Shown: positions 1 through 64,000 of the stretch, one piece after another
Numbering within the stretch: the stretch's first letter is position 1
Layout: each line of letters opens with the position of its first letter
DNA from: an uncultured bacterium
GTDB lineage: Bacteria; Patescibacteriota; Microgenomatia; Levybacterales; UBA12049
Assembly (NCBI GenBank): GCA_963826535.1
Contig: CAWGXL010000001.1
Location: 78,336 to 142,335, forward strand
Length of the DNA: 64,000 nucleotides
Reading direction: 5' to 3'
Notes under the pieces: model-generated
Seen by the model: the letters and a program-made list of their open reading frames with translations, nothing else
What the model was told of the DNA's origin: nothing
The model's database searches: none
Made by a program: the position numbers and the translations under genes

Positions 1-505
1 ATCCACCCTCGGCTCTCCCTTCTGAATTTCCATGTCCTCTATAGTCTGAACGAAAAACAATATAACCATTACGAGAAAACGCATCTGTATATGCAATATA
101 CCGTTCCGTAGTTACATATTGAGCCGGTGGGATAAATCCGTGATTAAATATTACGACCGGCCAACCCGTTGCCGGTATGTCGCCGCCAGGGACAGTAAGT
201 AGAGCATAAACCTTCAAGCCTTCTGATTTATATGAAGCAATATATCTTTGATAATTAATACCTGACTCTAGCGTCTGTTCAATTACAATATCACTGCCGG
301 GATACTCCGCGTCTCGTAAAGATTGAATGGACAGGGGATGAACCTCTTGTTCAAGTCCGCCTTCATCTTCTTTTTCTATTGTATCTGTCTCTGTTTCCAC
401 AACTCTCGTTATAGAGATATTATTAAAATTATTGAAATACAAAATACTGCCGCCTATTAAAAAAACGGGAACTATTAAAAAAACTGTTAATTTTATTTTA
501 TTCAT
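1..505 (-). CDS. alpha/beta-hydrolase (S9 peptidase / dienelactone hydrolase-like), 3' end beyond window
   Basis: Minus-strand ORF starting at ATG 505..503 (MNKIKLTVFLIVPVFLIGGS... signal/TM) and running off the window edge; the translation contains ...VVIFNHGFIPPAQYVTTERYIAYTDAFSRNGYIVFRSDYRGHGNSEG..., typical of an alpha/beta-hydrolase core. It is absent from the ORF track because no stop lies in the window. Confidence 0.5.
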   Translation of the reverse strand, partial: MNKIKLTVFLIVPVFLIGGSILYFNNFNNISITRVVETETDTIEKEDEGGLEQEVHPLSIQSLRDAEYPGSDIVIEQTLESGINYQRYIASYKSEGLKVYALLTVPGGDIPATGWPVVIFNHGFIPPAQYVTTERYIAYTDAFSRNGYIVFRSDYRGHGNSEGRAEGG

Positions 506-595
506 AATGTAAAGCCTTAAATAGTTGTAAGTAAGATTTTTCAATTAATTATATCCAGAGTAATCTTAAGGAATGCTTAAGAATAAATTTTCAAT

Positions 596-1231
596 TTATT
601 TTGCAGTTATTATAAAATTATAATTAGCAGTTTTGCCTTCTGCTGTATCTTTTACATTTTGTATAAGCAATGAACTGTCATATATATTATCAGTATCGTT
701 CGCCGCGACTCCCGGAATAAAAAGTTGTGAAGTAATTATAGAACTGTTTGTATTTGCCTGAACTTTTAAATGAATATGCGGTGTCCGGCCTGGATATTCA
801 GCCGGAATAACAGTAGTTAATGTGTATTTACCATCTTCGTCAGTATATTGATGTCCGCGAAGCGAATAACCGGAATTATCGTATTCTCCATTCCCGTTTG
901 CCTGCCAAAAATCCAACCACGCATTGGCAATTGGCCTACAACCAGTGTCTAATACATATCCGCTAAGTATTAACTTAGTACCCGGTTCGGTACCGGTATA
1001 CAAATTGATATTTTCCGGAGACCCGGTAGTATAATATGGCCCTTCGGTGAGTTCAATAGTTGGCTGTCCGCTGCATTTTATATTTGCCTCAGGCACCGTT
1101 TGTTGTGTCAACGACTTTTTTTGCATAATTTTTTGGGGATTATTTCTTACTAATGCAATATAAATCCCGAAAGCTAAAAGTATAAATATAAAAATAATAA
1201 TTTTTTTCATAGAAATTGTGCTAAGTTTCAT
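596..1231 (-). CDS. secreted intradiol ring-cleavage dioxygenase-like protein
   Basis: N-terminal signal/TM; motifs GYVLDTGCRPIANAWLDFWQANGNGEY and PGRTPHIHLKV match the Dioxygenase_C fold of protocatechuate/catechol 1,2-dioxygenases. Confidence 0.6.
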   Translation of the reverse strand: MKLSTISMKKIIIFIFILLAFGIYIALVRNNPQKIMQKKSLTQQTVPEANIKCSGQPTIELTEGPYYTTGSPENINLYTGTEPGTKLILSGYVLDTGCRPIANAWLDFWQANGNGEYDNSGYSLRGHQYTDEDGKYTLTTVIPAEYPGRTPHIHLKVQANTNSSIITSQLFIPGVAANDTDNIYDSSLLIQNVKDTAEGKTANYNFIITAK

Positions 1232-1413
1232 GTCGTAATTTAGTTTAAATTTTTCGGCAGATTAATAAAAGTCACCTCTATTATACTAAAAGCAAGTTTA
1301 TATTATAAGGAAAACAAAAATAAAGCTCCCGGCAGTCGGCTGTATTAAACGCGGAGCTAACCGGGAGCTGTATTAATATTTGCTAAAATCTTTTTATTAG
1401 ACTTTTATATATA

Positions 1414-1833
1414 TTATTTACGTCCAGCCTCTGTTGCAGTAACTTTAAAATTACTATCAAACTTCACTGTCACGCGCGTTCCGTCTGACTTTGTCATATG
1501 CGCCTCATATACTGCGCCTTCGGCATCAGTCTCAACCCTGTCAACTGTTCCACCCGGCACTGCAATCAAAGCTGCAGCCTTAGCCTTTTCTGCTGTGTTA
1601 CCAGTCAGCAGCTCTTCCCTTTTTCCATTTGCCCCCACATGACCGCCTTTAGACGTATCAACCTGCCTGTTTGTAACCTTTGGTGTCACTTGGGTTTTGC
1701 TGGTAGTTGGTGTTGGAGTAGTATTCTGCGCATTAATTTGTATTGCGTTTATAGCTACACCGCCTCCTGCACCTATTATTAGTGCGACAGCTACCACACC
1801 TAAAAATCTGTATTTATTTTTCATAATATCCAC
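1414..1833 (-). CDS. PepSY domain protein (signal-anchored)
   Basis: N-terminal TM, Thr/Pro-rich linker and a C-terminal PepSY-like segment ALIAVPGGTVDRVETDAEGAVYEAHMTKSDGTRVTVKFD; classically found next to two-component systems. Confidence 0.6.
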   Translation of the reverse strand: MDIMKNKYRFLGVVAVALIIGAGGGVAINAIQINAQNTTPTPTTSKTQVTPKVTNRQVDTSKGGHVGANGKREELLTGNTAEKAKAAALIAVPGGTVDRVETDAEGAVYEAHMTKSDGTRVTVKFDSNFKVTATEAGRK

Positions 1834-1941
1834 CCCCTTGCCCGCCGCTTAAGCGCTCCCCGATTTAATCGGGGTAAGCTTAGGCGGGCTTTCACTGTAG
1901 TAAGTTTATAAAAAGTTTCTTAATAATCGCTTAAGAGATTT

Positions 1942-2958
1942 TTATGTGTGTTTGAGAGGAAACTGCAAAACAAAAGTTGTTCCATGATTTTTTTCGCTAC
2001 TTACCGAGATCGTGCCGTTATGAGTCTCAATAATTTTCCTAGCAATTGAAAGACCAAGTCCATAACCGTCTGTAAGAGAGCGCGATTTATCCGCACGGTA
2101 AAACCTATCAAAAATATATGGTAAATCTGTATCAGTTATTCCTACACCCTGATCAGTTATGGATACAGTTACCGAGTGAGGCTTAGCCTCTGACTTCACT
2201 GATATTTTAGTTTTTTCAGAACTATACTTAATTGCATTATCAAATAGAATTACAAAAACCTCGATAAGCCTGCTCTTATCGCCTTTGATTTTTATGTCCT
2301 GAACTTTTGTGCTAATCGATATATTTTTCATTTTAGCCAATGACATTACTTTTTTCCGGGCTGCTTCTATTATTTCCTGAAGAGTAATTTCCTCCATATG
2401 TTTTTTGTTATTTGCATTTGGTATATTTGAAAGTTTTAAAAGATTATTGGTTAGAGTCTGCAGTGACCCCAACTCCTCAAGATTGCTATGTATAAGTTTC
2501 CTCGCTTGTTTTTCTGTTATATGTGTCTCCATTAGACTTCCTTCCATCTCGGCACGCATAGTAGCAATTGGAGTCCTCAGTTCATGTGACGAGCTGGTTA
2601 TGAATTGGTTTTGCTCCTCGATCATGAGCTTAATTGGCCTGAGCGTTCTACCTGCTAAGAAATACCCGGCGCTTCCGGCCACAACAAAAATAAAACCATT
2701 AATCAAAATTAAACTATTTAGTATCTGTTTTTTTGAGTCTTCTAGATCTTCTACTGTTGTTAGACTTGAAACATGTGGAGGTTGTGGTTTATTGGGCATA
2801 GGCTTACCTGGATTTCGCTGACGATATTCAATTCTATTTATAATCCATTCTATTTCACGCGTAGACGCGTGATAAAAAGCCACGCTAAAAAAAATGCTGA
2901 TTAGCATTATTATCAAGAGATACCAGGCAGTTAATTTCAGCCGCGCTGATTCAAACAT
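1942..2958 (-). CDS. sensor histidine kinase (TM + HAMP-like + HisKA + HATPase_c)
   Basis: H-box SHELRTPIA, N-box and G-boxes (DQGVGI, GYGLGLSIA). The longest ORF reaches 3033 and overlaps the response regulator; a start at 2958 (MFESARLK...) with a GAGGAG RBS lies 1 nt after the regulator stop and is preferred. Confidence 0.85.
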   Translation of the reverse strand: MFESARLKLTAWYLLIIMLISIFFSVAFYHASTREIEWIINRIEYRQRNPGKPMPNKPQPPHVSSLTTVEDLEDSKKQILNSLILINGFIFVVAGSAGYFLAGRTLRPIKLMIEEQNQFITSSSHELRTPIATMRAEMEGSLMETHITEKQARKLIHSNLEELGSLQTLTNNLLKLSNIPNANNKKHMEEITLQEIIEAARKKVMSLAKMKNISISTKVQDIKIKGDKSRLIEVFVILFDNAIKYSSEKTKISVKSEAKPHSVTVSITDQGVGITDTDLPYIFDRFYRADKSRSLTDGYGLGLSIARKIIETHNGTISVSSEKNHGTTFVLQFPLKHT

Positions 2959-2959
2959 T

Positions 2960-3634
2960 TTACTCCTCATCCTCAATTGTATATCCTTTTCCGCGAACTG
3001 TTTGAATAAGTTTATTAGGAAAAGGTTTATCAATTTTGTCCCGCAAATGTTTTATATGCACCTCCACTACAGTAGGCATTACATCGGTATCATATACCCA
3101 AACATGAGCAACTAATTGCCCTCGGGACACGACAGTATTTTTTTGCCTTATTAAATACTCAAGAATTGCAAATTCTTTGGTGGATAATTTAATAATTTGG
3201 TTGTCTCTTTTTACTTTAAATCTGATAGTATCCAAAATTAGATCGTGTGCGCTAAGTTCTGATTTACTTGTCTGTTTCGGTCTTCTGATCAATGCTCTGA
3301 CTCGCGCAAAAAGTTCTTCAAACGAGAATGGTTTAACCATATAGTCATCCGCGCCGACGTCAAGTCCTGTCACTTTATCTACTATTTGTCCTTTTGCTGT
3401 GAGCATTAGAACCGGCGTATGTATTCCTTCTTCGCGAATCCTTTTACAAATTTCAATTCCGTCAATACCCGGAAGCATAACATCTAAAACAATCAGATCA
3501 AACACCTCACCAATCGCCAAATCAAGTCCGGCGTCACCAGTATTTGCAACATCAACTGCATACATTTTCAGTTCCATTGCCCGTTTTATCGCGTTTGCTA
3601 ATTTTAATTCATCCTCAACTATCAAAATTCTCAT
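2960..3634 (-). CDS. OmpR/PhoB-family response regulator
   Basis: Receiver domain (MRILIVEDE...DLIVLDVMLPGIDG) plus a winged-helix C-terminus (KGYTIEDEE end). Confidence 0.9.
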   Translation of the reverse strand: MRILIVEDELKLANAIKRAMELKMYAVDVANTGDAGLDLAIGEVFDLIVLDVMLPGIDGIEICKRIREEGIHTPVLMLTAKGQIVDKVTGLDVGADDYMVKPFSFEELFARVRALIRRPKQTSKSELSAHDLILDTIRFKVKRDNQIIKLSTKEFAILEYLIRQKNTVVSRGQLVAHVWVYDTDVMPTVVEVHIKHLRDKIDKPFPNKLIQTVRGKGYTIEDEE

Positions 3635-3748
3635 GGATTGTATTCTAACCCCGCTATCTTAAAGTTTGCTTAAGATTCTATTATATACAATATTTCCGTG
3701 ACTAAAACCTCCGTATTGTACCAAATAAATATCCGTAAGGCTTGATAC

Positions 3749-3777
3749 TTGACAAACACAGCAAAAGCATTTAAATT
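3749..3777 (+). promoter_or_regulatory. candidate sigma70 promoter for the first pilin gene
   Basis: TTGACA (3749-3754), 17-nt spacer, TAAATT (3772-3777), about 19 nt upstream of the 3796 start. Confidence 0.4.
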
Positions 3778-3795
3778 TAAGTAGACACAACTTAT

Positions 3796-4371
3796 ATGAC
3801 TGCTTTACTTATCTTAAAATTAAAACAATGTTTTCAGAACTTTGCCCTCAACGGACAAAAAGCCTTTACCCTTATTGAACTTCTGATAGTTATTGCGATT
3901 CTAGGTATTTTGACAACAGCAGTATTGGTCGCGATTAATCCTTTGGAGCAATTTGCCAGAGGACGGGATTCGGGAAGAAAAAATATGGTTGATCAAGTGG
4001 GGCACGCGATTCAGGCATATTACACTGCCCAAAATGCGACCTACCCCCCTGTAACTGCTGCATGGATGACTGCATTGCAAACTACACAAGATATAAAGAC
4101 TCTTCCGGATAATGGTGTTGCAGGAAGTAATCCGGTAACTATATGTACAGCCCCCGGTCAATTGCAAAACAATGTTTGTTATAACGCAAATGCTATTGAT
4201 GCCGTGGTTTACGCAGTACAAGGGTCACGCTCTGAACAGGTAAAAGCAGGCGGCGGTGCAGTGCCATGTGCTACTAACACATTTACTGTCTGGTCATCTG
4301 CCGCAGGAAGATCAGGATTATATTGCGGAGCGACAGGTCCGGCAATTGGCATAACTAACCTCATTTATTAA
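3796..4371 (+). CDS. type IV prepilin-like protein (candidate major pilin)
   Basis: Class III signal/N-methylation region ...GQKAFTLIELLIVIAILGILTTAVL with E at +5; largest of the pilin set and first in the locus. Confidence 0.7.
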   Translation: MTALLILKLKQCFQNFALNGQKAFTLIELLIVIAILGILTTAVLVAINPLEQFARGRDSGRKNMVDQVGHAIQAYYTAQNATYPPVTAAWMTALQTTQDIKTLPDNGVAGSNPVTICTAPGQLQNNVCYNANAIDAVVYAVQGSRSEQVKAGGGAVPCATNTFTVWSSAAGRSGLYCGATGPAIGITNLIY

Positions 4372-4413
4372 TATTCATTTACTTTCAAAACTATTTTCAT
4401 TATCATTATATAA

Positions 4414-5232
4414 ATGCTGGAAATAATTATTTTTTATTGTCTAATATTTATCATCGGGACATTTTTGGGCAGTTTTTTAAATGTCATTATAGATAGGTCG
4501 CCATTTGATAAATCTATTTTGTTTCCTGCGTCGCACTGTCCTCATTGTAAACATAGACTGGGACTCATTGATCTTATACCAATATTTTCATTTCTTTTTT
4601 TACAAAAGCGGTGTCGTTATTGCAAAGCAAGAATAAGTTGGTATTATCCTCTTATTGAAACTACAACCGGTTTTCTTTTTGTACTAACAGCCTATATAGT
4701 TATCGGCTTGTCTGTATCTGTTTTCCTGCAGCAACTCGGACAGCTTTGGTTTATTATCTATCTATTATTAATTATTTCTTTACTGATAGTTGTATTTTTT
4801 ATAGATTTAAAATACGGCATCATCCCTTTTAAGATCGTCGTATTGGGGTTGGGTATTGTGACTGTCCGCTATATTTTTCTTGAGTTTACAACCCCGGGAA
4901 TTTTCCTTAATTTCCTGGTCACCGCAATTTTGGTTTTCTTAACTTTTCTTTTGTTATTTTTAGTAACTCGTGGTCGCGCAATAGGATTTGGAGATGTTGT
5001 TTTCAGTTTACTGATGGGCTATGTTCTTGGCTTTCCCAAGATTGTACTGGCGGTTTATATAGCTTTCTTGACAGGAGCTGGGATTTCTCTCATACTGGTT
5101 TTAGCTAACAAAAAAAAGCTAAAAGGAGGAACAATTCCTTTCGGACCATTTTTGGTTTTCGCGACAATTGTGAGTCTATTTTGGGGACAAACAATAATTA
5201 GCGAGTTGTTGCTCTACCTACATGTTTACTAA
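4414..5232 (+). CDS. pilD: prepilin peptidase (A24 family)
   Basis: N-terminal CxxC...CxxC Zn motif (CPHCKHRL...CRYCKARI), polytopic membrane protein with DLKYGIIP and GFGDV motifs. Confidence 0.85.
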   Translation: MLEIIIFYCLIFIIGTFLGSFLNVIIDRSPFDKSILFPASHCPHCKHRLGLIDLIPIFSFLFLQKRCRYCKARISWYYPLIETTTGFLFVLTAYIVIGLSVSVFLQQLGQLWFIIYLLLIISLLIVVFFIDLKYGIIPFKIVVLGLGIVTVRYIFLEFTTPGIFLNFLVTAILVFLTFLLLFLVTRGRAIGFGDVVFSLLMGYVLGFPKIVLAVYIAFLTGAGISLILVLANKKKLKGGTIPFGPFLVFATIVSLFWGQTIISELLLYLHVY

Positions 5233-5743
5233 ACATAATTTAAGAAAAGAATCTGGACTAACACTGGTCGAGTTACTTTTAGCTATTGGTATTCTATCAG
5301 TCTTAGTTTCAGGAATATTTGTGTTAGTTAATCCACTTCAAAAAATCGGCCAGGCAAATGACGCGAAAAGAAAATCAGATTTAGCTCAAGTTATTCGTGC
5401 TTTAGAAGTTTACTATCAGGATAATTCACAATATCCAGCGTCCACCGGCACTTATACAATCACCGGTACAACTTGGGGAGGGGCATGGTCAACATACATG
5501 CGAAGATTGCCTCAAGACCCAACAGCCGGACACACTTATGTTTATTATACACCTAATTCAGGTGTATGCTCGAATTACCAGTGTTACTATATTTTTGCCA
5601 ACCTGCAAAGAGGAGGCAGTGATCGTCAGGCATGTTTTCCGGGTAGCGGAAATGCCTGCGCAAGCGCAGTAGGCGCCGGATTGAGCAATAGTTGCGGAGC
5701 AACTTGTAATTACGGAGTATCAAGTCCAAACACAACACCATGA
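5222..5743 (+). CDS. type IV pilin-like protein
   Basis: Leader MFTKHNLRKESG followed by LTLVELLLAIGIL (prepilin cleavage/methylation motif). Confidence 0.7.
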   Translation: MFTKHNLRKESGLTLVELLLAIGILSVLVSGIFVLVNPLQKIGQANDAKRKSDLAQVIRALEVYYQDNSQYPASTGTYTITGTTWGGAWSTYMRRLPQDPTAGHTYVYYTPNSGVCSNYQCYYIFANLQRGGSDRQACFPGSGNACASAVGAGLSNSCGATCNYGVSSPNTTP

Positions 5744-6246
5744 CAAAAATTCAATCCCCCAAAAGGGGAACAAATTTCAAATTTCAAATTTCGGCTAAAG
5801 GATTCACGCTTGTAGAATTGTTGGTTGTTATAGCAATCATCGGTATATTGTCGTCTTTAATGGTAGCCAATTATATAGGTATTCAATCCCGCGGAAGAGA
5901 CGCGCAGCGCAAATCGGATATCCGGCAAATTCAATCGGGGTTTGAGCTCTACAGGTCTGAAAGCGGCGCCTATCCGGCGTCAATGCCCGCCTGCGGAGCT
6001 GCGCTTTCGTTTAGCGGCACAACTTACATTCGGAAAATGCCTTGTGATCCTATTAACACCAACCCCCTCGTTTATAGATACCAAAGCGCCTTTAGTAATT
6101 CTGCCTATACCCTTGCAGTCTGCTTGGAAAACATAAACGACAAGCAAAAAGACGCAACAAATAATCCTCCACGGGTAGATGGTGGTGCTTCAATTACCGG
6201 TTGCAACGGAACCGCTAATTGGTCCTATACTTTATTTAGTCCGTAA
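5740..6246 (+). CDS. type IV pilin-like protein
   Basis: ...SAKGFTLVELLVVIAIIGIL prepilin motif; start overlaps the upstream stop by 4 nt. Confidence 0.7.
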   Translation: MTKIQSPKRGTNFKFQISAKGFTLVELLVVIAIIGILSSLMVANYIGIQSRGRDAQRKSDIRQIQSGFELYRSESGAYPASMPACGAALSFSGTTYIRKMPCDPINTNPLVYRYQSAFSNSAYTLAVCLENINDKQKDATNNPPRVDGGASITGCNGTANWSYTLFSP

Positions 6247-6256
6247 TTAGTTAATC

Positions 6257-6721
6257 ATGAAAAAGATTTCGACAAGTAGGGGATTCACGCTTATAGAGAT
6301 TGTCGTAATATGCGCTATTTTCTTTATTGTTACAACAGTCGGCATGGTTTCCTTCACTCAGTTTACCAGTTCACAAACTCTCCAGTCCTCGTCTCAGGAT
6401 ATAATTTCAATTCTAAACACAGCCAGAATAAACGCTGTTACACAGACTATGCCGGGCGCTTGTACTCAACAACTCCAACGCTATAGCGTTAAGTTTATTC
6501 CCCCAATCACTTATGAAATGTGGGCTTATTGCAATGGAACAGGTTCTGTGTTAAAAAATCAGAAATTGCCCGATGGTGTCACCTTTAATACCGGAACAAG
6601 CGCAGAAATTACATTTCTTGTCGCCAGCGGTTTATCCTCAGGTGGTACAATAAATTTGAAAGACGCCAGTTCAACCAGATCTGTTCAAGTTGATACGGCG
6701 GGAAATATATCAGGAACATGA
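6257..6721 (+). CDS. minor pilin / pseudopilin-like protein
   Basis: MKKISTSRGFTLIEIVVICAIFFIV prepilin motif. Confidence 0.6.
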   Translation: MKKISTSRGFTLIEIVVICAIFFIVTTVGMVSFTQFTSSQTLQSSSQDIISILNTARINAVTQTMPGACTQQLQRYSVKFIPPITYEMWAYCNGTGSVLKNQKLPDGVTFNTGTSAEITFLVASGLSSGGTINLKDASSTRSVQVDTAGNISGT

Positions 6722-7161
6722 AAGGACAATCACTTATTGAAGTATTAGTTGGTCTCGGAATTATTTCCGTTGTAGTCACGGCATTAGCAGCTGTTGTTAT
6801 CACCTCAACAGGCAATGCGCAGTTTAGTAAAAATCAAAATCTCGCCACACATTACTCTACTGAGGGTATGGAGATAATGCGAAAGATACGCGACGGTGAT
6901 TATGCAGTATTCCGGAATATTGCCAGTGGCACATATTGCCTGGACAAAGGATCGAGTAATTTAAGCCCAAATTGCAATTTCGGGAATGTTGATAATTTTC
7001 GTCGTCAGGTCACGATTACTCATTCAGGCTGCGCGGCTAATGTAACACGCGTTATAGTCACTGTCGGATGGCAGGATTCTAAATGTGCGTCAGCTAATTT
7101 CTGTCACAAGTCGGAGTTATCGTCGTGTCTATCTGCGGTTAATCCCGTACCTGCTCTATGA
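6718..7161 (+). CDS. minor pilin-like protein (PilV-like)
   Basis: MKGQSLIEVLVGLGIISVVV N-terminal motif; translationally coupled to its neighbours. Confidence 0.55.
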   Translation: MKGQSLIEVLVGLGIISVVVTALAAVVITSTGNAQFSKNQNLATHYSTEGMEIMRKIRDGDYAVFRNIASGTYCLDKGSSNLSPNCNFGNVDNFRRQVTITHSGCAANVTRVIVTVGWQDSKCASANFCHKSELSSCLSAVNPVPAL

Positions 7162-7700
7162 AAAAAAATAAGGGTTTTACACTAATTGAAGTGCTTGTTG
7201 TTATAGGTATTTTTATTGTACTAACGACAGTTGTGCTTTCTGTTCTAATTACGGTTCTTCGTGGATCTAAACAATCCGACTCAATCATATTAGTAAGACA
7301 AAATGGCGAACACGCTATGAATCAGATGGTAAAAACTATGCGTTTTTCAGGAAGTCTTGATTATCCCCGTCCCCTTGGCGGTACTCCGCCAGTTTGCTCA
7401 GGAAGCGGAATTACTACCCAATCTGTACAGGTAACCTCTCTTACCTTAATACAAGATACTTTTAGTTGTCCATCAAATTTTAATTATCCCAATTTCATCG
7501 CCTTAAATGGCACAAGGTTAACAAACAGCAATACCGTTGTTGTAAAGTCCTGCTCATTTGTCTGCACTCAACCCACTGGAGGACCTCCGACAATTGGCAT
7601 TTCCTTTACACTTTCGAAAGTAAATTCAAGCGGCTTAACAGAAGGTAATTCTTCAAGTTCATTCCAAACCTCAGTTACCCTCAGAAATATTAGCGATTAA
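7158..7700 (+). CDS. minor pilin-like protein
   Basis: MKKNKGFTLIEVLVVIGIFIVL prepilin motif. Confidence 0.6.
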   Translation: MKKNKGFTLIEVLVVIGIFIVLTTVVLSVLITVLRGSKQSDSIILVRQNGEHAMNQMVKTMRFSGSLDYPRPLGGTPPVCSGSGITTQSVQVTSLTLIQDTFSCPSNFNYPNFIALNGTRLTNSNTVVVKSCSFVCTQPTGGPPTIGISFTLSKVNSSGLTEGNSSSSFQTSVTLRNISD

Positions 7701-7756
7701 TAAATGCATGTCTGTTGACAGCCTGAGTGTAGGTTGTTACTATAAATATAGTATAC

Positions 7757-8572
7757 ATGAGACATATTCCGTTAAAGGATCCATACCAAAAGGGTCAGGT
7801 TTTACTTATCTCGCTCCTTGTTTTAGTTGTGGCTGTGACAGTCGGTTTGTCCGTGGCAACAAGAAGTATCTCCACCCTCCGTATGACGTCTGCAGAAGAC
7901 AGTTCACAACGTGCATTTTCAGCTGCGGAAGCAGGCATAGAACAGGCTTTGACAGCAACAGTCAATACCACCCTCACGGGAAATTTAACAAACAATTCTG
8001 CCTTCACTACATCAACAAGCGTACTTTCCGGAGATAATTTTCTAGTCAATAATGGAAGTTTTATTCTAAAAGATGATCCTGTAGACGTCTGGTTATCCAG
8101 TTATCCGGATTATATTAGCCCTTGGACAGGTACATTAAGTATTTATTGGGGAAGCTCAGGCGATGCTTGTGTAGACAAACCGGAAACAAGTAACTCCATG
8201 ACTGCTCTCGAGGTTGTACTCATTAGTGGCACCAAAGTCGCGCCCGTAATTAACCATTTTGCGTTTGATCCCTGTGCAACAAGGAGAAACAGTTATAACA
8301 ATTTTAGCCCGGTATTAGCAGGAGGAGTTATCGGCGGGAAAAGTTTTGCTCACAGCGTAAACATACCGGTATCATCAGGCCTGCTGGCCCGCGTAATTCC
8401 ACTTTATGCAGGCACTCGTATTGGGATTGCCGGAACCGATTTACCTCCGCAAGGTACTATAATTAGTTCAGTTGGCAACTCTGGTGGAACACAAAGAAAA
8501 ATAGTAAGTTTCAGAGGATACCCCACTGCACCAATCGAGCTCTATCCGTTTTTAATTTTTGCGCCTAAGTAA
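7757..8572 (+). CDS. PilX-like pilus assembly / tip-associated protein
   Basis: N-terminal TM followed by ...SAEDSSQRAFSAAEAGIEQAL, resembling the PilX N-terminal domain; sits between the pilins and PilM. Confidence 0.5.
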   Translation: MRHIPLKDPYQKGQVLLISLLVLVVAVTVGLSVATRSISTLRMTSAEDSSQRAFSAAEAGIEQALTATVNTTLTGNLTNNSAFTTSTSVLSGDNFLVNNGSFILKDDPVDVWLSSYPDYISPWTGTLSIYWGSSGDACVDKPETSNSMTALEVVLISGTKVAPVINHFAFDPCATRRNSYNNFSPVLAGGVIGGKSFAHSVNIPVSSGLLARVIPLYAGTRIGIAGTDLPPQGTIISSVGNSGGTQRKIVSFRGYPTAPIELYPFLIFAPK

Positions 8573-8590
8573 ACGCCTTAAATTCAGCTT

Positions 8591-9625
8591 ATGAAAAATA
8601 GTACTTTTGGATTGGATATCGGAATTACTTCTATCAAAGTTACTTGGTTGGATTTCGATAAAAAGAGCATAAAATATTTGTCATCACGCTCAGCACCTTC
8701 CCTGCCGAAGGGCATGTCATCAGAATCTCCCTTTGATCATCAGGAAATGGCGGCAGTTATAAATAAATTAGTCATTGACGCCAAAATTAATACAAATAAC
8801 GTTAGCGTTGCGTTACCGGAAAATCGTGTGTTTACAAAAGTTATTGATATGCCTAACCTTTCAGAAAAAGAGTTATCAAGTGCGATTTACTGGGAAGCGG
8901 AACAATATATTCCGGCTCCTCTTGATACAATGACCTTAGATTGGAGTATTTTAAGGAAACCAAAAAACGCTGATCCTGCAATTAAAATGCAAGTATTGCT
9001 TGTTGCGGCCCCCAATCAACTCATCAAGAGATATCGGACTATCCTCGAATTAGCTGGACTCTCAGTTGTTGGAATTGAAACGGAAGTTTTATCTGTTATC
9101 AGAAGCGTAGTAGGTAACGCGCATTTTCCGACCACCCTGATTATGAATATTGGGGCTTTAAGCACCTCGCTTTCAATTGTTCAAAACGGAATTATTATTT
9201 TTACATATCTCATTCCCTTGGGAGGTATCGCGATAACGCGTGCAATTGCAGCGGATTTCGGATTAGCCCTGCCCCAAGCTGAGGAGTATAAAAAAATATA
9301 TGGACTTTCAGATAAAAATTTTGGAGGGAAAATAGGTAACGCAATACGGCCGGTTTTATCTTCAATAATAGGTGAAGTCAAAAAAGCAATTTCATTTTAT
9401 ACTGAAAGATATAAAAACGAATCTCCAATTTCTCAATTGTTGTTAACCGGAGGAAGTGCCTTGCTTCCGGGAATCAATGCATATTTTGTTCAAAATACAG
9501 GGATTGAGACAGTTATCGCAAATCCATGGAAAAATCTCAATATACAAGGTGTTCCTGCGGATTTACAATCTCGGGGACCTGAATTTGCAGTTCCTATTGG
9601 CCTGGCTTTAAAAGAATATGAGTAA
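8591..9625 (+). CDS. pilM: type IV pilus assembly protein PilM (actin-like ATPase fold)
   Basis: FGLDIGITSIKV start, 344 aa, and position immediately upstream of PilN/PilO. Confidence 0.85.
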   Translation: MKNSTFGLDIGITSIKVTWLDFDKKSIKYLSSRSAPSLPKGMSSESPFDHQEMAAVINKLVIDAKINTNNVSVALPENRVFTKVIDMPNLSEKELSSAIYWEAEQYIPAPLDTMTLDWSILRKPKNADPAIKMQVLLVAAPNQLIKRYRTILELAGLSVVGIETEVLSVIRSVVGNAHFPTTLIMNIGALSTSLSIVQNGIIIFTYLIPLGGIAITRAIAADFGLALPQAEEYKKIYGLSDKNFGGKIGNAIRPVLSSIIGEVKKAISFYTERYKNESPISQLLLTGGSALLPGINAYFVQNTGIETVIANPWKNLNIQGVPADLQSRGPEFAVPIGLALKEYE

Positions 9626-10163
9626 TAAAGGTATTAATCTCGTAGTTGATAATCGTAAAAATAAACAATTAGCACCGCTAAAAGGTAAATTAAAAATAAT
9701 GCGCTTAAGCGCAATGGGTTTATTATTTATCGTTGGGGTTTCTTCAGTGATCCTTTCTATCTTAATTGTATTTTCCCCTTTACCTAGATTGCAGGAGGAT
9801 GAACAAAAAGCAAAGACAAACCTTGCCACTTATAAAATAGAAATAAATAAAATTGCTTTTATAAACGATAGGGGAGATGGCATTCGGCAAATACTTAAAA
9901 AGCGCCCGTATTACGACAAAAAATTAGATGTAATTAAAAATAAATTACCCGTGGATGTAACCCTGGATGGGTTAACTATAGAAAATAAAACTTATACCCT
10001 TAGATTTTCAAGCAATAATTTAGCCTCCCTCGACCAATTTATTGATTCTGTTGTTTCTGCAACCGGTGTAGGTAAAGAGTTTTTACGGGTTTATTTGACA
10101 AGTTTATCCGTAGATGAAGATAAGAACAGATTTGTATTGATCGTTGATTTGCTCACTGTATGA
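9618..10163 (+). CDS. pilN: PilN-like bitopic pilus assembly protein
   Basis: Short cytoplasmic N-terminus, single TM (LLFIVGVSSVILSILIVF), periplasmic domain; overlaps the pilM stop. Confidence 0.65.
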   Translation: MSNKGINLVVDNRKNKQLAPLKGKLKIMRLSAMGLLFIVGVSSVILSILIVFSPLPRLQEDEQKAKTNLATYKIEINKIAFINDRGDGIRQILKKRPYYDKKLDVIKNKLPVDVTLDGLTIENKTYTLRFSSNNLASLDQFIDSVVSATGVGKEFLRVYLTSLSVDEDKNRFVLIVDLLTV

Positions 10164-10208
10164 CCCTCCTTCGTTAAAACTACGGAAGGGTCATGCCGAC
10201 GAAGCATT
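10161..10208. repeat. GC-rich palindromic repeat unit (GTCATnCCGAcGAAGC family)
   Basis: tgaccctccttcg...cggaagggtcatgccgacgaagcatt: an imperfect hairpin plus the motif, also seen at 36153-36270 and 40651-40680. Confidence 0.4.
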
Positions 10209-10283
10209 ATGAAGAAAAATACAAAGCATTTAAAGCTGCTGAATAATTAATTTTATGAGATATAGAAAGGTTGGCGAAGTGGC

Positions 10284-10994
10284 ATGAGATCAGAGACTTG
10301 GCTGCGGCACAATAATGCAAGGTTTATTTATTTTTCCTATAAGGATTCTCCTTACTATTCTTTTTTGATATTAATAATTATTATATCTGTCAGTATTGTG
10401 CTTATTTTTAATATACTGATGCCACAGGCTAATAGTTGGTTTTCTATAAGAGACGAGTCCATAGCCACCCAGCAAAGAATATCAATTATAACCGGCAATA
10501 TTGATTATATGTCCAAGTTAAATAAAACCGCGCTCGAAAATAATCGACAGACAGTAATTCGCGCTTTGCCGGTTGAAAAAGACTTTGCCGATATTATTAA
10601 TGCCGTAGGTGTAAGCGCTGTGAGATCAGGGATATCTGTAAATGATTTCACTTTTGCTTTAGGATCAGTTCCGACTGCCTCATCTGAAACAATAATGCTT
10701 GAACTTTCATTAAATGGAAGCATTGATGGAATTAAAACTTTTATCAAGGAAATAGGAGAAAAGCTGCCTCTTAGTGAAGTTGATGCCGTAGATACTACAA
10801 ATACCACGACTGCTATTTCTCTAAAATTCCATAGTAAATCTTATCGTCCGCTAAAAATTCGCGACGAAGAGCCCATTCGTCCTGTATCCGCCGAGAATGG
10901 TACCATACTTGGCACACTCTCGACCTGGAGTTCTAACACAAGTTCCGATCCGTTAGCACTTCCACCACCTTCCTCATCAATTCCACTTTTTTAA
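10284..10994 (+). CDS. PilO-like bitopic pilus assembly protein
   Basis: Single N-terminal TM (FLILIIIISVSIVLIF), then a coiled/periplasmic domain; position after PilN. The exact start is uncertain. Confidence 0.5.
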   Translation: MRSETWLRHNNARFIYFSYKDSPYYSFLILIIIISVSIVLIFNILMPQANSWFSIRDESIATQQRISIITGNIDYMSKLNKTALENNRQTVIRALPVEKDFADIINAVGVSAVRSGISVNDFTFALGSVPTASSETIMLELSLNGSIDGIKTFIKEIGEKLPLSEVDAVDTTNTTTAISLKFHSKSYRPLKIRDEEPIRPVSAENGTILGTLSTWSSNTSSDPLALPPPSSSIPLF

Positions 10995-11010
10995 TTGCTT
11001 GCGTGTTCAG

Positions 11011-11700
11011 TTATTTTTTAACAAGGTCGGGGCGTACTTTTTTGGTTTTTTCGCGGGCTTGTTGCATTCTCCACTCTTGTATTTTTTTATGATTGCCCGA
11101 AAGAAGAATTTCCGGCACGGAATTTTTATCAAACTCAGCTGGCTTCGTATAGTGTGGATATTCAAGATATTGTTGCCCGCTCGAGTCTATAATAGAAAAA
11201 GATTCATTATTAGTTACTCCATTTTTTAACACACCTGGAATCAAACGAGTCACAGAATCAGTTATCAGCATGGCAGGAATTTCGCCTCCCGTAATAACAA
11301 AATCTCCGACCGTTATTTCTTCATCTATATATTTATTAATTCGCGCGTCAACTCCCTCATAATGTCCGCATACGAGAATGAGATGATCAAAACCGGAAAA
11401 TTCCTGTGCTTTTTGTTGATTAAACCTTTTTCCTGAAGCACTAAGAAGCACCACCCTTTCCCGCCTGCCCGCCGGATTGGTGGGACCCTTGCTTCTTGCT
11501 TCTTGCTCCTTGCTTCTTGCTATCGCCTTGTGCAATACATCCACCCTCATCACCATCCCAATCCCACCGCCATAAGGCGTATCGTCCACGATTTTATGCC
11601 TGCCGATACCGAAATCCCGTATATTTACGATATTTATTTCAACTAATTTTTTATCCCGGGCTTTTTTTACAATTGAAAATTCAAACGGCCCTTGGAACAT
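11011..11700 (-). CDS. trmD: tRNA (guanine37-N1)-methyltransferase
   Basis: Motifs VDDTPYGGGIGMVM, LILVCGHYEGVDARI and ITGGEIPAML align to TrmD; contains a 15-bp tandem duplication (11486-11520). Confidence 0.9.
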   Translation of the reverse strand: MFQGPFEFSIVKKARDKKLVEINIVNIRDFGIGRHKIVDDTPYGGGIGMVMRVDVLHKAIARSKEQEARSKGPTNPAGRRERVVLLSASGKRFNQQKAQEFSGFDHLILVCGHYEGVDARINKYIDEEITVGDFVITGGEIPAMLITDSVTRLIPGVLKNGVTNNESFSIIDSSGQQYLEYPHYTKPAEFDKNSVPEILLSGNHKKIQEWRMQQAREKTKKVRPDLVKK

Positions 11701-11729
11701 TTCAGGAAATAATGTAAGAATAGTTATTT

Positions 11730-11978
11730 TCAGAGGCTTTTTGCTTCACTATCTGCAATTGAAATATTAATTCGAGCGTTCTGCTTCATGGCTTTAATCT
11801 TCATCACATTACGAATACTGCGGATAACTTTTCCTGTCTTACCTATAATTTTACCCATATCTTCCTTATCTACTGTAATTACAAGATTGGTAACGCCGTC
11901 AACTTGCTCCTCTTCAACTTTAACACCATCTTTATTATCAACAATTGCTGAAACAATGAACAGTAAAGTATCTTTCAT
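11730..11978 (-). CDS. KH-domain RNA-binding protein (YlqC/UPF0109 type)
   Basis: GKIIGKTGKVIRSIRNVM KH GxxG motif; conserved position between rpsP and trmD. Confidence 0.8.
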   Translation of the reverse strand: MKDTLLFIVSAIVDNKDGVKVEEEQVDGVTNLVITVDKEDMGKIIGKTGKVIRSIRNVMKIKAMKQNARINISIADSEAKSL

Positions 11979-12008
11979 GATTTATTTCTCCGCCCGGGGC
12001 GGATAAGC

Positions 12009-12245
12009 CTAAGGCTTAACAATCTCGGCAACCGTTGCGCTCGGTCTGGCTCCCTGAGAAACCCAGTAGCCGTATCGCTCCATATTGATCACTTTTTTCT
12101 TGTGATCTTTAGTTTTGTTATACCATCCAAGTAGCTCCAGGAAACCCCCATCGCGCTTACTCCGCTTCTCCTTCACCACCACTCTAAATTTTCTCTCTCC
12201 CTTTTTACCCGTTCTCGTTAATCTGATTACTAGTGACATAACCAC
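12009..12245 (-). CDS. rpsP: 30S ribosomal protein S16
   Basis: SLVIRLTRTGKKGERKFRVVV...GGFLELLGWYNKT matches S16; the true start is probably the Met at 12239. Confidence 0.9.
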   Translation of the reverse strand: MVMSLVIRLTRTGKKGERKFRVVVKEKRSKRDGGFLELLGWYNKTKDHKKKVINMERYGYWVSQGARPSATVAEIVKP

Positions 12246-12296
12246 ATTTTATCATTATTTACCAATCTTCTCAAGGGCCTGATTAATACGTGGCAT

Positions 12297-13772
12297 TTAT
12301 GAAATTGGCTTATTATGTACCAAGCCAACATTGGATTGCGACTGTTGGTTATATTTCTCATTAAATTTATTAAAATCCTCCTGATTAAATACTTTCAGAG
12401 AAAATGTGAAAGTCGTGCCTCTTCCTTTACCTTCAGATGAAGCCCATATTTTACCTCCATGCAACCCCACAAGTGACCGGCAAATATAAAGACCAAGTCC
12501 GGTTCCCATTGCTGATTGGTTTGCAACATAAGAGCCTGGCAATATACCAAATTTTTGGAATAATTTCGACAAATCCTCAGCCGCTATACCTGTTCCTGTA
12601 TCTTTTATCTCAATCTCAACCATATTCTCTTGCTGAGTACAGGAAACTGTAATTTTCCCGCCGCTAGGAGTAAATTTCATAGAATTACCAATAAGATTAT
12701 AGATAACCTCTTTAATCTTATCCGGATCAGCTAGTACTTCGGCAACAGCACTCCGCTGTTCAACTGCAACCGTAATTCCAAGTTCAGTTGCTCTTGCACC
12801 CACATCATCTACAACTTCACGGACCATCTGCTCACAAGAACATGATTTCACCTGCACCGTAAGTCTCCCCGAATCAATACGCGATATATTCAGCATATCA
12901 TTGACAAGCTTTATCAACCGGTCAACCGAATTATATGACCTCTGCACATAATGCCTCTGCTTCTCATTAAGCACCCCTCCCTGCCCATCAAGCGCCATCC
13001 ACAGATACGACTTAATAGCCGTCATCGGCGTCCTGAGCTCATGAGATGCCAACGAAACAAACTCATCCTTCAACCGATCCAACTCCTTCAATCGCGCATT
13101 GGCATCCCGAATTTCCTGATAAAGAAATGCATTATCAATAGCAATACCAATAGTACTAACTAAACGATAAATCAAGTCTTTTTGATATTGAGGCATATCA
13201 TCTTCTTTCACAGTCACACAGAGTACTAATGCCCCCAACGGTTCATTACGCACAATAAGCGGGTATATCAAGGTAGATTTAACTTCATCTATCACATCTA
13301 TTTTACTTAACGCTTCAGATGAATCTAAAGAAATAAATTCAGAACGAATATCATGAACAATTTGTAACTTCTTTTCGTTAACAGACTTAGCTATTACATT
13401 TTTCTCGTCAGATAACTTAATTTCTTCCTGAAACACTTGTGTTTTTAACTGTTGTAACAAGCCAGTTAATTCTGTTTGCGAAAGGGCAACCCTACTCAAT
13501 AATCCATCTTTTTCTATAAGATAAATTACGACAGCCTTAAAACTTGCCTCGGTTGCAACAGTATCTACTACCTGTTGTGCAATTTGATACTCATCAGTAA
13601 CAGCGGTCATGATTATTTCATCTATTTTACGAAGCAGGGAGAGTATTTTATTTTTCTCTGCAAGCTCAAAATTCTTTTTATACATCTCCTCTGTTATATG
13701 AGCTAATTCTTTCGCGGTATCTGTTATTGTCTTAGTATTGGAGTCGTTTACATTTTTCCCTGAATTATCCAT
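12297..13772 (-). CDS. GAF-domain sensor histidine kinase (cytoplasmic)
   Basis: GAF-like N-terminal half, H-box SHELRTPMTAIKSY, HATPase motifs (NLIGNSMKFT, DTGTGIA, GTGLGLYI); no TM segments. Confidence 0.85.
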   Translation of the reverse strand: MDNSGKNVNDSNTKTITDTAKELAHITEEMYKKNFELAEKNKILSLLRKIDEIIMTAVTDEYQIAQQVVDTVATEASFKAVVIYLIEKDGLLSRVALSQTELTGLLQQLKTQVFQEEIKLSDEKNVIAKSVNEKKLQIVHDIRSEFISLDSSEALSKIDVIDEVKSTLIYPLIVRNEPLGALVLCVTVKEDDMPQYQKDLIYRLVSTIGIAIDNAFLYQEIRDANARLKELDRLKDEFVSLASHELRTPMTAIKSYLWMALDGQGGVLNEKQRHYVQRSYNSVDRLIKLVNDMLNISRIDSGRLTVQVKSCSCEQMVREVVDDVGARATELGITVAVEQRSAVAEVLADPDKIKEVIYNLIGNSMKFTPSGGKITVSCTQQENMVEIEIKDTGTGIAAEDLSKLFQKFGILPGSYVANQSAMGTGLGLYICRSLVGLHGGKIWASSEGKGRGTTFTFSLKVFNQEDFNKFNEKYNQQSQSNVGLVHNKPIS

Positions 13773-13797
13773 ATCCTATAAAGTATAATAGTTTTCA

Positions 13798-14076
13798 CTA
13801 CCGGAGTAAATTAGGAACTTGATCACGGGGGACTTGAGAAATAACTCCACTAACAGCTTCCTTACACGCCTCAACCGACGCCTGACCAAAAAGATCCTTA
13901 TATCTCTCTATTAATTTCTCGACTGCATCTGATTTATTGCCTTGAAAACTAATTTCATGGCTTTTTAAGTCAACTTTAAGCCCGGGAACCTTTTGCGCTT
14001 GTTCAATAGCAATAGGACCAATAATTGCTTCCTGTCCCTTAATAATCTTATCTGCTAACTGAGCAAAAATATCCAT
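13798..14076 (-). CDS. hypothetical small protein
   Basis: 92-aa ORF with coding-like composition in a tight minus-strand gene array; no recognisable motif. Confidence 0.35.
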   Translation of the reverse strand: MDIFAQLADKIIKGQEAIIGPIAIEQAQKVPGLKVDLKSHEISFQGNKSDAVEKLIERYKDLFGQASVEACKEAVSGVISQVPRDQVPNLLR

Positions 14077-14100
14077 AAAGTTTCGAATAAATAATTCACA

Positions 14101-14919
14101 TTAACCAATGTGTGATGCTTTTGGCATTTTGCAGAAACCAAGAGTTCCAAACGTAATAAAGAAAAGGCCGAGCGTAAGCATAAGATCACCAAAACTACCG
14201 TTATAGAATGTACCCGCAGTAGTAGTAAAAGAAAAAATTGAATCGGCAATAAACATTACTCCTAAACCCAATAAAATTGCATAAATATCATTCTTATATT
14301 TACCTCCTAGATATTTGAACGACAGCCCGGAAATTACAACAGAAATAGCTAAAGCCAAAAAGTCACCCAAGGGATAAACAATATCCAATACAGTCTTTAG
14401 GGGTGTCTCTCCATCAGGAACCACAACTCCACCTCTAGCAACTTCAACAAGCACATAATATGATATTATCACCAAGAATAGAACAGCAATTACAGTTAAA
14501 ACTTTTGCGTTTTTATGTCTCCATCCGAATTTTGCACCCGTTGCTTTCGATAGGTAAACAGCCCCAAGCCCGTAGAAAAATATACTAGGTGCAAAACCTA
14601 AATCAGCCAAAGATGGATAAGGTGCCGGCTCACTTAGAAAAAAATTATAATATGACCAGATGGTCTCGCCTAGTCCCCAAAGTAAAAGACCAAGTCCAAG
14701 AAAAAATACAGCTTTTCCCACTGCACTTTTAAATCCTCCCCACATTTTCGATTTTAGTAGTGCAAAAAATCCACCAACAAGAGGAATTAATCCGAATAAA
14801 AATGAGTAGAGAAAGTTATAGAAGCCTGTTTTTGTCCCGCTAGAAAAAAGTAAAACCCAAAATATAAACAAAAAAACCAAAAAAGCCAAACACACTTTTT
14901 GGTAAACGTTTATATTCAC
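14101..14919 (-). CDS. polytopic membrane protein, unknown function
   Basis: Roughly 8 hydrophobic helices (e.g. LAFLVFLFIFWVLLF, LLLWGLGETIW); no motif recognised. Confidence 0.5.
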   Translation of the reverse strand: MNINVYQKVCLAFLVFLFIFWVLLFSSGTKTGFYNFLYSFLFGLIPLVGGFFALLKSKMWGGFKSAVGKAVFFLGLGLLLWGLGETIWSYYNFFLSEPAPYPSLADLGFAPSIFFYGLGAVYLSKATGAKFGWRHKNAKVLTVIAVLFLVIISYYVLVEVARGGVVVPDGETPLKTVLDIVYPLGDFLALAISVVISGLSFKYLGGKYKNDIYAILLGLGVMFIADSIFSFTTTAGTFYNGSFGDLMLTLGLFFITFGTLGFCKMPKASHIG

Positions 14920-14951
14920 ATTACTAGTTTATGCATATTTTATTATAAATG

Positions 14952-16127
14952 TCAAATATAATAAACGTTGGGCTTTGGGAAACCATTAAAGCGGCTTGTC
15001 ATCCCGATGCTATATGCTCCAGTGTCATGAATAACAAGCTTATCGCCTACATCAATATCGCTTGGCAAAAGCACTTCCCGAGTTATAACATCAGGACTAT
15101 CTCCCGTTGGGCCTGCTATCGCGAAAGAGGATTCCCCCGAATTTTTGACAGGTCTCATACTAGTTATTAAATATCGGGTAGATCCCTGATATGCCATAGC
15201 TTCAAACAAACCGTTATAACAACCTCCATCTAAAAATAACCAAGTGGAACCACGTCTTTCAACGCGAGCTATAACGCTGGCGACCATTATTCCTGTATCT
15301 GCAATAATTCCCCGGCCAGGCTCCAAAATTAATTTAGGCTCGTAAGGTAGTTTCTTGTATTGCTTTAACGTTAATTTTGCTATTTCTTTGAGAGTAGGCG
15401 CGTTCGCACTTGAGAGATATCTGCATGGATATCCGCCCCCCAGATTTAATACGTCCAATTTTATCCCCATATCTATTAAATCTTGAATTATTGAACGCAA
15501 ACTAACCAATGTATTTGCCCAGGCTTCAGAATCAGAAGCCTGTGACCCCACATGAAAAGAAATGCCATATGGATATAAACCAAGCTCTTTTGCTCTTTGT
15601 AGTAAAGGAATAATACTTGCCGTCTCTGCACCAAATTTTGAAGAAAACTTAAATACTGAACCCGAATCATTAGTTACGCTTCTGATATAAACTTTTGAGC
15701 CTGGTGCGCAAGCTGCAATTTTTTCAAGTTCCGGTAATGAGTCACATGCATACCGTTTTACTCCATATTTAAAACACTCCTTAATATGAATTGTTGATTT
15801 GACAGAAGTTCCATAAATAATTTTTTCAGCAGGCACTTTGATTTTTTTTAGCATATCAAGTTCGGAACTTGATGCCACTTCAAACCCTGAGCCAGCGTCT
15901 GATAGTATTTTCAATATCACCGGTTCAGAATTAGCTTTCATTGCGTAATAAATGGAAGAATTAGGAAAAAGTTTTTTAAACTGATTAAAGTTATTTATAA
16001 TTTTTTTCTCGCTAAAAAGAAAAAATGGAGTTTTATATGTTAGAGTCTCCAAAAACATCGGGTCAAAAGCCTTATTTGGATTTTTCCCTACTATACCCTT
16101 AATTTTATTCACAATTTTATTAACCAT
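14952..16127 (-). CDS. PLP-dependent decarboxylase, alanine-racemase fold (ornithine/diaminopimelate/arginine decarboxylase family)
   Basis: YAMKANSEPVILKIL (Lys-PLP region), FHVGSQASD, GGGYP and a C-terminal beta-barrel region; substrate not assignable from sequence. Confidence 0.75.
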   Translation of the reverse strand: MVNKIVNKIKGIVGKNPNKAFDPMFLETLTYKTPFFLFSEKKIINNFNQFKKLFPNSSIYYAMKANSEPVILKILSDAGSGFEVASSSELDMLKKIKVPAEKIIYGTSVKSTIHIKECFKYGVKRYACDSLPELEKIAACAPGSKVYIRSVTNDSGSVFKFSSKFGAETASIIPLLQRAKELGLYPYGISFHVGSQASDSEAWANTLVSLRSIIQDLIDMGIKLDVLNLGGGYPCRYLSSANAPTLKEIAKLTLKQYKKLPYEPKLILEPGRGIIADTGIMVASVIARVERRGSTWLFLDGGCYNGLFEAMAYQGSTRYLITSMRPVKNSGESSFAIAGPTGDSPDVITREVLLPSDIDVGDKLVIHDTGAYSIGMTSRFNGFPKPNVYYI

Positions 16128-16220
16128 AATATTTGTATTGCTACTAATTTAAAGACAAAATGATAATTCCGGCAACAATTACAAGCCCTCCAAGGGTTTG
16201 AATCATCGCAACCTTCTCTT

Positions 16221-17039
16221 TCAGAAATACGCGTGCGAATATAATGGTTGGCAACAAAAAGCTCCGCTGATCAAGGCTACTACACTGGTAAATGATGTCT
16301 TACTATACCCTAAACTTATTGAGGCATATGCTAAAATTTCACAAAAACCAATGAGAAATAAAAATTTCCAAATATTAGGCTTTGTAACTTTCAATTTTAC
16401 CCTTTGATATTTTGCTATTGCAAGTAAGACCAATGTCATAAATGCGTACATTAACAATGCATAAACTAACCAATCTTTTCCTCCGACAAATTTATCCCAT
16501 GACAAAGTCCATATAGCAGCAAGAACCGTTGCTAACCCTACCTCTTTAATTCCGGGTACATTTCCCAATTTGAGTCTTTTTAAGCGAAATGCTTGTGTAT
16601 CCATGCTGATAAACAAAATGCCTATAAAAATAACACCAAGAGACAAGGGGAGACTACCACTCAATTTTTCCCCTAAGAAGCCAACTGAAATAAGAGCTAC
16701 AATCCCAGAAAAAGAAGCAAATACTGGATTAAGAAGACCAACCTGTCCCTTGCCAAAACCCTTATAAACCAGTAAGTAGACAATTCCCTGTAATGCTCCA
16801 AAAAAGATGAGTAGTCCCCACTCTACTGAATTTTGCGGTAAAGAAAACTTTTGTTCACCTACAATTACTTGGTATAAAAGTATGAGAAAAAAGACAATAG
16901 TACCGAATACATGTGCCCAAACCAAGCTGACAATATCACCTATTTCATCAATTGTTTTCTTGGCAAATAGGTCGGCAAAACCCCAACCCAGCATTGCGCC
17001 AAGTCCAGTCAAAATAGCAATCAATAGTTCACTTTGCAT
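16221..17039 (-). CDS. EamA/DMT-family transporter
   Basis: Two EamA-like halves with roughly 9-10 TM helices (GWGFADLFAKK...). Confidence 0.65.
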   Translation of the reverse strand: MQSELLIAILTGLGAMLGWGFADLFAKKTIDEIGDIVSLVWAHVFGTIVFFLILLYQVIVGEQKFSLPQNSVEWGLLIFFGALQGIVYLLVYKGFGKGQVGLLNPVFASFSGIVALISVGFLGEKLSGSLPLSLGVIFIGILFISMDTQAFRLKRLKLGNVPGIKEVGLATVLAAIWTLSWDKFVGGKDWLVYALLMYAFMTLVLLAIAKYQRVKLKVTKPNIWKFLFLIGFCEILAYASISLGYSKTSFTSVVALISGAFCCQPLYSHAYF

Positions 17040-17301
17040 ACATTCTTAGCCTTACTACTAATAGTGTTAAAAATAACCTAATTATATTAGACTAGCAGGA
17101 AGTATATCAAAAAAAAAGACCTATAGCAAGTAGCAAGATCTATACATGTATATAAACTAATCAAAAAATAGCCTCGAATTTGATTCCTATTACAATTATC
17201 GTCCCCAAAATATACCCATAGTAAATATATCAGATCCCCTTCAAATAAGTTCCTAGTTGATTCATTTATGCATTAATAGATTATTGTATTCTTGCAATAT
17301 A

Positions 17302-18417
17302 TTAATCCAACCACTTCTTTTCAAGTTCAGCTAATACTCCTTTTTTGCGGAGCGATGCCAGAGCTTCATTGACCTGTGTAACAGATGGATCACCTTTAAT
17401 AAAAACAATACCATAATATTCATTATTAAAAGGCTCACTGACAATTTTTAAACTTGAATTTTTAGATATAATTCCCTTAGCATTTGGAAGATCGGTAAAA
17501 AGTGCATCAACAGAACCAGCCACAAGGGCATTTGTTGCCTGTACAAAATCCGAATAGCGCATTACTAATCTATCTGTTGTATATTTAAGTGCTTCTATTT
17601 CATTTGTAGTCCCTGTCTGAGTAGCAATTTTTTTACCTCTTAAATCTGCAGTTCCGTGAATTGTAGTATTTCCTTTTTTTGTGATAATTACTTGTCCGGC
17701 ATTCAAATATTCATCAGAAAAATCATACTTTTGTTGTCTCTCCTCAATAATACTAACTGCTGAAATAATCATATTAATCTGTCTCTGATCAAGTGAATTA
17801 AAGAGATTGTCAAAGATAATATTGCGAAACTCTATACCCGCATCCAATTCTTTTGCTAAATATGTCCCTAAGTCAACGTCAAATCCTACCAAATTCCCGT
17901 TTTCAATAAACTCCATTGGCTCTAGAGTAGCATCAATTCCTATAACCAGAGTCTTAGGTTCTGTAACTGCGGAAGGAACAGTATTAGGAGAATTTATATA
18001 GTTTTTTTGCGATTGAATTTGTATATATGAATAAATTAATACGAAACCAAGCAAGAAAAGTAAAATAAGAAATATACTACCCAGAACACTGAAGCGACTT
18101 GTCGATGATTTAATAGAGCTCTCAATTTTTATATCGAGTTTTTCTCTCTCCTGCTCTGTTAAGTAACCGAGGCCTGTTGTTGCGAGGAATTCGTTACATT
18201 CTCCTTTCGTACTAATCGCCTTCTTGTCTACGAAAATTACGATAATTGTCAACACAAGCTTTCTATCCATCGGAATTCTCGTCCCTTTCTGCCAGTGTGA
18301 AAAAATACTCTCTTCATAAAAATACCCCTTCTCCGAAAGAGCATCTCCAAATGCGGCAAAGGTATCAAATTCCGCCCGCAACCGGTATTTCTTAAAAAGC
18401 TCCGCAAAAGTCTTCAT
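17302..18417 (-). CDS. membrane-anchored fusion protein: N-terminal HTH-like domain + TM + periplasmic amino-acid-binding (SBP_bac_3) domain
   Basis: N-terminal ~100 aa cytoplasmic helical segment, one TM (FSVLGSIFLILLFLLGFVLIY), then an SBP family-3 fold (LVIGIDATLEPMEF..GFDVDL..). Confidence 0.65.
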   Translation of the reverse strand: MKTFAELFKKYRLRAEFDTFAAFGDALSEKGYFYEESIFSHWQKGTRIPMDRKLVLTIIVIFVDKKAISTKGECNEFLATTGLGYLTEQEREKLDIKIESSIKSSTSRFSVLGSIFLILLFLLGFVLIYSYIQIQSQKNYINSPNTVPSAVTEPKTLVIGIDATLEPMEFIENGNLVGFDVDLGTYLAKELDAGIEFRNIIFDNLFNSLDQRQINMIISAVSIIEERQQKYDFSDEYLNAGQVIITKKGNTTIHGTADLRGKKIATQTGTTNEIEALKYTTDRLVMRYSDFVQATNALVAGSVDALFTDLPNAKGIISKNSSLKIVSEPFNNEYYGIVFIKGDPSVTQVNEALASLRKKGVLAELEKKWLD

Positions 18418-18444
18418 AGCTGAGATTAATTATACTAAATACTC

Positions 18445-18461
18445 TGTCAGTTTTCCTGACA
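18445..18461. promoter_or_regulatory. perfect palindrome TGTCAG-N5-CTGACA in the divergent promoter region
   Basis: tgtcagttttcctgaca lies 28 nt upstream of the 18417 start codon; a near-identical copy is at 22243-22258. Confidence 0.45.
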
Positions 18462-18510
18462 GCTATGTCATGGTCAACTTTCCTCGTCTATATTATGATA
18501 TTTTCGAAAT

Positions 18511-21144
18511 ATGAAAAAAATATTATACATCCTGGTAATTTTTTCACTAATAACCTTGGCGGTAACAAAATTCAATAATACTACATTAGCAGCCGGCTCC
18601 CCACTGAAAATCTCTCCATTCCACTCAAACGCAAATTCTCCCTGCGGAGTATTTTACACACCTTCGCCATACTCATTTACCTATAATAGCGAGACTGTCT
18701 GGCTCTCAAGTCTCTCCAATGGAACGGGCAATATTTACACCGATGACAAGATAGATATCGAAGTAACCCGTCCAGATGGAACTAAAGCTACATTCACCAA
18801 AAACTATGGCAATGGCTCCATAATAACTCCCACAGCTCCACAAAATATCACAACACTTTTCAAATCAGGTAACAACAACGTCAAAGTAACCATGACAGAC
18901 ACGACAGCCCCAGTGTGTAATTCCTCTGAGTACTGGCTGGTAGAGACGACTAGCGGTGGAGGGACAACGCCTGCAAAACCACATGTTTTACCAAGAAGTA
19001 CTTGGCATGGAGACAGCAGTGGAGCAACTATATCTCAAACACCGAAACGTATTGCCATCCATCATACAGCAGGCACGAATGATCCTGGGAATATAGGAAC
19101 TTTAAAGAAAGAATTAGAGCTTGCAACGAAATTAAAGCCTTCTATTACACTCAAAAAACTATTTAATCCTTTAAATGTGCTAAGTGCGGGATATGATCCC
19201 AATTATACAGCAATTCGAAATACTTACGAAGGATCAATCTTCCTAGACTGGCTGGATCATAAATATTTGCATCCAGATTACGGCATAGATGATCTTGCCT
19301 ATAGCTACCTTATTGCACCGAATGGGAAAATTTATGAGGGACGCTTTAAAGGTGGTTTAGCCGAAAATGCAGACAACAGAGGGTCATCAACATGGCACGC
19401 GAATACAGGACTCATTGGTATAGCATTTGTCGGAAGATATGGGATTGACACAGCAAGAGGAGAAAGTCAGGCTGTTATTAATCTTCTTCACGGAGTTGCA
19501 CAGCCTACGGATGCGTCAATTCAAAGCGCAAGAAGTCTAATTGATTGGTTGACCGCAAAATATAATATAGATAAAAATGGCCAAACTAAATTACCTCCGA
19601 GCGTTGATGGAGTTCCAAGTTGCATTAGATCCGAAGTCACAAATGAATGCTTTGTCAACAATATTGCAGGACACAAAGATTATGATTTCTCAACAAATAA
19701 TATAAGCAATAGTCCAAATGATACTATTTGCCCTGGAGATAATATATATCAATTTATTCCTACATTTAAATTCCTCGCTAATAACAATGGCACTGGCACT
19801 ATACCTGCTCACACAAACCCATCTGGACTATTGATCGCAGGATTCTCTCCAGTAAACTTGGGCGTAGTTGACCCTACGGGAAAAAGACTTGGCGTAGATC
19901 CGGCAACTGGACAATTTGTTACCAATATAACCAGCGGAGTCCAAGGAAAAATAATAGAAGGTGAAGATCCTACCGATTTCGACTTTGTACTTCATATTCC
20001 CTCACCAGTGAACGGAGTATATAAAGTTGATGTAGTAGGAACTGGGACAGGCGCATTTACTTTGGGTACCGAGGATCTTGCATCCTCAAATGCATCTGCT
20101 TATGCAGGAAATACTACAAGCGGACAAAAGGATAACTATCAAATTATCTATAACTCAACAACACCAACAAAACTTGAGATGTTCCATGACACTGTGCCTC
20201 CAGTAACTACAGGAAAAATGACATGCCCAAGAGACATGCAAGGAATCTGCCGCTCAACAGCAACCGTCAACTTAACAGCAACTGATACTGGCACAAATGG
20301 AGATCCCGCATCAGGTGTAGCAAAAATCGAATGTTCCCATGACAATAAAGTCACATGGCAGCAATGCGGAACAGCAAGCGGTGGCAGTCTTAGCTTCAAC
20401 AAAAATGAAAAAAAATCATTCCACTACAGAGCTATCGATAGAGTTGGGAATGCCGAGGCAGCCAAATTCTCAGGAGTTATCGATGTCCAACAGTTTGTCG
20501 CCCTCGCTGATTCTTCTCTTACCAGCAATTTAGCAACCAATTTGGAAACAAAAGGCATTGCCCAAAGCAATGGGACAATGAGTTTTACGTACAATACAAC
20601 AGTAAAACTTGATATCATAAACCACATCGGCGCTTTCACTCAATCAGGCAACACAACATTCACTTACAATCAAAAAAATCAGATAACAACACCAAATCCA
20701 TTACCAAACTACCCATTAAGCTACTACAAAACAACATGCCCCAATTTCGCGGGCCCGCTCACAATCAACGATACATCTCCTGCATACAACAAATGCATGT
20801 ATGTCACTGGCGATGTCACATTTAATGCAACGACTCCAACTGGAAAATTGACGATCATCAGCGAAGGATTCATCAGGGACAACAGCACAACAGCAAATCT
20901 GACAGCATGGGATACAAAAAATGGGGTACTCTTCTACTCCAACAAAGGGTACACAACATTAGCAAATGGAACCACATACACTGGTATCGTCTATGCTCCG
21001 ACTACAAAAATTGACGGAGCATTCTCAAATACAACACTCAACGGAGGATTATATTCAAAAACAGTAAACTTTGGGGCAGATACATCTTTAAAAGCATTCC
21101 AAGGGGCAGGCTTCCCGGCAACAACATATACGCTCCCATTGTAG
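18511..21144 (+). CDS. large secreted protein with N-acetylmuramoyl-L-alanine amidase (Amidase_2/PGRP) domain and Thr/Asn-rich Ig-like C-terminal region
   Basis: Signal peptide; PRSTWHGDSS..IAIHHTAGTND..NRGSSTWHANTGLIGIAFVG amidase_2 signatures; 877 aa, with a Cys-containing beta-rich C-terminal half. Confidence 0.7.
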   Translation: MKKILYILVIFSLITLAVTKFNNTTLAAGSPLKISPFHSNANSPCGVFYTPSPYSFTYNSETVWLSSLSNGTGNIYTDDKIDIEVTRPDGTKATFTKNYGNGSIITPTAPQNITTLFKSGNNNVKVTMTDTTAPVCNSSEYWLVETTSGGGTTPAKPHVLPRSTWHGDSSGATISQTPKRIAIHHTAGTNDPGNIGTLKKELELATKLKPSITLKKLFNPLNVLSAGYDPNYTAIRNTYEGSIFLDWLDHKYLHPDYGIDDLAYSYLIAPNGKIYEGRFKGGLAENADNRGSSTWHANTGLIGIAFVGRYGIDTARGESQAVINLLHGVAQPTDASIQSARSLIDWLTAKYNIDKNGQTKLPPSVDGVPSCIRSEVTNECFVNNIAGHKDYDFSTNNISNSPNDTICPGDNIYQFIPTFKFLANNNGTGTIPAHTNPSGLLIAGFSPVNLGVVDPTGKRLGVDPATGQFVTNITSGVQGKIIEGEDPTDFDFVLHIPSPVNGVYKVDVVGTGTGAFTLGTEDLASSNASAYAGNTTSGQKDNYQIIYNSTTPTKLEMFHDTVPPVTTGKMTCPRDMQGICRSTATVNLTATDTGTNGDPASGVAKIECSHDNKVTWQQCGTASGGSLSFNKNEKKSFHYRAIDRVGNAEAAKFSGVIDVQQFVALADSSLTSNLATNLETKGIAQSNGTMSFTYNTTVKLDIINHIGAFTQSGNTTFTYNQKNQITTPNPLPNYPLSYYKTTCPNFAGPLTINDTSPAYNKCMYVTGDVTFNATTPTGKLTIISEGFIRDNSTTANLTAWDTKNGVLFYSNKGYTTLANGTTYTGIVYAPTTKIDGAFSNTTLNGGLYSKTVNFGADTSLKAFQGAGFPATTYTLPL

Positions 21145-21159
21145 TATAATTTTATTACT

Positions 21160-22113
21160 ATGACGAAAAAAAGATTGTCCAAAAGTAGAATTATATTCTT
21201 GGGCATTTTGTTTCTTGCTCTTTTATTCATATTATTGCCCTCAAATAAATTAAGCGGCCGCTTTATCACTTTGGTGGAACCAAAAAACATTGTTGTCTCT
21301 CGTCCAATTTATAGAGAACACTACCCAACAGATTTTTTGTGGTGGCTTGGTGGCGAATATACTTGTACCAAAACCAATATTTTTGTAACTAATTTCATAG
21401 GAACTAAAGAACGAATCTTTTCCGATAATAACTATCAAGGAGATAAACTAGACTTATTTATTTTATCTCCAGATAGAACGCGTGCAATTGGCAAATTTAC
21501 TAATCAAACCTGCGGAGGCGCGGATCAGAAATATTCTTATTTTCAGTATATTGATTTATTCAATGATAAAACTATACCGATTATCGGCAAAGATAATAGG
21601 ATATTTGACTACTTGGGGAATATTGCCTTTTCCCCGAATAGTAGGCTAATAGCATATTTTAATAAAGATGCAATGTATGTATTTGATACAAAAGACGGAT
21701 CAAGCAAGAAACTTATCCAGAATTTAGATGTAAAACCCATTACGATATTTGACACAAATGAAGAATGGCAAAGCAGTGAACTTGGTCGTAGTCCTTTTAT
21801 TACATCTTCACTTGACAATGGCAAATATATATATAAACCGAGACGTAATCTTGCCTGGAAAGATGATTCAACAATTTATTATTATTTTAATTTAGCTCAT
21901 GATCCAGACGGCTTTTATTCAGTAAATTTCTCTAATGCTAGAATCAAAAAAATCTCTAATTACACATATGAAAAATTCCAACAACTAAAGAAACAAAATA
22001 CCAAACACCAATTAGGCATAATTGAATATCCCATTGAAGACTCTAAGGCAGACGATAATTATCAGAAGAAGTATTGTAACTATGGCGCGCATTATAGCTT
22101 TTGTCAAATATAA
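21160..22113 (+). CDS. signal-anchored beta-propeller-like protein (PD40/TolB-like repeats)
   Basis: N-terminal TM; repeated segments such as IAFSPNSRLIAYFNKDAMYVFD; directly downstream of the amidase gene. Confidence 0.4.
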   Translation: MTKKRLSKSRIIFLGILFLALLFILLPSNKLSGRFITLVEPKNIVVSRPIYREHYPTDFLWWLGGEYTCTKTNIFVTNFIGTKERIFSDNNYQGDKLDLFILSPDRTRAIGKFTNQTCGGADQKYSYFQYIDLFNDKTIPIIGKDNRIFDYLGNIAFSPNSRLIAYFNKDAMYVFDTKDGSSKKLIQNLDVKPITIFDTNEEWQSSELGRSPFITSSLDNGKYIYKPRRNLAWKDDSTIYYYFNLAHDPDGFYSVNFSNARIKKISNYTYEKFQQLKKQNTKHQLGIIEYPIEDSKADDNYQKKYCNYGAHYSFCQI

Positions 22114-22170
22114 TACCTGGTCCTACCCAAAGTTGGACTATGACAGGTTGTTATAATGATCACAGCCTCT

Positions 22171-22222
22171 CGTATAACCCCTAATTCAACCACTTCGTTT
22201 CAAGCTCAGCTAAATATCTACC
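22171..22222 (-). pseudogene. 3'-terminal remnant of a paralog of the 17302-18417 SBP-fusion gene
   Basis: Minus-strand translation ...GVGRYLAELETKWLN* matches the C-terminus ...KKGVLAELEKKWLD* of the intact gene; it is immediately followed by a copy of that gene's upstream palindrome. Confidence 0.45.
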
Positions 22223-22242
22223 CACTCCACGGTGGCTTAAGT

Positions 22243-22258
22243 TGTCAGATATCCTGAC
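22243..22258. promoter_or_regulatory. second copy of the TGTCAG-N5-CTGAC palindrome
   Basis: tgtcagatatcctgac, embedded in a ~27-nt stretch similar to 18445-18472. Confidence 0.4.
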
Positions 22259-22364
22259 GCTACAGTCATGTTAAATTTATTAGATATGTAATATGATTGT
22301 TCCCAATAAGTGAAGTTTTTATACGCTCATCAAGCAGAAAATATTTAATAGAATATTCAAAATT

Positions 22365-22982
22365 ATGAAAACCCATAAATATACAAAATCAAGAAGAGTA
22401 TTAAACAGCAATATTGAACCGAAATATATTATAACTCATCAAAAAGCAGTCAAATTCATTGATTCTGTTGATCTAAAAAATACAGGGAAGGAGAACAGAA
22501 CAAAAAACTTAACAAAATTTGACTATCTCAAGAGTGAGCACAAGGATATTGTAAATCTCAAATATAACGAGCACTTAATTGCCTTTAAAGGCATAAATTC
22601 TCCAGCAATAGCAACGCTTACAAAAATGCTAAACCAGAATATCTCAACAAAAGAAATTCAAAAAATTATTGACCAACACACTTTGGAATGTATGGAATTT
22701 TTGACAAAAATTGAAAAAGATGGGATTACATATGCTCATACTACAATTATACTTTTGCTAATAGATGAATTAATTAAAAATCTAAAAATTCGTCGTATGA
22801 TTATTACACAAATTATTTATAAACAGGCATATATCTTATTGCCACATTCCTCAAATTTAAGGGGTGAATTGTTAAACTTCGCCGCACGCGATTTAGAATA
22901 TATAAGAGAAAAAAAATTACTACCACATTTATTACATCACCTTATACGATTAACGCAAGATATCATGAAATTGAAAATATGA
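22365..22982 (+). CDS. hypothetical protein
   Basis: 205-aa ORF, Lys/Ile-rich, no recognisable motif. Confidence 0.35.
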   Translation: MKTHKYTKSRRVLNSNIEPKYIITHQKAVKFIDSVDLKNTGKENRTKNLTKFDYLKSEHKDIVNLKYNEHLIAFKGINSPAIATLTKMLNQNISTKEIQKIIDQHTLECMEFLTKIEKDGITYAHTTIILLLIDELIKNLKIRRMIITQIIYKQAYILLPHSSNLRGELLNFAARDLEYIREKKLLPHLLHHLIRLTQDIMKLKI

Positions 22983-23002
22983 TTCAACACTCTTATTAAC
23001 AT

Positions 23003-23314
23003 ATGATATATCGATCGTCAACAACATTCACAGATCAGAGAAACCAACAAACGCGACATATGAAACATGCTAAGGAAACAAAGAATGCCCTGTCTAATAT
23101 TAGAATTTGTAAAAATCATCCCAGTAGCCCATGGGGACAAGATCAATTGGACAACTGGCTTCCTCAATGTTATTACGGGCATACTACTGGTACAACCTGT
23201 GAATTACTAAAAGTAGAAAAAGGTGTAGCACCGGATATTTATTGCGAATGTGGTGAGTATGGAATAAAAAAAAGTAATACTTATTGTACCCCGTTAAATA
23301 TCCGCGCAAGTTAA
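23003..23314 (+). CDS. hypothetical small Cys-containing protein
   Basis: 103-aa ORF with scattered Cys (CKNHP, CYYGH, CECGEYG, YCTP); weak support. Confidence 0.3.
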   Translation: MIYRSSTTFTDQRNQQTRHMKHAKETKNALSNIRICKNHPSSPWGQDQLDNWLPQCYYGHTTGTTCELLKVEKGVAPDIYCECGEYGIKKSNTYCTPLNIRAS

Positions 23315-23369
23315 ATTAAGCTATAAACTCCTCTTGACTTTATCTAATTTAAATAGCTAATATTATCCT

Positions 23370-23744
23370 ATGAATAAAAGAATATTAATTATAGATGACG
23401 ATCGATATATACGAGAGTTATATGAAGAAGTCTTAAAAAACGCAGGTTTTGTGGTTCTAACTGCAGTAGATGGAGAAGAGGGGATTAACAAATTGAAAGA
23501 AGGAGGCTACGATCTTGTCCTCCTTGATATGATGATGCCCAAAGTTGACGGAACGGGAGTAATGAATGAACTCACTCAGCACCCACCAAAATTAAAAAAT
23601 GGCCCAATAATTCTTCTCTCAAACCTCGGTAATGAATTACGCATAGAAAATGCCCTTAAATTGGGAGCATCAACATATATAGTCAAATCAGACATCACCC
23701 CTGACAAATTATTAGAAGTGGTAGAAAAATATCTTGTAAAATAA
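23370..23744 (+). CDS. stand-alone CheY-like response regulator receiver protein
   Basis: ILIIDDD..YDLVLLDMMMPKVDG..LSNLG..K receiver signature; no output domain. Confidence 0.8.
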   Translation: MNKRILIIDDDRYIRELYEEVLKNAGFVVLTAVDGEEGINKLKEGGYDLVLLDMMMPKVDGTGVMNELTQHPPKLKNGPIILLSNLGNELRIENALKLGASTYIVKSDITPDKLLEVVEKYLVK

Positions 23745-23819
23745 ATTACCAACTCCACATTTTCAGTATTCTTACAACATTCTATCTAAATTCACAAAAG
23801 GAAATAGTAGTGTTTAAAT

Positions 23820-24131
23820 ATGACTATTCTGGAAATCTCACAAGCTAATATATTAATATGGGTACTTTTTGGTTTGGTTGTAGGATCACTCGTCCATCTA
23901 CTCGATCCCGGGGAGATCAAAGGTGGCATATTCATGACAATTGGATTGGGCATACTTGGAGCTGTTGCCGGCGGCCTTCTATCTTCAGTCTTATTCAATA
24001 CAGCAATATCAGGCATTAATTTCCAAAATTTTGCCATAGCAGTAATCGGCGGCATAATCCTCGCAGTAATCTCCAGACTAATTTTCCGAAACCGAAATCA
24101 TATCAAAACAATAAACATGAAATTAAGATAA
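23820..24131 (+). CDS. GlsB/YeaQ/YmgE-family (transglycosylase-associated) small membrane protein
   Basis: Three TM helices with the Gly-zipper IGLGILGAVAGGLLSSVLF. Confidence 0.7.
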   Translation: MTILEISQANILIWVLFGLVVGSLVHLLDPGEIKGGIFMTIGLGILGAVAGGLLSSVLFNTAISGINFQNFAIAVIGGIILAVISRLIFRNRNHIKTINMKLR

Positions 24132-24176
24132 CCCGCGTGGGTGGGCCAGCTGAGCTAGACATCACCAAGCTTAGCT

Positions 24177-24252
24177 TGGTGGATCCTGCAAGATTCGAAC
24201 TTGCGACATTTGCAGTGTAAATGCAACGCTCTACCAGCTGAGCTAAGGATCC
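24177..24252 (-). tRNA. tRNA-Val (anticodon TAC), CCA encoded
   Basis: Minus-strand GGATCCTTAGCTCAGCTGGTAGAGCGTTGCATTTACACTGCAAATGTCGCAAGTTCGAATCTTGCAGGATCCACCA: perfect 7-bp acceptor, TTGCA/TGCAA anticodon stem, loop TTTACAC, GTTCGAATC T-loop. Confidence 0.9.
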
Positions 24253-24449
24253 AAATAGCTATTGCACTTCAATCAACTTGAATAATAACAAATAAACACT
24301 TTATTGACAACAAGTTAGTCTCGCCAACACAACCGAGTTAAGCCTAGCTGCTACGACTGGTACCGGATCACTCAAAACGAGAAATAAACCAAAAAACATG
24401 TTCTTACACTACGAAAAATTCAAAAACGATGGGAAAACCAAACTACCTG

Positions 24450-25187
24450 CTAAGCTGCAAATCTCTTTGCAATAAACTGAATAGCCTCAACTAAGACTAT
24501 CCTATTATTATATTTTTGTATTATTAGTTTTAACTTCACTTTGTCACTTTTATAATTTTTGACTATTGAGATTAAAGTGGGCAGTGCCCGTACGATATTG
24601 TCAACAATTGTAATTGTAGCTTTTTGAGCTGTACGCGATAAAGGATTTAAATCAACAGTTATTACCTTTTTCCCGTTTTTGATCAAAGCCTCAGTTCTAT
24701 CCCCATCTTCAAGCGGTACAAATACAACATCAGCTTTCATTATGCCTGTGGGATTAACATATCTTCTATCGGAGTCTAGAAAAGGGATAATGCATCTCTC
24801 ATCAGGAAGCAGAATTTCTTTTGCACCGTTTTTAATTAAATGATTTTTGATTTTTATCAATCTTTCCTGCGACTTATGAAAGAGATTTACCTCAAGTGGA
24901 GCGTTTAATATCTTAGACATTGCTATTAACTCTTTAGATACAAGCGCTGCTGTGTTTCCGTTAACTGAAATTACCGGATGTTTTGCGAGCATAAGCAATG
25001 CTGCAGCCGCCTCCAGAGAACTCACAGCAAATCTATTTGTTTTTTCGCCAATAAGATAATCAAATGCCTCACCTCTACCTTGAGCTATCAAACCATTTAG
25101 AGAGGTAATGCCTTCCCGAACTCCTAATTCAATGCGTGTTCGGATTTTGAGCGAAATATATCGTGGATGAGATTTCGGTACATTCAT
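24450..25187 (-). CDS. putative 4-phosphopantoate--beta-alanine ligase (archaeal-type phosphopantothenate synthetase, PPS/DUF137 family)
   Basis: 245 aa, motif GRGEAFDYLIGEKT and overall architecture recalled from archaeal PPS; translationally coupled to the upstream GHMP kinase (ATGA overlap). Assignment is from memory of the family and needs HMM confirmation. Confidence 0.55.
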   Translation of the reverse strand: MNVPKSHPRYISLKIRTRIELGVREGITSLNGLIAQGRGEAFDYLIGEKTNRFAVSSLEAAAALLMLAKHPVISVNGNTAALVSKELIAMSKILNAPLEVNLFHKSQERLIKIKNHLIKNGAKEILLPDERCIIPFLDSDRRYVNPTGIMKADVVFVPLEDGDRTEALIKNGKKVITVDLNPLSRTAQKATITIVDNIVRALPTLISIVKNYKSDKVKLKLIIQKYNNRIVLVEAIQFIAKRFAA

Positions 25188-26023
25188 AAGATATGTGCTC
25201 CTTTATCTGAAACAGACAACCTTCTAGCCCCTTTAAATGGTTTATTACTAAACACAGCATTTCCCAACATAATCATTGAAGCATAACCATTATTCTTTTC
25301 AATATTCTTTATGGTTTCTATAACTTTTTTATCTGTCAATAATCCACTGTTTCTAGCAAATCCTTTCGATAGTCTAATTAAATCTTCAAATAACAACTTT
25401 TTCTCTGCCCTAATTAATATTCGTAATTTGTTCATAGCGCTTGTAGCTGATTTATTTATTTCGTCAACTACTTCCTTATTATTAATGATTGATTTAGTAG
25501 AGATCTTACTAAAATATACACAATAAACCGGAGTTTTATCAAACGAAAGCTTCTCAACTATAAAATGCGAACTTGGCTTAAATTTTACAATCATTCCTCC
25601 AAAATATTGACTCGCAACATCTCCAAGACCGGTTTTACTTATCACATCTGCAGTATGAGCAATAACTGCCAATTCTTTATTAGATTTTTTCAAATCCAAT
25701 AGTTTATTTAATGCATATGCGCTCGCCAATGCACTAGCCCCACTTATACCGAACCCACAACCCAATGGCAGAGAAGTATTTATATTTAATTTTATCTTCT
25801 GCTTTGTTAATAGTTGTATAACTTTTCTAACTGTTGGCAAGTTGATGGCTTTATCGTTAAAGAAAATTTTATTAGAATCTGATTTAACAACCTCAACTAT
25901 TACACCTTCCCGTATAGTAAATCCTAATCCATAAGAACCCATCCAACGCGGATCTTTATGCCCATAAATCTTAAAAATACAACTTATATTTCCCGGAGCA
26001 AACGCTCGTGCTTTGTGCATCAT
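25184..26023 (-). CDS. GHMP-family kinase, putative pantoate kinase (archaeal-type)
   Basis: GHMP motif 2 (PLGCGFGISGASALASAYAL) and N-terminal APGNISCIFKI; pairing with the PPS-like gene suggests pantoate kinase. Confidence 0.55.
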   Translation of the reverse strand: MMHKARAFAPGNISCIFKIYGHKDPRWMGSYGLGFTIREGVIVEVVKSDSNKIFFNDKAINLPTVRKVIQLLTKQKIKLNINTSLPLGCGFGISGASALASAYALNKLLDLKKSNKELAVIAHTADVISKTGLGDVASQYFGGMIVKFKPSSHFIVEKLSFDKTPVYCVYFSKISTKSIINNKEVVDEINKSATSAMNKLRILIRAEKKLLFEDLIRLSKGFARNSGLLTDKKVIETIKNIEKNNGYASMIMLGNAVFSNKPFKGARRLSVSDKGAHIL

Positions 26024-26090
26024 TTTTAAAGAGGAATTTTTGACAGCAAAGTGATTCTAATTTATCTGATCCATTTATTATATTTCATAT

Positions 26091-26378
26091 TTATTTTTTC
26101 GCCTTAACCCCCACGATCATCCTCCCCGCATTAACTCCACCCTTTGCCTTATGCTTTGTTTCCGCCGGAAACTCAACCCGGTCACCCTGACGAAAAGTCT
26201 TTGAACCCTCAAGGTTTGATATAGTTAATTCACCATTCAAAATCACATGCACCGTATGCTCATCGTGCGTATGCTCTCCCGAATCAAACCCCGCTTCAAT
26301 CGGACAAACCCGAATATTCTCAAATCCCTCCTGTTCCAATTTTTTAATCCACTCCTGTTCATTCATAGTTTTATTCAT
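26091..26378 (-). CDS. cupin-domain protein
   Basis: G(x)5HxH...E / ..H pattern (DSGEHTHDEHTVHVILNGEL ... GDRVEFPAETKHKA), 95 aa. Confidence 0.65.
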   Translation of the reverse strand: MNKTMNEQEWIKKLEQEGFENIRVCPIEAGFDSGEHTHDEHTVHVILNGELTISNLEGSKTFRQGDRVEFPAETKHKAKGGVNAGRMIVGVKAKK

Positions 26379-26382
26379 CTAG

Positions 26383-26464
26383 TGCGGACGAGAGGACTTG
26401 AACCTCCAAGCCTTGCGGCACAGCCACCTCAAGGCTGCGCGTCTGCCAATTTCGCCACGTCCGC
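26383..26464 (-). tRNA. tRNA-Leu (anticodon GAG)
   Basis: Minus-strand GCGGACGTGGCGAAATTGGCAGACGCGCAGCCTTGAGGTGGCTG + long variable arm + GGAGGTTCAAGTCCTCTCGTCCGCA; anticodon loop TTGAGGT. Confidence 0.85.
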
Positions 26465-26595
26465 ATTTTACATCGATTACACTTGCTAATTTTAACAGTT
26501 TAACATACGCGTATCAAGCTGATATTAAGGCTATAATCATAAGCTTAAACTAGCAGTATTGTGAACAATACTATTGATTGCTATAATCTCACCAA

Positions 26596-27405
26596 ATGCA
26601 AACACTGGAACAAAGACCACATGCCATTGCTGACATTCTAACAACTGATAGTCTCCCACTGAGAGAAAGTCGATTAGTTAAAAAAAGAGAAAATATTGTA
26701 TACAATAACCAGGATGAAAAAAATAGAAAAAAATTTCAACCACAGATAGATGCTTTAAATCAGTTGGGATACTCCAAAAATGATGCGATAGATTTAATAC
26801 TCTTCAGCCTCCGATTGTTCGATAATACAACCACTAAACGAGAAAAGGGAAGCAGGATTTATCACGAAGGAGATCCAGCCGAGTCAGTAGTTTTACTAAA
26901 GAGTGGACATGCGCTTGTCTACAATAGTGAAAGATACGGAAAACGAAATATAATTGAAATAGCCGACAGCCCTATGTTCTTAGGAGATGAAATTCTTCAT
27001 GAAATTCAGCGAAGGGAATACACAATAGAAGCACTTACAAACTGTAGTTTTCAAACTGTACAAAAAGAAAAATTTGCGGAACAACTCAAACAAGAACCAA
27101 AACTAGCAACCCTTCTATTTGTTACACAAAGCATAAAAAAACACCGCCTAGAAAATCGAATGCTCGACTTAATGTCCAAAAAAGCTCTCTTACGCGTAGC
27201 ATCTGCTTTTTCAGAATTTATAAAAATTCCAGGAATTTCGCCGCAGCAAATAACATATCAATTAATCGCGGATTATTCAGGTTGTTCCAGAGAAACGGTA
27301 ACTCGTGAAATGGCAAGACTTAAAGATGCTCAAATTTTACAATGGGTAAGTGGGATAGGACCTCAAATCAATGATGAAAGCGCATTAAAAGCGCTTACCG
27401 ATTGA
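26596..27405 (+). CDS. Crp/Fnr-family transcriptional regulator
   Basis: cNMP-binding-like beta-roll (GDPAESVVLLKSGHALVY) and C-terminal HTH (SRETVTREMARLKDAQILQ). Confidence 0.7.
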   Translation: MQTLEQRPHAIADILTTDSLPLRESRLVKKRENIVYNNQDEKNRKKFQPQIDALNQLGYSKNDAIDLILFSLRLFDNTTTKREKGSRIYHEGDPAESVVLLKSGHALVYNSERYGKRNIIEIADSPMFLGDEILHEIQRREYTIEALTNCSFQTVQKEKFAEQLKQEPKLATLLFVTQSIKKHRLENRMLDLMSKKALLRVASAFSEFIKIPGISPQQITYQLIADYSGCSRETVTREMARLKDAQILQWVSGIGPQINDESALKALTD

Positions 27406-27418
27406 AGGGTTACTTCTG

Positions 27419-27502
27419 TGCCCAAGAGAGGACTTGAACCTCCACGCCTTTTCAGGCACAGCGTCCTGAACGCTGCGTGTCTGCCAGTTTCACCACCTGG
27501 GC
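27419..27502 (-). tRNA. tRNA-Leu (anticodon CAG)
   Basis: Minus-strand GCCCAGGTGGTGAAACTGGCAGACACGCAGCGTTCAGGACGCTG...GGAGGTTCAAGTCCTCTCTTGGGCA; anticodon loop TTCAGGA. Confidence 0.85.
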
Positions 27503-27576
27503 AATTAATTAACCAATTCTATCAAAAGGCACGAAACTTGACAACTAAAAAGCGATTTGCCATTATACAATTATAG

Positions 27577-28152
27577 ATGAAAAGGGTAATACTTGGCGTC
27601 GCATTTGTCGCAATTACTCCAATTGCGTTCCTTTTTGCACTCATTTTAACCCTGGCCTCATATCACAAAAACTATATTTCCCAGGCATTCATCCTAAGCC
27701 GCACGAATACAGTCGCGTATGCTGCCCTTCCAACTTCTCAAAATACTTTTTCCGCAAATATCAGTGAACTAGACGGACGTGCTGAAAAAATTAGACAATT
27801 TTTACAAAGATATAACTCGCCACTTGAACCTTACGCACAAGACATTGTAGACGCGGCAGATACATATGGACTCGACCATCGCCTTATTCCGGCAATAGCA
27901 ATGCAGGAATCCAATCTCTGCCTCAAAATTCCTACTGACTCATATAACTGTTGGGGATTCGGAATATATGGTGGCAAAGTCCACAGATTTAGTGATTACA
28001 AAGAAGGAATTTATGCGGTTTCAAAAACTCTGGCAACAAAATATCATAATAAAGGGCTTATAACTCCCGAGCAAATAATGACTAAGTGGACTCCGTCAAG
28101 CAATGGAAGCTGGGCTTTTAGCGTTAATCATTTCATGAACCAACTTAATTAA
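27577..28152 (+). CDS. membrane-anchored glucosaminidase-domain (FlgJ-like) peptidoglycan hydrolase, putative
   Basis: N-terminal TM; AIAMQESNL and YNCWGFGIYG resemble Glucosaminidase-family motifs; low certainty. Confidence 0.45.
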   Translation: MKRVILGVAFVAITPIAFLFALILTLASYHKNYISQAFILSRTNTVAYAALPTSQNTFSANISELDGRAEKIRQFLQRYNSPLEPYAQDIVDAADTYGLDHRLIPAIAMQESNLCLKIPTDSYNCWGFGIYGGKVHRFSDYKEGIYAVSKTLATKYHNKGLITPEQIMTKWTPSSNGSWAFSVNHFMNQLN

Positions 28153-28160
28153 AATACACC

Positions 28161-28189
28161 TTGACAAACCTATAGTTAAGTGATAATAT
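28161..28189 (+). promoter_or_regulatory. candidate sigma70 promoter upstream of tRNA-Leu(TAG)/tig
   Basis: TTGACA (28161-66), 17-nt spacer, TAATAT (28184-89) preceded by TG. Confidence 0.35.
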
Positions 28190-28398
28190 ACCAGGCAGAT
28201 CCTCAGGTGCTTGACCAAAACAAACACGTGGGGATTTATTTTGTTTATACCCCTTTTTAATTGTAAATAAATAGGCTATAATAAATCAGCTTTAATAACT
28301 AATTTCTGCCTTATAATTTTAAATTTGAACTATAAAAAGCAAAATTTTTAAACGTCTGTTCGGCTAATGACTAATAGCAAAAAGCTGAGAGTTAACTT

Positions 28399-28483
28399 GG
28401 GCCTGTGGCGGAACTGGCAGACGCGTACGGTTTAGGACCGTATCCCGAAAGGGGTGGAGGTTCAAGTCCTCTCTGGCCCACCA
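28399..28483 (+). tRNA. tRNA-Leu (anticodon TAG), CCA encoded
   Basis: GGGCCTGTGGCGGAACTGGCAGACGCGTACGGTTTAGGACCGTA + variable arm + GGAGGTTCAAGTCCTCTCTGGCCCACCA; one T-T mismatch in the acceptor stem. Confidence 0.8.
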
Positions 28484-28513
28484 AATCCTTATTTCGTAAG
28501 TCTTAATCTAATT

Positions 28514-29344
28514 ATGAATAAATCAATAGTAGATAAACAACCGGATGGAACTATTAAATTAACAATAACTCTCTCCCAGGAAGATATTAAAAAAACACGT
28601 CAGGAAGTAATCGCTGAAATTTCCAAAAATACCAAAGTAGCCGGTTTCCGTCAAGGTAAAGCACCTACCTCGTTAGTTGAAGAAAAAATTGACTTAGAAA
28701 AAGTAAACGAAGAAATTCTCAAAAAATTGCTTCCGCTTGCATATTCACAAGCTGTACAAACCAACAATATTAAACCAATAATGAACCCCAAAATACATCT
28801 GGAAAAATTAGAACTCGAAAAAGAGTGGGTATTCACAGCATTAACCTGTGAACTGCCGGTTATAGATTTAGGCGCATACAAACAAAATGTACAAAAAATA
28901 ACGGCAAAAAGCAAAATAATAATTCCTGGAAAAGAAGAAAAAAAACCAAGCAGTGAAGAAGTTATGAAAGCTATAGTAGAGAGCACCAAAGCAAAAATTC
29001 CCACAGTTCTCATAGAACAGGAAACTGATAGACTGCTTTCACAGCTCTTAAATGATATTAAAAAACTAGGGCTTAATCTGGATCAGTATTTAGCTTCAAC
29101 AAATAGAACACCCGAAATATTAAGACAGGAAAATTCAAAACGTGCTGAAGAAGATATAAGACTAGAATTTGCTCTGCAGAAAATAGCGGAAACAGAAAAA
29201 ATTACAATTGAACCAAAAGAGATAGAAGAAGCAATCCAAAAATCCACGAACGAAACAGAAAGAGCCAGGCTTGAAAGTAACCGGTATATGCTTGCTGCTA
29301 TTCTCAGACAGCAAAAGACCATTGATTTTTTGCTGAATTTATGA
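28514..29344 (+). CDS. tig: trigger factor, short form (ribosome-binding N-domain + C-terminal arm domain, apparently no PPIase domain)
   Basis: MNKSIVDKQPDGTIKLTITL...AGFRQGKAPTSLVEEK matches the Tig N-terminal domain (GFRxGxxP signature). The track's longer ORF from 28454 overlaps the tRNA, so the start at 28514 is preferred. Confidence 0.7.
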   Translation: MNKSIVDKQPDGTIKLTITLSQEDIKKTRQEVIAEISKNTKVAGFRQGKAPTSLVEEKIDLEKVNEEILKKLLPLAYSQAVQTNNIKPIMNPKIHLEKLELEKEWVFTALTCELPVIDLGAYKQNVQKITAKSKIIIPGKEEKKPSSEEVMKAIVESTKAKIPTVLIEQETDRLLSQLLNDIKKLGLNLDQYLASTNRTPEILRQENSKRAEEDIRLEFALQKIAETEKITIEPKEIEEAIQKSTNETERARLESNRYMLAAILRQQKTIDFLLNL

Positions 29345-29348
29345 TACA

Positions 29349-30071
29349 GTGCGGCTAGACATGAAAGCCTATAAGCAAAAAACACGGCCTGAAATATCGT
29401 CTTACGAACAAGACGATATTAATCTACCCAAAAATATTGCACAGGAATTGGGGAATCAAGGAAAATTAGCCACAGATGACTTTTTTAAGCAACTCCTGGG
29501 TAATGCTGCCAATGATAGTCAATATAATGAAAACGCACAGTCTCATAATGCAAAAGAATCACCAAAGAATGAAAAAGATCCTTCTTCCCTCGGAGGCATA
29601 GTTTTTGAATTAAGAAGCCAAATACTCGGCAATCTATTACCCACTTCTAGTGAGAAAATGTCCAAAAGGGATCGCGAGCCTGGTATAAACTACCACAGTG
29701 AATACTACCAATCCATAACCAGATCCGGTGAAAGACACTCCCAGCGTGAAGTAAACGAGCACAGCAAACAAATCCAATCGATCATGCAAGAACTTAAAAA
29801 ATTAGCTTCTTCAACAAAAGCATTGCAAGTAGAATTTGGATCTCTTGTAGTGGAGCCCCCACCGGCAGATCCCGGCAAATATTATATAAATTTCTTTGAA
29901 TGGATGCTCATTATGATACGCCAATCAAGACAAAAAGTTGAAGACTCAAAGGCTTGGATGGATACTGTACAAGGTAAAAGCAAAAAAATGGGCTACTGGG
30001 GAAAAGCCAAAAAAATGGGCACCACATTCACTCAAGCCAACGAAAGAAATGTCGCAACTTCTACCGGATAA
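29349..30071 (+). CDS. hypothetical charged/low-complexity protein
   Basis: 240-aa ORF rich in K/E/Q/S with no TM; an alternative start at 29361 is possible. Confidence 0.35.
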   Translation: MRLDMKAYKQKTRPEISSYEQDDINLPKNIAQELGNQGKLATDDFFKQLLGNAANDSQYNENAQSHNAKESPKNEKDPSSLGGIVFELRSQILGNLLPTSSEKMSKRDREPGINYHSEYYQSITRSGERHSQREVNEHSKQIQSIMQELKKLASSTKALQVEFGSLVVEPPPADPGKYYINFFEWMLIMIRQSRQKVEDSKAWMDTVQGKSKKMGYWGKAKKMGTTFTQANERNVATSTG

Positions 30072-30198
30072 GTTTATCTGTGCTAATTCACTCCCCGCAC
30101 ATTGTTTTCAAGCCTTCCATTTGTTAAAATTAGTTTTGCTTTAATAGATAGGTATAAATTCTCATTCTAGATACTTAGTTCGCGCCCTTAACGCAATT

Positions 30199-30270
30199 GG
30201 ACTCGTAGCTCAGTGGTAGAGCGCTTCGTTGACATCGAAGAGGTCAGAGGTTCGATACCTCTCGGGTCCA
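30199..30270 (+). tRNA. tRNA-Val (anticodon GAC)
   Basis: GGACTCGTAGCTCAGTGGTAGAGCGCTTCGTTGACATCGAAGAGGTCAGAGGTTCGATACCTCTCGGGTCCA; anticodon loop TTGACAT; no CCA encoded. Confidence 0.85.
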
Positions 30271-30332
30271 CTATAGATTTCTAAAGCACGATTAACATCC
30301 CTCTTTATTTTTTGCTATACTAACTTCAACCT

Positions 30333-30572
30333 ATGTCTGAACATATACAGCCCTTTGAAAAATCCAGCCATAAACTATCTTTTAAAGCAATAATTTTCAA
30401 TAACTTTATCGGCGGCATCGCCTGGGGACTTGGCGCGACCCTCGGAATTTCACTCTTCTTCTATATCCTGAGTCTAATAACGCAAAACATAAATTTAGTC
30501 CCGCTTGTCGGAACTTTCGTCTCAGACATTCTAAACTTCATCCTCGCCACCAACCCAAACCTCAGAAAATAA
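30333..30572 (+). CDS. small membrane protein (2 TM)
   Basis: 79 aa with two hydrophobic helices (IGGIAWGLGATLGISLFFYILSLI; LVPLVGTFVSDILNFILA). Confidence 0.4.
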   Translation: MSEHIQPFEKSSHKLSFKAIIFNNFIGGIAWGLGATLGISLFFYILSLITQNINLVPLVGTFVSDILNFILATNPNLRK

Positions 30573-30623
30573 AAAGCTGCAAGCGTCTTTAATTCTAAAC
30601 CTAGTTCTGCTATAGTAAGCTTT

Positions 30624-32390
30624 ATGACAAATCAAAATCACCTTCAAAATCTCCGCCATTCCTGCGCACATCTTTTAGCAGCAGCAGTATTGGAACTCTA
30701 TCCAAATACATTGATCACCATTGGCCCTGCTATTGAAAACGGTTTCTACTATGACTTTGATTTTTCTGAAGCTATTTCGGATATTGACCTACCAAAAATA
30801 GAAAAAAAAATGACTGAAATTATCAAATCTTGGGACAAATTTTCTTATCGCGAAGTAACTGAAAAAGAAGCAAAATCTTTTTATAAAAATAACCCGTTTA
30901 AATTAGAATTAATTGAAGAAATTGTAAAAAAAAGCCTGCCTGCCGGCAGGCAGGGCGAAAAAATTACATTTTATAAAGCCGGTAATTTCGAAGATCTGTG
31001 CCGTGGAGGACATAGCGAAAACCCCCAAAAAGACATAGGCGCTTTTAAACTTCTATCTATTGCCGGCGCGTACTGGCGGGGCGACGAAAAAAACAAAATG
31101 CTCACCCGCATCTACGGCACTGCCTTCCCAACCCAAAAAGAACTGGCCGATCACCTCACTTTGCTCGAAGAAACCAAAAAACGCGATCATAGAAAAATAG
31201 GTAAAAATCAAGAACTCTTTTTTATTGATGACATGGTAGGAAAAGGATTAGTAATGTGGCTTCCCAAAGGAAATATTGTTAAAGAACAAATTGAAAATCT
31301 TGCTAAGGAATTAGAAGCCAAACAAGGTTACCAACGCGTAACAACACCACATATTGCCAAAGAGGAACTATTCCAGACATCAGGACATTTACCATATTAT
31401 CAAGACAGTATGTATCCGCCAATGAAAATGGATGATGGGACGTATTATTTAAAAGCAATGAACTGCCCTCATCACCATAGAATTTACCAACATTCAAATA
31501 GAAGTTATAAAGAATTACCGCTAAAAATAGCCGAGTACGGAACAGTTTACCGCAATGAACTTTCAGGAACACTAGCCGGTTTGCTACGCGTAAGAGCATT
31601 AGATATGAATGACGCTCATATTTATGCGCGGAAAGACCAAATCAAAGATGAATTTAAGGCTGTTTTAAAACTGACTATCGATTATTTTGAAATTTTCGGC
31701 TTAAAAGACTATTGGTTTCGACTATCAAAATGGGACCCTAAGTACACCGATAAATATATTAATGAACCTAAAAACTGGGATTATACAGAGAAAGTAATTC
31801 GTGAAGTATTAGAAGAAATGAAGGTAAAATTTATTGAAGCAGATAATGAAGCTGCGTTCTACGGACCTAAAGTCGATATACAATTTAAATCAATTATCGG
31901 ACGCGAAGAATCAATGTCTACTATCCAATTGGATTTCATGGCCAAAAGTAGATTTGGTTTATCTTACATAGATGAAACTGGACAAGAGAATAATGAAGTT
32001 TTTGTTATTCATCGTGCACCTCTATCAACCCATGAAAGATTCATGGCATTTCTTATTGAACATACTGCCGGAGCTTTCCCTCTCTGGTTAGCTCCGGTTC
32101 AAGTTATCCTACTACCAATCGCCGATAGACACAATGATTTCGCCGAAAAACTAAACAATGAACTTTTAGAAAATAATATCCGCTCCCAGGTTGATACACG
32201 TCCGGAGCGACTCCAAGCCAAAATCCGAGACGCTACTTTACAAAAAGTACCCTTTATGGGTATAATAGGGGACAAAGAGATTGCTGACGAAGTGATTTCA
32301 GTGAGAGCAAGAACAGGAGAAGACTTGGGACTTAACAAGCTTCCTAAGTTTTTGCAAAAATTAAAAGAAGACATTGATAAGAAGAGGTAG
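30624..32390 (+). CDS. thrS: threonyl-tRNA synthetase (lacks N-terminal TGS domain)
   Basis: Starts in the N2/editing domain (HSCAHLLAAAV...GFYYDFDF); class II motifs and anticodon-binding C-terminus; 588 aa. Confidence 0.95.
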   Translation: MTNQNHLQNLRHSCAHLLAAAVLELYPNTLITIGPAIENGFYYDFDFSEAISDIDLPKIEKKMTEIIKSWDKFSYREVTEKEAKSFYKNNPFKLELIEEIVKKSLPAGRQGEKITFYKAGNFEDLCRGGHSENPQKDIGAFKLLSIAGAYWRGDEKNKMLTRIYGTAFPTQKELADHLTLLEETKKRDHRKIGKNQELFFIDDMVGKGLVMWLPKGNIVKEQIENLAKELEAKQGYQRVTTPHIAKEELFQTSGHLPYYQDSMYPPMKMDDGTYYLKAMNCPHHHRIYQHSNRSYKELPLKIAEYGTVYRNELSGTLAGLLRVRALDMNDAHIYARKDQIKDEFKAVLKLTIDYFEIFGLKDYWFRLSKWDPKYTDKYINEPKNWDYTEKVIREVLEEMKVKFIEADNEAAFYGPKVDIQFKSIIGREESMSTIQLDFMAKSRFGLSYIDETGQENNEVFVIHRAPLSTHERFMAFLIEHTAGAFPLWLAPVQVILLPIADRHNDFAEKLNNELLENNIRSQVDTRPERLQAKIRDATLQKVPFMGIIGDKEIADEVISVRARTGEDLGLNKLPKFLQKLKEDIDKKR

Positions 32391-33018
32391 ACAGGAACAA
32401 CAAAGACAGAGGTATTACAGAATTAACCATCGTATCAACGCTCCGCAAATAAGAGTGCTTGATGCGAAAGGGCAGCAAATCGGACTTTTAACAAAACAGG
32501 AAGCTTTGAACCTTGCCCAATCACAAGAACTTGATTTGGTGGAAGTAGCTCCAATGGCTAATCCGCCTGTTGCCAAAATTATAAATTTTAAGAAGTTCTT
32601 ATACCAGCAGGAAAAAAAGAAAAAGGAAGAAAAAAGAAAAGCAAAAGTATCCCAAACTAAAGAAATAAGACTTGGTCCGTTTATGTCAGAAAACGATCTC
32701 CAAGTCAGGATTAAAAGGGGCCGGGAGTTTATTGAAGACGGTAATAAATTACGCCTTGTAGTAAAATTTAAAGGCAGACAAATCACACACCCTGAATTTG
32801 GTCGTAAAATTATTAGTAATGTTATTGAGGCGCTTTCTGAAATATCAAAAGTTGATCGAGAACCTCGCTTTGAAGGAAGACAGATGATCGCAGTATTATC
32901 AGTTGAAAAAGGAAAAAAACATGCCGAAGACCCTGCTCGTCAACCTGAACGCAGCGAAGGATCTCCAAAAGATCCTAAATTAATTGAGAAAAACAAAAAA
33001 TTAGGAATTAAAATATGA
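32374..33018 (+). CDS. infC: translation initiation factor IF-3
   Basis: INAPQIRVLDAKGQQIGLL...ELDLVEVAPMANPPVAKIINFKKF IF-3 N- and C-domains plus a Lys-rich C-terminal tail. The true start is probably the non-canonical ATT at 32422, with GAGG 9 nt upstream; the 32374 ATG overlaps thrS. Confidence 0.85.
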   Translation: MIRRGRQEQQRQRYYRINHRINAPQIRVLDAKGQQIGLLTKQEALNLAQSQELDLVEVAPMANPPVAKIINFKKFLYQQEKKKKEEKRKAKVSQTKEIRLGPFMSENDLQVRIKRGREFIEDGNKLRLVVKFKGRQITHPEFGRKIISNVIEALSEISKVDREPRFEGRQMIAVLSVEKGKKHAEDPARQPERSEGSPKDPKLIEKNKKLGIKI

Positions 33019-33218
33019 AAAAAGTTAAGAAAAAAATTAAGGGCAGTTTAACCAGAAGATTCAAAATAACTAAAACCGGAAAAGTAATGTTCCGACATCA
33101 ATACGGCCGTCATCATAAACTCAAAAAATCCGGCAGCCGGATCAGAAGACAAAACGAACCTGGCGTCTTAGCAGAGCCGCTAGCAAGAAAAGTGAGAAAA
33201 ATGCTAGGCTACGCCTAG
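33015..33218 (+). CDS. rpmI: 50S ribosomal protein L35
   Basis: MKKVKKKIKGSLTRRFKITKTGKVMFRHQYGRHHKLKK is a typical L35. Confidence 0.9.
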   Translation: MKKVKKKIKGSLTRRFKITKTGKVMFRHQYGRHHKLKKSGSRIRRQNEPGVLAEPLARKVRKMLGYA

Positions 33219-33338
33219 AATCAGTTAAAAGTGCAAAATTAAAAATTGAAGAGGGAAAAAATAATAAGTTATTCTTCCTTATATAACTTTGAACTTTGCA
33301 TTTTGAATTTTGAATTTGAGTGACTGAAAGGAACGATT

Positions 33339-33689
33339 ATGGCCAGAGTAAAACGAGGAACAGTATCCAGAAGAAAACACAATAAGCTCTTGGATCGCAC
33401 CAAAGGCTATCGTGGTACCAAAAACAGGCTTATCAGGGTAGCCAAAGAAGCCTCGCTGCATGCCGATCAATACGCCTATCATGGCCGCAAACTTCGCAAA
33501 AGAAACTTCCGTACACTATGGATCACCCGCATTGGTGAAGCTGTTAAACAACAAGACATTTCCTACAGTGTATTTATAAACAAACTCAAAAAAGCCAATA
33601 TCACCATAGACCGCAAAATTCTAAGTAAACTACTACTAGAAGACCCCCAAACCTTCAAACAAATCGTCGAAACCGCCAAAAACTCCTAA
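33339..33689 (+). CDS. rplT: 50S ribosomal protein L20
   Basis: MARVKRGTVSRRKHNKLLDRTKGYRGTKNRLIRVAKEA... is a canonical L20. Confidence 0.95.
   Translation: MARVKRGTVSRRKHNKLLDRTKGYRGTKNRLIRVAKEASLHADQYAYHGRKLRKRNFRTLWITRIGEAVKQQDISYSVFINKLKKANITIDRKILSKLLLEDPQTFKQIVETAKNS
33611..33689 (+). repeat. direct repeat copy 1 (rplT 3' end)
   Basis: About 79 bp with roughly 88% identity to 34390-34468; the two copies flank the vapBC cassette. Confidence 0.7.
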
Positions 33690-33703
33690 TACAAAAATTA
33701 CAA

Positions 33704-34105
33704 TCACAAAGACTGTACAAAAGGAAATTTAACTTTATTTACAAATTTACGATCAGCAGTAACAAGCTTAATATTTTTCTTTTTCGCAATTACCGCATAT
33801 ATCATATCGTAGACAGTAGTTTTATATTTATTAGCAAGTATCGATGCTTCTTGTATCTCAGATTCCTGAATTTCATAAACCTTAAAACTAGCAGCATATA
33901 AAAGCTCTAAGCCCTCAACAATACGAACCTCCTTAATTTTTGATTTTGTAACTAATGCATTTGCTACTTCAATAAAAAGCAGAGACGGTACAATAATTTC
34001 ATCTGTCCCTGCAATATGGTTTCTTAGAATTTCCGCTGCATTACCACTTCCTTCTTCTTGGGTATTTATAAATTTTAAAACAATAGAGGCATCTATAACT
34101 ATCAT
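33704..34105 (-). CDS. vapC: PIN-domain ribonuclease toxin
   Basis: MIVIDASIVLKF...; acidic residues at PIN positions (D5, E/D mid, D near C-terminus: VTADRKF); 4-nt overlap with the upstream antitoxin. Confidence 0.8.
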   Translation of the reverse strand: MIVIDASIVLKFINTQEEGSGNAAEILRNHIAGTDEIIVPSLLFIEVANALVTKSKIKEVRIVEGLELLYAASFKVYEIQESEIQEASILANKYKTTVYDMIYAVIAKKKNIKLVTADRKFVNKVKFPFVQSL

Positions 34106-34347
34106 TGCTCGTACCGCATCTCAATGACTCTCTTACTTAAATTGAGACCAGGGTTTTCTTTAGCTAACTTCCTACCGAATTTTTTCATACGCTCAAGTAA
34201 TCTATTCTTATCGTTTTTTATTGTTTTTTTTTCTGCTAATTGCTCACGAATAACTGCTGCGACACTCTTCCGCTCCTTCGCTGCTTTAAGCTTCAATTCC
34301 ATATAAAGATCTTCAGGTATTCTCAAATTTGTAGTTATCCAATTCAT
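34102..34347 (-). CDS. vapB: ribbon-helix-helix-type antitoxin
   Basis: N-terminal ...LRIPEDLYMELKLKAAKERKSVAAVIREQLAE (RHH-like), 81 aa, overlaps vapC. Confidence 0.6.
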   Translation of the reverse strand: MNWITTNLRIPEDLYMELKLKAAKERKSVAAVIREQLAEKKTIKNDKNRLLERMKKFGRKLAKENPGLNLSKRVIEMRYEQ

Positions 34348-34389
34348 AGCACAATTGTACTAATATACTGCTAATTCGTCAAGCAAATT

Positions 34390-34468
34390 CCGCAAAATTC
34401 TGAGCATTCTACTTCTTGAAGACCCCCAAACCTTCAATCAAGTCGTCGAAACCGCCAAAAACGCATAA
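34390..34468 (+). repeat. direct repeat copy 2 (non-coding relic of rplT 3' end)
   Basis: Encodes ...LLLEDPQTFNQVVETAKNA* against the authentic rplT end ...LLLEDPQTFKQIVETAKNS*; not attached to an ORF. Confidence 0.7.
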
Positions 34469-34527
34469 TAAACTATTTCTATCTGTCAATTAATTATTTA
34501 GTATAAATTTTTGCTATAATTCCAATT

Positions 34528-35016
34528 ATGAGCATTGTCATCAAAGAGTTATCAGAAAAAGATAAGATGCCCCTAGAAAAAATATACCGAGAAACAGTAC
34601 TGAAAGAGTTTTTTGAATATACCCTTAATATACGAAAATATCTCACCAGTTCACCCGAGAAAGATGCTGCCTTAAAATTACCTATTAAAATCGGTGCATT
34701 TTATAATCAAAAATTAATAGGGTACTTAATGGCTGAAAAACCGTATGGAGGGATATTGTTTATCCCTTGGCTTGCAATCCTCAAAGAGCACCAACACAAG
34801 GGTGTAGGGAAAAAACTCTTGAAATCAATCGAAAAAAAAGCATCCATATTAGGAGTGCATAGTATTCATTTACAGTCGGATAAACTGAACGTTCCATTTT
34901 ACGAAAAATGTGGCTACACTGTTTTCGGATTTGATGAAAAAGGCTACTGGGGTACAGATAATTACCTTTTGAAAAAACCTATCATGGAACCGCATGAAGA
35001 AGCGTTTCTAAAATAA
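34528..35016 (+). CDS. GNAT-family N-acetyltransferase
   Basis: Acetyl-CoA-binding motif Q/HxxGVGKKLL (HQHKGVGKKLLKSIEKKA) and the GNAT beta-bulge region. Confidence 0.75.
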   Translation: MSIVIKELSEKDKMPLEKIYRETVLKEFFEYTLNIRKYLTSSPEKDAALKLPIKIGAFYNQKLIGYLMAEKPYGGILFIPWLAILKEHQHKGVGKKLLKSIEKKASILGVHSIHLQSDKLNVPFYEKCGYTVFGFDEKGYWGTDNYLLKKPIMEPHEEAFLK

Positions 35017-35072
35017 ATAAAAGACGCATCTATTCTGACAAGTCCATAAGTATTTGCTATAATCAATCTTAA

Positions 35073-36152
35073 ATGAAAGACAAGCTCCATAATATCAAAA
35101 ACGAAGCCATCTCATTAATCCTCTCTGCGCAAGACAAAAAAGAACTCGAAGAAATCCGCATTCAATTCTTGGGCCGCAATGGATCATTAACTCTGGCAAT
35201 GAAAGAAATCACAAATTTATCAAACGAAGAAAAACCCAGAATGGGCAAACTCATCAATGAAATAAAAACCATAATAGAAAATACAATTTACGAAAAATTA
35301 CAACAACTGACTCAACGCTCTCAACCCATAACTCATAACTTGGATGTCACCGAGCCGGGTATCCGTCCACCACTTGGACACCTTCACTTAGTAACTCAAG
35401 CGATCGAAGAAGTAACCACGATCTTTGAACGCATCGGATTCTCACGCGTTAAATATCCTGAAGTTGAATGGGATTATTATGCCTTCACTGCACTAAACTT
35501 TCCTGAAAATCACCCAGCCCGTGACGACTGGGAAACTTTCTTCACCACAGAAAAAAACCATTCCGAAAAAGGCTCAATTATCCTCACCCCACACACTTCC
35601 TCCGGACAGGTAAGGGAAATGGAAAAAGCAGTTGCCCAAAGTAAAAAAAACGGAAACCCTATAGACATTAAAATGCTAAATATTGCCAAGTGCTATAGGA
35701 GGCAATCAGATATCTCCCACACACAAATGTTTCACCAATTTGAAGGCCTTGTTGTCGGCAGCAATATCGCAATTACTCATTTGAAAGGTGTACTGGACTA
35801 TTTTGTCAAATCATATTTCGGCGAAAAGCGAATCTCAAGAATCCGACCATACCACTTCCAATTTACAGAACCATCGTTTGAAGTTGATGTAAGTTGCGGC
35901 ATTTGCAATGGTTCAGGGTTCATTAATAATCACGTCCCTTGCCGTCTATGTAAAGAAGGATGGCTCGAACTTGGAGGAGCCGGAATGGTTCATCCTAATG
36001 TTTTAAAATATGGAGGAATTAATCCAGAAAAATATACCGGCTTTGCCTTCGGCTGGGGAATAGAGCGGGTATTAATGATGAAAGAAGACCTGATTATTGA
36101 CGACTTAAGATTACTTTATTCCAATAAATTAGATTTCCTGGAGCAATTTTAA
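35073..36152 (+). CDS. pheS: phenylalanyl-tRNA synthetase alpha subunit
   Basis: Class II motifs (FRxE-like, GLELGGAGMVHPNVL, GFAFGWGIERV) plus a Bacillus-type CxxC..CxxC zinc-ribbon insertion. Confidence 0.95.
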   Translation: MKDKLHNIKNEAISLILSAQDKKELEEIRIQFLGRNGSLTLAMKEITNLSNEEKPRMGKLINEIKTIIENTIYEKLQQLTQRSQPITHNLDVTEPGIRPPLGHLHLVTQAIEEVTTIFERIGFSRVKYPEVEWDYYAFTALNFPENHPARDDWETFFTTEKNHSEKGSIILTPHTSSGQVREMEKAVAQSKKNGNPIDIKMLNIAKCYRRQSDISHTQMFHQFEGLVVGSNIAITHLKGVLDYFVKSYFGEKRISRIRPYHFQFTEPSFEVDVSCGICNGSGFINNHVPCRLCKEGWLELGGAGMVHPNVLKYGGINPEKYTGFAFGWGIERVLMMKEDLIIDDLRLLYSNKLDFLEQF

Positions 36153-36270
36153 AATGTCATCCCGACCGAAGCGATAGCGAAGCGGAGGGATCTCATACCA
36201 CTTATTTACTAAAAAAGACTGTGGCGTGAGATTCCTCGACTCCTTTCAGTCGCTCGGAATGACAAATGAA
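36153..36270. repeat. ~115-bp GC-rich imperfect palindrome (inverted pair of GTCATYCCGA(C)CGAAGCG units) between pheS and pheT
   Basis: tgtcatcccgaccgaagcg...gagggatctca // tgagattcctc...cgctcggaatgaca, a MITE/REP-like inverted repeat. Confidence 0.5.
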
Positions 36271-38233
36271 TATGGACATAAAAATTCTTGACTCTGCCTT
36301 ACGTGAACATTTAGAGACAAAAGCGAAGCCATTTGACATAGCAAGAGCTCTATCTCTAACAAGCGCTTCCGTAGAAAAAATTGAAAAATTTAAAAAAGAC
36401 TATTTGTATCACATTGAAGTCACCACAAATCGAATTGACATGGCCTCAATCATAGGCATTGCCAGAGAAGCAGCCGCAATATTGCCGCAATTCGGCTTTC
36501 CCGCCCATGTCATTGCGAGAAGCGAAACGACGCGGCAATCTCTTCCAAAAATAAAACCTTCAGAAAAACAAACTATAGAAATCCAAAGTAACGACAAACT
36601 CGTCAACCGTATTTGCGCTGTAATCATGGAGGTAACCCAAAAAGAATCTCCTGATTACATAAAAGACTTGCTTGAAGCAGCAGGAATACGTTGCCTCAAC
36701 AATCTTATCGATGTAACCAATTATGTCATACTTGAAATTGGCCACCCCACTCACGTATTTGATTATGACCGGCTACTTTCAAAAAAACTTATAATCCGTG
36801 AATCAAAAAAAGGGGAAAAAATTATTACTCTTGATAATAAAGAGCAAACACTTTTAGGCGGAGATATCGTTGCCGACAACGGAAAAGGAGAAATCATCGA
36901 TCTCTTAGGCATTATGGGGACCTTAAATTCAGTAGTAACAGATGAAACAAAACGCATATTATTCTTCATCAACAACAATGATCCCGTACGAATAAGAAAA
37001 ACGTCAATGTCTCTTGGAATTAGGACTGATGCCGCATCTCTCAATGAAAAAAATGTTGATCCTGAACTCGCCATTCAGGCACTGTATCGGGGAATTGAAT
37101 TATATCAAAAAACAGCTGATGCAAAAATCGTCAGCGAAATTATCAATATCTATCCAAAAAAATGGCGCCCAAAAACAATCACAGTGTCCGTTGAAAAAAT
37201 AAACCAAGTAATAGGTGTAAACATCTCTTTAAAAGTGGCAGCATTGATGCTCGAGCGATTGGACTTCAAAGTGAAACTGAATACAAATACCATAGCAGTA
37301 ACAATTCCATCTTACCGTGACTCAGATATGAATATTGCCGAAGACGTTATCGAAGAAATTGCCCGAATGTATGGATACCACAATATTAAAGGCAAACTAC
37401 CCCCTCTCAATTCAATCACGTCTCACCGGTATATAAATAAATTTTTCTGGGAAAATCGTGCCAAAGAAGCATTAAAGTATTGGGGATTTACTGAAGTCTA
37501 CACTTATTCAATGGTTTCAAAAAATATAATTACTGGACCAATTGAAAACGCACTAACTTTAAAAAATCCTTTTGATGAAGAACATATCTACATGAGAAAT
37601 ACGCTGATAAATAGTCACTTAGAAATTGTCAATGAAAACAAAAGCAGAGAAAAAATAAAAATTTTTGAAATGGCAAATGTCTATCATAAAAAGAATAAAG
37701 ACTTGCCTGATGAAATACAAACTCTGGCAGGAGTTGTTAAAGATAAAAATGTTAACTTTTACACAGTTAAAGGCTATGTTGAACAACTAACTATAAATTT
37801 AGGAATCGATAATCTACGATTTGAAACTTATAAAGGAACGGGTGCAGATATGTATCTCGGCAAAAAATATCTTGGAAGAATATCTGTATTAACTGAAAAT
37901 TTAATAGTGTTTGAGCTAAACTTCGCAATACTGGTGGAAAATGCCACCCTCAAAAAAACTTACTCACCTCTTAGTAAATTTCCGCAAGTCAATGAAGACC
38001 TGGCAATCATTGCCCCAACAAACATCTCAACAGGCGCGATTATTGACACAATAAAAAATCAAAACCCCCTAATTAAAGAAGTATCCCTGCTCGACAAATA
38101 TCAAGACACACGCACATATCACGTCATATATCAAAGTTACAAAAAAAATCTGACAAGCGAAGAAGTAGGGGACATCCGTCAAAAAATCCTCAAAACCCTA
38201 AAAGAAAAATTCAACGCGAGATTAAAGGAATAA
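36266..38233 (+). CDS. pheT: phenylalanyl-tRNA synthetase beta subunit (short form lacking N-terminal OB-fold tRNA-binding domain)
   Basis: B3/B4, B5, catalytic-like and C-terminal FDX-ACB-like regions; 655 aa against ~800 in E. coli. Confidence 0.9.
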   Translation: MNMDIKILDSALREHLETKAKPFDIARALSLTSASVEKIEKFKKDYLYHIEVTTNRIDMASIIGIAREAAAILPQFGFPAHVIARSETTRQSLPKIKPSEKQTIEIQSNDKLVNRICAVIMEVTQKESPDYIKDLLEAAGIRCLNNLIDVTNYVILEIGHPTHVFDYDRLLSKKLIIRESKKGEKIITLDNKEQTLLGGDIVADNGKGEIIDLLGIMGTLNSVVTDETKRILFFINNNDPVRIRKTSMSLGIRTDAASLNEKNVDPELAIQALYRGIELYQKTADAKIVSEIINIYPKKWRPKTITVSVEKINQVIGVNISLKVAALMLERLDFKVKLNTNTIAVTIPSYRDSDMNIAEDVIEEIARMYGYHNIKGKLPPLNSITSHRYINKFFWENRAKEALKYWGFTEVYTYSMVSKNIITGPIENALTLKNPFDEEHIYMRNTLINSHLEIVNENKSREKIKIFEMANVYHKKNKDLPDEIQTLAGVVKDKNVNFYTVKGYVEQLTINLGIDNLRFETYKGTGADMYLGKKYLGRISVLTENLIVFELNFAILVENATLKKTYSPLSKFPQVNEDLAIIAPTNISTGAIIDTIKNQNPLIKEVSLLDKYQDTRTYHVIYQSYKKNLTSEEVGDIRQKILKTLKEKFNARLKE

Positions 38234-38243
38234 CTACTCAAAG

Positions 38244-40592
38244 TTAAAGATTTATCTCTCCTAAATTAAGAACCGACGTTGGAGTCGGACCCTCCGTTAC
38301 TTCAGGTACCGGAGTATTTGTAGCAGCTGGGACCTGTGCAGCTCCCGGAGTGGGAGTAGGCGTAGGCGCACTTCCGCTAGTATTTTTATTTTCATTCCTT
38401 ACCTCATCCGGTGGATGATACATCTTATCATCCCTATGCTCAGTATTGAGCCACTCATCAATCGCTTTCTGCCAACGATTCTCGCCATCGGTTGAAGCTG
38501 GATCTGTCTCTTTGAATACCAAATAATTCTGCCCGTCCTTACTTCGATAAATTGAAGATTCTGATGTCGGTTCAGTGCCTTTTATAAAATACTCTGACCG
38601 GGTCCCTTGCCCCCCATGAGGCAAACCGCCCGCAAAAGCATCTACTTGCAATGCCACAACTTTGTCCGGCTTATTTGGCTGCTCATCTGATTTATTCTTC
38701 AAAACATGACTCATAATTTTATTCCAAATTGGCGAAGCGCCGGTAATACCCGACGCTATAGCAGGATCCATCGGAGAATTGTCACTATTCCCCACCCAAA
38801 CACCCGCTACAAATGAAGGAGTATAGCCGACAGTCCAGTTATCTCTTTTCTCATCGGTTGTTCCGGTCTTAACAGACACCGTCTTGCCCGACACTCCCAG
38901 CCAGGACTGTGTCCCGAATGCTGTCGCTCGCGCATTACTATCTAACAAAATATGTGAAATTATAAATGCGATTTCTTCAGAAAGTACCCTCTTCCCTTCC
39001 TTCTTTTTATATTCAAAAAGCTCACGTCCATTACTGTCTTTTACCTTCAATATCGAAACCGGATCTTGCCGGACTCCTTTATTCGCAAACACACTATATG
39101 CGGTAATCTCATCCATAAGCGATGCACCGCGCCCGCCTAACGCCAGCGACAATCCTACTTGTGACTTATTTTCAGCTGTCGGCTCCCAATTTCTGATCCC
39201 CATGTCATACGCCTTCTTCATCCCCGCATCGATACCAACAAGCGCCATCACTTTCACTGCCGGAATATTGAATGAATTACCCAATGCAAAACGCAGTTGT
39301 GTTGGTCCATGAAATTTCCCGTCATAATTTACCGGAACATATGGCTTCCCCGGGTCATTACTTGGGAATTCAGTCCGGGTATCTATCAACATAGTTGCTG
39401 CAGTATATCCTTTCTCAAATGCAGCCGCATAAATAATAGGCTTAAGCGATGAACCTGGATTTCTATTATTTGAAGTCGCGACATTGAAATTACCGTCAAT
39501 ATCTTCATTGAAATAGTCTTTACTTCCGACCATCGCCAAAATCTCACCCGTCTTTGGATCCACCACCACTGCGGCAGCGTTATTAACATCATAATTCTTC
39601 AATTTATCAATCTCCTCTTTCACGATTTCCTCTGCTTTTTTCTCTAGTTCATAGTCAAGTGTCGTTGTAACCTGCAACCCGCCGCCCAAAACAGTTTGAG
39701 CGCCAAACTGTTCCTCCAATTTATCTTTTACATACATCACAAAATGAGGTGCTTTTATTGACGAATATTTCTGTGAAAACTTAAATCGCCCAACCTGCTT
39801 ATATGCCTCGTCAGATTCAGCTTGACTAATATACCCATTTTCGACCATCTGTTTTAAAACTGCCTTTGTCCTTCCCAAATAATATCTATTACCGCTAAAC
39901 GGCGAATAAAGACTCGGACTCTGCGGCAAACCTGCCATAAAAACAGACTCTGCCAAAGTCAGCTTATTTGCCGGTTTTCCGAAATACATTTCACTTGCAG
40001 CTTCAGCCCCAATAGCTGTACCACCATAAGGAATATTATTCAAATACATCTCCAGGATCTCGTCCTTACTGTATTTCTGATTAACCTGTATTGAAAGTAT
40101 AAGTTCTTTAATTTTTCTAGGCAGACTACGTTCTGGAGAAAGAAGCACATTTTTAACAAGTTGCTGGCTGATTGTTGAACCTCCTGCCAACCCTTTACCC
40201 TCTAAATAATTCTTAACGACACGAAGATACGCGACAGGAGAAAACCCTTTATTTTCATAAAAATCTTCGTCCTCTATTGCAATAGTAGACTCCCGAAGCG
40301 ACTGTGGAATGTCCGTTAGCTTTACATAAGTCCTGTTCTCGTCTTGATAAACAGAGTAAAGCAGTACACCTTTTTTATCATAGATTCTTGTTGCGTCTTT
40401 ATACTTCGAAGCAATTAGTTTTCCCGGAGTAGGCAGATCACGGCTGTACCAAACAAAAAGAACCGGCACTGCAATAATGCATGCGACAATTCCCAAAAAA
40501 AATATTATGAGTGCTTTATTAAACACCTTCAACCAAGGTACCCGAACACCATCTCTCCCACGCCTGCGTCGTCTGGAAGTTCTATAGTCCAT
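38244..40592 (-). CDS. class A penicillin-binding protein (PBP1A: glycosyltransferase + transpeptidase)
   Basis: N-terminal TM, GT51 motifs (EDxxFYxHxG, GGSTISQQLVKN), transpeptidase SxxK/SxN/KTG (..SGKTVSVKTGTT..), and a Pro/Thr-rich C-terminal tail. Confidence 0.9.
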   Translation of the reverse strand: MDYRTSRRRRRGRDGVRVPWLKVFNKALIIFFLGIVACIIAVPVLFVWYSRDLPTPGKLIASKYKDATRIYDKKGVLLYSVYQDENRTYVKLTDIPQSLRESTIAIEDEDFYENKGFSPVAYLRVVKNYLEGKGLAGGSTISQQLVKNVLLSPERSLPRKIKELILSIQVNQKYSKDEILEMYLNNIPYGGTAIGAEAASEMYFGKPANKLTLAESVFMAGLPQSPSLYSPFSGNRYYLGRTKAVLKQMVENGYISQAESDEAYKQVGRFKFSQKYSSIKAPHFVMYVKDKLEEQFGAQTVLGGGLQVTTTLDYELEKKAEEIVKEEIDKLKNYDVNNAAAVVVDPKTGEILAMVGSKDYFNEDIDGNFNVATSNNRNPGSSLKPIIYAAAFEKGYTAATMLIDTRTEFPSNDPGKPYVPVNYDGKFHGPTQLRFALGNSFNIPAVKVMALVGIDAGMKKAYDMGIRNWEPTAENKSQVGLSLALGGRGASLMDEITAYSVFANKGVRQDPVSILKVKDSNGRELFEYKKKEGKRVLSEEIAFIISHILLDSNARATAFGTQSWLGVSGKTVSVKTGTTDEKRDNWTVGYTPSFVAGVWVGNSDNSPMDPAIASGITGASPIWNKIMSHVLKNKSDEQPNKPDKVVALQVDAFAGGLPHGGQGTRSEYFIKGTEPTSESSIYRSKDGQNYLVFKETDPASTDGENRWQKAIDEWLNTEHRDDKMYHPPDEVRNENKNTSGSAPTPTPTPGAAQVPAATNTPVPEVTEGPTPTSVLNLGEINL

Positions 40593-40650
40593 AAGAAGTC
40601 TAAGTATTATACCAAACCCGAGATTACTTATGCTATACTTGCGCTAATAC

Positions 40651-40680
40651 CCTGTCATTCCCGCGAAGGCGGGAATCCAG
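40651..40680. repeat. GC-rich hairpin repeat unit (ctgtcattcccgcgaaggcgggaatcc)
   Basis: Perfect 7-bp stem ttcccgc/gcgggaa with a GAAG loop; shares the GTCATnCCG..CGAAG motif with 10161-10208 and 36153-36270. Confidence 0.45.
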
Positions 40681-40695
40681 TAGGCTATAAACATT

Positions 40696-41907
40696 ATGGA
40701 CAAGATCGAAGAAATACTAACCCGCGGAGTAGCCAATATCATTCCGAACAAACAAGAACTGGGAAAGCTTCTCCGCTCAGAAAAAAAAATAAACGTATAC
40801 TTAGGCATAGATCCAACATCGCCCCATATCCACCTTGGCCATGCCCTTCCTCTCAGGAAATTACAAGCCTTAGCAGAGCTTGGACATAACGCCACTTTAC
40901 TTATTGGTGATTTTACCGCACTAGTAGGCGATACTTCAGACAAAGAATCCGAAAGGCCCATGCTTACAAAAGAAGAGATCAATAAAAATTTTCAAACATA
41001 CAAAAACCAAGCGGAAAAAATCGTTAATTTATCAAAAGTAAAAATCAGATATAACAGCGAATGGTTAAGTAAACTGAGCTTTGAGGATGGTATAAAACTT
41101 CAGAAAAAATTTTCCCTGAACGATTTTAGCAGTCGGGAATTGATTAAAAAAAGATTAATTGAAGGAAAACACGTTCGACTGGATGAAACATCATATCCAC
41201 TAATGCAGGGTTATGACAGCTACATCTTAGATACTGATATTCAGTTGGGAGCAGCAGATCAAACATTTAATATGCAAGCAGGCCGTACCTTACAGAAAAT
41301 ATTACGAAATAAAGAATCCTTCATTATCGCCAATGACTATCTGGAAGGCACAGATGGGCGGAAAATGAGCAAATCCTGGGGTAATGCGATTTGGCTCGAC
41401 GATTCAGCTGAAGATATGTACGTCAAAGTCATGGCAATCAAGGATGATTTAATTATTCAATACTTCACCCTTGCAACAAATCTCCCCCTTCAAGAAATAG
41501 ATGATATAAAAAAATCACTCGAAAAAAACAAGAATCCCATGGCTCTTAAAAAACAATTAGCCTTTGAAATTACTTCCGAATTACATGACAACATCACAGC
41601 CCAAAAAGCAGCTGAAAACTTTGAAAAAACTGTACAAAAAGACGAAATGCCTACAATTATTCCAACACTAGAAATTTCCATAAATGATACTATTACTACT
41701 TCAGATGTTGTGGTGGAATTAAATCTTGCAACTAGCAAATCTGAAGCTAAAAGATTATTTGATCAAGGTGGCGTAAAAATAAATGGAGCATCAATTAGTA
41801 ACTCTCAAGCTTTGTTCAAACCATTTCTAAAAAATAGTGAGGCAATTATCCAAGTTGGCAAACGAAATTTCAAAAAAGTTAAACACAAAATGTCCCTTAA
41901 TTCTTGA
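40696..41907 (+). CDS. tyrS: tyrosyl-tRNA synthetase
   Basis: HIGH-like (PHIHLGH), KMSKS (KMSKSWGN) and a C-terminal S4-like domain. Confidence 0.95.
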   Translation: MDKIEEILTRGVANIIPNKQELGKLLRSEKKINVYLGIDPTSPHIHLGHALPLRKLQALAELGHNATLLIGDFTALVGDTSDKESERPMLTKEEINKNFQTYKNQAEKIVNLSKVKIRYNSEWLSKLSFEDGIKLQKKFSLNDFSSRELIKKRLIEGKHVRLDETSYPLMQGYDSYILDTDIQLGAADQTFNMQAGRTLQKILRNKESFIIANDYLEGTDGRKMSKSWGNAIWLDDSAEDMYVKVMAIKDDLIIQYFTLATNLPLQEIDDIKKSLEKNKNPMALKKQLAFEITSELHDNITAQKAAENFEKTVQKDEMPTIIPTLEISINDTITTSDVVVELNLATSKSEAKRLFDQGGVKINGASISNSQALFKPFLKNSEAIIQVGKRNFKKVKHKMSLNS

Positions 41908-41908
41908 G

Positions 41909-41935
41909 ACGTTCATGAATCTGAACGTGCCTTGA
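41909..41935 (+). terminator. possible weak intrinsic terminator after tyrS
   Basis: Hairpin acgttca-tgaatc-tgaacgt followed by a short T-containing tract; weak. Confidence 0.3.
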
Positions 41936-42094
41936 TTCGTATTTATTAATTCTATATAATAACCCTGTTATGGAATTTTTTCGCAAACATCCAATAATAG
42001 GAAGAGTCATAATCATTATCGCCGGCCTGGCTCTAATTGCCACCTCCTTCCTCCCATTCTTCATGTTGTAGTGAAAAAGCATTACCCACAATTA

Positions 42095-42123
42095 TTGACA
42101 TGCAGATTCATAAAAGGTAATAT
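42095..42123 (+). promoter_or_regulatory. candidate sigma70 promoter for the DUF433/PIN-like pair
   Basis: TTGACA (42095-42100), 17-nt spacer, TAATAT (42118-42123), 12 nt before the 42136 start. Confidence 0.45.
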
Positions 42124-42135
42124 AACACTAAATTT

Positions 42136-42357
42136 ATGAAATATTTAAATTCTGATCCAAAAATTATGGGCGGCGATCTGGTAATAAAGGGCACCAGGAT
42201 TCCTATTGATGTAATTCTTTACAGGCTCAAGGACGGTTATTCCATTCAGGAAATCCATCGTATGTACCCCACGCCTACTCTGGAAACCTTAAAGGGAGCA
42301 ATAGGAGAGGCAATCGACCTTCTTACAACCAAAATTCATGGTAAAGAGATTTTATAA
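42136..42357 (+). CDS. DUF433-family small protein (putative antitoxin-like partner)
   Basis: 73 aa; ...IMGGDLVIKGTRIPIDVILYRLKDGYSIQEI... matches recalled DUF433 conservation; overlaps the downstream gene. Confidence 0.6.
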   Translation: MKYLNSDPKIMGGDLVIKGTRIPIDVILYRLKDGYSIQEIHRMYPTPTLETLKGAIGEAIDLLTTKIHGKEIL

Positions 42358-42697
42358 ACATAAACTTTTATTGGACGAAAACATGCCGCTACGCTCAGAC
42401 CTCCCTCAGCTAAATAAACATTTTGACGTAAAGCATGTTGATCATGATCTTAAACAAGGCGGAATATCAGATCAAAAAGTATATAACCTTGCTGTTACTC
42501 AGAAACGAATCATAATCACTCGTAATACAAAACACTTTCTTCCTCTCGCCGGCACTAAGGCTGATGTTGGCATTATTGGTATACCTCCACATTGGTTCAC
42601 CACTCAAGTAGATAATAAATTAATCTCATTTCTCAAAACCAAAACTCCCAAAACCTTACGAAAAAAACTAATCCCATTGAGTAAAGTACAAAAATAA
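42338..42697 (+). CDS. DUF5615/Mut7-C-like PIN-fold protein (putative toxin partner)
   Basis: 119 aa, LLLDENMP...DQKVYNLAVTQKRIIITRNTKHF; DUF433-DUF5615 gene pairs recur in bacteria. Confidence 0.5.
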   Translation: MVKRFYKHKLLLDENMPLRSDLPQLNKHFDVKHVDHDLKQGGISDQKVYNLAVTQKRIIITRNTKHFLPLAGTKADVGIIGIPPHWFTTQVDNKLISFLKTKTPKTLRKKLIPLSKVQK

Positions 42698-42708
42698 TCT
42701 AACTACTT

Positions 42709-44952
42709 ATGTGTGGCATAGCAGCTATAATTGGAAAAAACAAACAAGAAGCCACAGATCTAAAAAAGATGCTTTTGCCAATTTTGCACAGAGGCGAAAA
42801 GAAGTATTTCAATGAAAGCTTAGATTTGGGCAAATGCGTGCTAGGAATGAATCGCCTCGCTATTGTTGATAGGGAAAAAGCAATACAACCAATTAAATCC
42901 AATAATGGCAAATTTTATATTGTTTATAACGGCGAAATCTATAACTATAAAGACTTGCAAAAAGAATTAATATATAAAGGATACAAGTTCTCAACAAATT
43001 CAGACACAGAAGTTTTGGTTAATGGCTACCAGGAATGGGGCGAAAAATTATTAGATAAAATCAGCGGCATGTTTGCTTTCTTCATTTATGATAAACAAAC
43101 AAATAGCTTTTTTGCCGCAAGAGACCCAATTGGGGTTAAACCGCTCTACTGGGCTAAGGACGACCAAGACAATTACTATTTTGCCTCCGAAATTAAATCA
43201 TTGGTAATTCTAAAACAGATCGAAAAAGTTAATCTATTCCCACCCGCTCATTTCATGAAAAATGGAAACATAATGCGTTACTGGAATATGCCGCAAGTAG
43301 CTGAAGAATATCCAAGCGAAGCAGAAGCAGCACGGACAATAAAAGAATTATTTGAGCGGGCAGTGCAAATTAGAGTTCAAACAGATTTACCCATCGGCGT
43401 ATACCTGAGTGGAGGCATAGATAGCACCTCTGTTATTGCCATGGCAAGAAAATTTCATCCTGACGTGACTGCGATCATTATGGGCAACGATAGTTCGGAA
43501 GATAAGGAAATCGCCCTGCGTTACTGTAAAGAGTTTGGAGTTAACTATTCCTTAGTTACCCCGCCAAAGGAGACAGCAATAATTGAGAAAGATATTCCCC
43601 GCACAATTGAGGTTACGGAAAGCTTTGAGCCAAACATGATACGGCCTTCAACACTTTCACGGTATTTAGCTAAAGGCGCAAAAGATGCGGGATTAAAAAT
43701 AATATTATGCGGCGAGGGTTCAGATGAACTTTTTGCCGGTTATCCGGAATTTTCTACTCTGCCAGGTCCCCAAGAAGTAGATGATGCATGTCGCGCATTT
43801 CTCAATGACCTTCATCGCACCCAACTCCAGCGTGTTGACAGAACATCCATGGAAGTTACAACCGAAGTCAGAGAACCTTTCCTTGATAAAGAATTGGTTG
43901 AATATGTCATGAAATTACCGGCACATTTTAAAATAAAAAAGGACGGGAACGAAACCATTACAAAATATATTTTGCGAATTGCCACGACTTCCGAGCTGCC
44001 TGACTACATAGTTAATAGAAAAAAAGTTGTCTTAAACGAGGGCGCAGGCTACAGCGGCAACCAAAAAACAAGCTTTTTTGCCGACAAAATAGCAGAACGG
44101 GTTTCAGATAAAGAATTCAATCAGTATCTCAATGATTATAAAGACTGGAGCCTTGAAACAAAAGAAGAAGTCTATTATTTTAAATTGTTTAAATCATTCG
44201 GCTATGATAAAGCGGTTTTCAATAAAGTCCGAACCGTCGTTAATAAAACAGCTACATTACAAAACGATATTAAATTCGCTCAGAAAATTTTAGAAAGTTT
44301 CGATACATGGAAATTCAAGAGAGAACAACCAAAAACAGAAGGAAAGATGCGGGAAGCCATATTACACGCAGTCCGGTCAAAAAACCCAATACAGTTTGTC
44401 ATGTACTGGGGGAAAGATGAAAGATCTGTTGCCGGAGAGAAAGAGAGGAGGGCTATTTCATACCTAAAACAAATGCTCGACACAATACACAAGAAATACC
44501 CACCCGGCGCAATTTTAACTTTTATTTTAAACGATACACACGCCGAATTGAACGGTTATACCAAATCGCAAATCGACCACTATTTCGATTCAATCGTTAA
44601 ACAGGCAAAACAAGGAGATTTTGAAACTACTCGCTTAAGCACGCTGGCAGCTTTCAACGAACAAATCCTTATGAAAAAGAAAGACGATGTTAAGATACCT
44701 GACGCGCTGCTAAAACTTTTAGTCGTGACGTCTAAAAAGCATTGCAAACGATACGATCCCGATACAGGAGCGAAACTCTACTATCTACAAAATCAGATTG
44801 AGAAAAAAGAAATTGAACAAAATTACCCCAACTCTATTTTTCTAACCTACAACGGCAGTGAACTGGATAAAATTTTACCGCTCAAATTGCCAATTTTTTA
44901 TATGTACTCTATTAAAGAAGGAAGAAGCATAAAGCCTTGGTTTGATGATTAA
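42709..44952 (+). CDS. asnB: asparagine synthetase B (glutamine-hydrolysing) with ~220-aa C-terminal extension of unknown function
   Basis: MCGIAAIIGK N-terminal nucleophile Cys2, GATase-2 domain, PP-loop SGGIDSTSV; 747 aa against ~550 typical. Confidence 0.85.
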   Translation: MCGIAAIIGKNKQEATDLKKMLLPILHRGEKKYFNESLDLGKCVLGMNRLAIVDREKAIQPIKSNNGKFYIVYNGEIYNYKDLQKELIYKGYKFSTNSDTEVLVNGYQEWGEKLLDKISGMFAFFIYDKQTNSFFAARDPIGVKPLYWAKDDQDNYYFASEIKSLVILKQIEKVNLFPPAHFMKNGNIMRYWNMPQVAEEYPSEAEAARTIKELFERAVQIRVQTDLPIGVYLSGGIDSTSVIAMARKFHPDVTAIIMGNDSSEDKEIALRYCKEFGVNYSLVTPPKETAIIEKDIPRTIEVTESFEPNMIRPSTLSRYLAKGAKDAGLKIILCGEGSDELFAGYPEFSTLPGPQEVDDACRAFLNDLHRTQLQRVDRTSMEVTTEVREPFLDKELVEYVMKLPAHFKIKKDGNETITKYILRIATTSELPDYIVNRKKVVLNEGAGYSGNQKTSFFADKIAERVSDKEFNQYLNDYKDWSLETKEEVYYFKLFKSFGYDKAVFNKVRTVVNKTATLQNDIKFAQKILESFDTWKFKREQPKTEGKMREAILHAVRSKNPIQFVMYWGKDERSVAGEKERRAISYLKQMLDTIHKKYPPGAILTFILNDTHAELNGYTKSQIDHYFDSIVKQAKQGDFETTRLSTLAAFNEQILMKKKDDVKIPDALLKLLVVTSKKHCKRYDPDTGAKLYYLQNQIEKKEIEQNYPNSIFLTYNGSELDKILPLKLPIFYMYSIKEGRSIKPWFDD

Positions 44953-45024
44953 AACTCTATATATTTTTAGAATTACAACAAATATAGACACTTAAAGACA
45001 AAAATTGTATAATCACTTAAAATT

Positions 45025-45456
45025 ATGAACAAAACAGACAATAAACTAAAGAAAGAGATAACATCCTGGCTTCAACGATTTGCAGAAATGGTCAGAAGCA
45101 AAAAATATACCGATGCTGAAGAATTCTTTGATAAAAATACATTTGGTTTTGGCACTATTGCTGCCCTATATTCAAACCTTGCCGAATACGAAACCAAACA
45201 ATGGAAAGAGTGCTGGGGTACGACGAAAGACTTTGAATTCGATTATTCGACTCTGCAATTTATAACAAGTGACGACAAGAGCCTCATAGTCATAGGCATT
45301 ATGTGGAAAAGCATTGGCGTCAAACCCGATGGTTCGGAATTTCCCCGAGAAGGAAGAACTACAACAGTTCTGAAACGTGACAAAAAAACCGGATCACTTA
45401 TAAGTGTTCATAATCATTATTCCCGTGTGCCGAAAAATTTCCCAGATGATTTTTGA
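45025..45456 (+). CDS. NTF2/SnoaL-like fold protein, putative
   Basis: 143 aa, alpha+beta cone-like pattern; weak assignment. Confidence 0.35.
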   Translation: MNKTDNKLKKEITSWLQRFAEMVRSKKYTDAEEFFDKNTFGFGTIAALYSNLAEYETKQWKECWGTTKDFEFDYSTLQFITSDDKSLIVIGIMWKSIGVKPDGSEFPREGRTTTVLKRDKKTGSLISVHNHYSRVPKNFPDDF

Positions 45457-45589
45457 ACAGAATACCTGAAGCCCCTTTTATATGTCGATCCGAGATATTA
45501 AATAACAAACTAATCCCGCTCAATCAAGAAAAATAAGTTTTAGCCAAATAAATGACAAACAAGAGTTACCTGATATAATATATACCTGA

Positions 45590-46810
45590 ATGGAACCTAC
45601 CAGCGAAATAGAACATGGACGTAATGAGAAAGATAAAAAAATAGAAAGACCTAAGCCCCTTGAAAAACCATGCATAGAAAACATTCCTCCTAACGAAAAC
45701 CTTCAAACCATAGAAGAGTTAGAAGCAACAAGACGGGAACTAGCCGAAACATCTTCTAGAAAAGAAACCCAAAGTGCTGATAATCCAAATCCTAATATTA
45801 TTCCCTCCGACAACGAAACTCTAATACAAATTGCAAATGGCCGGTGGATTGACTATAATTCACAGCGTGATATTTACAACAATCAAAAAAGAAAAGCTTA
45901 TTTTGGAGAACCAAAACCGGAAACATGGTTAACCTCATTTGCCTCAAAAATAAAACCGCTAAGAAACATCACTCGTATGGTAGGTGACTTTGTCCTATCA
46001 TTTCAAAGCCGTTCTGAAAAAGAATCTCTGAAACTTGCCGTAGTCAACGCAACAATTCTCAGTCGCAGAGAAATACTTGACAACCCCAAATTCCAAAATC
46101 TTTTACAAATTGAGGAGAATAATGAACATCTAATGAATTTACTGGATCAGGAGATTTTTCGTGAAGTAAACTGCCGTACTATTTTGATGTTGGAGGGACT
46201 ATCTCCGGCACAATTTCATTTATTAGCCAAACAAATGGGAGATAACCCGCGTGCATTTCTTTCTGATGATAGAAGAGAAAATGCCGGAAGGTTTGCAGCT
46301 GACAACAAACTCCCCCCGGATGGAAAACATCCATTCGTCCCGGACGACGACCCTGACTCTGAAGCCGAAAAAGTCCTTTGGGGGCCTGTCTTTCCAGAAC
46401 TAAAGTGGATACCAATAATAAAGGACTGGAGAATGTCCAGAACACACGCAGTAATTTACGCTGTTAAAGACTCCGAAGGCAACGATATTCTGTTACTTCC
46501 GGTTCATGTTGACCCGAAAACCCCCGTTGCTGCACTCAAATTTGGTAAGGATGCACTCAAATATCATCAATCTACCGACATTGGACAATTAGGAAATGCA
46601 AAATACGTCGGCACAGGATTATATGATCTTGGAATTAAATATTTCTTAAAAAAATTAAATGGTGCAAAAAATCAAGGCTTATTTGCGGATCTAAATGTCA
46701 CAGGAGTGGAAAAACTTACTACAACAAATAAAATAACCCGGGATGATAAAATAACCGATTATATCAATGGAATTGTTTTACAGGAAAAGCAAGCAGATAA
46801 ACCAACATAG
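45590..46810 (+). CDS. hypothetical protein (406 aa)
   Basis: Long ORF with coding composition and an acidic N-terminal region; no motif recognised. Confidence 0.4.
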   Translation: MEPTSEIEHGRNEKDKKIERPKPLEKPCIENIPPNENLQTIEELEATRRELAETSSRKETQSADNPNPNIIPSDNETLIQIANGRWIDYNSQRDIYNNQKRKAYFGEPKPETWLTSFASKIKPLRNITRMVGDFVLSFQSRSEKESLKLAVVNATILSRREILDNPKFQNLLQIEENNEHLMNLLDQEIFREVNCRTILMLEGLSPAQFHLLAKQMGDNPRAFLSDDRRENAGRFAADNKLPPDGKHPFVPDDDPDSEAEKVLWGPVFPELKWIPIIKDWRMSRTHAVIYAVKDSEGNDILLLPVHVDPKTPVAALKFGKDALKYHQSTDIGQLGNAKYVGTGLYDLGIKYFLKKLNGAKNQGLFADLNVTGVEKLTTTNKITRDDKITDYINGIVLQEKQADKPT

Positions 46811-46851
46811 GTATTGCAATTTAATAGCGGATCATCCAATAATATAGATAC

Positions 46852-47730
46852 ATGCTAATCTATATCCTGTTTGGTTTATTAGGAGGAATACATAGAGCTT
46901 TATGGGGAGCATACAAAGATTCGCCACATGAGCCATATAAAATATCCAAGTCTATTCGAAGTATTGTCATAGCTACGCTTTGGGGAATTATCCTCTTTAT
47001 AATTTTCCCAATCATTGGCATTAAAAGCGAAACTGTATCGCCGGTATACATATTCCTGATGGTAATTGCGCTAGACACTATAACTACAGAATTTTATAAA
47101 CTATTTATAAGAACGGAGCCTCAGGGAAAGTACGCTATCCCATCAATGTTCCACGCGTGGAGTACTCATATTCCAAATTATCAAAGGCTAATCATGTGCA
47201 TAGTATTAACTCTTTTCCTGGGAACCCTTTTTTATATACTATCTCAAATTAATACATCTTTAATACAAGTACCGCAAATAGCAACCGGTACTCTTACGGG
47301 CATATATGGAGGCGTTGCAATAGCATATCTCGAGCTAGTTGGAATTATCCTTTTACAGAGTGCTATACGCGGCGGATCCGTGGGTCTTGTGGGTGGAGTT
47401 ATGGAAGCAACAGGAGGAATGTGGAAAGATGCTCCATTTGAAGGCCTCGAACCACTAAAATTTTTCCGCAGTCCATTGGTAGGTCTTTTTTGGGGAACAG
47501 TTTTAGCTCTTAATCAAACGAATCTTGCAATACTCTTTATTTCAGTATTAGGAGCCGACCGGATGACTATTGAACTATATAAAACTTTCATAATTAAAAA
47601 AAGGATAGGTAAATTCAAAGCTAATACGCCTATTTTTCCAACATGGATTAAAAAAAGAAACATTTTTGTATTACCTTACTTCACAACATGGGTAATATTC
47701 CTTATTTTTTTAATTTTAGCCTTCAGATAA
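46852..47730 (+). CDS. polytopic membrane protein, family A copy 1 (internal 2-fold repeat)
   Basis: GAYKDSPHEPYK ... TEFYKLFIRTEPQGKY ... GMWKDAPFEGLEPLKFFRSPLVG ... ELYKTFIIKK; paralogous to 47788-48570. Confidence 0.5.
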   Translation: MLIYILFGLLGGIHRALWGAYKDSPHEPYKISKSIRSIVIATLWGIILFIIFPIIGIKSETVSPVYIFLMVIALDTITTEFYKLFIRTEPQGKYAIPSMFHAWSTHIPNYQRLIMCIVLTLFLGTLFYILSQINTSLIQVPQIATGTLTGIYGGVAIAYLELVGIILLQSAIRGGSVGLVGGVMEATGGMWKDAPFEGLEPLKFFRSPLVGLFWGTVLALNQTNLAILFISVLGADRMTIELYKTFIIKKRIGKFKANTPIFPTWIKKRNIFVLPYFTTWVIFLIFLILAFR

Positions 47731-47787
47731 ATCCGCTTACTCAACAAAATGTTTAAAGTCTGATAGCTCCCAATTTCGTCCATAACT

Positions 47788-48570
47788 CTAGACTAGAAAT
47801 CTAAATAAATATAAGAGAAAAAACAATGATGCAAAATAAAACGGTACAAATAACATTCTTTTTTCTAACCAATCTTTATGATGAACTTTACTCGATCCGA
47901 ATTTCCCCGGCCAATATCCTTTTTTAATAAAAGTTTTATACAACTCAACAATCACTCTCTCAATTCCCACGGCGCTCAGAATTATAAAAAATACATTATC
48001 AGTAAGTCGTGAAGCAAACAACCCACCCAATATACCAAGAAGTGGACTGCGTAAAAATTTAAGCGTATCAAACCCCTCAAAAAACCCGTCTTTATAAGAT
48101 CCTGCAATTGCTGTACCTAAACCTATCAAAAATCCCAATATAAGACCTTTAATTAGAATAGGAAAACCTGCAAGGCCATACTCTCCAAGAATATAAATTC
48201 CTAAAATACCCAATATTGGTATAACGCCAATAAAAAGTCTTTCTAATCTGCTATTAATAATTTTTCCAAATAAATGTATCTGCGTGGGTATCTTGTATAA
48301 ACTCTGGTTTTCGGTTCTGATAAATAATTTGTAAAATTCGGTGATACATCTTGATAATGCAAAAATAACAAGAAACACAATGACATATTCTTCATTTCCT
48401 GCCCATTGATATACTGAAAACAATAAACCGATTGCGCTGGCTATTAATAATTCGCGGACAACGCGCGCGGGCTTAAACCCCTCATATGGTGAATCTTTAT
48501 ACGCCCCGTAACTAGCTGCATGAATACCCGCCATAATTCCGATCAACAATGGATAAAAATTTTCTAACAT
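47788..48570 (-). CDS. polytopic membrane protein, family A copy 2
   Basis: GAYKDSPYEGFK ... TEFYKLFIRTENQSLY ... SYKDGFFEGFDTLKFLRSPLLG ... ELYKTFIKKG; convergent with copy 1. Confidence 0.5.
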   Translation of the reverse strand: MLENFYPLLIGIMAGIHAASYGAYKDSPYEGFKPARVVRELLIASAIGLLFSVYQWAGNEEYVIVFLVIFALSRCITEFYKLFIRTENQSLYKIPTQIHLFGKIINSRLERLFIGVIPILGILGIYILGEYGLAGFPILIKGLILGFLIGLGTAIAGSYKDGFFEGFDTLKFLRSPLLGILGGLFASRLTDNVFFIILSAVGIERVIVELYKTFIKKGYWPGKFGSSKVHHKDWLEKRMLFVPFYFASLFFLLYLFRFLV

Positions 48571-48638
48571 ACTAATTAACCAACTAAAAATAGTGTAGCA
48601 TAATTCATACGCTTATTTGCTATAATCCAAATAATATT

Positions 48639-50732
48639 ATGACACTACAAACTCCTCTGACGCAAGCAGACAGACTCCACAAAATGTACGCCAAACGACT
48701 CGAAAAATTAGGGATCACAACACTTGAAGACTTTTTATATCATTTGCCTAGTCGCTATGAAGACTATTCGGTAATTTCAAAAATCAGCCAGGTCCAGCAG
48801 GGGGAAACAGTCACAATTCAGGGTAAAGTGCTCGTTGCCAAAAATCAATATCTCCGCAACGCTAGAATAAGAACTATTCAAAAAGCAACTATTATTGATG
48901 AAACAGGAAATATAGAACTTACCTGGTTTAACCAACCATTCCTTATAAATTCGCTCCAAAAAAACAGCAGAATATCCGTGTCCGGTAGAGTTGAGAAATC
49001 AAAAAATAAATTATACATGCAGTCTCCGGAATTCGAAATTCTTTTAAATGACCGGACAAATCCCATACACACCGGTCGCTTAATTCCGGTTTATCCTGAA
49101 ACCAAAGGTGTTACGTCTAAATGGCTCCGCCGCCAAATCCACAAAATCCTACAGGATTATAAAATTGAACTCCAGGAATATCTTCCTCCGGAAATCATCC
49201 GGAAATTCCGCTTTTTGAGCTTTGCGCAGGCAATTCAGGAAATCCATTTCCCCAAAGACTTTGAGCTTGCATCACTTGCCAGAGACCGTTTGAGTTTTGA
49301 CGAATTATTCCTTCTCCAACTGGCAAGTATCAAAAGACGCGATGAATGGCAGCATATCAAAACAGGAAACCCATTAGAAATAGAAAAATATCAAAACGAA
49401 CTTAATAAATTTATTGCATCTCTCCCTTTTATATTAACCAACGCCCAACAACGAGCGGTTAAAGAAATACTTAATAACCTTAAGCAAAATAAACAAATGA
49501 ATAGACTACTTCAAGGAGACGTGGGAAGCGGAAAAACAGTCGTCGCCGCAATCGCGATGTACGCTGCATACCTGAATAACTACCAGTCAATATTTTTAGC
49601 ACCAACAGAGATTTTAGCGCAGCAGCATTTTGCAACAATCACCAAACTCTTATCACCGTTAGGAGTAAAAGTTGACTTAGTAACCGGAAGCAAAAAAAGT
49701 ATAAAGAATCAAGAAGTAACTATTAAGCCAAAAAATGCTAAAAAAATACTTAATACTAAATACTTAATACATAATACCAATGTCTTAGTTGGCACTCATG
49801 CTCTATTAAATGAAAAAATAAAACTTGATAATCTTGCCCTGGTTGTCATAGATGAACAGCAACGTTTTGGAGTTGAGCAAAGAGGCCTTATACGCAAAAA
49901 AGGAGAAAACACCCATTTATTGACCATGACCGCGACCCCGATTCCGCGAACTGTTGCGCTAACTATGTACGGCGACTTAGACTTGTCTTACCTCAACGAA
50001 ATGCCAATTGGTAGGAAAAAAGTAAAAACCTGGCTTGTACCGGTAGAAAAAAGAGAAGGAGCATATAACTGGATCAGGAAACAAATCAAAGAAACCAATT
50101 CCCAAACGTTTATAATTTGCCCTTTCATCGAAGAATCCGAAAGCATGCAGACAGTCAAAGCCGCAGCCATTGAATACGAATACTTAAAAAAAGAGGTCTT
50201 TCCGGATCTCAAACTCGGCTTACTCCACGGAAAATTGAAGCCCATTGAAAAAGAACAAACCATGCATGATTTCAAAAATAAAAAGACCGACATTCTGGTC
50301 GCTACTCCTGTTGTTGAAGTAGGTATCGATATTCCGAATGCTACTATAATTCTGATTGAAGCATCAGAGCGCTTCGGACTTGCTCAACTGCACCAACTCA
50401 GAGGGAGAGTGGGCAGGGGAGAGAAACAATCATTCTGCTTACTTTTTTCCGGGTCGCAAAACGATCAAACTACCAAACGCCTCAAAGCTTTAGAATCAAT
50501 CTATTCAGGTGCTGAACTTGCCGAATTAGACCTAAAGCTTCGCGGACCGGGGGATTTATACGGCACGGCACAACATGGAATACCCAAATTAAAAGTTGCT
50601 TCTTTTTCTGACACACAACTTATCCAACAAGCCAAAAATGTTGCTGATGAAATTTTCCCTAATTTATCAACCTATCCGCGTCTTGAACAAAAAATAAACA
50701 CCCTGACTCGAAAAAAAGTTTCCCCTGATTAA
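48639..50732 (+). CDS. recG: ATP-dependent DNA helicase RecG
   Basis: Wedge/OB N-terminal domain, Walker A GDVGSGKT, DEQQRFG (DEAH-like), QLRGRVGRG motif VI, C-terminal TRG-like region. Confidence 0.9.
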   Translation: MTLQTPLTQADRLHKMYAKRLEKLGITTLEDFLYHLPSRYEDYSVISKISQVQQGETVTIQGKVLVAKNQYLRNARIRTIQKATIIDETGNIELTWFNQPFLINSLQKNSRISVSGRVEKSKNKLYMQSPEFEILLNDRTNPIHTGRLIPVYPETKGVTSKWLRRQIHKILQDYKIELQEYLPPEIIRKFRFLSFAQAIQEIHFPKDFELASLARDRLSFDELFLLQLASIKRRDEWQHIKTGNPLEIEKYQNELNKFIASLPFILTNAQQRAVKEILNNLKQNKQMNRLLQGDVGSGKTVVAAIAMYAAYLNNYQSIFLAPTEILAQQHFATITKLLSPLGVKVDLVTGSKKSIKNQEVTIKPKNAKKILNTKYLIHNTNVLVGTHALLNEKIKLDNLALVVIDEQQRFGVEQRGLIRKKGENTHLLTMTATPIPRTVALTMYGDLDLSYLNEMPIGRKKVKTWLVPVEKREGAYNWIRKQIKETNSQTFIICPFIEESESMQTVKAAAIEYEYLKKEVFPDLKLGLLHGKLKPIEKEQTMHDFKNKKTDILVATPVVEVGIDIPNATIILIEASERFGLAQLHQLRGRVGRGEKQSFCLLFSGSQNDQTTKRLKALESIYSGAELAELDLKLRGPGDLYGTAQHGIPKLKVASFSDTQLIQQAKNVADEIFPNLSTYPRLEQKINTLTRKKVSPD

Positions 50733-51009
50733 AGTCAGTTTTGTTTCCATCTCGTCCAATAAAAAGTATAATCCCTGTCAAGCATGATAGTAAAAACTAA
50801 TGTATTCTCTTTAATTAATTAGAAGGAAGGTGATCAGTATTACACTCAACAAATTGCGTTTAAGACACTTAAAAATATATATGAACTTTTACTATCAGTA
50901 TCTTCCAAGAATCATAAAATATCAAAAACCAAAAACTGCTCTACTAAAAAATGGGGTAAAAGAAATAGTAATTAAAGGAGGTAGGTCAATACGAAATTAA
51001 ATTTATTAA

Positions 51010-51699
51010 TTATTTTAAAACCAATATCACGGCTTCTGCGATTTCTTTCATTGTTTTTCGCTTCGCCATTGCTTCCTTCCGCAGATAATGATAAGCCTCG
51101 CTCTCGCTAATATTCCGTACATTCATTAGTATTCCCTTTGCTTCCTCTATAATTTGTCGGGCTTGCAATTTATCTTCCAGCTGACCAACTCTCCTCTCTA
51201 AAATAATATTCGCGAATGCTGAAGCGATAATCTTAACAATTGCCTCGATGCTCTGAATTTGCTGATTAGAAAATGAGTAGGGGAGTTTACTTTGAAAATT
51301 TATAACGCCTACAACACCATTCTCATCAAAAATTGGTACAGACAAAAAACCTTCAAACTTATCTTCAGGTAATTCTTTAAAAAATTTAAACCGGGGATCC
51401 TTATATGCTTCTTTCGCGAGAACTACAGTTTTTCCATGCACAACAACCCATCCGGTAATACCCTCACCTTTTTTCATAGTAATATGACCCAACAGTTCAT
51501 CATGCCGCCTTTTAGAGCCAACTAAAATTAATTCTTTTCGCTCCCGGTCATAAAAATAAATCAAACACGCATCAACGGGAATAACTTGATTAACCACCTT
51601 AATAAGCTTCTGTAAAAACTCATTAAAATCATAATGATTGAATACAACCAAATCTGATAAAAGACCAATAATAGTAAACCAGGGAACCGGCTTTTCCAT
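51010..51699 (-). CDS. GAF-ANTAR RNA-binding antitermination-type regulator
   Basis: GAF-like N-terminal domain; C-terminal ANTAR-like helix set (IIEEAKGILMNVRNISESEAYHYLRKEAMAKRKTMKEIAEAVI). Confidence 0.7.
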   Translation of the reverse strand: MEKPVPWFTIIGLLSDLVVFNHYDFNEFLQKLIKVVNQVIPVDACLIYFYDRERKELILVGSKRRHDELLGHITMKKGEGITGWVVVHGKTVVLAKEAYKDPRFKFFKELPEDKFEGFLSVPIFDENGVVGVINFQSKLPYSFSNQQIQSIEAIVKIIASAFANIILERRVGQLEDKLQARQIIEEAKGILMNVRNISESEAYHYLRKEAMAKRKTMKEIAEAVILVLK

Positions 51700-51948
51700 A
51701 CAAGAAGTCGATTATAATACATGAGGCTTTGATTGACAATGTAAAATATTAAAAGCACTAATTATTTCCAATATATCATACAAAGCGGGGAGTGTGCTTT
51801 TTCGTAGGAATGAATAATAAATTAAAATCTACTTAAATGTGTAGATATACTAATTCTTAGGCACCAATATTTCAAATAGTAAAAGGTACGATGACGAGAA
51901 AAAGCGCATTCCTCGCGACAGAATCAAGAAGCTTTCAAAGCTTGGGAA

Positions 51949-53283
51949 TTATCTCTCCATTACTCTAACTAAACCTTTAATAGCATCTACCTCAACAAAG
52001 TCTCCATCATGCAATATTTGAGTTATATGCATAACACCAACTATACAAGGAATTTTAAACTCACGGCTAAGTATCGAAACATGCGCAGTCACACCGCCCT
52101 CTTCCGCCACTATTGCAGCTGCCTTATGGATTATTAACAGATAATCAGGAGTGGTATTACAAACAACCAATATATCACCTTCCTGAAATTTAGCAAAATC
52201 AGACTGACCTAGAACAATTTTAACTTTTCCATAAGCTTTCCCCTTTGCAGTTACCCGGCCCTTTAACTCCGTTATTCCCTTTAGCTTTAGATACGTTGAC
52301 CGAAATTCTTCAGCAGAATCTCCTCTTTTAATAACAAATCCCTCAGGCCTGCCAATAAATAATAACTGCTTTCTATCTCTAATTTGATTAAAATCTACCT
52401 TCCTATCTTCAAATACATCTACTATTTCCATCGGCAGGAAATACCTTAATAGCTCACTTTCAATTCCATGCTCGACAGACCACTTATCCCACAACTGATT
52501 AAAATTACCAAGCAACCTATTGATCAAAAATTTAGCCGAATCTTTAAGATATGCTGACTCCTGTGCTAATCGGATGAGAGATTGTTCATCCTTATTATAT
52601 GAATCGAATTTAATTTCTTTGTGATCTACATTTAAATCTTTTATATGTGTATTCTGATCCAACGACTTTAATCGCTTTAACTCGGCTATGTACCAGCTTT
52701 GTTCTTTAGGTTTTTCATTATAATACCCTCCATATAGCCAGCGGTAGCGGTCATAAATCTGCTCTAATATTCGGTCCTCAACTTTATTTGCAGTATGATT
52801 ATTAGCTAAACCAATTAATTCTCGCTCCTCGGCAATCGCAGCAGCCGGCTTAGTTGGTTGGGCAAATAATCCGATCTCCTCATCGCTTAAAAAACTCTTG
52901 AGTTGGGGTAATAACCCATGATCAATACCTCGAAGAATAGTTGGCAGCCGGAATGCTCTTATTACACATTCTATATAATCACGGGCATCAAAATTTTTAT
53001 TTGAATTAAAAAGTTCAGGAATAAAACTTTCAATAGCTAAAATTTCCCCTTCAATGAGATTAATTTTGTCCCGGTAATATTCAACATACTGCTCAAATTC
53101 ATTTTTTTTATAAATCCAATAAAAAGATACTAGATTATTCTTAAGGTCAATTACTTGGCCAACAAAGTGGGGGAGTCTTTTATCAATTAGAGAAAACTGC
53201 TGAGCAAAAATATAGATGGTATATGCATAGCACCATCTCTGACCAATAAGGTCATATCTATATTGACTATAATTAAGACTCAT
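51949..53283 (-). CDS. stand-alone PEP-utilizing-enzyme mobile (phosphohistidine swivel) domain protein with ~340-aa helical N-domain
   Basis: C-terminal GRVTAKGKAYGKVKIV...DYLLIIHKAAAIVAEEGGVTAHVSILSREFKIPCIVGV...DGDFVEVDAIKGLVRV (PEP-utilizers, catalytic His in TAHVSI); N-domain shares a (K/R)YxWL..Y motif with modules of the giant protein. Confidence 0.7.
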   Translation of the reverse strand: MSLNYSQYRYDLIGQRWCYAYTIYIFAQQFSLIDKRLPHFVGQVIDLKNNLVSFYWIYKKNEFEQYVEYYRDKINLIEGEILAIESFIPELFNSNKNFDARDYIECVIRAFRLPTILRGIDHGLLPQLKSFLSDEEIGLFAQPTKPAAAIAEERELIGLANNHTANKVEDRILEQIYDRYRWLYGGYYNEKPKEQSWYIAELKRLKSLDQNTHIKDLNVDHKEIKFDSYNKDEQSLIRLAQESAYLKDSAKFLINRLLGNFNQLWDKWSVEHGIESELLRYFLPMEIVDVFEDRKVDFNQIRDRKQLLFIGRPEGFVIKRGDSAEEFRSTYLKLKGITELKGRVTAKGKAYGKVKIVLGQSDFAKFQEGDILVVCNTTPDYLLIIHKAAAIVAEEGGVTAHVSILSREFKIPCIVGVMHITQILHDGDFVEVDAIKGLVRVMER

Positions 53284-53459
53284 ACACTCTCCTGAACATT
53301 ACGACACCCGCCGCTGCATTTATCTTGACGAAATCACTGTCATTAAGTATATCATTAGTTTCACGCGACACACCTGTCTCCACTTTACTTTTATCACCGA
53401 AAAAGATATTATATTTCTCACTATTTGCCTTCCAATAGAGTGATTAAGGAAAAACAAAT

Positions 53460-54368
53460 ATGACCTTTCTCGAAAAATACAATCTTCTAAAAAAATCTGT
53501 CCCCGTTTCAGCGATAACAATTGACACCGCTACAATTGATTGTGAATATGTCGATTATGCTAATAGAAGTAAAAATTGTTATTACTGTTTTAACGCAAAT
53601 AAACTTGAAAATAGTGTGTATACGATCATGGGATGGGGCAATAAATTAGATGATTGCATTTCAGTAACAGAATCTGAAAAATGTTACCAGTGTGTTGACT
53701 GCACTAAGTGTTTCGATTCTACATATCTAATAGATTGTAATAATTCAACTGAGTGCCATTTTTCAGCGTTTCTAAATTCCTGCACTGATTGTTTCGGCTG
53801 TGTCGCCATAACACACAAAAAGTATTGTATCTTTAATAAACAATATACGAAAGAAGAATATTTTAAAAAGGTTGAGAAGTTAATAAATGAAAAGCCGGAA
53901 AAGATTCTAGCCCAAATGTTTGAATTAAAAAAACAAATACCACATCCGGCAAGCCAACAATTCAACAGCGAAAACTGTCCTTATGGTGACTATGTATATG
54001 ATTCAAAGAATTGTTATTTGAGTTTTAACATATATTATGTTGAAAATTCGGGGTATATTTTTACAAGCGGTACTATTAAAAATTCATGGGATTTATATTT
54101 TTCCGGAGGATATAGGGCAAGAGGAACAATTTCCGACCGGTGTTATGAACAGGTAAATTCCGCAGAATGCTACGACTCTGCATTTCTTGATTCATGCCAA
54201 GGCTGCACAAATTGCTATTACAGCGCAAGTCTCATTAACTGCTCAGACTGCCTCGGGTGTGTTGGATTAAAAAATAAAAAGTATTGCATTTTAAATAATC
54301 AGCTAACCAAACTGTCGTATGAAAAAGCAGTAAAAGAAATTAAAAAAGAGCTTGGATGGAAAGGTTAA
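53460..54368 (+). CDS. cytoplasmic Cys-rich protein with internal tandem duplication (2 x ~140 aa)
   Basis: More than 40 Cys in CxxC/CxxxC spacing; each half ends C(F/L)GCV(A/G).(T/K).KKYCI(F/L)N(K/N)Q(Y/L)TK..Y(F/E)K; no signal peptide. Confidence 0.45.
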   Translation: MTFLEKYNLLKKSVPVSAITIDTATIDCEYVDYANRSKNCYYCFNANKLENSVYTIMGWGNKLDDCISVTESEKCYQCVDCTKCFDSTYLIDCNNSTECHFSAFLNSCTDCFGCVAITHKKYCIFNKQYTKEEYFKKVEKLINEKPEKILAQMFELKKQIPHPASQQFNSENCPYGDYVYDSKNCYLSFNIYYVENSGYIFTSGTIKNSWDLYFSGGYRARGTISDRCYEQVNSAECYDSAFLDSCQGCTNCYYSASLINCSDCLGCVGLKNKKYCILNNQLTKLSYEKAVKEIKKELGWKG

Positions 54369-54641
54369 AGTCTAACCAATGCCCGCCTTAGTATACATTC
54401 CTGATGTAAAAGCCCCCGCCCCGTTTTCCCTCTGCTATAAAAAGGGGTGCGCGAAAATCAACATCATAGTATCTAGAAATAAACGGCGGGAAACAACCCG
54501 GAGCAAAAAATGAACAAAAAAATGGAGAGAAATGCCCTTCCTGCTTGATGATATTCTCCGGCCGCACTTGCCGGATAAACCTATCCTCAGCTCTTATTTT
54601 TATTGCCATTTGAACACTATAATTTCACCGCATTCCCATTA

Positions 54642-56345
54642 TTAACGAGGATTCTGAATCCTTGAATAAACCTGTGTTCCGCCTTTGTAGACTCTTTCTA
54701 TTGTACCTTCTAGCTCTGCTATCTTATCCGCATTATATGTAACATCAGATTCTCCCTCAGCAAGCTTTCTAAGAAGTGAAGGATTGGCAACAATAATATC
54801 CGCCTTATGTCCTGCCTTCATCAAACCTCTTTCATCCCCCTCAAATTGCGCAGTAGTAACCGTGGATGCCAACAGTGCTTGTGTTAAAGATAAACGCTGT
54901 TGCTCCTCAGGGGCATGAGTCGCAAGATATATAGCATAAAGCATGCTATCACTCATTCCTGCTTCACCGTCAGTCCCAAACATCATGGGAATTCCCGCAT
55001 TCACAATCTCCTGATGCGGACAAATCCAGCGTGTCCTATCGCCCAACCGGTCTTTATAAACATAATCCAATAAGAAATTGGGCTGGGGTACCACCCAGAT
55101 ACCCAAATCTTTAACTCTTCTTAATGTTTTCTCAATTGGCAACGGTAATTCAAAATGTTCAATTCTAAATCTTATAGGATCAATTTCACCGCTACGCCCC
55201 TTTTCAATCCATTTCTGCGCAACATTTAGAGACCGTTGAATACCTGCATCGCCAATTGCATGAATTGCCACATTAGACAGTCCATGTTCACGGGCAAGCT
55301 TTATGCCCTCATTCATTTGCCTGACTGTATCATAAAAAATTCCATGACCGCTTTTACCCCCATGTTGATGATCTTCGTATTCCTCGCTCATCTTAGCTGT
55401 ATGAGAACCAAAACTGCCATCAGCAAGAAGTTTAATTCCCGCTATCTGGGGAAATTCTGTTTGATCTAATAATCCCGCCCTCTCTAGTGAAGGCATTAAC
55501 TTTCCTATTTCTACTAACTGTTCCGGCCGCAAATGAAATCGGGTTACAGGAAATTCTAATCCTTTTTCTCCCCATCTTTTTCTACTTCTAAGTGCTGCGA
55601 TAAACTGATTATTTGTTAAAGCTAGTAAGTCATGCATTGACGTAATGCCTTGTGTTAGATACCCCTCGACTTGTGTATCAATTGCCTGCTCAATATTTTC
55701 TATAGAGTATGCAGCCTCGGCAACCTCTATCGCTTTTATGGCATATCCTTCAGAAAAAGTCCCGTCTCTCTTAAAACTACCGGCTGGCTTTTGACTCGAT
55801 TGTTTGGCAAGAATACGCAATTTTTCGCCCATTCTATTAGATATAACCCCTGCATGAAATGAATTGTCAAAAACCAACACATCTCTATTAGGAGCAATCC
55901 TCTCCAAATCAACATTAGTAAGGTCTTTCACCTTGGTTGTATCAAGCCCTATCAAAACTAGAGGTTTTGTTGGGTCTTCTTTCTCTTTAGCCATTCGCCC
56001 AAGTTTTCTAAGCACATCGGCTTTTTCCATACGCGAAACATCACCTGTTCCGACCAACTTTAGGAATGCGAAATCTAACGGATGTTGGTGAGCATCAGTT
56101 AGTCCTGCAAGTACAGCACCGCCTTCGACTCGCTCTCCAACCATATTTCCTTTCTCTTTCCTTTCCGCGTCAAGCCAATCCCGTACATCATCCGGAGGAC
56201 CTACCTTTACAATCCTTCTAATTCTGGGGTCAACCACAACCTGCGTTTCCCGAAGCATCTCACCACCCGAAACAACCGTTTCAGGTGCAAGAAGGGTGAA
56301 ACCTCTATCTCTGCTGGAAATTCCTTGGGATTCTTCTGCACTCAT
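54642..56345 (-). CDS. metal-dependent amidohydrolase (Amidohydro_3-type TIM-barrel hydrolase)
   Basis: GLTDAHQHP metal-binding start, HAIGD and C-terminal FGTDGEAG motifs; 567 aa. Confidence 0.75.
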   Translation of the reverse strand: MSAEESQGISSRDRGFTLLAPETVVSGGEMLRETQVVVDPRIRRIVKVGPPDDVRDWLDAERKEKGNMVGERVEGGAVLAGLTDAHQHPLDFAFLKLVGTGDVSRMEKADVLRKLGRMAKEKEDPTKPLVLIGLDTTKVKDLTNVDLERIAPNRDVLVFDNSFHAGVISNRMGEKLRILAKQSSQKPAGSFKRDGTFSEGYAIKAIEVAEAAYSIENIEQAIDTQVEGYLTQGITSMHDLLALTNNQFIAALRSRKRWGEKGLEFPVTRFHLRPEQLVEIGKLMPSLERAGLLDQTEFPQIAGIKLLADGSFGSHTAKMSEEYEDHQHGGKSGHGIFYDTVRQMNEGIKLAREHGLSNVAIHAIGDAGIQRSLNVAQKWIEKGRSGEIDPIRFRIEHFELPLPIEKTLRRVKDLGIWVVPQPNFLLDYVYKDRLGDRTRWICPHQEIVNAGIPMMFGTDGEAGMSDSMLYAIYLATHAPEEQQRLSLTQALLASTVTTAQFEGDERGLMKAGHKADIIVANPSLLRKLAEGESDVTYNADKIAELEGTIERVYKGGTQVYSRIQNPR

Positions 56346-56350
56346 AATAT

Positions 56351-57310
56351 TTATTTCACATCTATTTTAAGAAGATAGGTGATTAGTGCCATATTGCAAT
56401 ATACCATATCCTCCATAATAGCTTTACCAATCATTCTTGAGTCACTATCTGTCTCTTTAAGAGCAACTAACCGGCCATCAGTTGTCGCGCGCGGTTCACC
56501 GACCAATATCATCGCGTCTTTCCGGACACGAGCCAGTTTTTTATTTGAGAAAGGAACGAATTTTTTATTGAAAGCGTCGACCAGCTTAGGATCTTCTCCT
56601 GATTGCGGAAGCCCTTCTATAATCCACAAGAGGTCAACTTTATCAATGAAATTCTCCAATTTTTCCTGCTTGTAAGTTGAACCGTTTGCCACGACCGTTT
56701 TTCGGATATGATCGGGAAGTTTGAATTCCGGAATTACCGAATCCTCAAAGAATTCTACACCAAACCGGCTCATAACTTTCACGCCGGCTTTTGCCGGGCG
56801 GGATGACTTGCTCATACCAAATAATCCTACCTTGAGACCCTTTAGAGTTCCGCGCTTTTTTATAACTATATTACTGAAAACAATGCCTCCTATAGAGTGC
56901 TCTTCGCCCCCGCACATCGCGTTGATCAAGGGAACCCGGAAACCTTTTTTTGCGAAATCGGTAAGATCCAATTCTTTATGCCGCACCGCCATGACATCGC
57001 ATAAAGGCGCGACTCCATGCAGGGTATCAGATAGATCTTCCTCCCCGGTTTCCAAATACGTTCCTTTAATTCCCGCGATTCCAAACCATCCTCCGCCCAA
57101 CCGTATTATCGCAGCTTGCAAACTTGTGGAAGTACGAGTGCTTTCTTGAAAAAACATCGTCGCGATAACTCTTCCAGGACATAAGTGGGTAAAATTCTTC
57201 CCTGCTTTTATTCCCTTCTCAAATATCGACGCCCTACGAAAAACCTCTTTATATTCCTTAGTGGTCAAATCCTCTGTTCTTGTAAAATGCTTCATATACT
57301 CAACTCTCAA
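56351..57310 (-). CDS. aspartate/ornithine carbamoyltransferase-family protein, divergent
   Basis: Carbamoyl-phosphate-binding STRT motif (FFQESTRTSTSLQAA), the R-H region (MAVRHKE) and an ATCase-like fold order; the HPxQ and HCLP motifs are degenerate. Confidence 0.6.
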   Translation of the reverse strand: MRVEYMKHFTRTEDLTTKEYKEVFRRASIFEKGIKAGKNFTHLCPGRVIATMFFQESTRTSTSLQAAIIRLGGGWFGIAGIKGTYLETGEEDLSDTLHGVAPLCDVMAVRHKELDLTDFAKKGFRVPLINAMCGGEEHSIGGIVFSNIVIKKRGTLKGLKVGLFGMSKSSRPAKAGVKVMSRFGVEFFEDSVIPEFKLPDHIRKTVVANGSTYKQEKLENFIDKVDLLWIIEGLPQSGEDPKLVDAFNKKFVPFSNKKLARVRKDAMILVGEPRATTDGRLVALKETDSDSRMIGKAIMEDMVYCNMALITYLLKIDVK

Positions 57311-57314
57311 TTAA

Positions 57315-58796
57315 TTAGTTTTTATTATACATCTCTTTAATAATTTTTACCACACCTTCATTCGCATCCACCTCCACCAAATCCCCATCCCTCAAAACTT
57401 TAGTAGCAATTTTCGTGCCCACTATGCAAGGTTTTCTTAACTCGCGGCTGACAATAGCCGCATGGGAAGTCAATCCTCCCGTGTCTGTAATCACCGCCAT
57501 TGATCTTTTCATAATAAATACATACTCGGGAGTGGTCATTGGAGCTACCAAAATACTATTCTCTCGGAAATGATCCGCGTCTTTTGGATCTAAGATTACC
57601 TGAACAAAACCGGTCAGCTTGGACACACTACCGCGACTTGCGACTACCCCTCTCAATTCAGTGATATTTTGACCGGCCTTTTCCTCCGAATAAAGACTCC
57701 AGTAATTTTCTGCTTGATCCAGCATAATTTCTGTCACAGCTCCATCAGCGCACAGGAAACCAAAAGCTCTTCTTCTGCGATCAAGAAGAGAAGTTACGTC
57801 TTGTTTCTTATTGATTATTCGTTCAATCTCTAATTCTCGAAGATTTAAAAGATCATCTTTCTTGTACTTATAGCGGCGGCAAACTTCGTTCAGCATCAGA
57901 TTCTTATAATGAAGATATATCCAAACTTCTCTCTTGCGTGCGTCTTGCCATTCAATTCCGGCCACAATCGCTGCGGCCATTGCCGTAATTCTTTGGGGAA
58001 GCTTATATTTCTCTGTCAGGGCAATTTTCCTCTCCTTTGTATGTGCTCGCTTCTCTTCAAATTCTGCTCTCGGAGATGCCCCTTGCTCTCTCTTTTTCCT
58101 GGAAAAGTAATCAACATCAACTATTTCCACTCCGTCGTAACTATTTTTCAACCAAAAATATTTTTTTTGGTGCCCTAGAATATCATTGGTTTCAGCCAAA
58201 TCTATTTCCTCCTCCTGATAAAAAGAAGGCTTTTCAGGTGCGGTCAACACTTCCATCATATGCTGCCGCTCCTTATCATTGGAAGTGAAAGCTTTCAATT
58301 CTTCCTCCAGAATAGGCAAAGAGCCATAATTTCCGAGCTCCGGCACTGTCACATATATCCAGAAGTTAATAGTCAGTACATGAAAACTATGCCAGAGACG
58401 TGCGAATTCCGTTTGAGTTAGTTGGGGTAAATGTAATCGTTCAATCTTCTGTTCGGCCCTATGTAATTTCTTCAGATGTTGAATATAATTTCTATACAAT
58501 CCTCTGCGTTTCTTGGTTGGAAGCATATATTTCAGGAACACGCTCCCGCCGTATCGATGCATATCCCGCCATTCGTTCACAAAGACCATACGCTTATCCC
58601 GATAAAGCGCCAGACCTTTCGGCCATTTCTCACCCTTAAATGCCTTCTGGAAATAATTTCGGTTGAAAATCCCCTCAAGAAAGTCGGCCGTAAAAAATAT
58701 CCGTATCGGGGCAGGCCCCCAACGAAAGAGTTCGGCATTAGGGTCGAGTGGAAAATTCTGTTGTTTCATCTTCATATTTTTATGTACATTATTCAT
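57315..58796 (-). CDS. stand-alone PEP-utilizing-enzyme mobile-domain protein (module paralog)
   Basis: C-terminal ...GVVASRGSVSKLTGFVQVIL...VAPMTTPEYVFIMKRSMAVITDTGGLTSHAAIVSRELRKPCIVGTKIATKVLRDGDLVEVDANEGVVKII; N-domain KKYFWLKNSY motif as in the giant protein modules. Confidence 0.75.
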   Translation of the reverse strand: MNNVHKNMKMKQQNFPLDPNAELFRWGPAPIRIFFTADFLEGIFNRNYFQKAFKGEKWPKGLALYRDKRMVFVNEWRDMHRYGGSVFLKYMLPTKKRRGLYRNYIQHLKKLHRAEQKIERLHLPQLTQTEFARLWHSFHVLTINFWIYVTVPELGNYGSLPILEEELKAFTSNDKERQHMMEVLTAPEKPSFYQEEEIDLAETNDILGHQKKYFWLKNSYDGVEIVDVDYFSRKKREQGASPRAEFEEKRAHTKERKIALTEKYKLPQRITAMAAAIVAGIEWQDARKREVWIYLHYKNLMLNEVCRRYKYKKDDLLNLRELEIERIINKKQDVTSLLDRRRRAFGFLCADGAVTEIMLDQAENYWSLYSEEKAGQNITELRGVVASRGSVSKLTGFVQVILDPKDADHFRENSILVAPMTTPEYVFIMKRSMAVITDTGGLTSHAAIVSRELRKPCIVGTKIATKVLRDGDLVEVDANEGVVKIIKEMYNKN

Positions 58797-58800
58797 CTTG

Positions 58801-61800
58801 CTACAGTATTTTCACCACCCCATGATTCCCTTTTACCTCAACCAAATCCCCATCCTTCAAAACTTTTGTTGCATTTCGTGTCCCTATCACGCAAGGCTTG
58901 CCCATCTCCCGGGCGATAATAGCTGCATGACATGTAATGCCGCCCTCATCAGTCACAAACGCAGCCGCCTTTTTCATAGCCGGCATATACTCTGGCCGCG
59001 TCATCGAAGTAACAAGAATATCTCCTTCTTCGACTTTTGCAAGCGAATTTACAGAGAGACATACTTTCACTCTCCCCACCACATTTCCTAGCGAAGCTGC
59101 CTCTCCATGAAGATCCCCCTGTGTTTTCACTTGCTTTTGTGCAAACATTGGCGCTAGCTGCTCATACAACGCCCCGCTAGCCACATCAACCCGTCCCTTA
59201 GTTTTAAGGTAAAGCCCGCCCTTTCTTCTCTCCGCGAGTATTGGCGCAAGCGCTTTGATCGCAGCCATATTTTGATTTAATTCAAATGGTGTAAGATATC
59301 GTAGTAAATTTATAGAAATATTAACCCTCCTGGAAAGCTCTTCCAATAACAGGTCTAGCCACTCTATAGCCATCAGAATATTCTTTTTCCGCTCGTCCTG
59401 CCAGAGGGTCAAAAACTCAAGCGCCTCAAGCTGCACACCCAGTTCTTTTGGTAGTCCAAGTTTTTTAAGCAGCAAACCTTTCTGCTTCAGCAGATTAGTA
59501 TTGATAGATTTTTCATGTTTAATTTCATTTGCTTCTTTTAAAACATCATCGTATGTAAGAGGTTTTCTTCCCAAATATGAATTACGAAGCCAATAATAAT
59601 TTTTCAAATAATTTTTAATTAGAATATCAGGATCTTTGGCAGATGCAATCCTAACCAAATCATCATATGCCTCTTGCGCGAATGATTTTGCTAGGGGAGT
59701 AGTGAGAAGTACAAATGCCGCGTTTAGTTTCTTGGAATCTTCAATGTATTTCCTAAGCTCTGCTTTAATTTTTTTATCCGCGACAAGTACAAAAGGCTCA
59801 ATTATGTGGCTTATACAAACGCTATCACTCATTGCCCTCGAGCTTTCTCGCAAGAGGCTTAGAAACTCGCCATCACTCAAGGGAATTAATGCTGTTTTTT
59901 GAATTTTTGTAAATAATCGCTGCGATTTTTGCATAATGAGCTCATGCTTTTTCTTTATGCCCACAAAATAATTAGGGTTTTGTTTAAGTTTCGCCAAAAG
60001 TTCATTAGCCATTCGTTTCAGATCTGCCATTCTATATAACATATACCCGTAATCGTCTTTTATATCAAACACGAAACACGTATACGCTATTCCTGCAAAA
60101 TCAGCTGCTGAGAGAATAAGAAGTGGAGTCACGTTCAACCCCTGCGGATACCACCGTTCGGCAGACAACACTTTCATAGTCCGAACTATTTCTTCATTAC
60201 CCGAACCTTTCTTGCGCGCGTCACTCGCCCTCTCCAAAACCCTCACAGCCCCCGCATCCGCATCCACTTCCACCAAATCCCCATCTTTCAAAACCTGAGT
60301 CGCGATCTTCGTGCCAATAATACAAGGCTTTCTCATTTCGCGGGCAATAATGGCTGCGTGACTTATCACACCCCCTTCGTCAGTTACAAAAGCAGCCGCT
60401 TTTTCCATAGCTGCTGTAAAATTGGGCGTCGTCATAGTCGCAACAAGAATATCACCCTTTCCAACCCGCATACTGTCCTCATTTGTCAAAACGATTTTTG
60501 CCAGACCGCGCACAACCCCTTTGCATGCCACCAAACCGGTAATCTCATTGACAGATTTTTTGCTCCTGTTAAAAACACTCCGTTTTTGTACATACCTACG
60601 CGCATCTTCTCCCGCCACCAAGATTACTTTTTCACCAAAATAAATTAGTGACTCTTTTTTTCTATCTCCGAGCTTGCTCTGAATATCAAACTTACCGTGC
60701 AGTGCATCCCTAACCTCAAGCGGCGAAAAGTAGAGCAAATCATGGTATGATACCCCAAGATGTCTTGCCGCAGATACTAGAAATGGTTTGAAGATTGCCG
60801 ATGCATGATTGAAAAAATCTGCCCGTTCAGTTCGAAGAAAAACAATAGTTCGGATCTGCTTGGCCAACATTCTTTCTTCATTCGTAAATCGTTTTATAAG
60901 TTGGCCTATTCTCCTTTCTCTTTCATGTCGTCTTTTACTTCTTTCAGTAAACGCTTGTAGGGCTTTATCTCGTGCCTGGCTTTCAAGCCGCTGGAGCACA
61001 TCTTCCTTACTCCACCAATCTCCTATAAAAAAACGGATTGCCAACCAACCGTATTTATCTGCATGTTTCGCTGCAAGCCTCTGCTTTTCCTTCTCGGTTT
61101 TAAATTTGTGAATCGCCAGTTTCAAAAAATCTTCTTGTTCTTTGTCTGTAGCCGTTAATTGATTCGGATTTGTAAGTAATTCCAAAACGATATTTTTTTC
61201 TTCCTCGCTCTTAGAATATTTTTCAGCTAATTCTCTTGTAATTTCCATTTCCGGTTTCTCAAAAAACGCGATAGAATAATAAACGCAGTAATCTTTCGCC
61301 TGTTCATAAAATTTTGCGATTACTTCACCTGAAACCCTTTTTTCTAAATCCCCTGAGAAACTTTTTCTCAAATCCCCTGCGAACTTAACCAAGTTATTGC
61401 CGGAAATTATACAGTCCGTTAGAATAGTATTAATATAATCAATATTCTCGCGCTTAATTTTTTCTTTTACGCGTGCGGTAAAATCATCAATATCCGATTT
61501 AACATTGAAAAAATCGTAATTATGTTTTTCAGAATCAGAGGTACGTACAAACCACCTGACAGGCTTATTCAGCTTGAATTTCTTTATAAGACCCGCTTCA
61601 TCAATTAATCCGCCTACAACAATAGCCGAAGCAAAATAAGGCTCAATTCTCTGACCGAAATAAACAATATCTTCATTTTTCACATCTGGAATCTCATTCA
61701 ATACCTTTGCGCCAGCCTCACCACCGTCAGCCCTCTCCAGTAACCTCACCACACCTTCGTCAGCATCCACTTCCACCAAATCACCGTCATGCAAAACCTT

Positions 61801-64000
61801 TGTAGCAATCTTTGTGCCGAGGATACATGGAATACCAAGCTCTCTCGAAACAATGGCTGCATGGGAAGTAAGCCCTCCTTCATCTGTCACAAAAGCCCCC
61901 GCTATCTTCATAGCCGGAGTCATTTCCGGACGCGTCATTGATGAAACGAGAACATCCCCGGAGGATACTTTACCTATGTCATTACTTTTCAAGACAATCT
62001 TCACTCTTCCTTGCATCTTTCCTGTTTGCGCTACAATTCCACTAAATGTTTCCACTACTTTCACATCTTCCTGGAGATGATTATAGAAAAAATATGCTCC
62101 GTCGCCGGAAAGAATAACCTTTTCCTCTTTACTTTCCACCGCGACTATCATCTTTTTGCGCTTTTCAATTTCTTGCTCTGACAAAAAAGTATGAGTCTTT
62201 ATTGCTTTAGATATTTCTCCCCAAGAGTAGAACCAAAGATGCGATAATGGCTCCCTAAACTTTTGACTCACCTTTTCTAAGAAAAGCTTATGATAATGAT
62301 TTGCGCGAAGAACAAATGCTTTTCGCACGTCCTGCATTTCTGCAAACTTCTCTACAATTCCTATATATTCTTTCAGTAATAACGACGGATGATATTTTTT
62401 AAACAAATCTTCTTTTTTTCGCTTAGTGTTCTCTGGGGCAGTTTCAAGTTCATATACTTTTACTTTTATTTCAGCTTCCGGCAACCTTGCGGTTTTAAAC
62501 ACTTTCTCCCTGAAGAAATCTTCGTCAAGCACTTGAATGTCAGCATAGTTATTCTGTATCCAAAACCACTTTTGTTGATGCTTCAGAAGTAGTTTATCAA
62601 AATGAGATGTTTTAGATTGAATCGCTAGATCCAAGCGATCAATTTCCTCTTGAGTAATAAATGAATGCACAACCGGCGAAGTAAGCAGCGCTGCTGTTGC
62701 ATTATAATCCAGGCCATATTTTTTCACATACGCTTCAAGCTCAGGTGTGATCCACTGTTCCGGCTGAAAGCCGCATGCTTCCTGTATGGCACAAGCCAGC
62801 GCATACTCAAAAATATATTCTTCCACAAAATCCTGATAAGCGCTCAAAATGACTGGGAAATTATCCGCCGCAAGCGCAGACTCAAGTACGCTTATCTTTC
62901 CATTGAGCCGCTGACACGAATCCCGCCAGTCATGATAGTGTTTTTGAAGATAATTTTTATTTTTCTTGAGATTTGCAAAATAATGATTACGTAGCTTAGT
63001 AAATTCATCGGGCAGGTAGTAAATATCCCAATAATCATTTTGCAGAGCAGAAATGTGCAGTTTATAATAAAAACCGGAATAATCTCCCCACTTGTTCCAT
63101 AACAATTGAACAAAATCAGCTGGATAAAATGTTGCATGAAGACCCTTGTGAATTAATGGCGGATGAATATCATATTTTGCAATTAGATATCTTTCTATTT
63201 TTTGAGACGTAGTATCTGCATTCTCATGCGTATCCTTTTTAAGCGTCGTAATCGGCCTGCTCTGTGTGATATAAAACTTCCCTTTTTCAAAAGCCCACTC
63301 AATATCACAGGGAAATCCATAATGCTTTTCAATCTTCAAGATAAGCTCAGTCAGTTCAAGAATTTGCCCATCTGTGAGTTTTTGCTGGCTTCCTTTTTCA
63401 GGAAGAATAGATTGCCATTGGTTATTTGATTGTTTAGAGTTCTGGATTCCCGCCTCCGCGGGAATTACGGAAGAGGAACGATAAAGTCCTCGCTCTTGTG
63501 TCACAACATGTCTTTCAATAACTCTTCGAGGGTTTTTCTCGACCACATATGAGTCAGGTGTGATCTGTCCGGATACAATTGCCTCACCCAATCCGTACCC
63601 TGCCTCAATGATAAGCTGGTTTCGGTCTTCCGTAACCGGGTGAACTGAAAATGCAATGCCTGACTTTTCGCTTTGTATCATCTTTTGTACCACAACTGCA
63701 ACAGATATTTTCTGCGAGTGGAGTTGTTTTTCAAATCTATAAAAAATTGCCCGGGGTGTAAAAAGTGAAGCCCAGCATTTTTGTACATTGATAAGTAGAG
63801 TTTTATCTGTCGTGTTAAGAAAACTATCCAGTTGTCCGGCCCATGCCGCAGAACTTGAGTCTTCCGCTGTTGCAGAAGAACGAACAGCCACATATTCAGC
63901 TCCCAGTTTTCTAAATTCTTGTACTATCTCCCTTGCAATCTGATCCGGCATCTTTGCGCTTTGTATTAAAGCCTGGATTTTCTCAGATGCATATTCAACC
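58801..64000 (-). CDS. giant PEP-synthase/rifampin-phosphotransferase-like protein: ATP-grasp (PPDK_N) domain + three tandem [helical domain + phosphohistidine swivel domain] modules; 5' end beyond window
   Basis: N-terminal ...VAVRSSATAEDS...GFPCDIEWAFEKGKFYITQSRPIT (PPDK_N C-terminal signature). Three PEP-utilizers domains: DEGGLTSHAAIVSRELGIPCILGT, DEGGVISHAAIIAREMRKPCIIGT and DEGGITCHAAIIAREMGKPCVIGT, each followed by DGDLVEV. The frame stays open from the Met at 63951 to the window edge (…VEYASEKIQALIQSAK-M…). Confidence 0.8.
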   Translation of the reverse strand, partial: VEYASEKIQALIQSAKMPDQIAREIVQEFRKLGAEYVAVRSSATAEDSSSAAWAGQLDSFLNTTDKTLLINVQKCWASLFTPRAIFYRFEKQLHSQKISVAVVVQKMIQSEKSGIAFSVHPVTEDRNQLIIEAGYGLGEAIVSGQITPDSYVVEKNPRRVIERHVVTQERGLYRSSSVIPAEAGIQNSKQSNNQWQSILPEKGSQQKLTDGQILELTELILKIEKHYGFPCDIEWAFEKGKFYITQSRPITTLKKDTHENADTTSQKIERYLIAKYDIHPPLIHKGLHATFYPADFVQLLWNKWGDYSGFYYKLHISALQNDYWDIYYLPDEFTKLRNHYFANLKKNKNYLQKHYHDWRDSCQRLNGKISVLESALAADNFPVILSAYQDFVEEYIFEYALACAIQEACGFQPEQWITPELEAYVKKYGLDYNATAALLTSPVVHSFITQEEIDRLDLAIQSKTSHFDKLLLKHQQKWFWIQNNYADIQVLDEDFFREKVFKTARLPEAEIKVKVYELETAPENTKRKKEDLFKKYHPSLLLKEYIGIVEKFAEMQDVRKAFVLRANHYHKLFLEKVSQKFREPLSHLWFYSWGEISKAIKTHTFLSEQEIEKRKKMIVAVESKEEKVILSGDGAYFFYNHLQEDVKVVETFSGIVAQTGKMQGRVKIVLKSNDIGKVSSGDVLVSSMTRPEMTPAMKIAGAFVTDEGGLTSHAAIVSRELGIPCILGTKIATKVLHDGDLVEVDADEGVVRLLERADGGEAGAKVLNEIPDVKNEDIVYFGQRIEPYFASAIVVGGLIDEAGLIKKFKLNKPVRWFVRTSDSEKHNYDFFNVKSDIDDFTARVKEKIKRENIDYINTILTDCIISGNNLVKFAGDLRKSFSGDLEKRVSGEVIAKFYEQAKDYCVYYSIAFFEKPEMEITRELAEKYSKSEEEKNIVLELLTNPNQLTATDKEQEDFLKLAIHKFKTEKEKQRLAAKHADKYGWLAIRFFIGDWWSKEDVLQRLESQARDKALQAFTERSKRRHERERRIGQLIKRFTNEERMLAKQIRTIVFLRTERADFFNHASAIFKPFLVSAARHLGVSYHDLLYFSPLEVRDALHGKFDIQSKLGDRKKESLIYFGEKVILVAGEDARRYVQKRSVFNRSKKSVNEITGLVACKGVVRGLAKIVLTNEDSMRVGKGDILVATMTTPNFTAAMEKAAAFVTDEGGVISHAAIIAREMRKPCIIGTKIATQVLKDGDLVEVDADAGAVRVLERASDARKKGSGNEEIVRTMKVLSAERWYPQGLNVTPLLILSAADFAGIAYTCFVFDIKDDYGYMLYRMADLKRMANELLAKLKQNPNYFVGIKKKHELIMQKSQRLFTKIQKTALIPLSDGEFLSLLRESSRAMSDSVCISHIIEPFVLVADKKIKAELRKYIEDSKKLNAAFVLLTTPLAKSFAQEAYDDLVRIASAKDPDILIKNYLKNYYWLRNSYLGRKPLTYDDVLKEANEIKHEKSINTNLLKQKGLLLKKLGLPKELGVQLEALEFLTLWQDERKKNILMAIEWLDLLLEELSRRVNISINLLRYLTPFELNQNMAAIKALAPILAERRKGGLYLKTKGRVDVASGALYEQLAPMFAQKQVKTQGDLHGEAASLGNVVGRVKVCLSVNSLAKVEEGDILVTSMTRPEYMPAMKKAAAFVTDEGGITCHAAIIAREMGKPCVIGTRNATKVLKDGDLVEVKGNHGVVKIL

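Follow-up and report, generated by a model that had tools for sequence, protein, structure and literature searches.

The minus-strand open reading frame at the upper edge of the analysed window (the whole stretch of 64,000 nucleotides) encodes a giant protein in which a single ATP-grasp domain is followed by three units, each composed of a helical substrate-like domain (RD) and a phosphohistidine swivel. The presence of several RD–swivel units per ATP-grasp is its new feature. Far from unique, the protein is part of a very large family of CPR bacteria and DPANN archaea, apparently undescribed so far, and is the fused form of gene arrays built after the scheme “one ATP loader, many substrate modules”. 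A hub-and-spoke dikinase that phosphorylates small molecules at the expense of ATP, here with its parts fused, is the reading that we consider reasonably probable. We know of no characterised enzyme with such an architecture of one nucleotide-binding domain and many substrate modules. In the window the functional unit reaches past the giant reading frame and includes at least two further modules, possibly together with a cassette of an ATCase-like protein and an amidohydrolase. Full-text literature searches yielded papers on rifampin phosphotransferase (RPH), HpeHI and the CPR resistome only and nothing on multi-swivel proteins or on arrays of modules; PMC8204110 likewise gave nothing on them.

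The giant protein and its neighbouring modules

Counted from its first ATG the reading frame (58801..63951, minus strand) comprises 1716 aa. The frame is open up to base 63999, corresponding to 1732 codons within the window, and its continuation beyond the edge, stated already in the first-pass annotation, is evident from the full-length protein P0001 (1805 aa, 100% identical) of a 148.5-kb contig. Outside the window lie 73 N-terminal residues of P0001, among them Lys21 of the GGKG motif, and 1732 aa lie inside. That the long frame arises from read-through or an alternative genetic code was rejected, as its 5.2 kb are free of standard stop codons and the architecture is found in more than 100 proteins.

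Pfam assigns to the 1732 aa one PPDK_N domain (PF01326, aa 3-266, E 1.2e-73) and three stretches of the PEP-utilizers domain (PF00391, E 1.6e-78). There is no match to the PEP/pyruvate TIM barrel (PF02896) at E ≤ 0.1, and Pfam reveals no carrier or tethering, receiver, HPr or output domain. The domain content proposed at first is thereby confirmed: a single ATP-grasp, three swivels whose His is intact, and no TIM barrel. All three swivel His codons were checked against the DNA: the motifs GGLTSHAAI, GGVISHAAI and GGITCHAAI had been recognised correctly, and only their positions had been given about 20 aa too low (approximately aa 693, 1193 and 1673 instead of His713, His1214 and His1691). In the numbering of P0001 these residues are His786, His1287 and His1764. 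A unit of roughly 480 aa is indeed present in three copies of ~480-500 aa, each with an RD of 394, 401 or 377 aa and a swivel of ~95-100 aa. The conserved W-motif ascribed to all of them is found in unit 1 (QKWFWIQNNY) and unit 3 (KNYYWLRNSY) and is degenerate in unit 2 (DKYGWLAIRF). RD2 is the most divergent RD, being 17-19% identical to RD1 and RD3, with DKYGWLAIRF and LRTERA replacing the FWLKN and WQDxRK motifs. Both ends of swivels 1 and 2 are tethered. The features of the locus are as follows:

63202..64000, minus strand: ATP-grasp (PPDK_N) nucleotide-binding domain of the giant (aa 1-339 of P0001), cut by the window edge (Pfam E 1.2e-73)
62020..63201, minus strand: RD1, helical substrate-like domain of 394 aa with the RIF-binding-domain fold of RPH (AF2 and Foldseek)
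61720..62019, minus strand: swivel 1 (PEP-utilizers mobile domain, PF00391), GGLTSHAAI, His713 codon 61861-61863
60517..61719, minus strand: RD2, helical substrate-like domain of 401 aa (module alignment)
60217..60516, minus strand: swivel 2 (PF00391), GGVISHAAI, His1214 codon 60358-60360
59086..60216, minus strand: RD3, helical substrate-like domain of 377 aa (module alignment)
58801..59085, minus strand: swivel 3 (PF00391, best stretch 1657-1727) and stop codon (58801-58803), GGITCHAAI, His1691 codon 58927-58929
57315..58796, minus strand: standalone fourth module (RD and swivel), ORF of 493 aa, homologous to the units of the giant, His codon 57462-57464
56351..57310, minus strand: ATCase/OTCase-like protein of 319 aa with the carbamoyl-phosphate-binding N-domain only (Pfam OTCace_N E 2.6e-24)
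54642..56345, minus strand: Amidohydro_3 family protein of 567 aa (Pfam Amidohydro_3 E 2.7e-41)
51949..53283, minus strand: standalone fifth module P0121 of 444 aa, RD of 348 aa and swivel (Pfam PF00391 E 2.8e-23)

The two standalone modules (57315-58796 and 51949-53283) had been overlooked in the first-pass annotation. The fourth module begins 4 nt downstream of the stop codon of the giant if the ORF is considered, or 25 nt downstream if the start at 58775 of the called protein P0122 (486 aa) is taken; the swivel His of P0122 is His438. In P0121 the catalytic His401 (codon 52081-52083) within GGVTAH was checked, and the protein can be aligned end to end with the other four modules of the window. 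The amidohydrolase gene lies 5 nt downstream of the ATCase-like gene, whose product reaches 110 bits against TIGR00670, under the cut-off of 237. The same two genes are found as an adjacent pair in or beside the module arrays of three other loci (L004, L039 and L052). That the pair defines the pathway was rejected because it is present in just 4 of 82 loci including the window; the two genes are possibly accessory genes of the operon. Between 50.5 and 64 kb the numbers of predicted promoters and terminators did not differ from those expected for shuffled sequence (38 vs 35.5 and 12 vs 10.3). Against the PADLOC-DB defence models the giant, P0122, the ATCase-like protein and the amidohydrolase were all without match, the sole match being P0121 at chance level (0.0059).

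Fused and split members of the family

The search for homologues in CPR and other genomes, advised from the start, returned over 100 proteins of the same architecture, originating from a range of assemblies and sources. Among the best 120 homologues, 116 contain exactly one ATP-grasp match together with 1-6 swivels (2-6 swivels in 115 of these), and one ORF (L040) combines one ATP-grasp with 8 swivels. A search with a profile of the RD only retrieves ~4,160 protein clusters. In 78 CPR/DPANN loci the modules are encoded in co-directional arrays, with up to 11 single-module genes each and usually one or no standalone ATP-grasp gene; where present, such genes encode about 310-330 aa (range 281-378 aa) and occur approximately once per up to 10 modules. 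Altogether 34 ATP-grasps and 328 swivels (~1:10) were counted in 81 loci, and the multi-gene loci are located on a single strand in 56 of 58 cases. Fused and split forms interconvert in this family. A point against hub-and-spoke is that 24 of the 42 arrays with at least four modules are without ATP-grasp inside their 10-kb flanks, and for these the reading assumes an ATP-grasp partner elsewhere.

The catalytic His is conserved in 100% of 394 modules from multi-module proteins. Between the five modules of the window the swivels are 43-63% identical (mean 53%) and the RDs 17-24% (mean 20%), a range that holds also for the helical domains of the three units of the giant. Such similar swivels and divergent RDs are expected if the former dock on a common ATP-grasp and the latter bind different ligands. 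RD1 is most closely related to P0242 (69%), a protein of 808 aa with an N-terminal extension of a size fitting a putative ATP-grasp, and to the standalone P0244 (55%), with its sister modules further off. The nearest relative of RD2 is the standalone P0260 (40%), and those of RD3 are the standalone P0271 and P0281 (37-39%), i.e. all internal RDs are nearer to other proteins than to their sister RDs in the giant. For 90% of array modules the nearest relative is located in another genome, and grouping of the 322 array modules at ≥30% identity gives 154 clusters. Neither the order nor the composition of modules is conserved, one module cluster being located at position 1, 3, 4 or 6 depending on the protein, and lone genes are found too for most module types. 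With the narrow P0122-family HMM (hmmalign) 50-60% of RDs could not be aligned at the motif columns, so that the motif frequencies given for multi-module proteins are lower bounds. With RDs from different, anciently diverged lineages, each of them presumably has a different acceptor.

Recurrent neighbours (phosphatases, a nucleotidyltransferase and TrmB-like regulators) occur in 5-12 of 81 loci only, and no pathway was identified from them. Plasmids of cultured bacteria contain no relative spanning more than 42% of a module; a match on a Rhodococcus plasmid was rejected as HpeH-like gene since it is an ordinary full-length PpsA.

Structural relatives and proposed mechanism

The claim that the layout resembles RPH more than PEP synthase agrees with the lack of PF02896 and with structure comparison. 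An AF2 model was obtained for P0001 residues 1-830, covering the ATP-grasp and module 1 without swivels 2 and 3 or the trans modules. Its pLDDT is 84.6, and its pTM of 0.60 means that the inter-domain geometry is unreliable. The top five Foldseek matches of this model are RPH-Lm structures (E 3e-37), followed by HpeI, and Listeria RPH is the only match of the AlphaFold models that spans the full unit. The ATP-grasp itself matches the RPH ATP domain 5hv6 (TM 0.91) and HpeI 9goj and is 38% identical to that of RPH-Lm. The ATP-site residues K22, R117 and T136 of RPH (PMC4844700) correspond in the alignment to K21, R113 and S132 of the giant, and the DIEW and QSRP motifs are retained. Phosphotransfer in RPH involves Arg666, Glu667 and Lys670 together with the swivel His825. 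The local hhalign alignment of the family with RPH spans residues 285-476 only, and the N-terminal match of the RD comes from structure comparison and a forced global alignment (hhalign). In a low-confidence part of the latter FWLKNSY is aligned with R593-W-I-E-N-P-L of RPH, and the family-invariant Q-D-x-R-K is found at R666-E667-x-x-K670. Module 2 shows LRTERA instead, and its missing motif Asp and degenerate W-motif count against hub-and-spoke.

RPH-Lm (PDB 5FBS/5FBT/5FBU, 5HV1; PMC4844700) and the giant thus have in common the order of ATP-grasp, RIF-binding-domain fold and His swivel, as well as the catalytic swivel His and matched ATP-site residues. In contrast, RPH-Lm consists of one RD and one swivel in ~865 aa, whereas the giant has three such units in 1805 aa and two more in trans. 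Identity between the RDs of both is only ~14%, the NCBIfam models of RPH score far below their cut-offs (NF041857 440 vs 999, NF000283 320 vs 1700), and in sequence the ATP-grasp and the swivels of the giant are nearer to PpsA. It is the PPDK_N ATP-grasp and the GGxT(S/C)HAAI swivel of PEP synthase/PPDK that give the highest sequence scores, and the swivel of these enzymes is tethered at both ends like swivels 1 and 2. They differ in possessing one swivel instead of three and a C-terminal TIM barrel, in place of which the giant has RPH-type RDs. The PpsA models stay below their cut-offs even with scores summed over four stretches each (TIGR01418 552.6 vs 739.75, PRK06464 588.2 vs 598).

In the two-component small-molecule dikinases PpsAB (phenylphosphate synthase), CreHI and HpeHI the ATP-grasp subunit and the RD–swivel subunit are separate and act in trans without a stable complex (PMC12167813). 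HpeI (ATP-grasp) and HpeH (RD and swivel), being active in this manner, set a precedent for charging in trans (PMC12167813). Similar to these systems are the standalone RD–swivel polypeptides with catalytic His at 57315-58796 and 51949-53283 and the standalone ATP-grasp genes of related arrays. Their ATP-grasp, however, is a separate polypeptide of ~35-40 kDa and not fused to three modules as in the window, and their genes are paired 1:1 in contrast with the one-to-many relation described above. Moreover, their acceptors are phenolic and their hosts are Actinomycetota and Proteobacteria, whereas here fusions of 2-8 modules are found in CPR/DPANN hosts.

PEP synthase, RPH and PpsAB/CreHI/HpeHI share the well-understood principle of the swivelling phosphohistidine dikinase. 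As in these enzymes, the single N-terminal ATP-grasp of the giant would bind ATP, a mobile swivel would dock on it, and the swivel His would attack the β-phosphate, with the γ-phosphate leaving as Pi and AMP being released. The phospho-His would then swivel back to its own helical RPH-like RD, where the phosphate would pass to the bound acceptor. One ATP-grasp would serve several RD–swivel units, three of them in cis, and the ATP-grasp of the giant very probably also charges, in trans, the two standalone modules just downstream. We infer a common ATP-grasp as the source of phosphate for every swivel, and small molecules as the acceptors. The price of two phosphoanhydride bonds per transfer is high for energy-poor fermenters and counts against hub-and-spoke.

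Biological role and competing readings

CPR and DPANN comprise a large part of microbial diversity, with genomes of ~1 Mb and little biosynthetic capacity. To our knowledge, most of their lineage-specific genes are without assigned function. In such organisms of minimal biosynthesis we would prefer for the giant a role in capturing compounds irreversibly, or in activating them, after they have been scavenged or taken from the host. The authors of the HpeHI study suggested that compounds entering the cell by diffusion may be retained through their phosphorylation (PMC12167813). More tentatively, and with a little less than even confidence, we suggest a general hub-and-spoke toolkit of CPR/DPANN, in which one ATP-grasp loader would charge phosphohistidine carrier modules that are numerous and interchangeable, both in cis and in trans. 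Well over 100 substrate-specific module types would switch between the fused and the split state and pass from Bacteria to Archaea or back, providing these ultra-reduced symbionts with a major unrecognised way to capture, activate or neutralise compounds of host or environment. One nucleotide-binding domain would be sufficient for up to eight substrate modules, perhaps for more in arrays. With thousands of protein clusters in the family and 15-20 kb spent on it at single loci, this would mark a major metabolic or defensive investment of CPR/DPANN. If true, expression of one ATP-grasp with single modules in a metabolite phosphorylation screen would offer an experimental handle, and the proteins could be used as natural modular scaffold for engineering multi-specific kinases.

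If the mechanism is retained, the main alternative to this role is detoxification of antibiotics, as carried out by RPH. The modules would then form an inactivation battery, each phosphorylating another antibiotic or toxic host metabolite and thereby protecting episymbionts on antibiotic-producing or competing hosts. RPH is the sole solved structure that matches the whole module, the repertoire of 154 clusters is very diverse, modules are common to more than one domain of life, a pattern typical of resistance genes, and a survey counts rph-like genes of CPR genomes as resistance genes (PMC8651080). Nevertheless, this reading appears unlikely. With ~14% RD identity and a score of 440 vs 999 nothing points to rifamycin binding, it would be unusual to devote tens of kb of a ~1-Mb genome to drug kinases, and the neighbours are phosphatases, a nucleotidyltransferase and sugar-type regulators instead of efflux or resistance genes.

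We rate it as distinctly improbable that the modules act in sequence on one scaffold (a poly-hydroxylated metabolite, a glycan or a polymer) or activate carbonyls for condensation in the manner of PigC/RedH, leading to one product. The modules are physically linked and co-directional, and genes for ATCase-like, amidohydrolase and cytidylyltransferase-like proteins inside some arrays could encode follow-on enzymes. The prodiginine ligases PigC/RedH/HapC have the same three-domain layout, with PigC/RedH-type enzymes matching the giant at E 2.7e-115, and the fold can reportedly use phosphorylation to activate a carbonyl for condensation. They are, however, single-module enzymes, the giant reaches only 386 bits against cut-offs of 1300 and 1350 (NF052631 and NF052632), and no pigment-pathway context surrounds it. 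Also the variable order and composition of modules, their frequent occurrence as lone genes and the lack of a carrier or tethering domain in Pfam do not fit an assembly line.

Even less probable is a regulatory phospho-relay with His-to-His transfer from swivel to swivel and on to a final target, where the helical domains would be scaffolds or sensors. Several phosphohistidine carriers are indeed found in one chain, and swivel-like domains have regulatory roles elsewhere, e.g. in Geobacillus pyruvate kinase (2e28), whose C-terminal PEP-utilizers domain is a top match for the swivel alone. On the other hand, no swivel is without a full RPH-type RD of its own, the RDs retain a conserved charged motif where RPH has its phosphotransfer site (in the low-confidence part of the forced alignment), the modules occur as independent single genes in arrays, and Pfam finds no receiver, HPr or output domain. 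Judged from sequence, a multi-substrate phosphotransferase is favoured over a relay by the conservation of swivels (53%) vs the divergence of RDs (20%) and by the occurrence of module types as standalone genes.

Finally, the reading as an ordinary PEP synthase/PPDK, or as PpsA-like genes wrongly joined or duplicated in assembly or gene calling, is already refuted: the top NCBIfam names are ‘phosphoenolpyruvate synthase’ (PRK06464 with 588 bits close to its cut-off of 598) and PpsA 8a8e is nearest in sequence to ATP-grasp and swivels, but PF02896 is absent, there are three swivels, the 5.2-kb frame is unbroken in a genome of 38% GC, the architecture is repeated in more than 100 independent proteins of varied assemblies and sources, and the three units are just 31-42% identical as protein (BLASTP), with a DNA-level repeat of 66-70% identity restricted to a 223-nt swivel stretch. 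Such low repeat identity excludes collapse or expansion by the assembler, the duplication feared in the first-pass annotation.

In public databases members of the family are labelled simply ‘PEP-utilizing enzyme’, and annotations as ‘rph-like’ or ‘ppsA’ in CPR/DPANN should not be taken as rifampin resistance or gluconeogenesis.

Architecture of the giant protein

The minus-strand frame of the giant gene ends with a stop codon at 58801-58803 and runs uninterrupted over 1732 codons to the window edge, where it is still open, as the first-pass annotation had stated. Its first ATG in the window (63951) is not its start; a public record on a 148.5-kb contig (NCBI, ENA) holds the full-length, 100% identical protein of 1805 aa (P0001), with 73 N-terminal residues beyond the window (MGFTRDF...GGKGASLGEL). 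The window itself is bacterial, with 38% GC, and encodes a class A PBP, a bacterial-type PheT and RecG.

The domain content originally read from the sequence was borne out by Pfam, which finds one PPDK_N ATP-grasp domain at E 1.2e-73 (residues 3-266 of the window protein), three swivel domains of the PEP-utilizers family at E 1.6e-78 and no match to the PEP-utilizers_C TIM barrel in the window protein. A check of the codons showed all three catalytic histidines to be intact:

Swivel 1: GGLTSHAAI, His713 (window numbering)
Swivel 2: GGVISHAAI, His1214 (window numbering)
Swivel 3: GGITCHAAI, His1691 (window numbering)

Each swivel and its helical substrate-like domain (RD) form one module. The three units are only 31-42% identical to each other (BLASTP, protein) and their DNA repeat is limited to 223 nt of the swivel at 66-70% identity, so the tandem units are real and assembly duplication is excluded; the same architecture also occurs in homologues. 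An ordinary PEP synthase (PpsA) is likewise refuted by the missing barrel and the recurrence of the layout of one ATP-grasp and several swivels in homologues.

The model of P0001 residues 1-830 (pLDDT 84.6, pTM 0.60) has its best Foldseek matches in five structures of the Listeria rifampin phosphotransferase RPH-Lm (E 2.8e-37 to 3.8e-27); next come HpeI, an ATP-grasp protein, and the RPH ATP domain on its own. R666, E667, K670 and H825, published as key residues of RPH-Lm (PMC4844700), were all confirmed in the sequence of the Listeria record. By alignment the RPH nucleotide contacts K22/R117/T136 correspond to K21/R113/S132 in the giant's ATP-grasp. In a forced global alignment of profiles the FW(L/I)xN motif falls on RPH R593-W-I-E-N and, with low confidence at this point, the family-invariant Q-D-x-R-K falls on the phosphotransfer site R666-E667-x-x-K670. 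The sequences of ATP-grasp and swivels are nearer to true PEP synthases than to RPH, and the family is therefore a separate branch and no subgroup of RPH.

A family with one ATP-grasp and many modules

Two standalone modules that the first-pass annotation did not mention lie downstream of the giant, each comprising an RD and a swivel with intact histidine:

57315-58796, minus strand: fourth module (P0122, called protein of 486 aa), starting 4 nt past the stop codon of the giant
51949-53283, minus strand: fifth module (P0121, 444 aa)

All five window modules can be aligned end to end. The giant is one fused representative of a widespread system with one ATP-grasp for many modules. Of the best 120 homologues, 116 (1110-2980 aa) have exactly one ATP-grasp match and 1-6 swivels (three in 67, four in 23, two in 14, five in nine, six in two and one in a single protein); the remaining four show zero or split ATP-grasp matches. 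With the exception of P0030 the ATP-grasp of these 116 is N-terminal, and in multi-module homologues the catalytic histidine is kept in 394/394 modules. Source names of the 120 are Patescibacteria/CPR lineages, Nanoarchaeota or Woesearchaeota.

Searching one genome for each GTDB species yielded 78 loci, labelled CPR or DPANN save for MAGs titled uncultured Gammaproteobacteria or Methanosarcinales (which look like wrong or placeholder taxonomy), an Aminicenantes bin and several bare "bacterium" or "archaeon" records. The modules are arrayed co-directionally, as many as 11 single-module genes lying within 22 kb, mostly with no more than one standalone ATP-grasp gene (~310-330 aa); 56/58 multi-gene loci keep all their genes on the same strand. 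Over 81 loci, 34 ATP-grasp domains were counted versus 328 swivels, and 9-11 modules occur in each of five loci (L002, L027, L036, L039, L045). The largest fusion seen joins eight swivels to one ATP-grasp in an ORF of 3761 aa from Candidatus Woesearchaeota (L040 6239-17521, plus strand, JAFGGS010000004.1). Locus L002 (201-18328, JGI 901-kb contig) contains two giants of 1619 and 2300 aa, each with several modules, and three modules that stand alone, HD and His_Phos_1 genes being interspersed; a P0122 orthologue (43% identity) follows the 2300-aa giant in the same arrangement as in the window. A profile of the five window RDs, with the swivel excluded, was run against 1.84 billion representative clusters; 4,162 of them matched at E <= 1e-3 and 2,395 still did so at E <= 1e-10, mostly ~470-aa proteins.

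The swivels of the five window modules share 43-63% identity (mean 53%), as expected if they must dock on a common ATP-grasp, and the RDs 17-24% (mean 20%), as expected if they bind different acceptors. The RDs of the giant are each more similar to differently built proteins than to one another: RD1 to an 808-aa protein (69%), whose N-terminal extension could by its length accommodate an ATP-grasp, and then to a 500-aa standalone protein (55%), RD2 and RD3 to standalone proteins (40% and 39%). At >=35% identity 516 RDs from 241 proteins form 73 clusters and many singletons; modules from the same polypeptide hardly ever cluster together, and one cluster occupies differing positions in different proteins. 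The 322 RDs from genome loci fall into 154 clusters when grouped at >=30% identity; bacterial and archaeal loci occur together in many of these clusters, and 90% of the RDs have their nearest relative in another genome. Judged by sequence, the modules are different kinds rather than recent copies, and the pattern is that of old and distinct lineages of modules having been fused, split and shuffled. Standalone orthologues of P0122, ~470 aa long and with 41-55% identity, make up a tight family in CPR bacteria and DPANN archaea. Since such orthologous types (40-50% identity in the P0122 family) are common to CPR and DPANN among L004-L081 (e.g. L006, L012, L024, L035 against L007, L010, L011), they imply inter-domain transfer of modules.

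Proposed reaction and alternative roles

In the best-supported reading the giant would be an ATP-dependent dikinase acting like RPH and the two-component enzymes PpsAB, CreHI and HpeHI (ATP + acceptor + H2O -> AMP + Pi + phospho-acceptor). A swivel histidine would pick up the beta-phosphate at the ATP-grasp and hand it over in its own RD. Three modules would be charged in cis by the single ATP-grasp, and the two standalone ones very probably in trans. The central domain of PpsA/PPDK is tethered at both ends, as are swivels 1 and 2 of the giant, and therefore such tethering is compatible with swivelling. In HpeHI the ATP-grasp and RD-swivel components work in trans without a stable complex, and its authors proposed that phosphorylation may trap compounds diffusing into the cell (PMC12167813). 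Domain content, folds, residue conservation and the fused or split pattern are observed, whereas we infer that one ATP-grasp charges many modules, that the acceptors are small molecules and which ones they may be.

With the same chemistry the modules could plausibly inactivate antibiotics or toxins, a role to which the link to RPH, the module diversity and the horizontal spread would fit. Nothing links the RDs to rifamycin; their identity to RPH is 14%, and the RPH profile scores 440 bits against a cut-off of 999. The counting of such genes as rph in a CPR resistome survey (PMC8651080) is, we think, an over-reading. A sequential assembly line is disfavoured, as module order is not conserved and modules also stand free. 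The originally suggested intramolecular relay from histidine to histidine is also disfavoured, because each swivel retains its own full RD with the conserved charged motif.

Components and chemistry of this putative dikinase family are already known from RPH and two-component small-molecule dikinases. A full-text literature search covering few subscription journals found no description of the one-ATP-grasp-to-many-modules architecture, of fusions of up to eight modules, of arrays of up to 11 or of the CPR/DPANN restriction. Thousands of family proteins are in public databases, labelled just "PEP-utilizing enzyme", "phosphoenolpyruvate synthase" or "rifampicin phosphotransferase". The finding is robust, large-scale and directly testable, and from it we infer the function.

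Gene neighbourhood

Between modules four and five the window encodes:

56351-57310, minus strand: ATCase/OTCase-like gene
54642-56345, minus strand: Amidohydro_3 gene
54388-54609, minus strand: 73-aa ORF, no Pfam match
53460-54368, plus strand: 302-aa ORF, no match in Pfam, NCBIfam or PADLOC

Because the giant, P0122, the ATCase-like gene and the amidohydrolase gene lie on the same strand with gaps of 4-5 nt, they look like one operon. The adjacent ATCase-like/Amidohydro_3 cassette (window 54642-57310, minus strand) is found again within or next to module arrays of three further genomes (L004 3392-6035; L039 11472-14189; L052 14176-16907), which suggests an accessory role tied to some modules. 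The ATCase/OTCase-like protein is divergent, matching the carbamoyl-phosphate-binding N-domain only and staying under every NCBIfam cut-off.

Genes recurring near module arrays
TrmB-like regulator: 12 loci
His_Phos_1: 10 loci
HAD phosphatase: 9 loci
Cytidylyltransferase-like: 8 loci
HD proteins, two separate families: 5 loci each
ATCase-like and Amidohydro_3 pair: 4 loci, window included

The phosphatase-type (His_Phos_1, HAD, HD) and cytidylyltransferase-like genes were counted within 5 kb of module genes in L001-L081 (representatives: L050 13071-14150; L049 4270-4884; L065 20211-20699; L013 9320-9976). They weakly hint at handling or turnover of phospho-metabolites, or at a kinase step followed by nucleotidyl transfer or at nucleotide activation of phosphorylated products; the recurrent neighbours name no pathway.

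Whereas the arrays of other genomes have TrmB-like HTH regulators, the gene that immediately follows the fifth module here, on its strand, encodes a GAF-ANTAR protein, a putative RNA-binding antiterminator regulator (51010-51699, minus). Elsewhere in the window there are a cluster of five tRNA genes on both strands with short ORFs among them (24180-30270), an 877-aa protein (18511-21144, plus strand) in which Amidase_2 (N-acetylmuramoyl-L-alanine amidase), interrupted by a long insertion, is the sole domain that can be recognised, and a histidine kinase with a GAF domain (12297-13772, minus strand). The last two proteins are typical of the cell-surface and regulatory repertoires of CPR bacteria.
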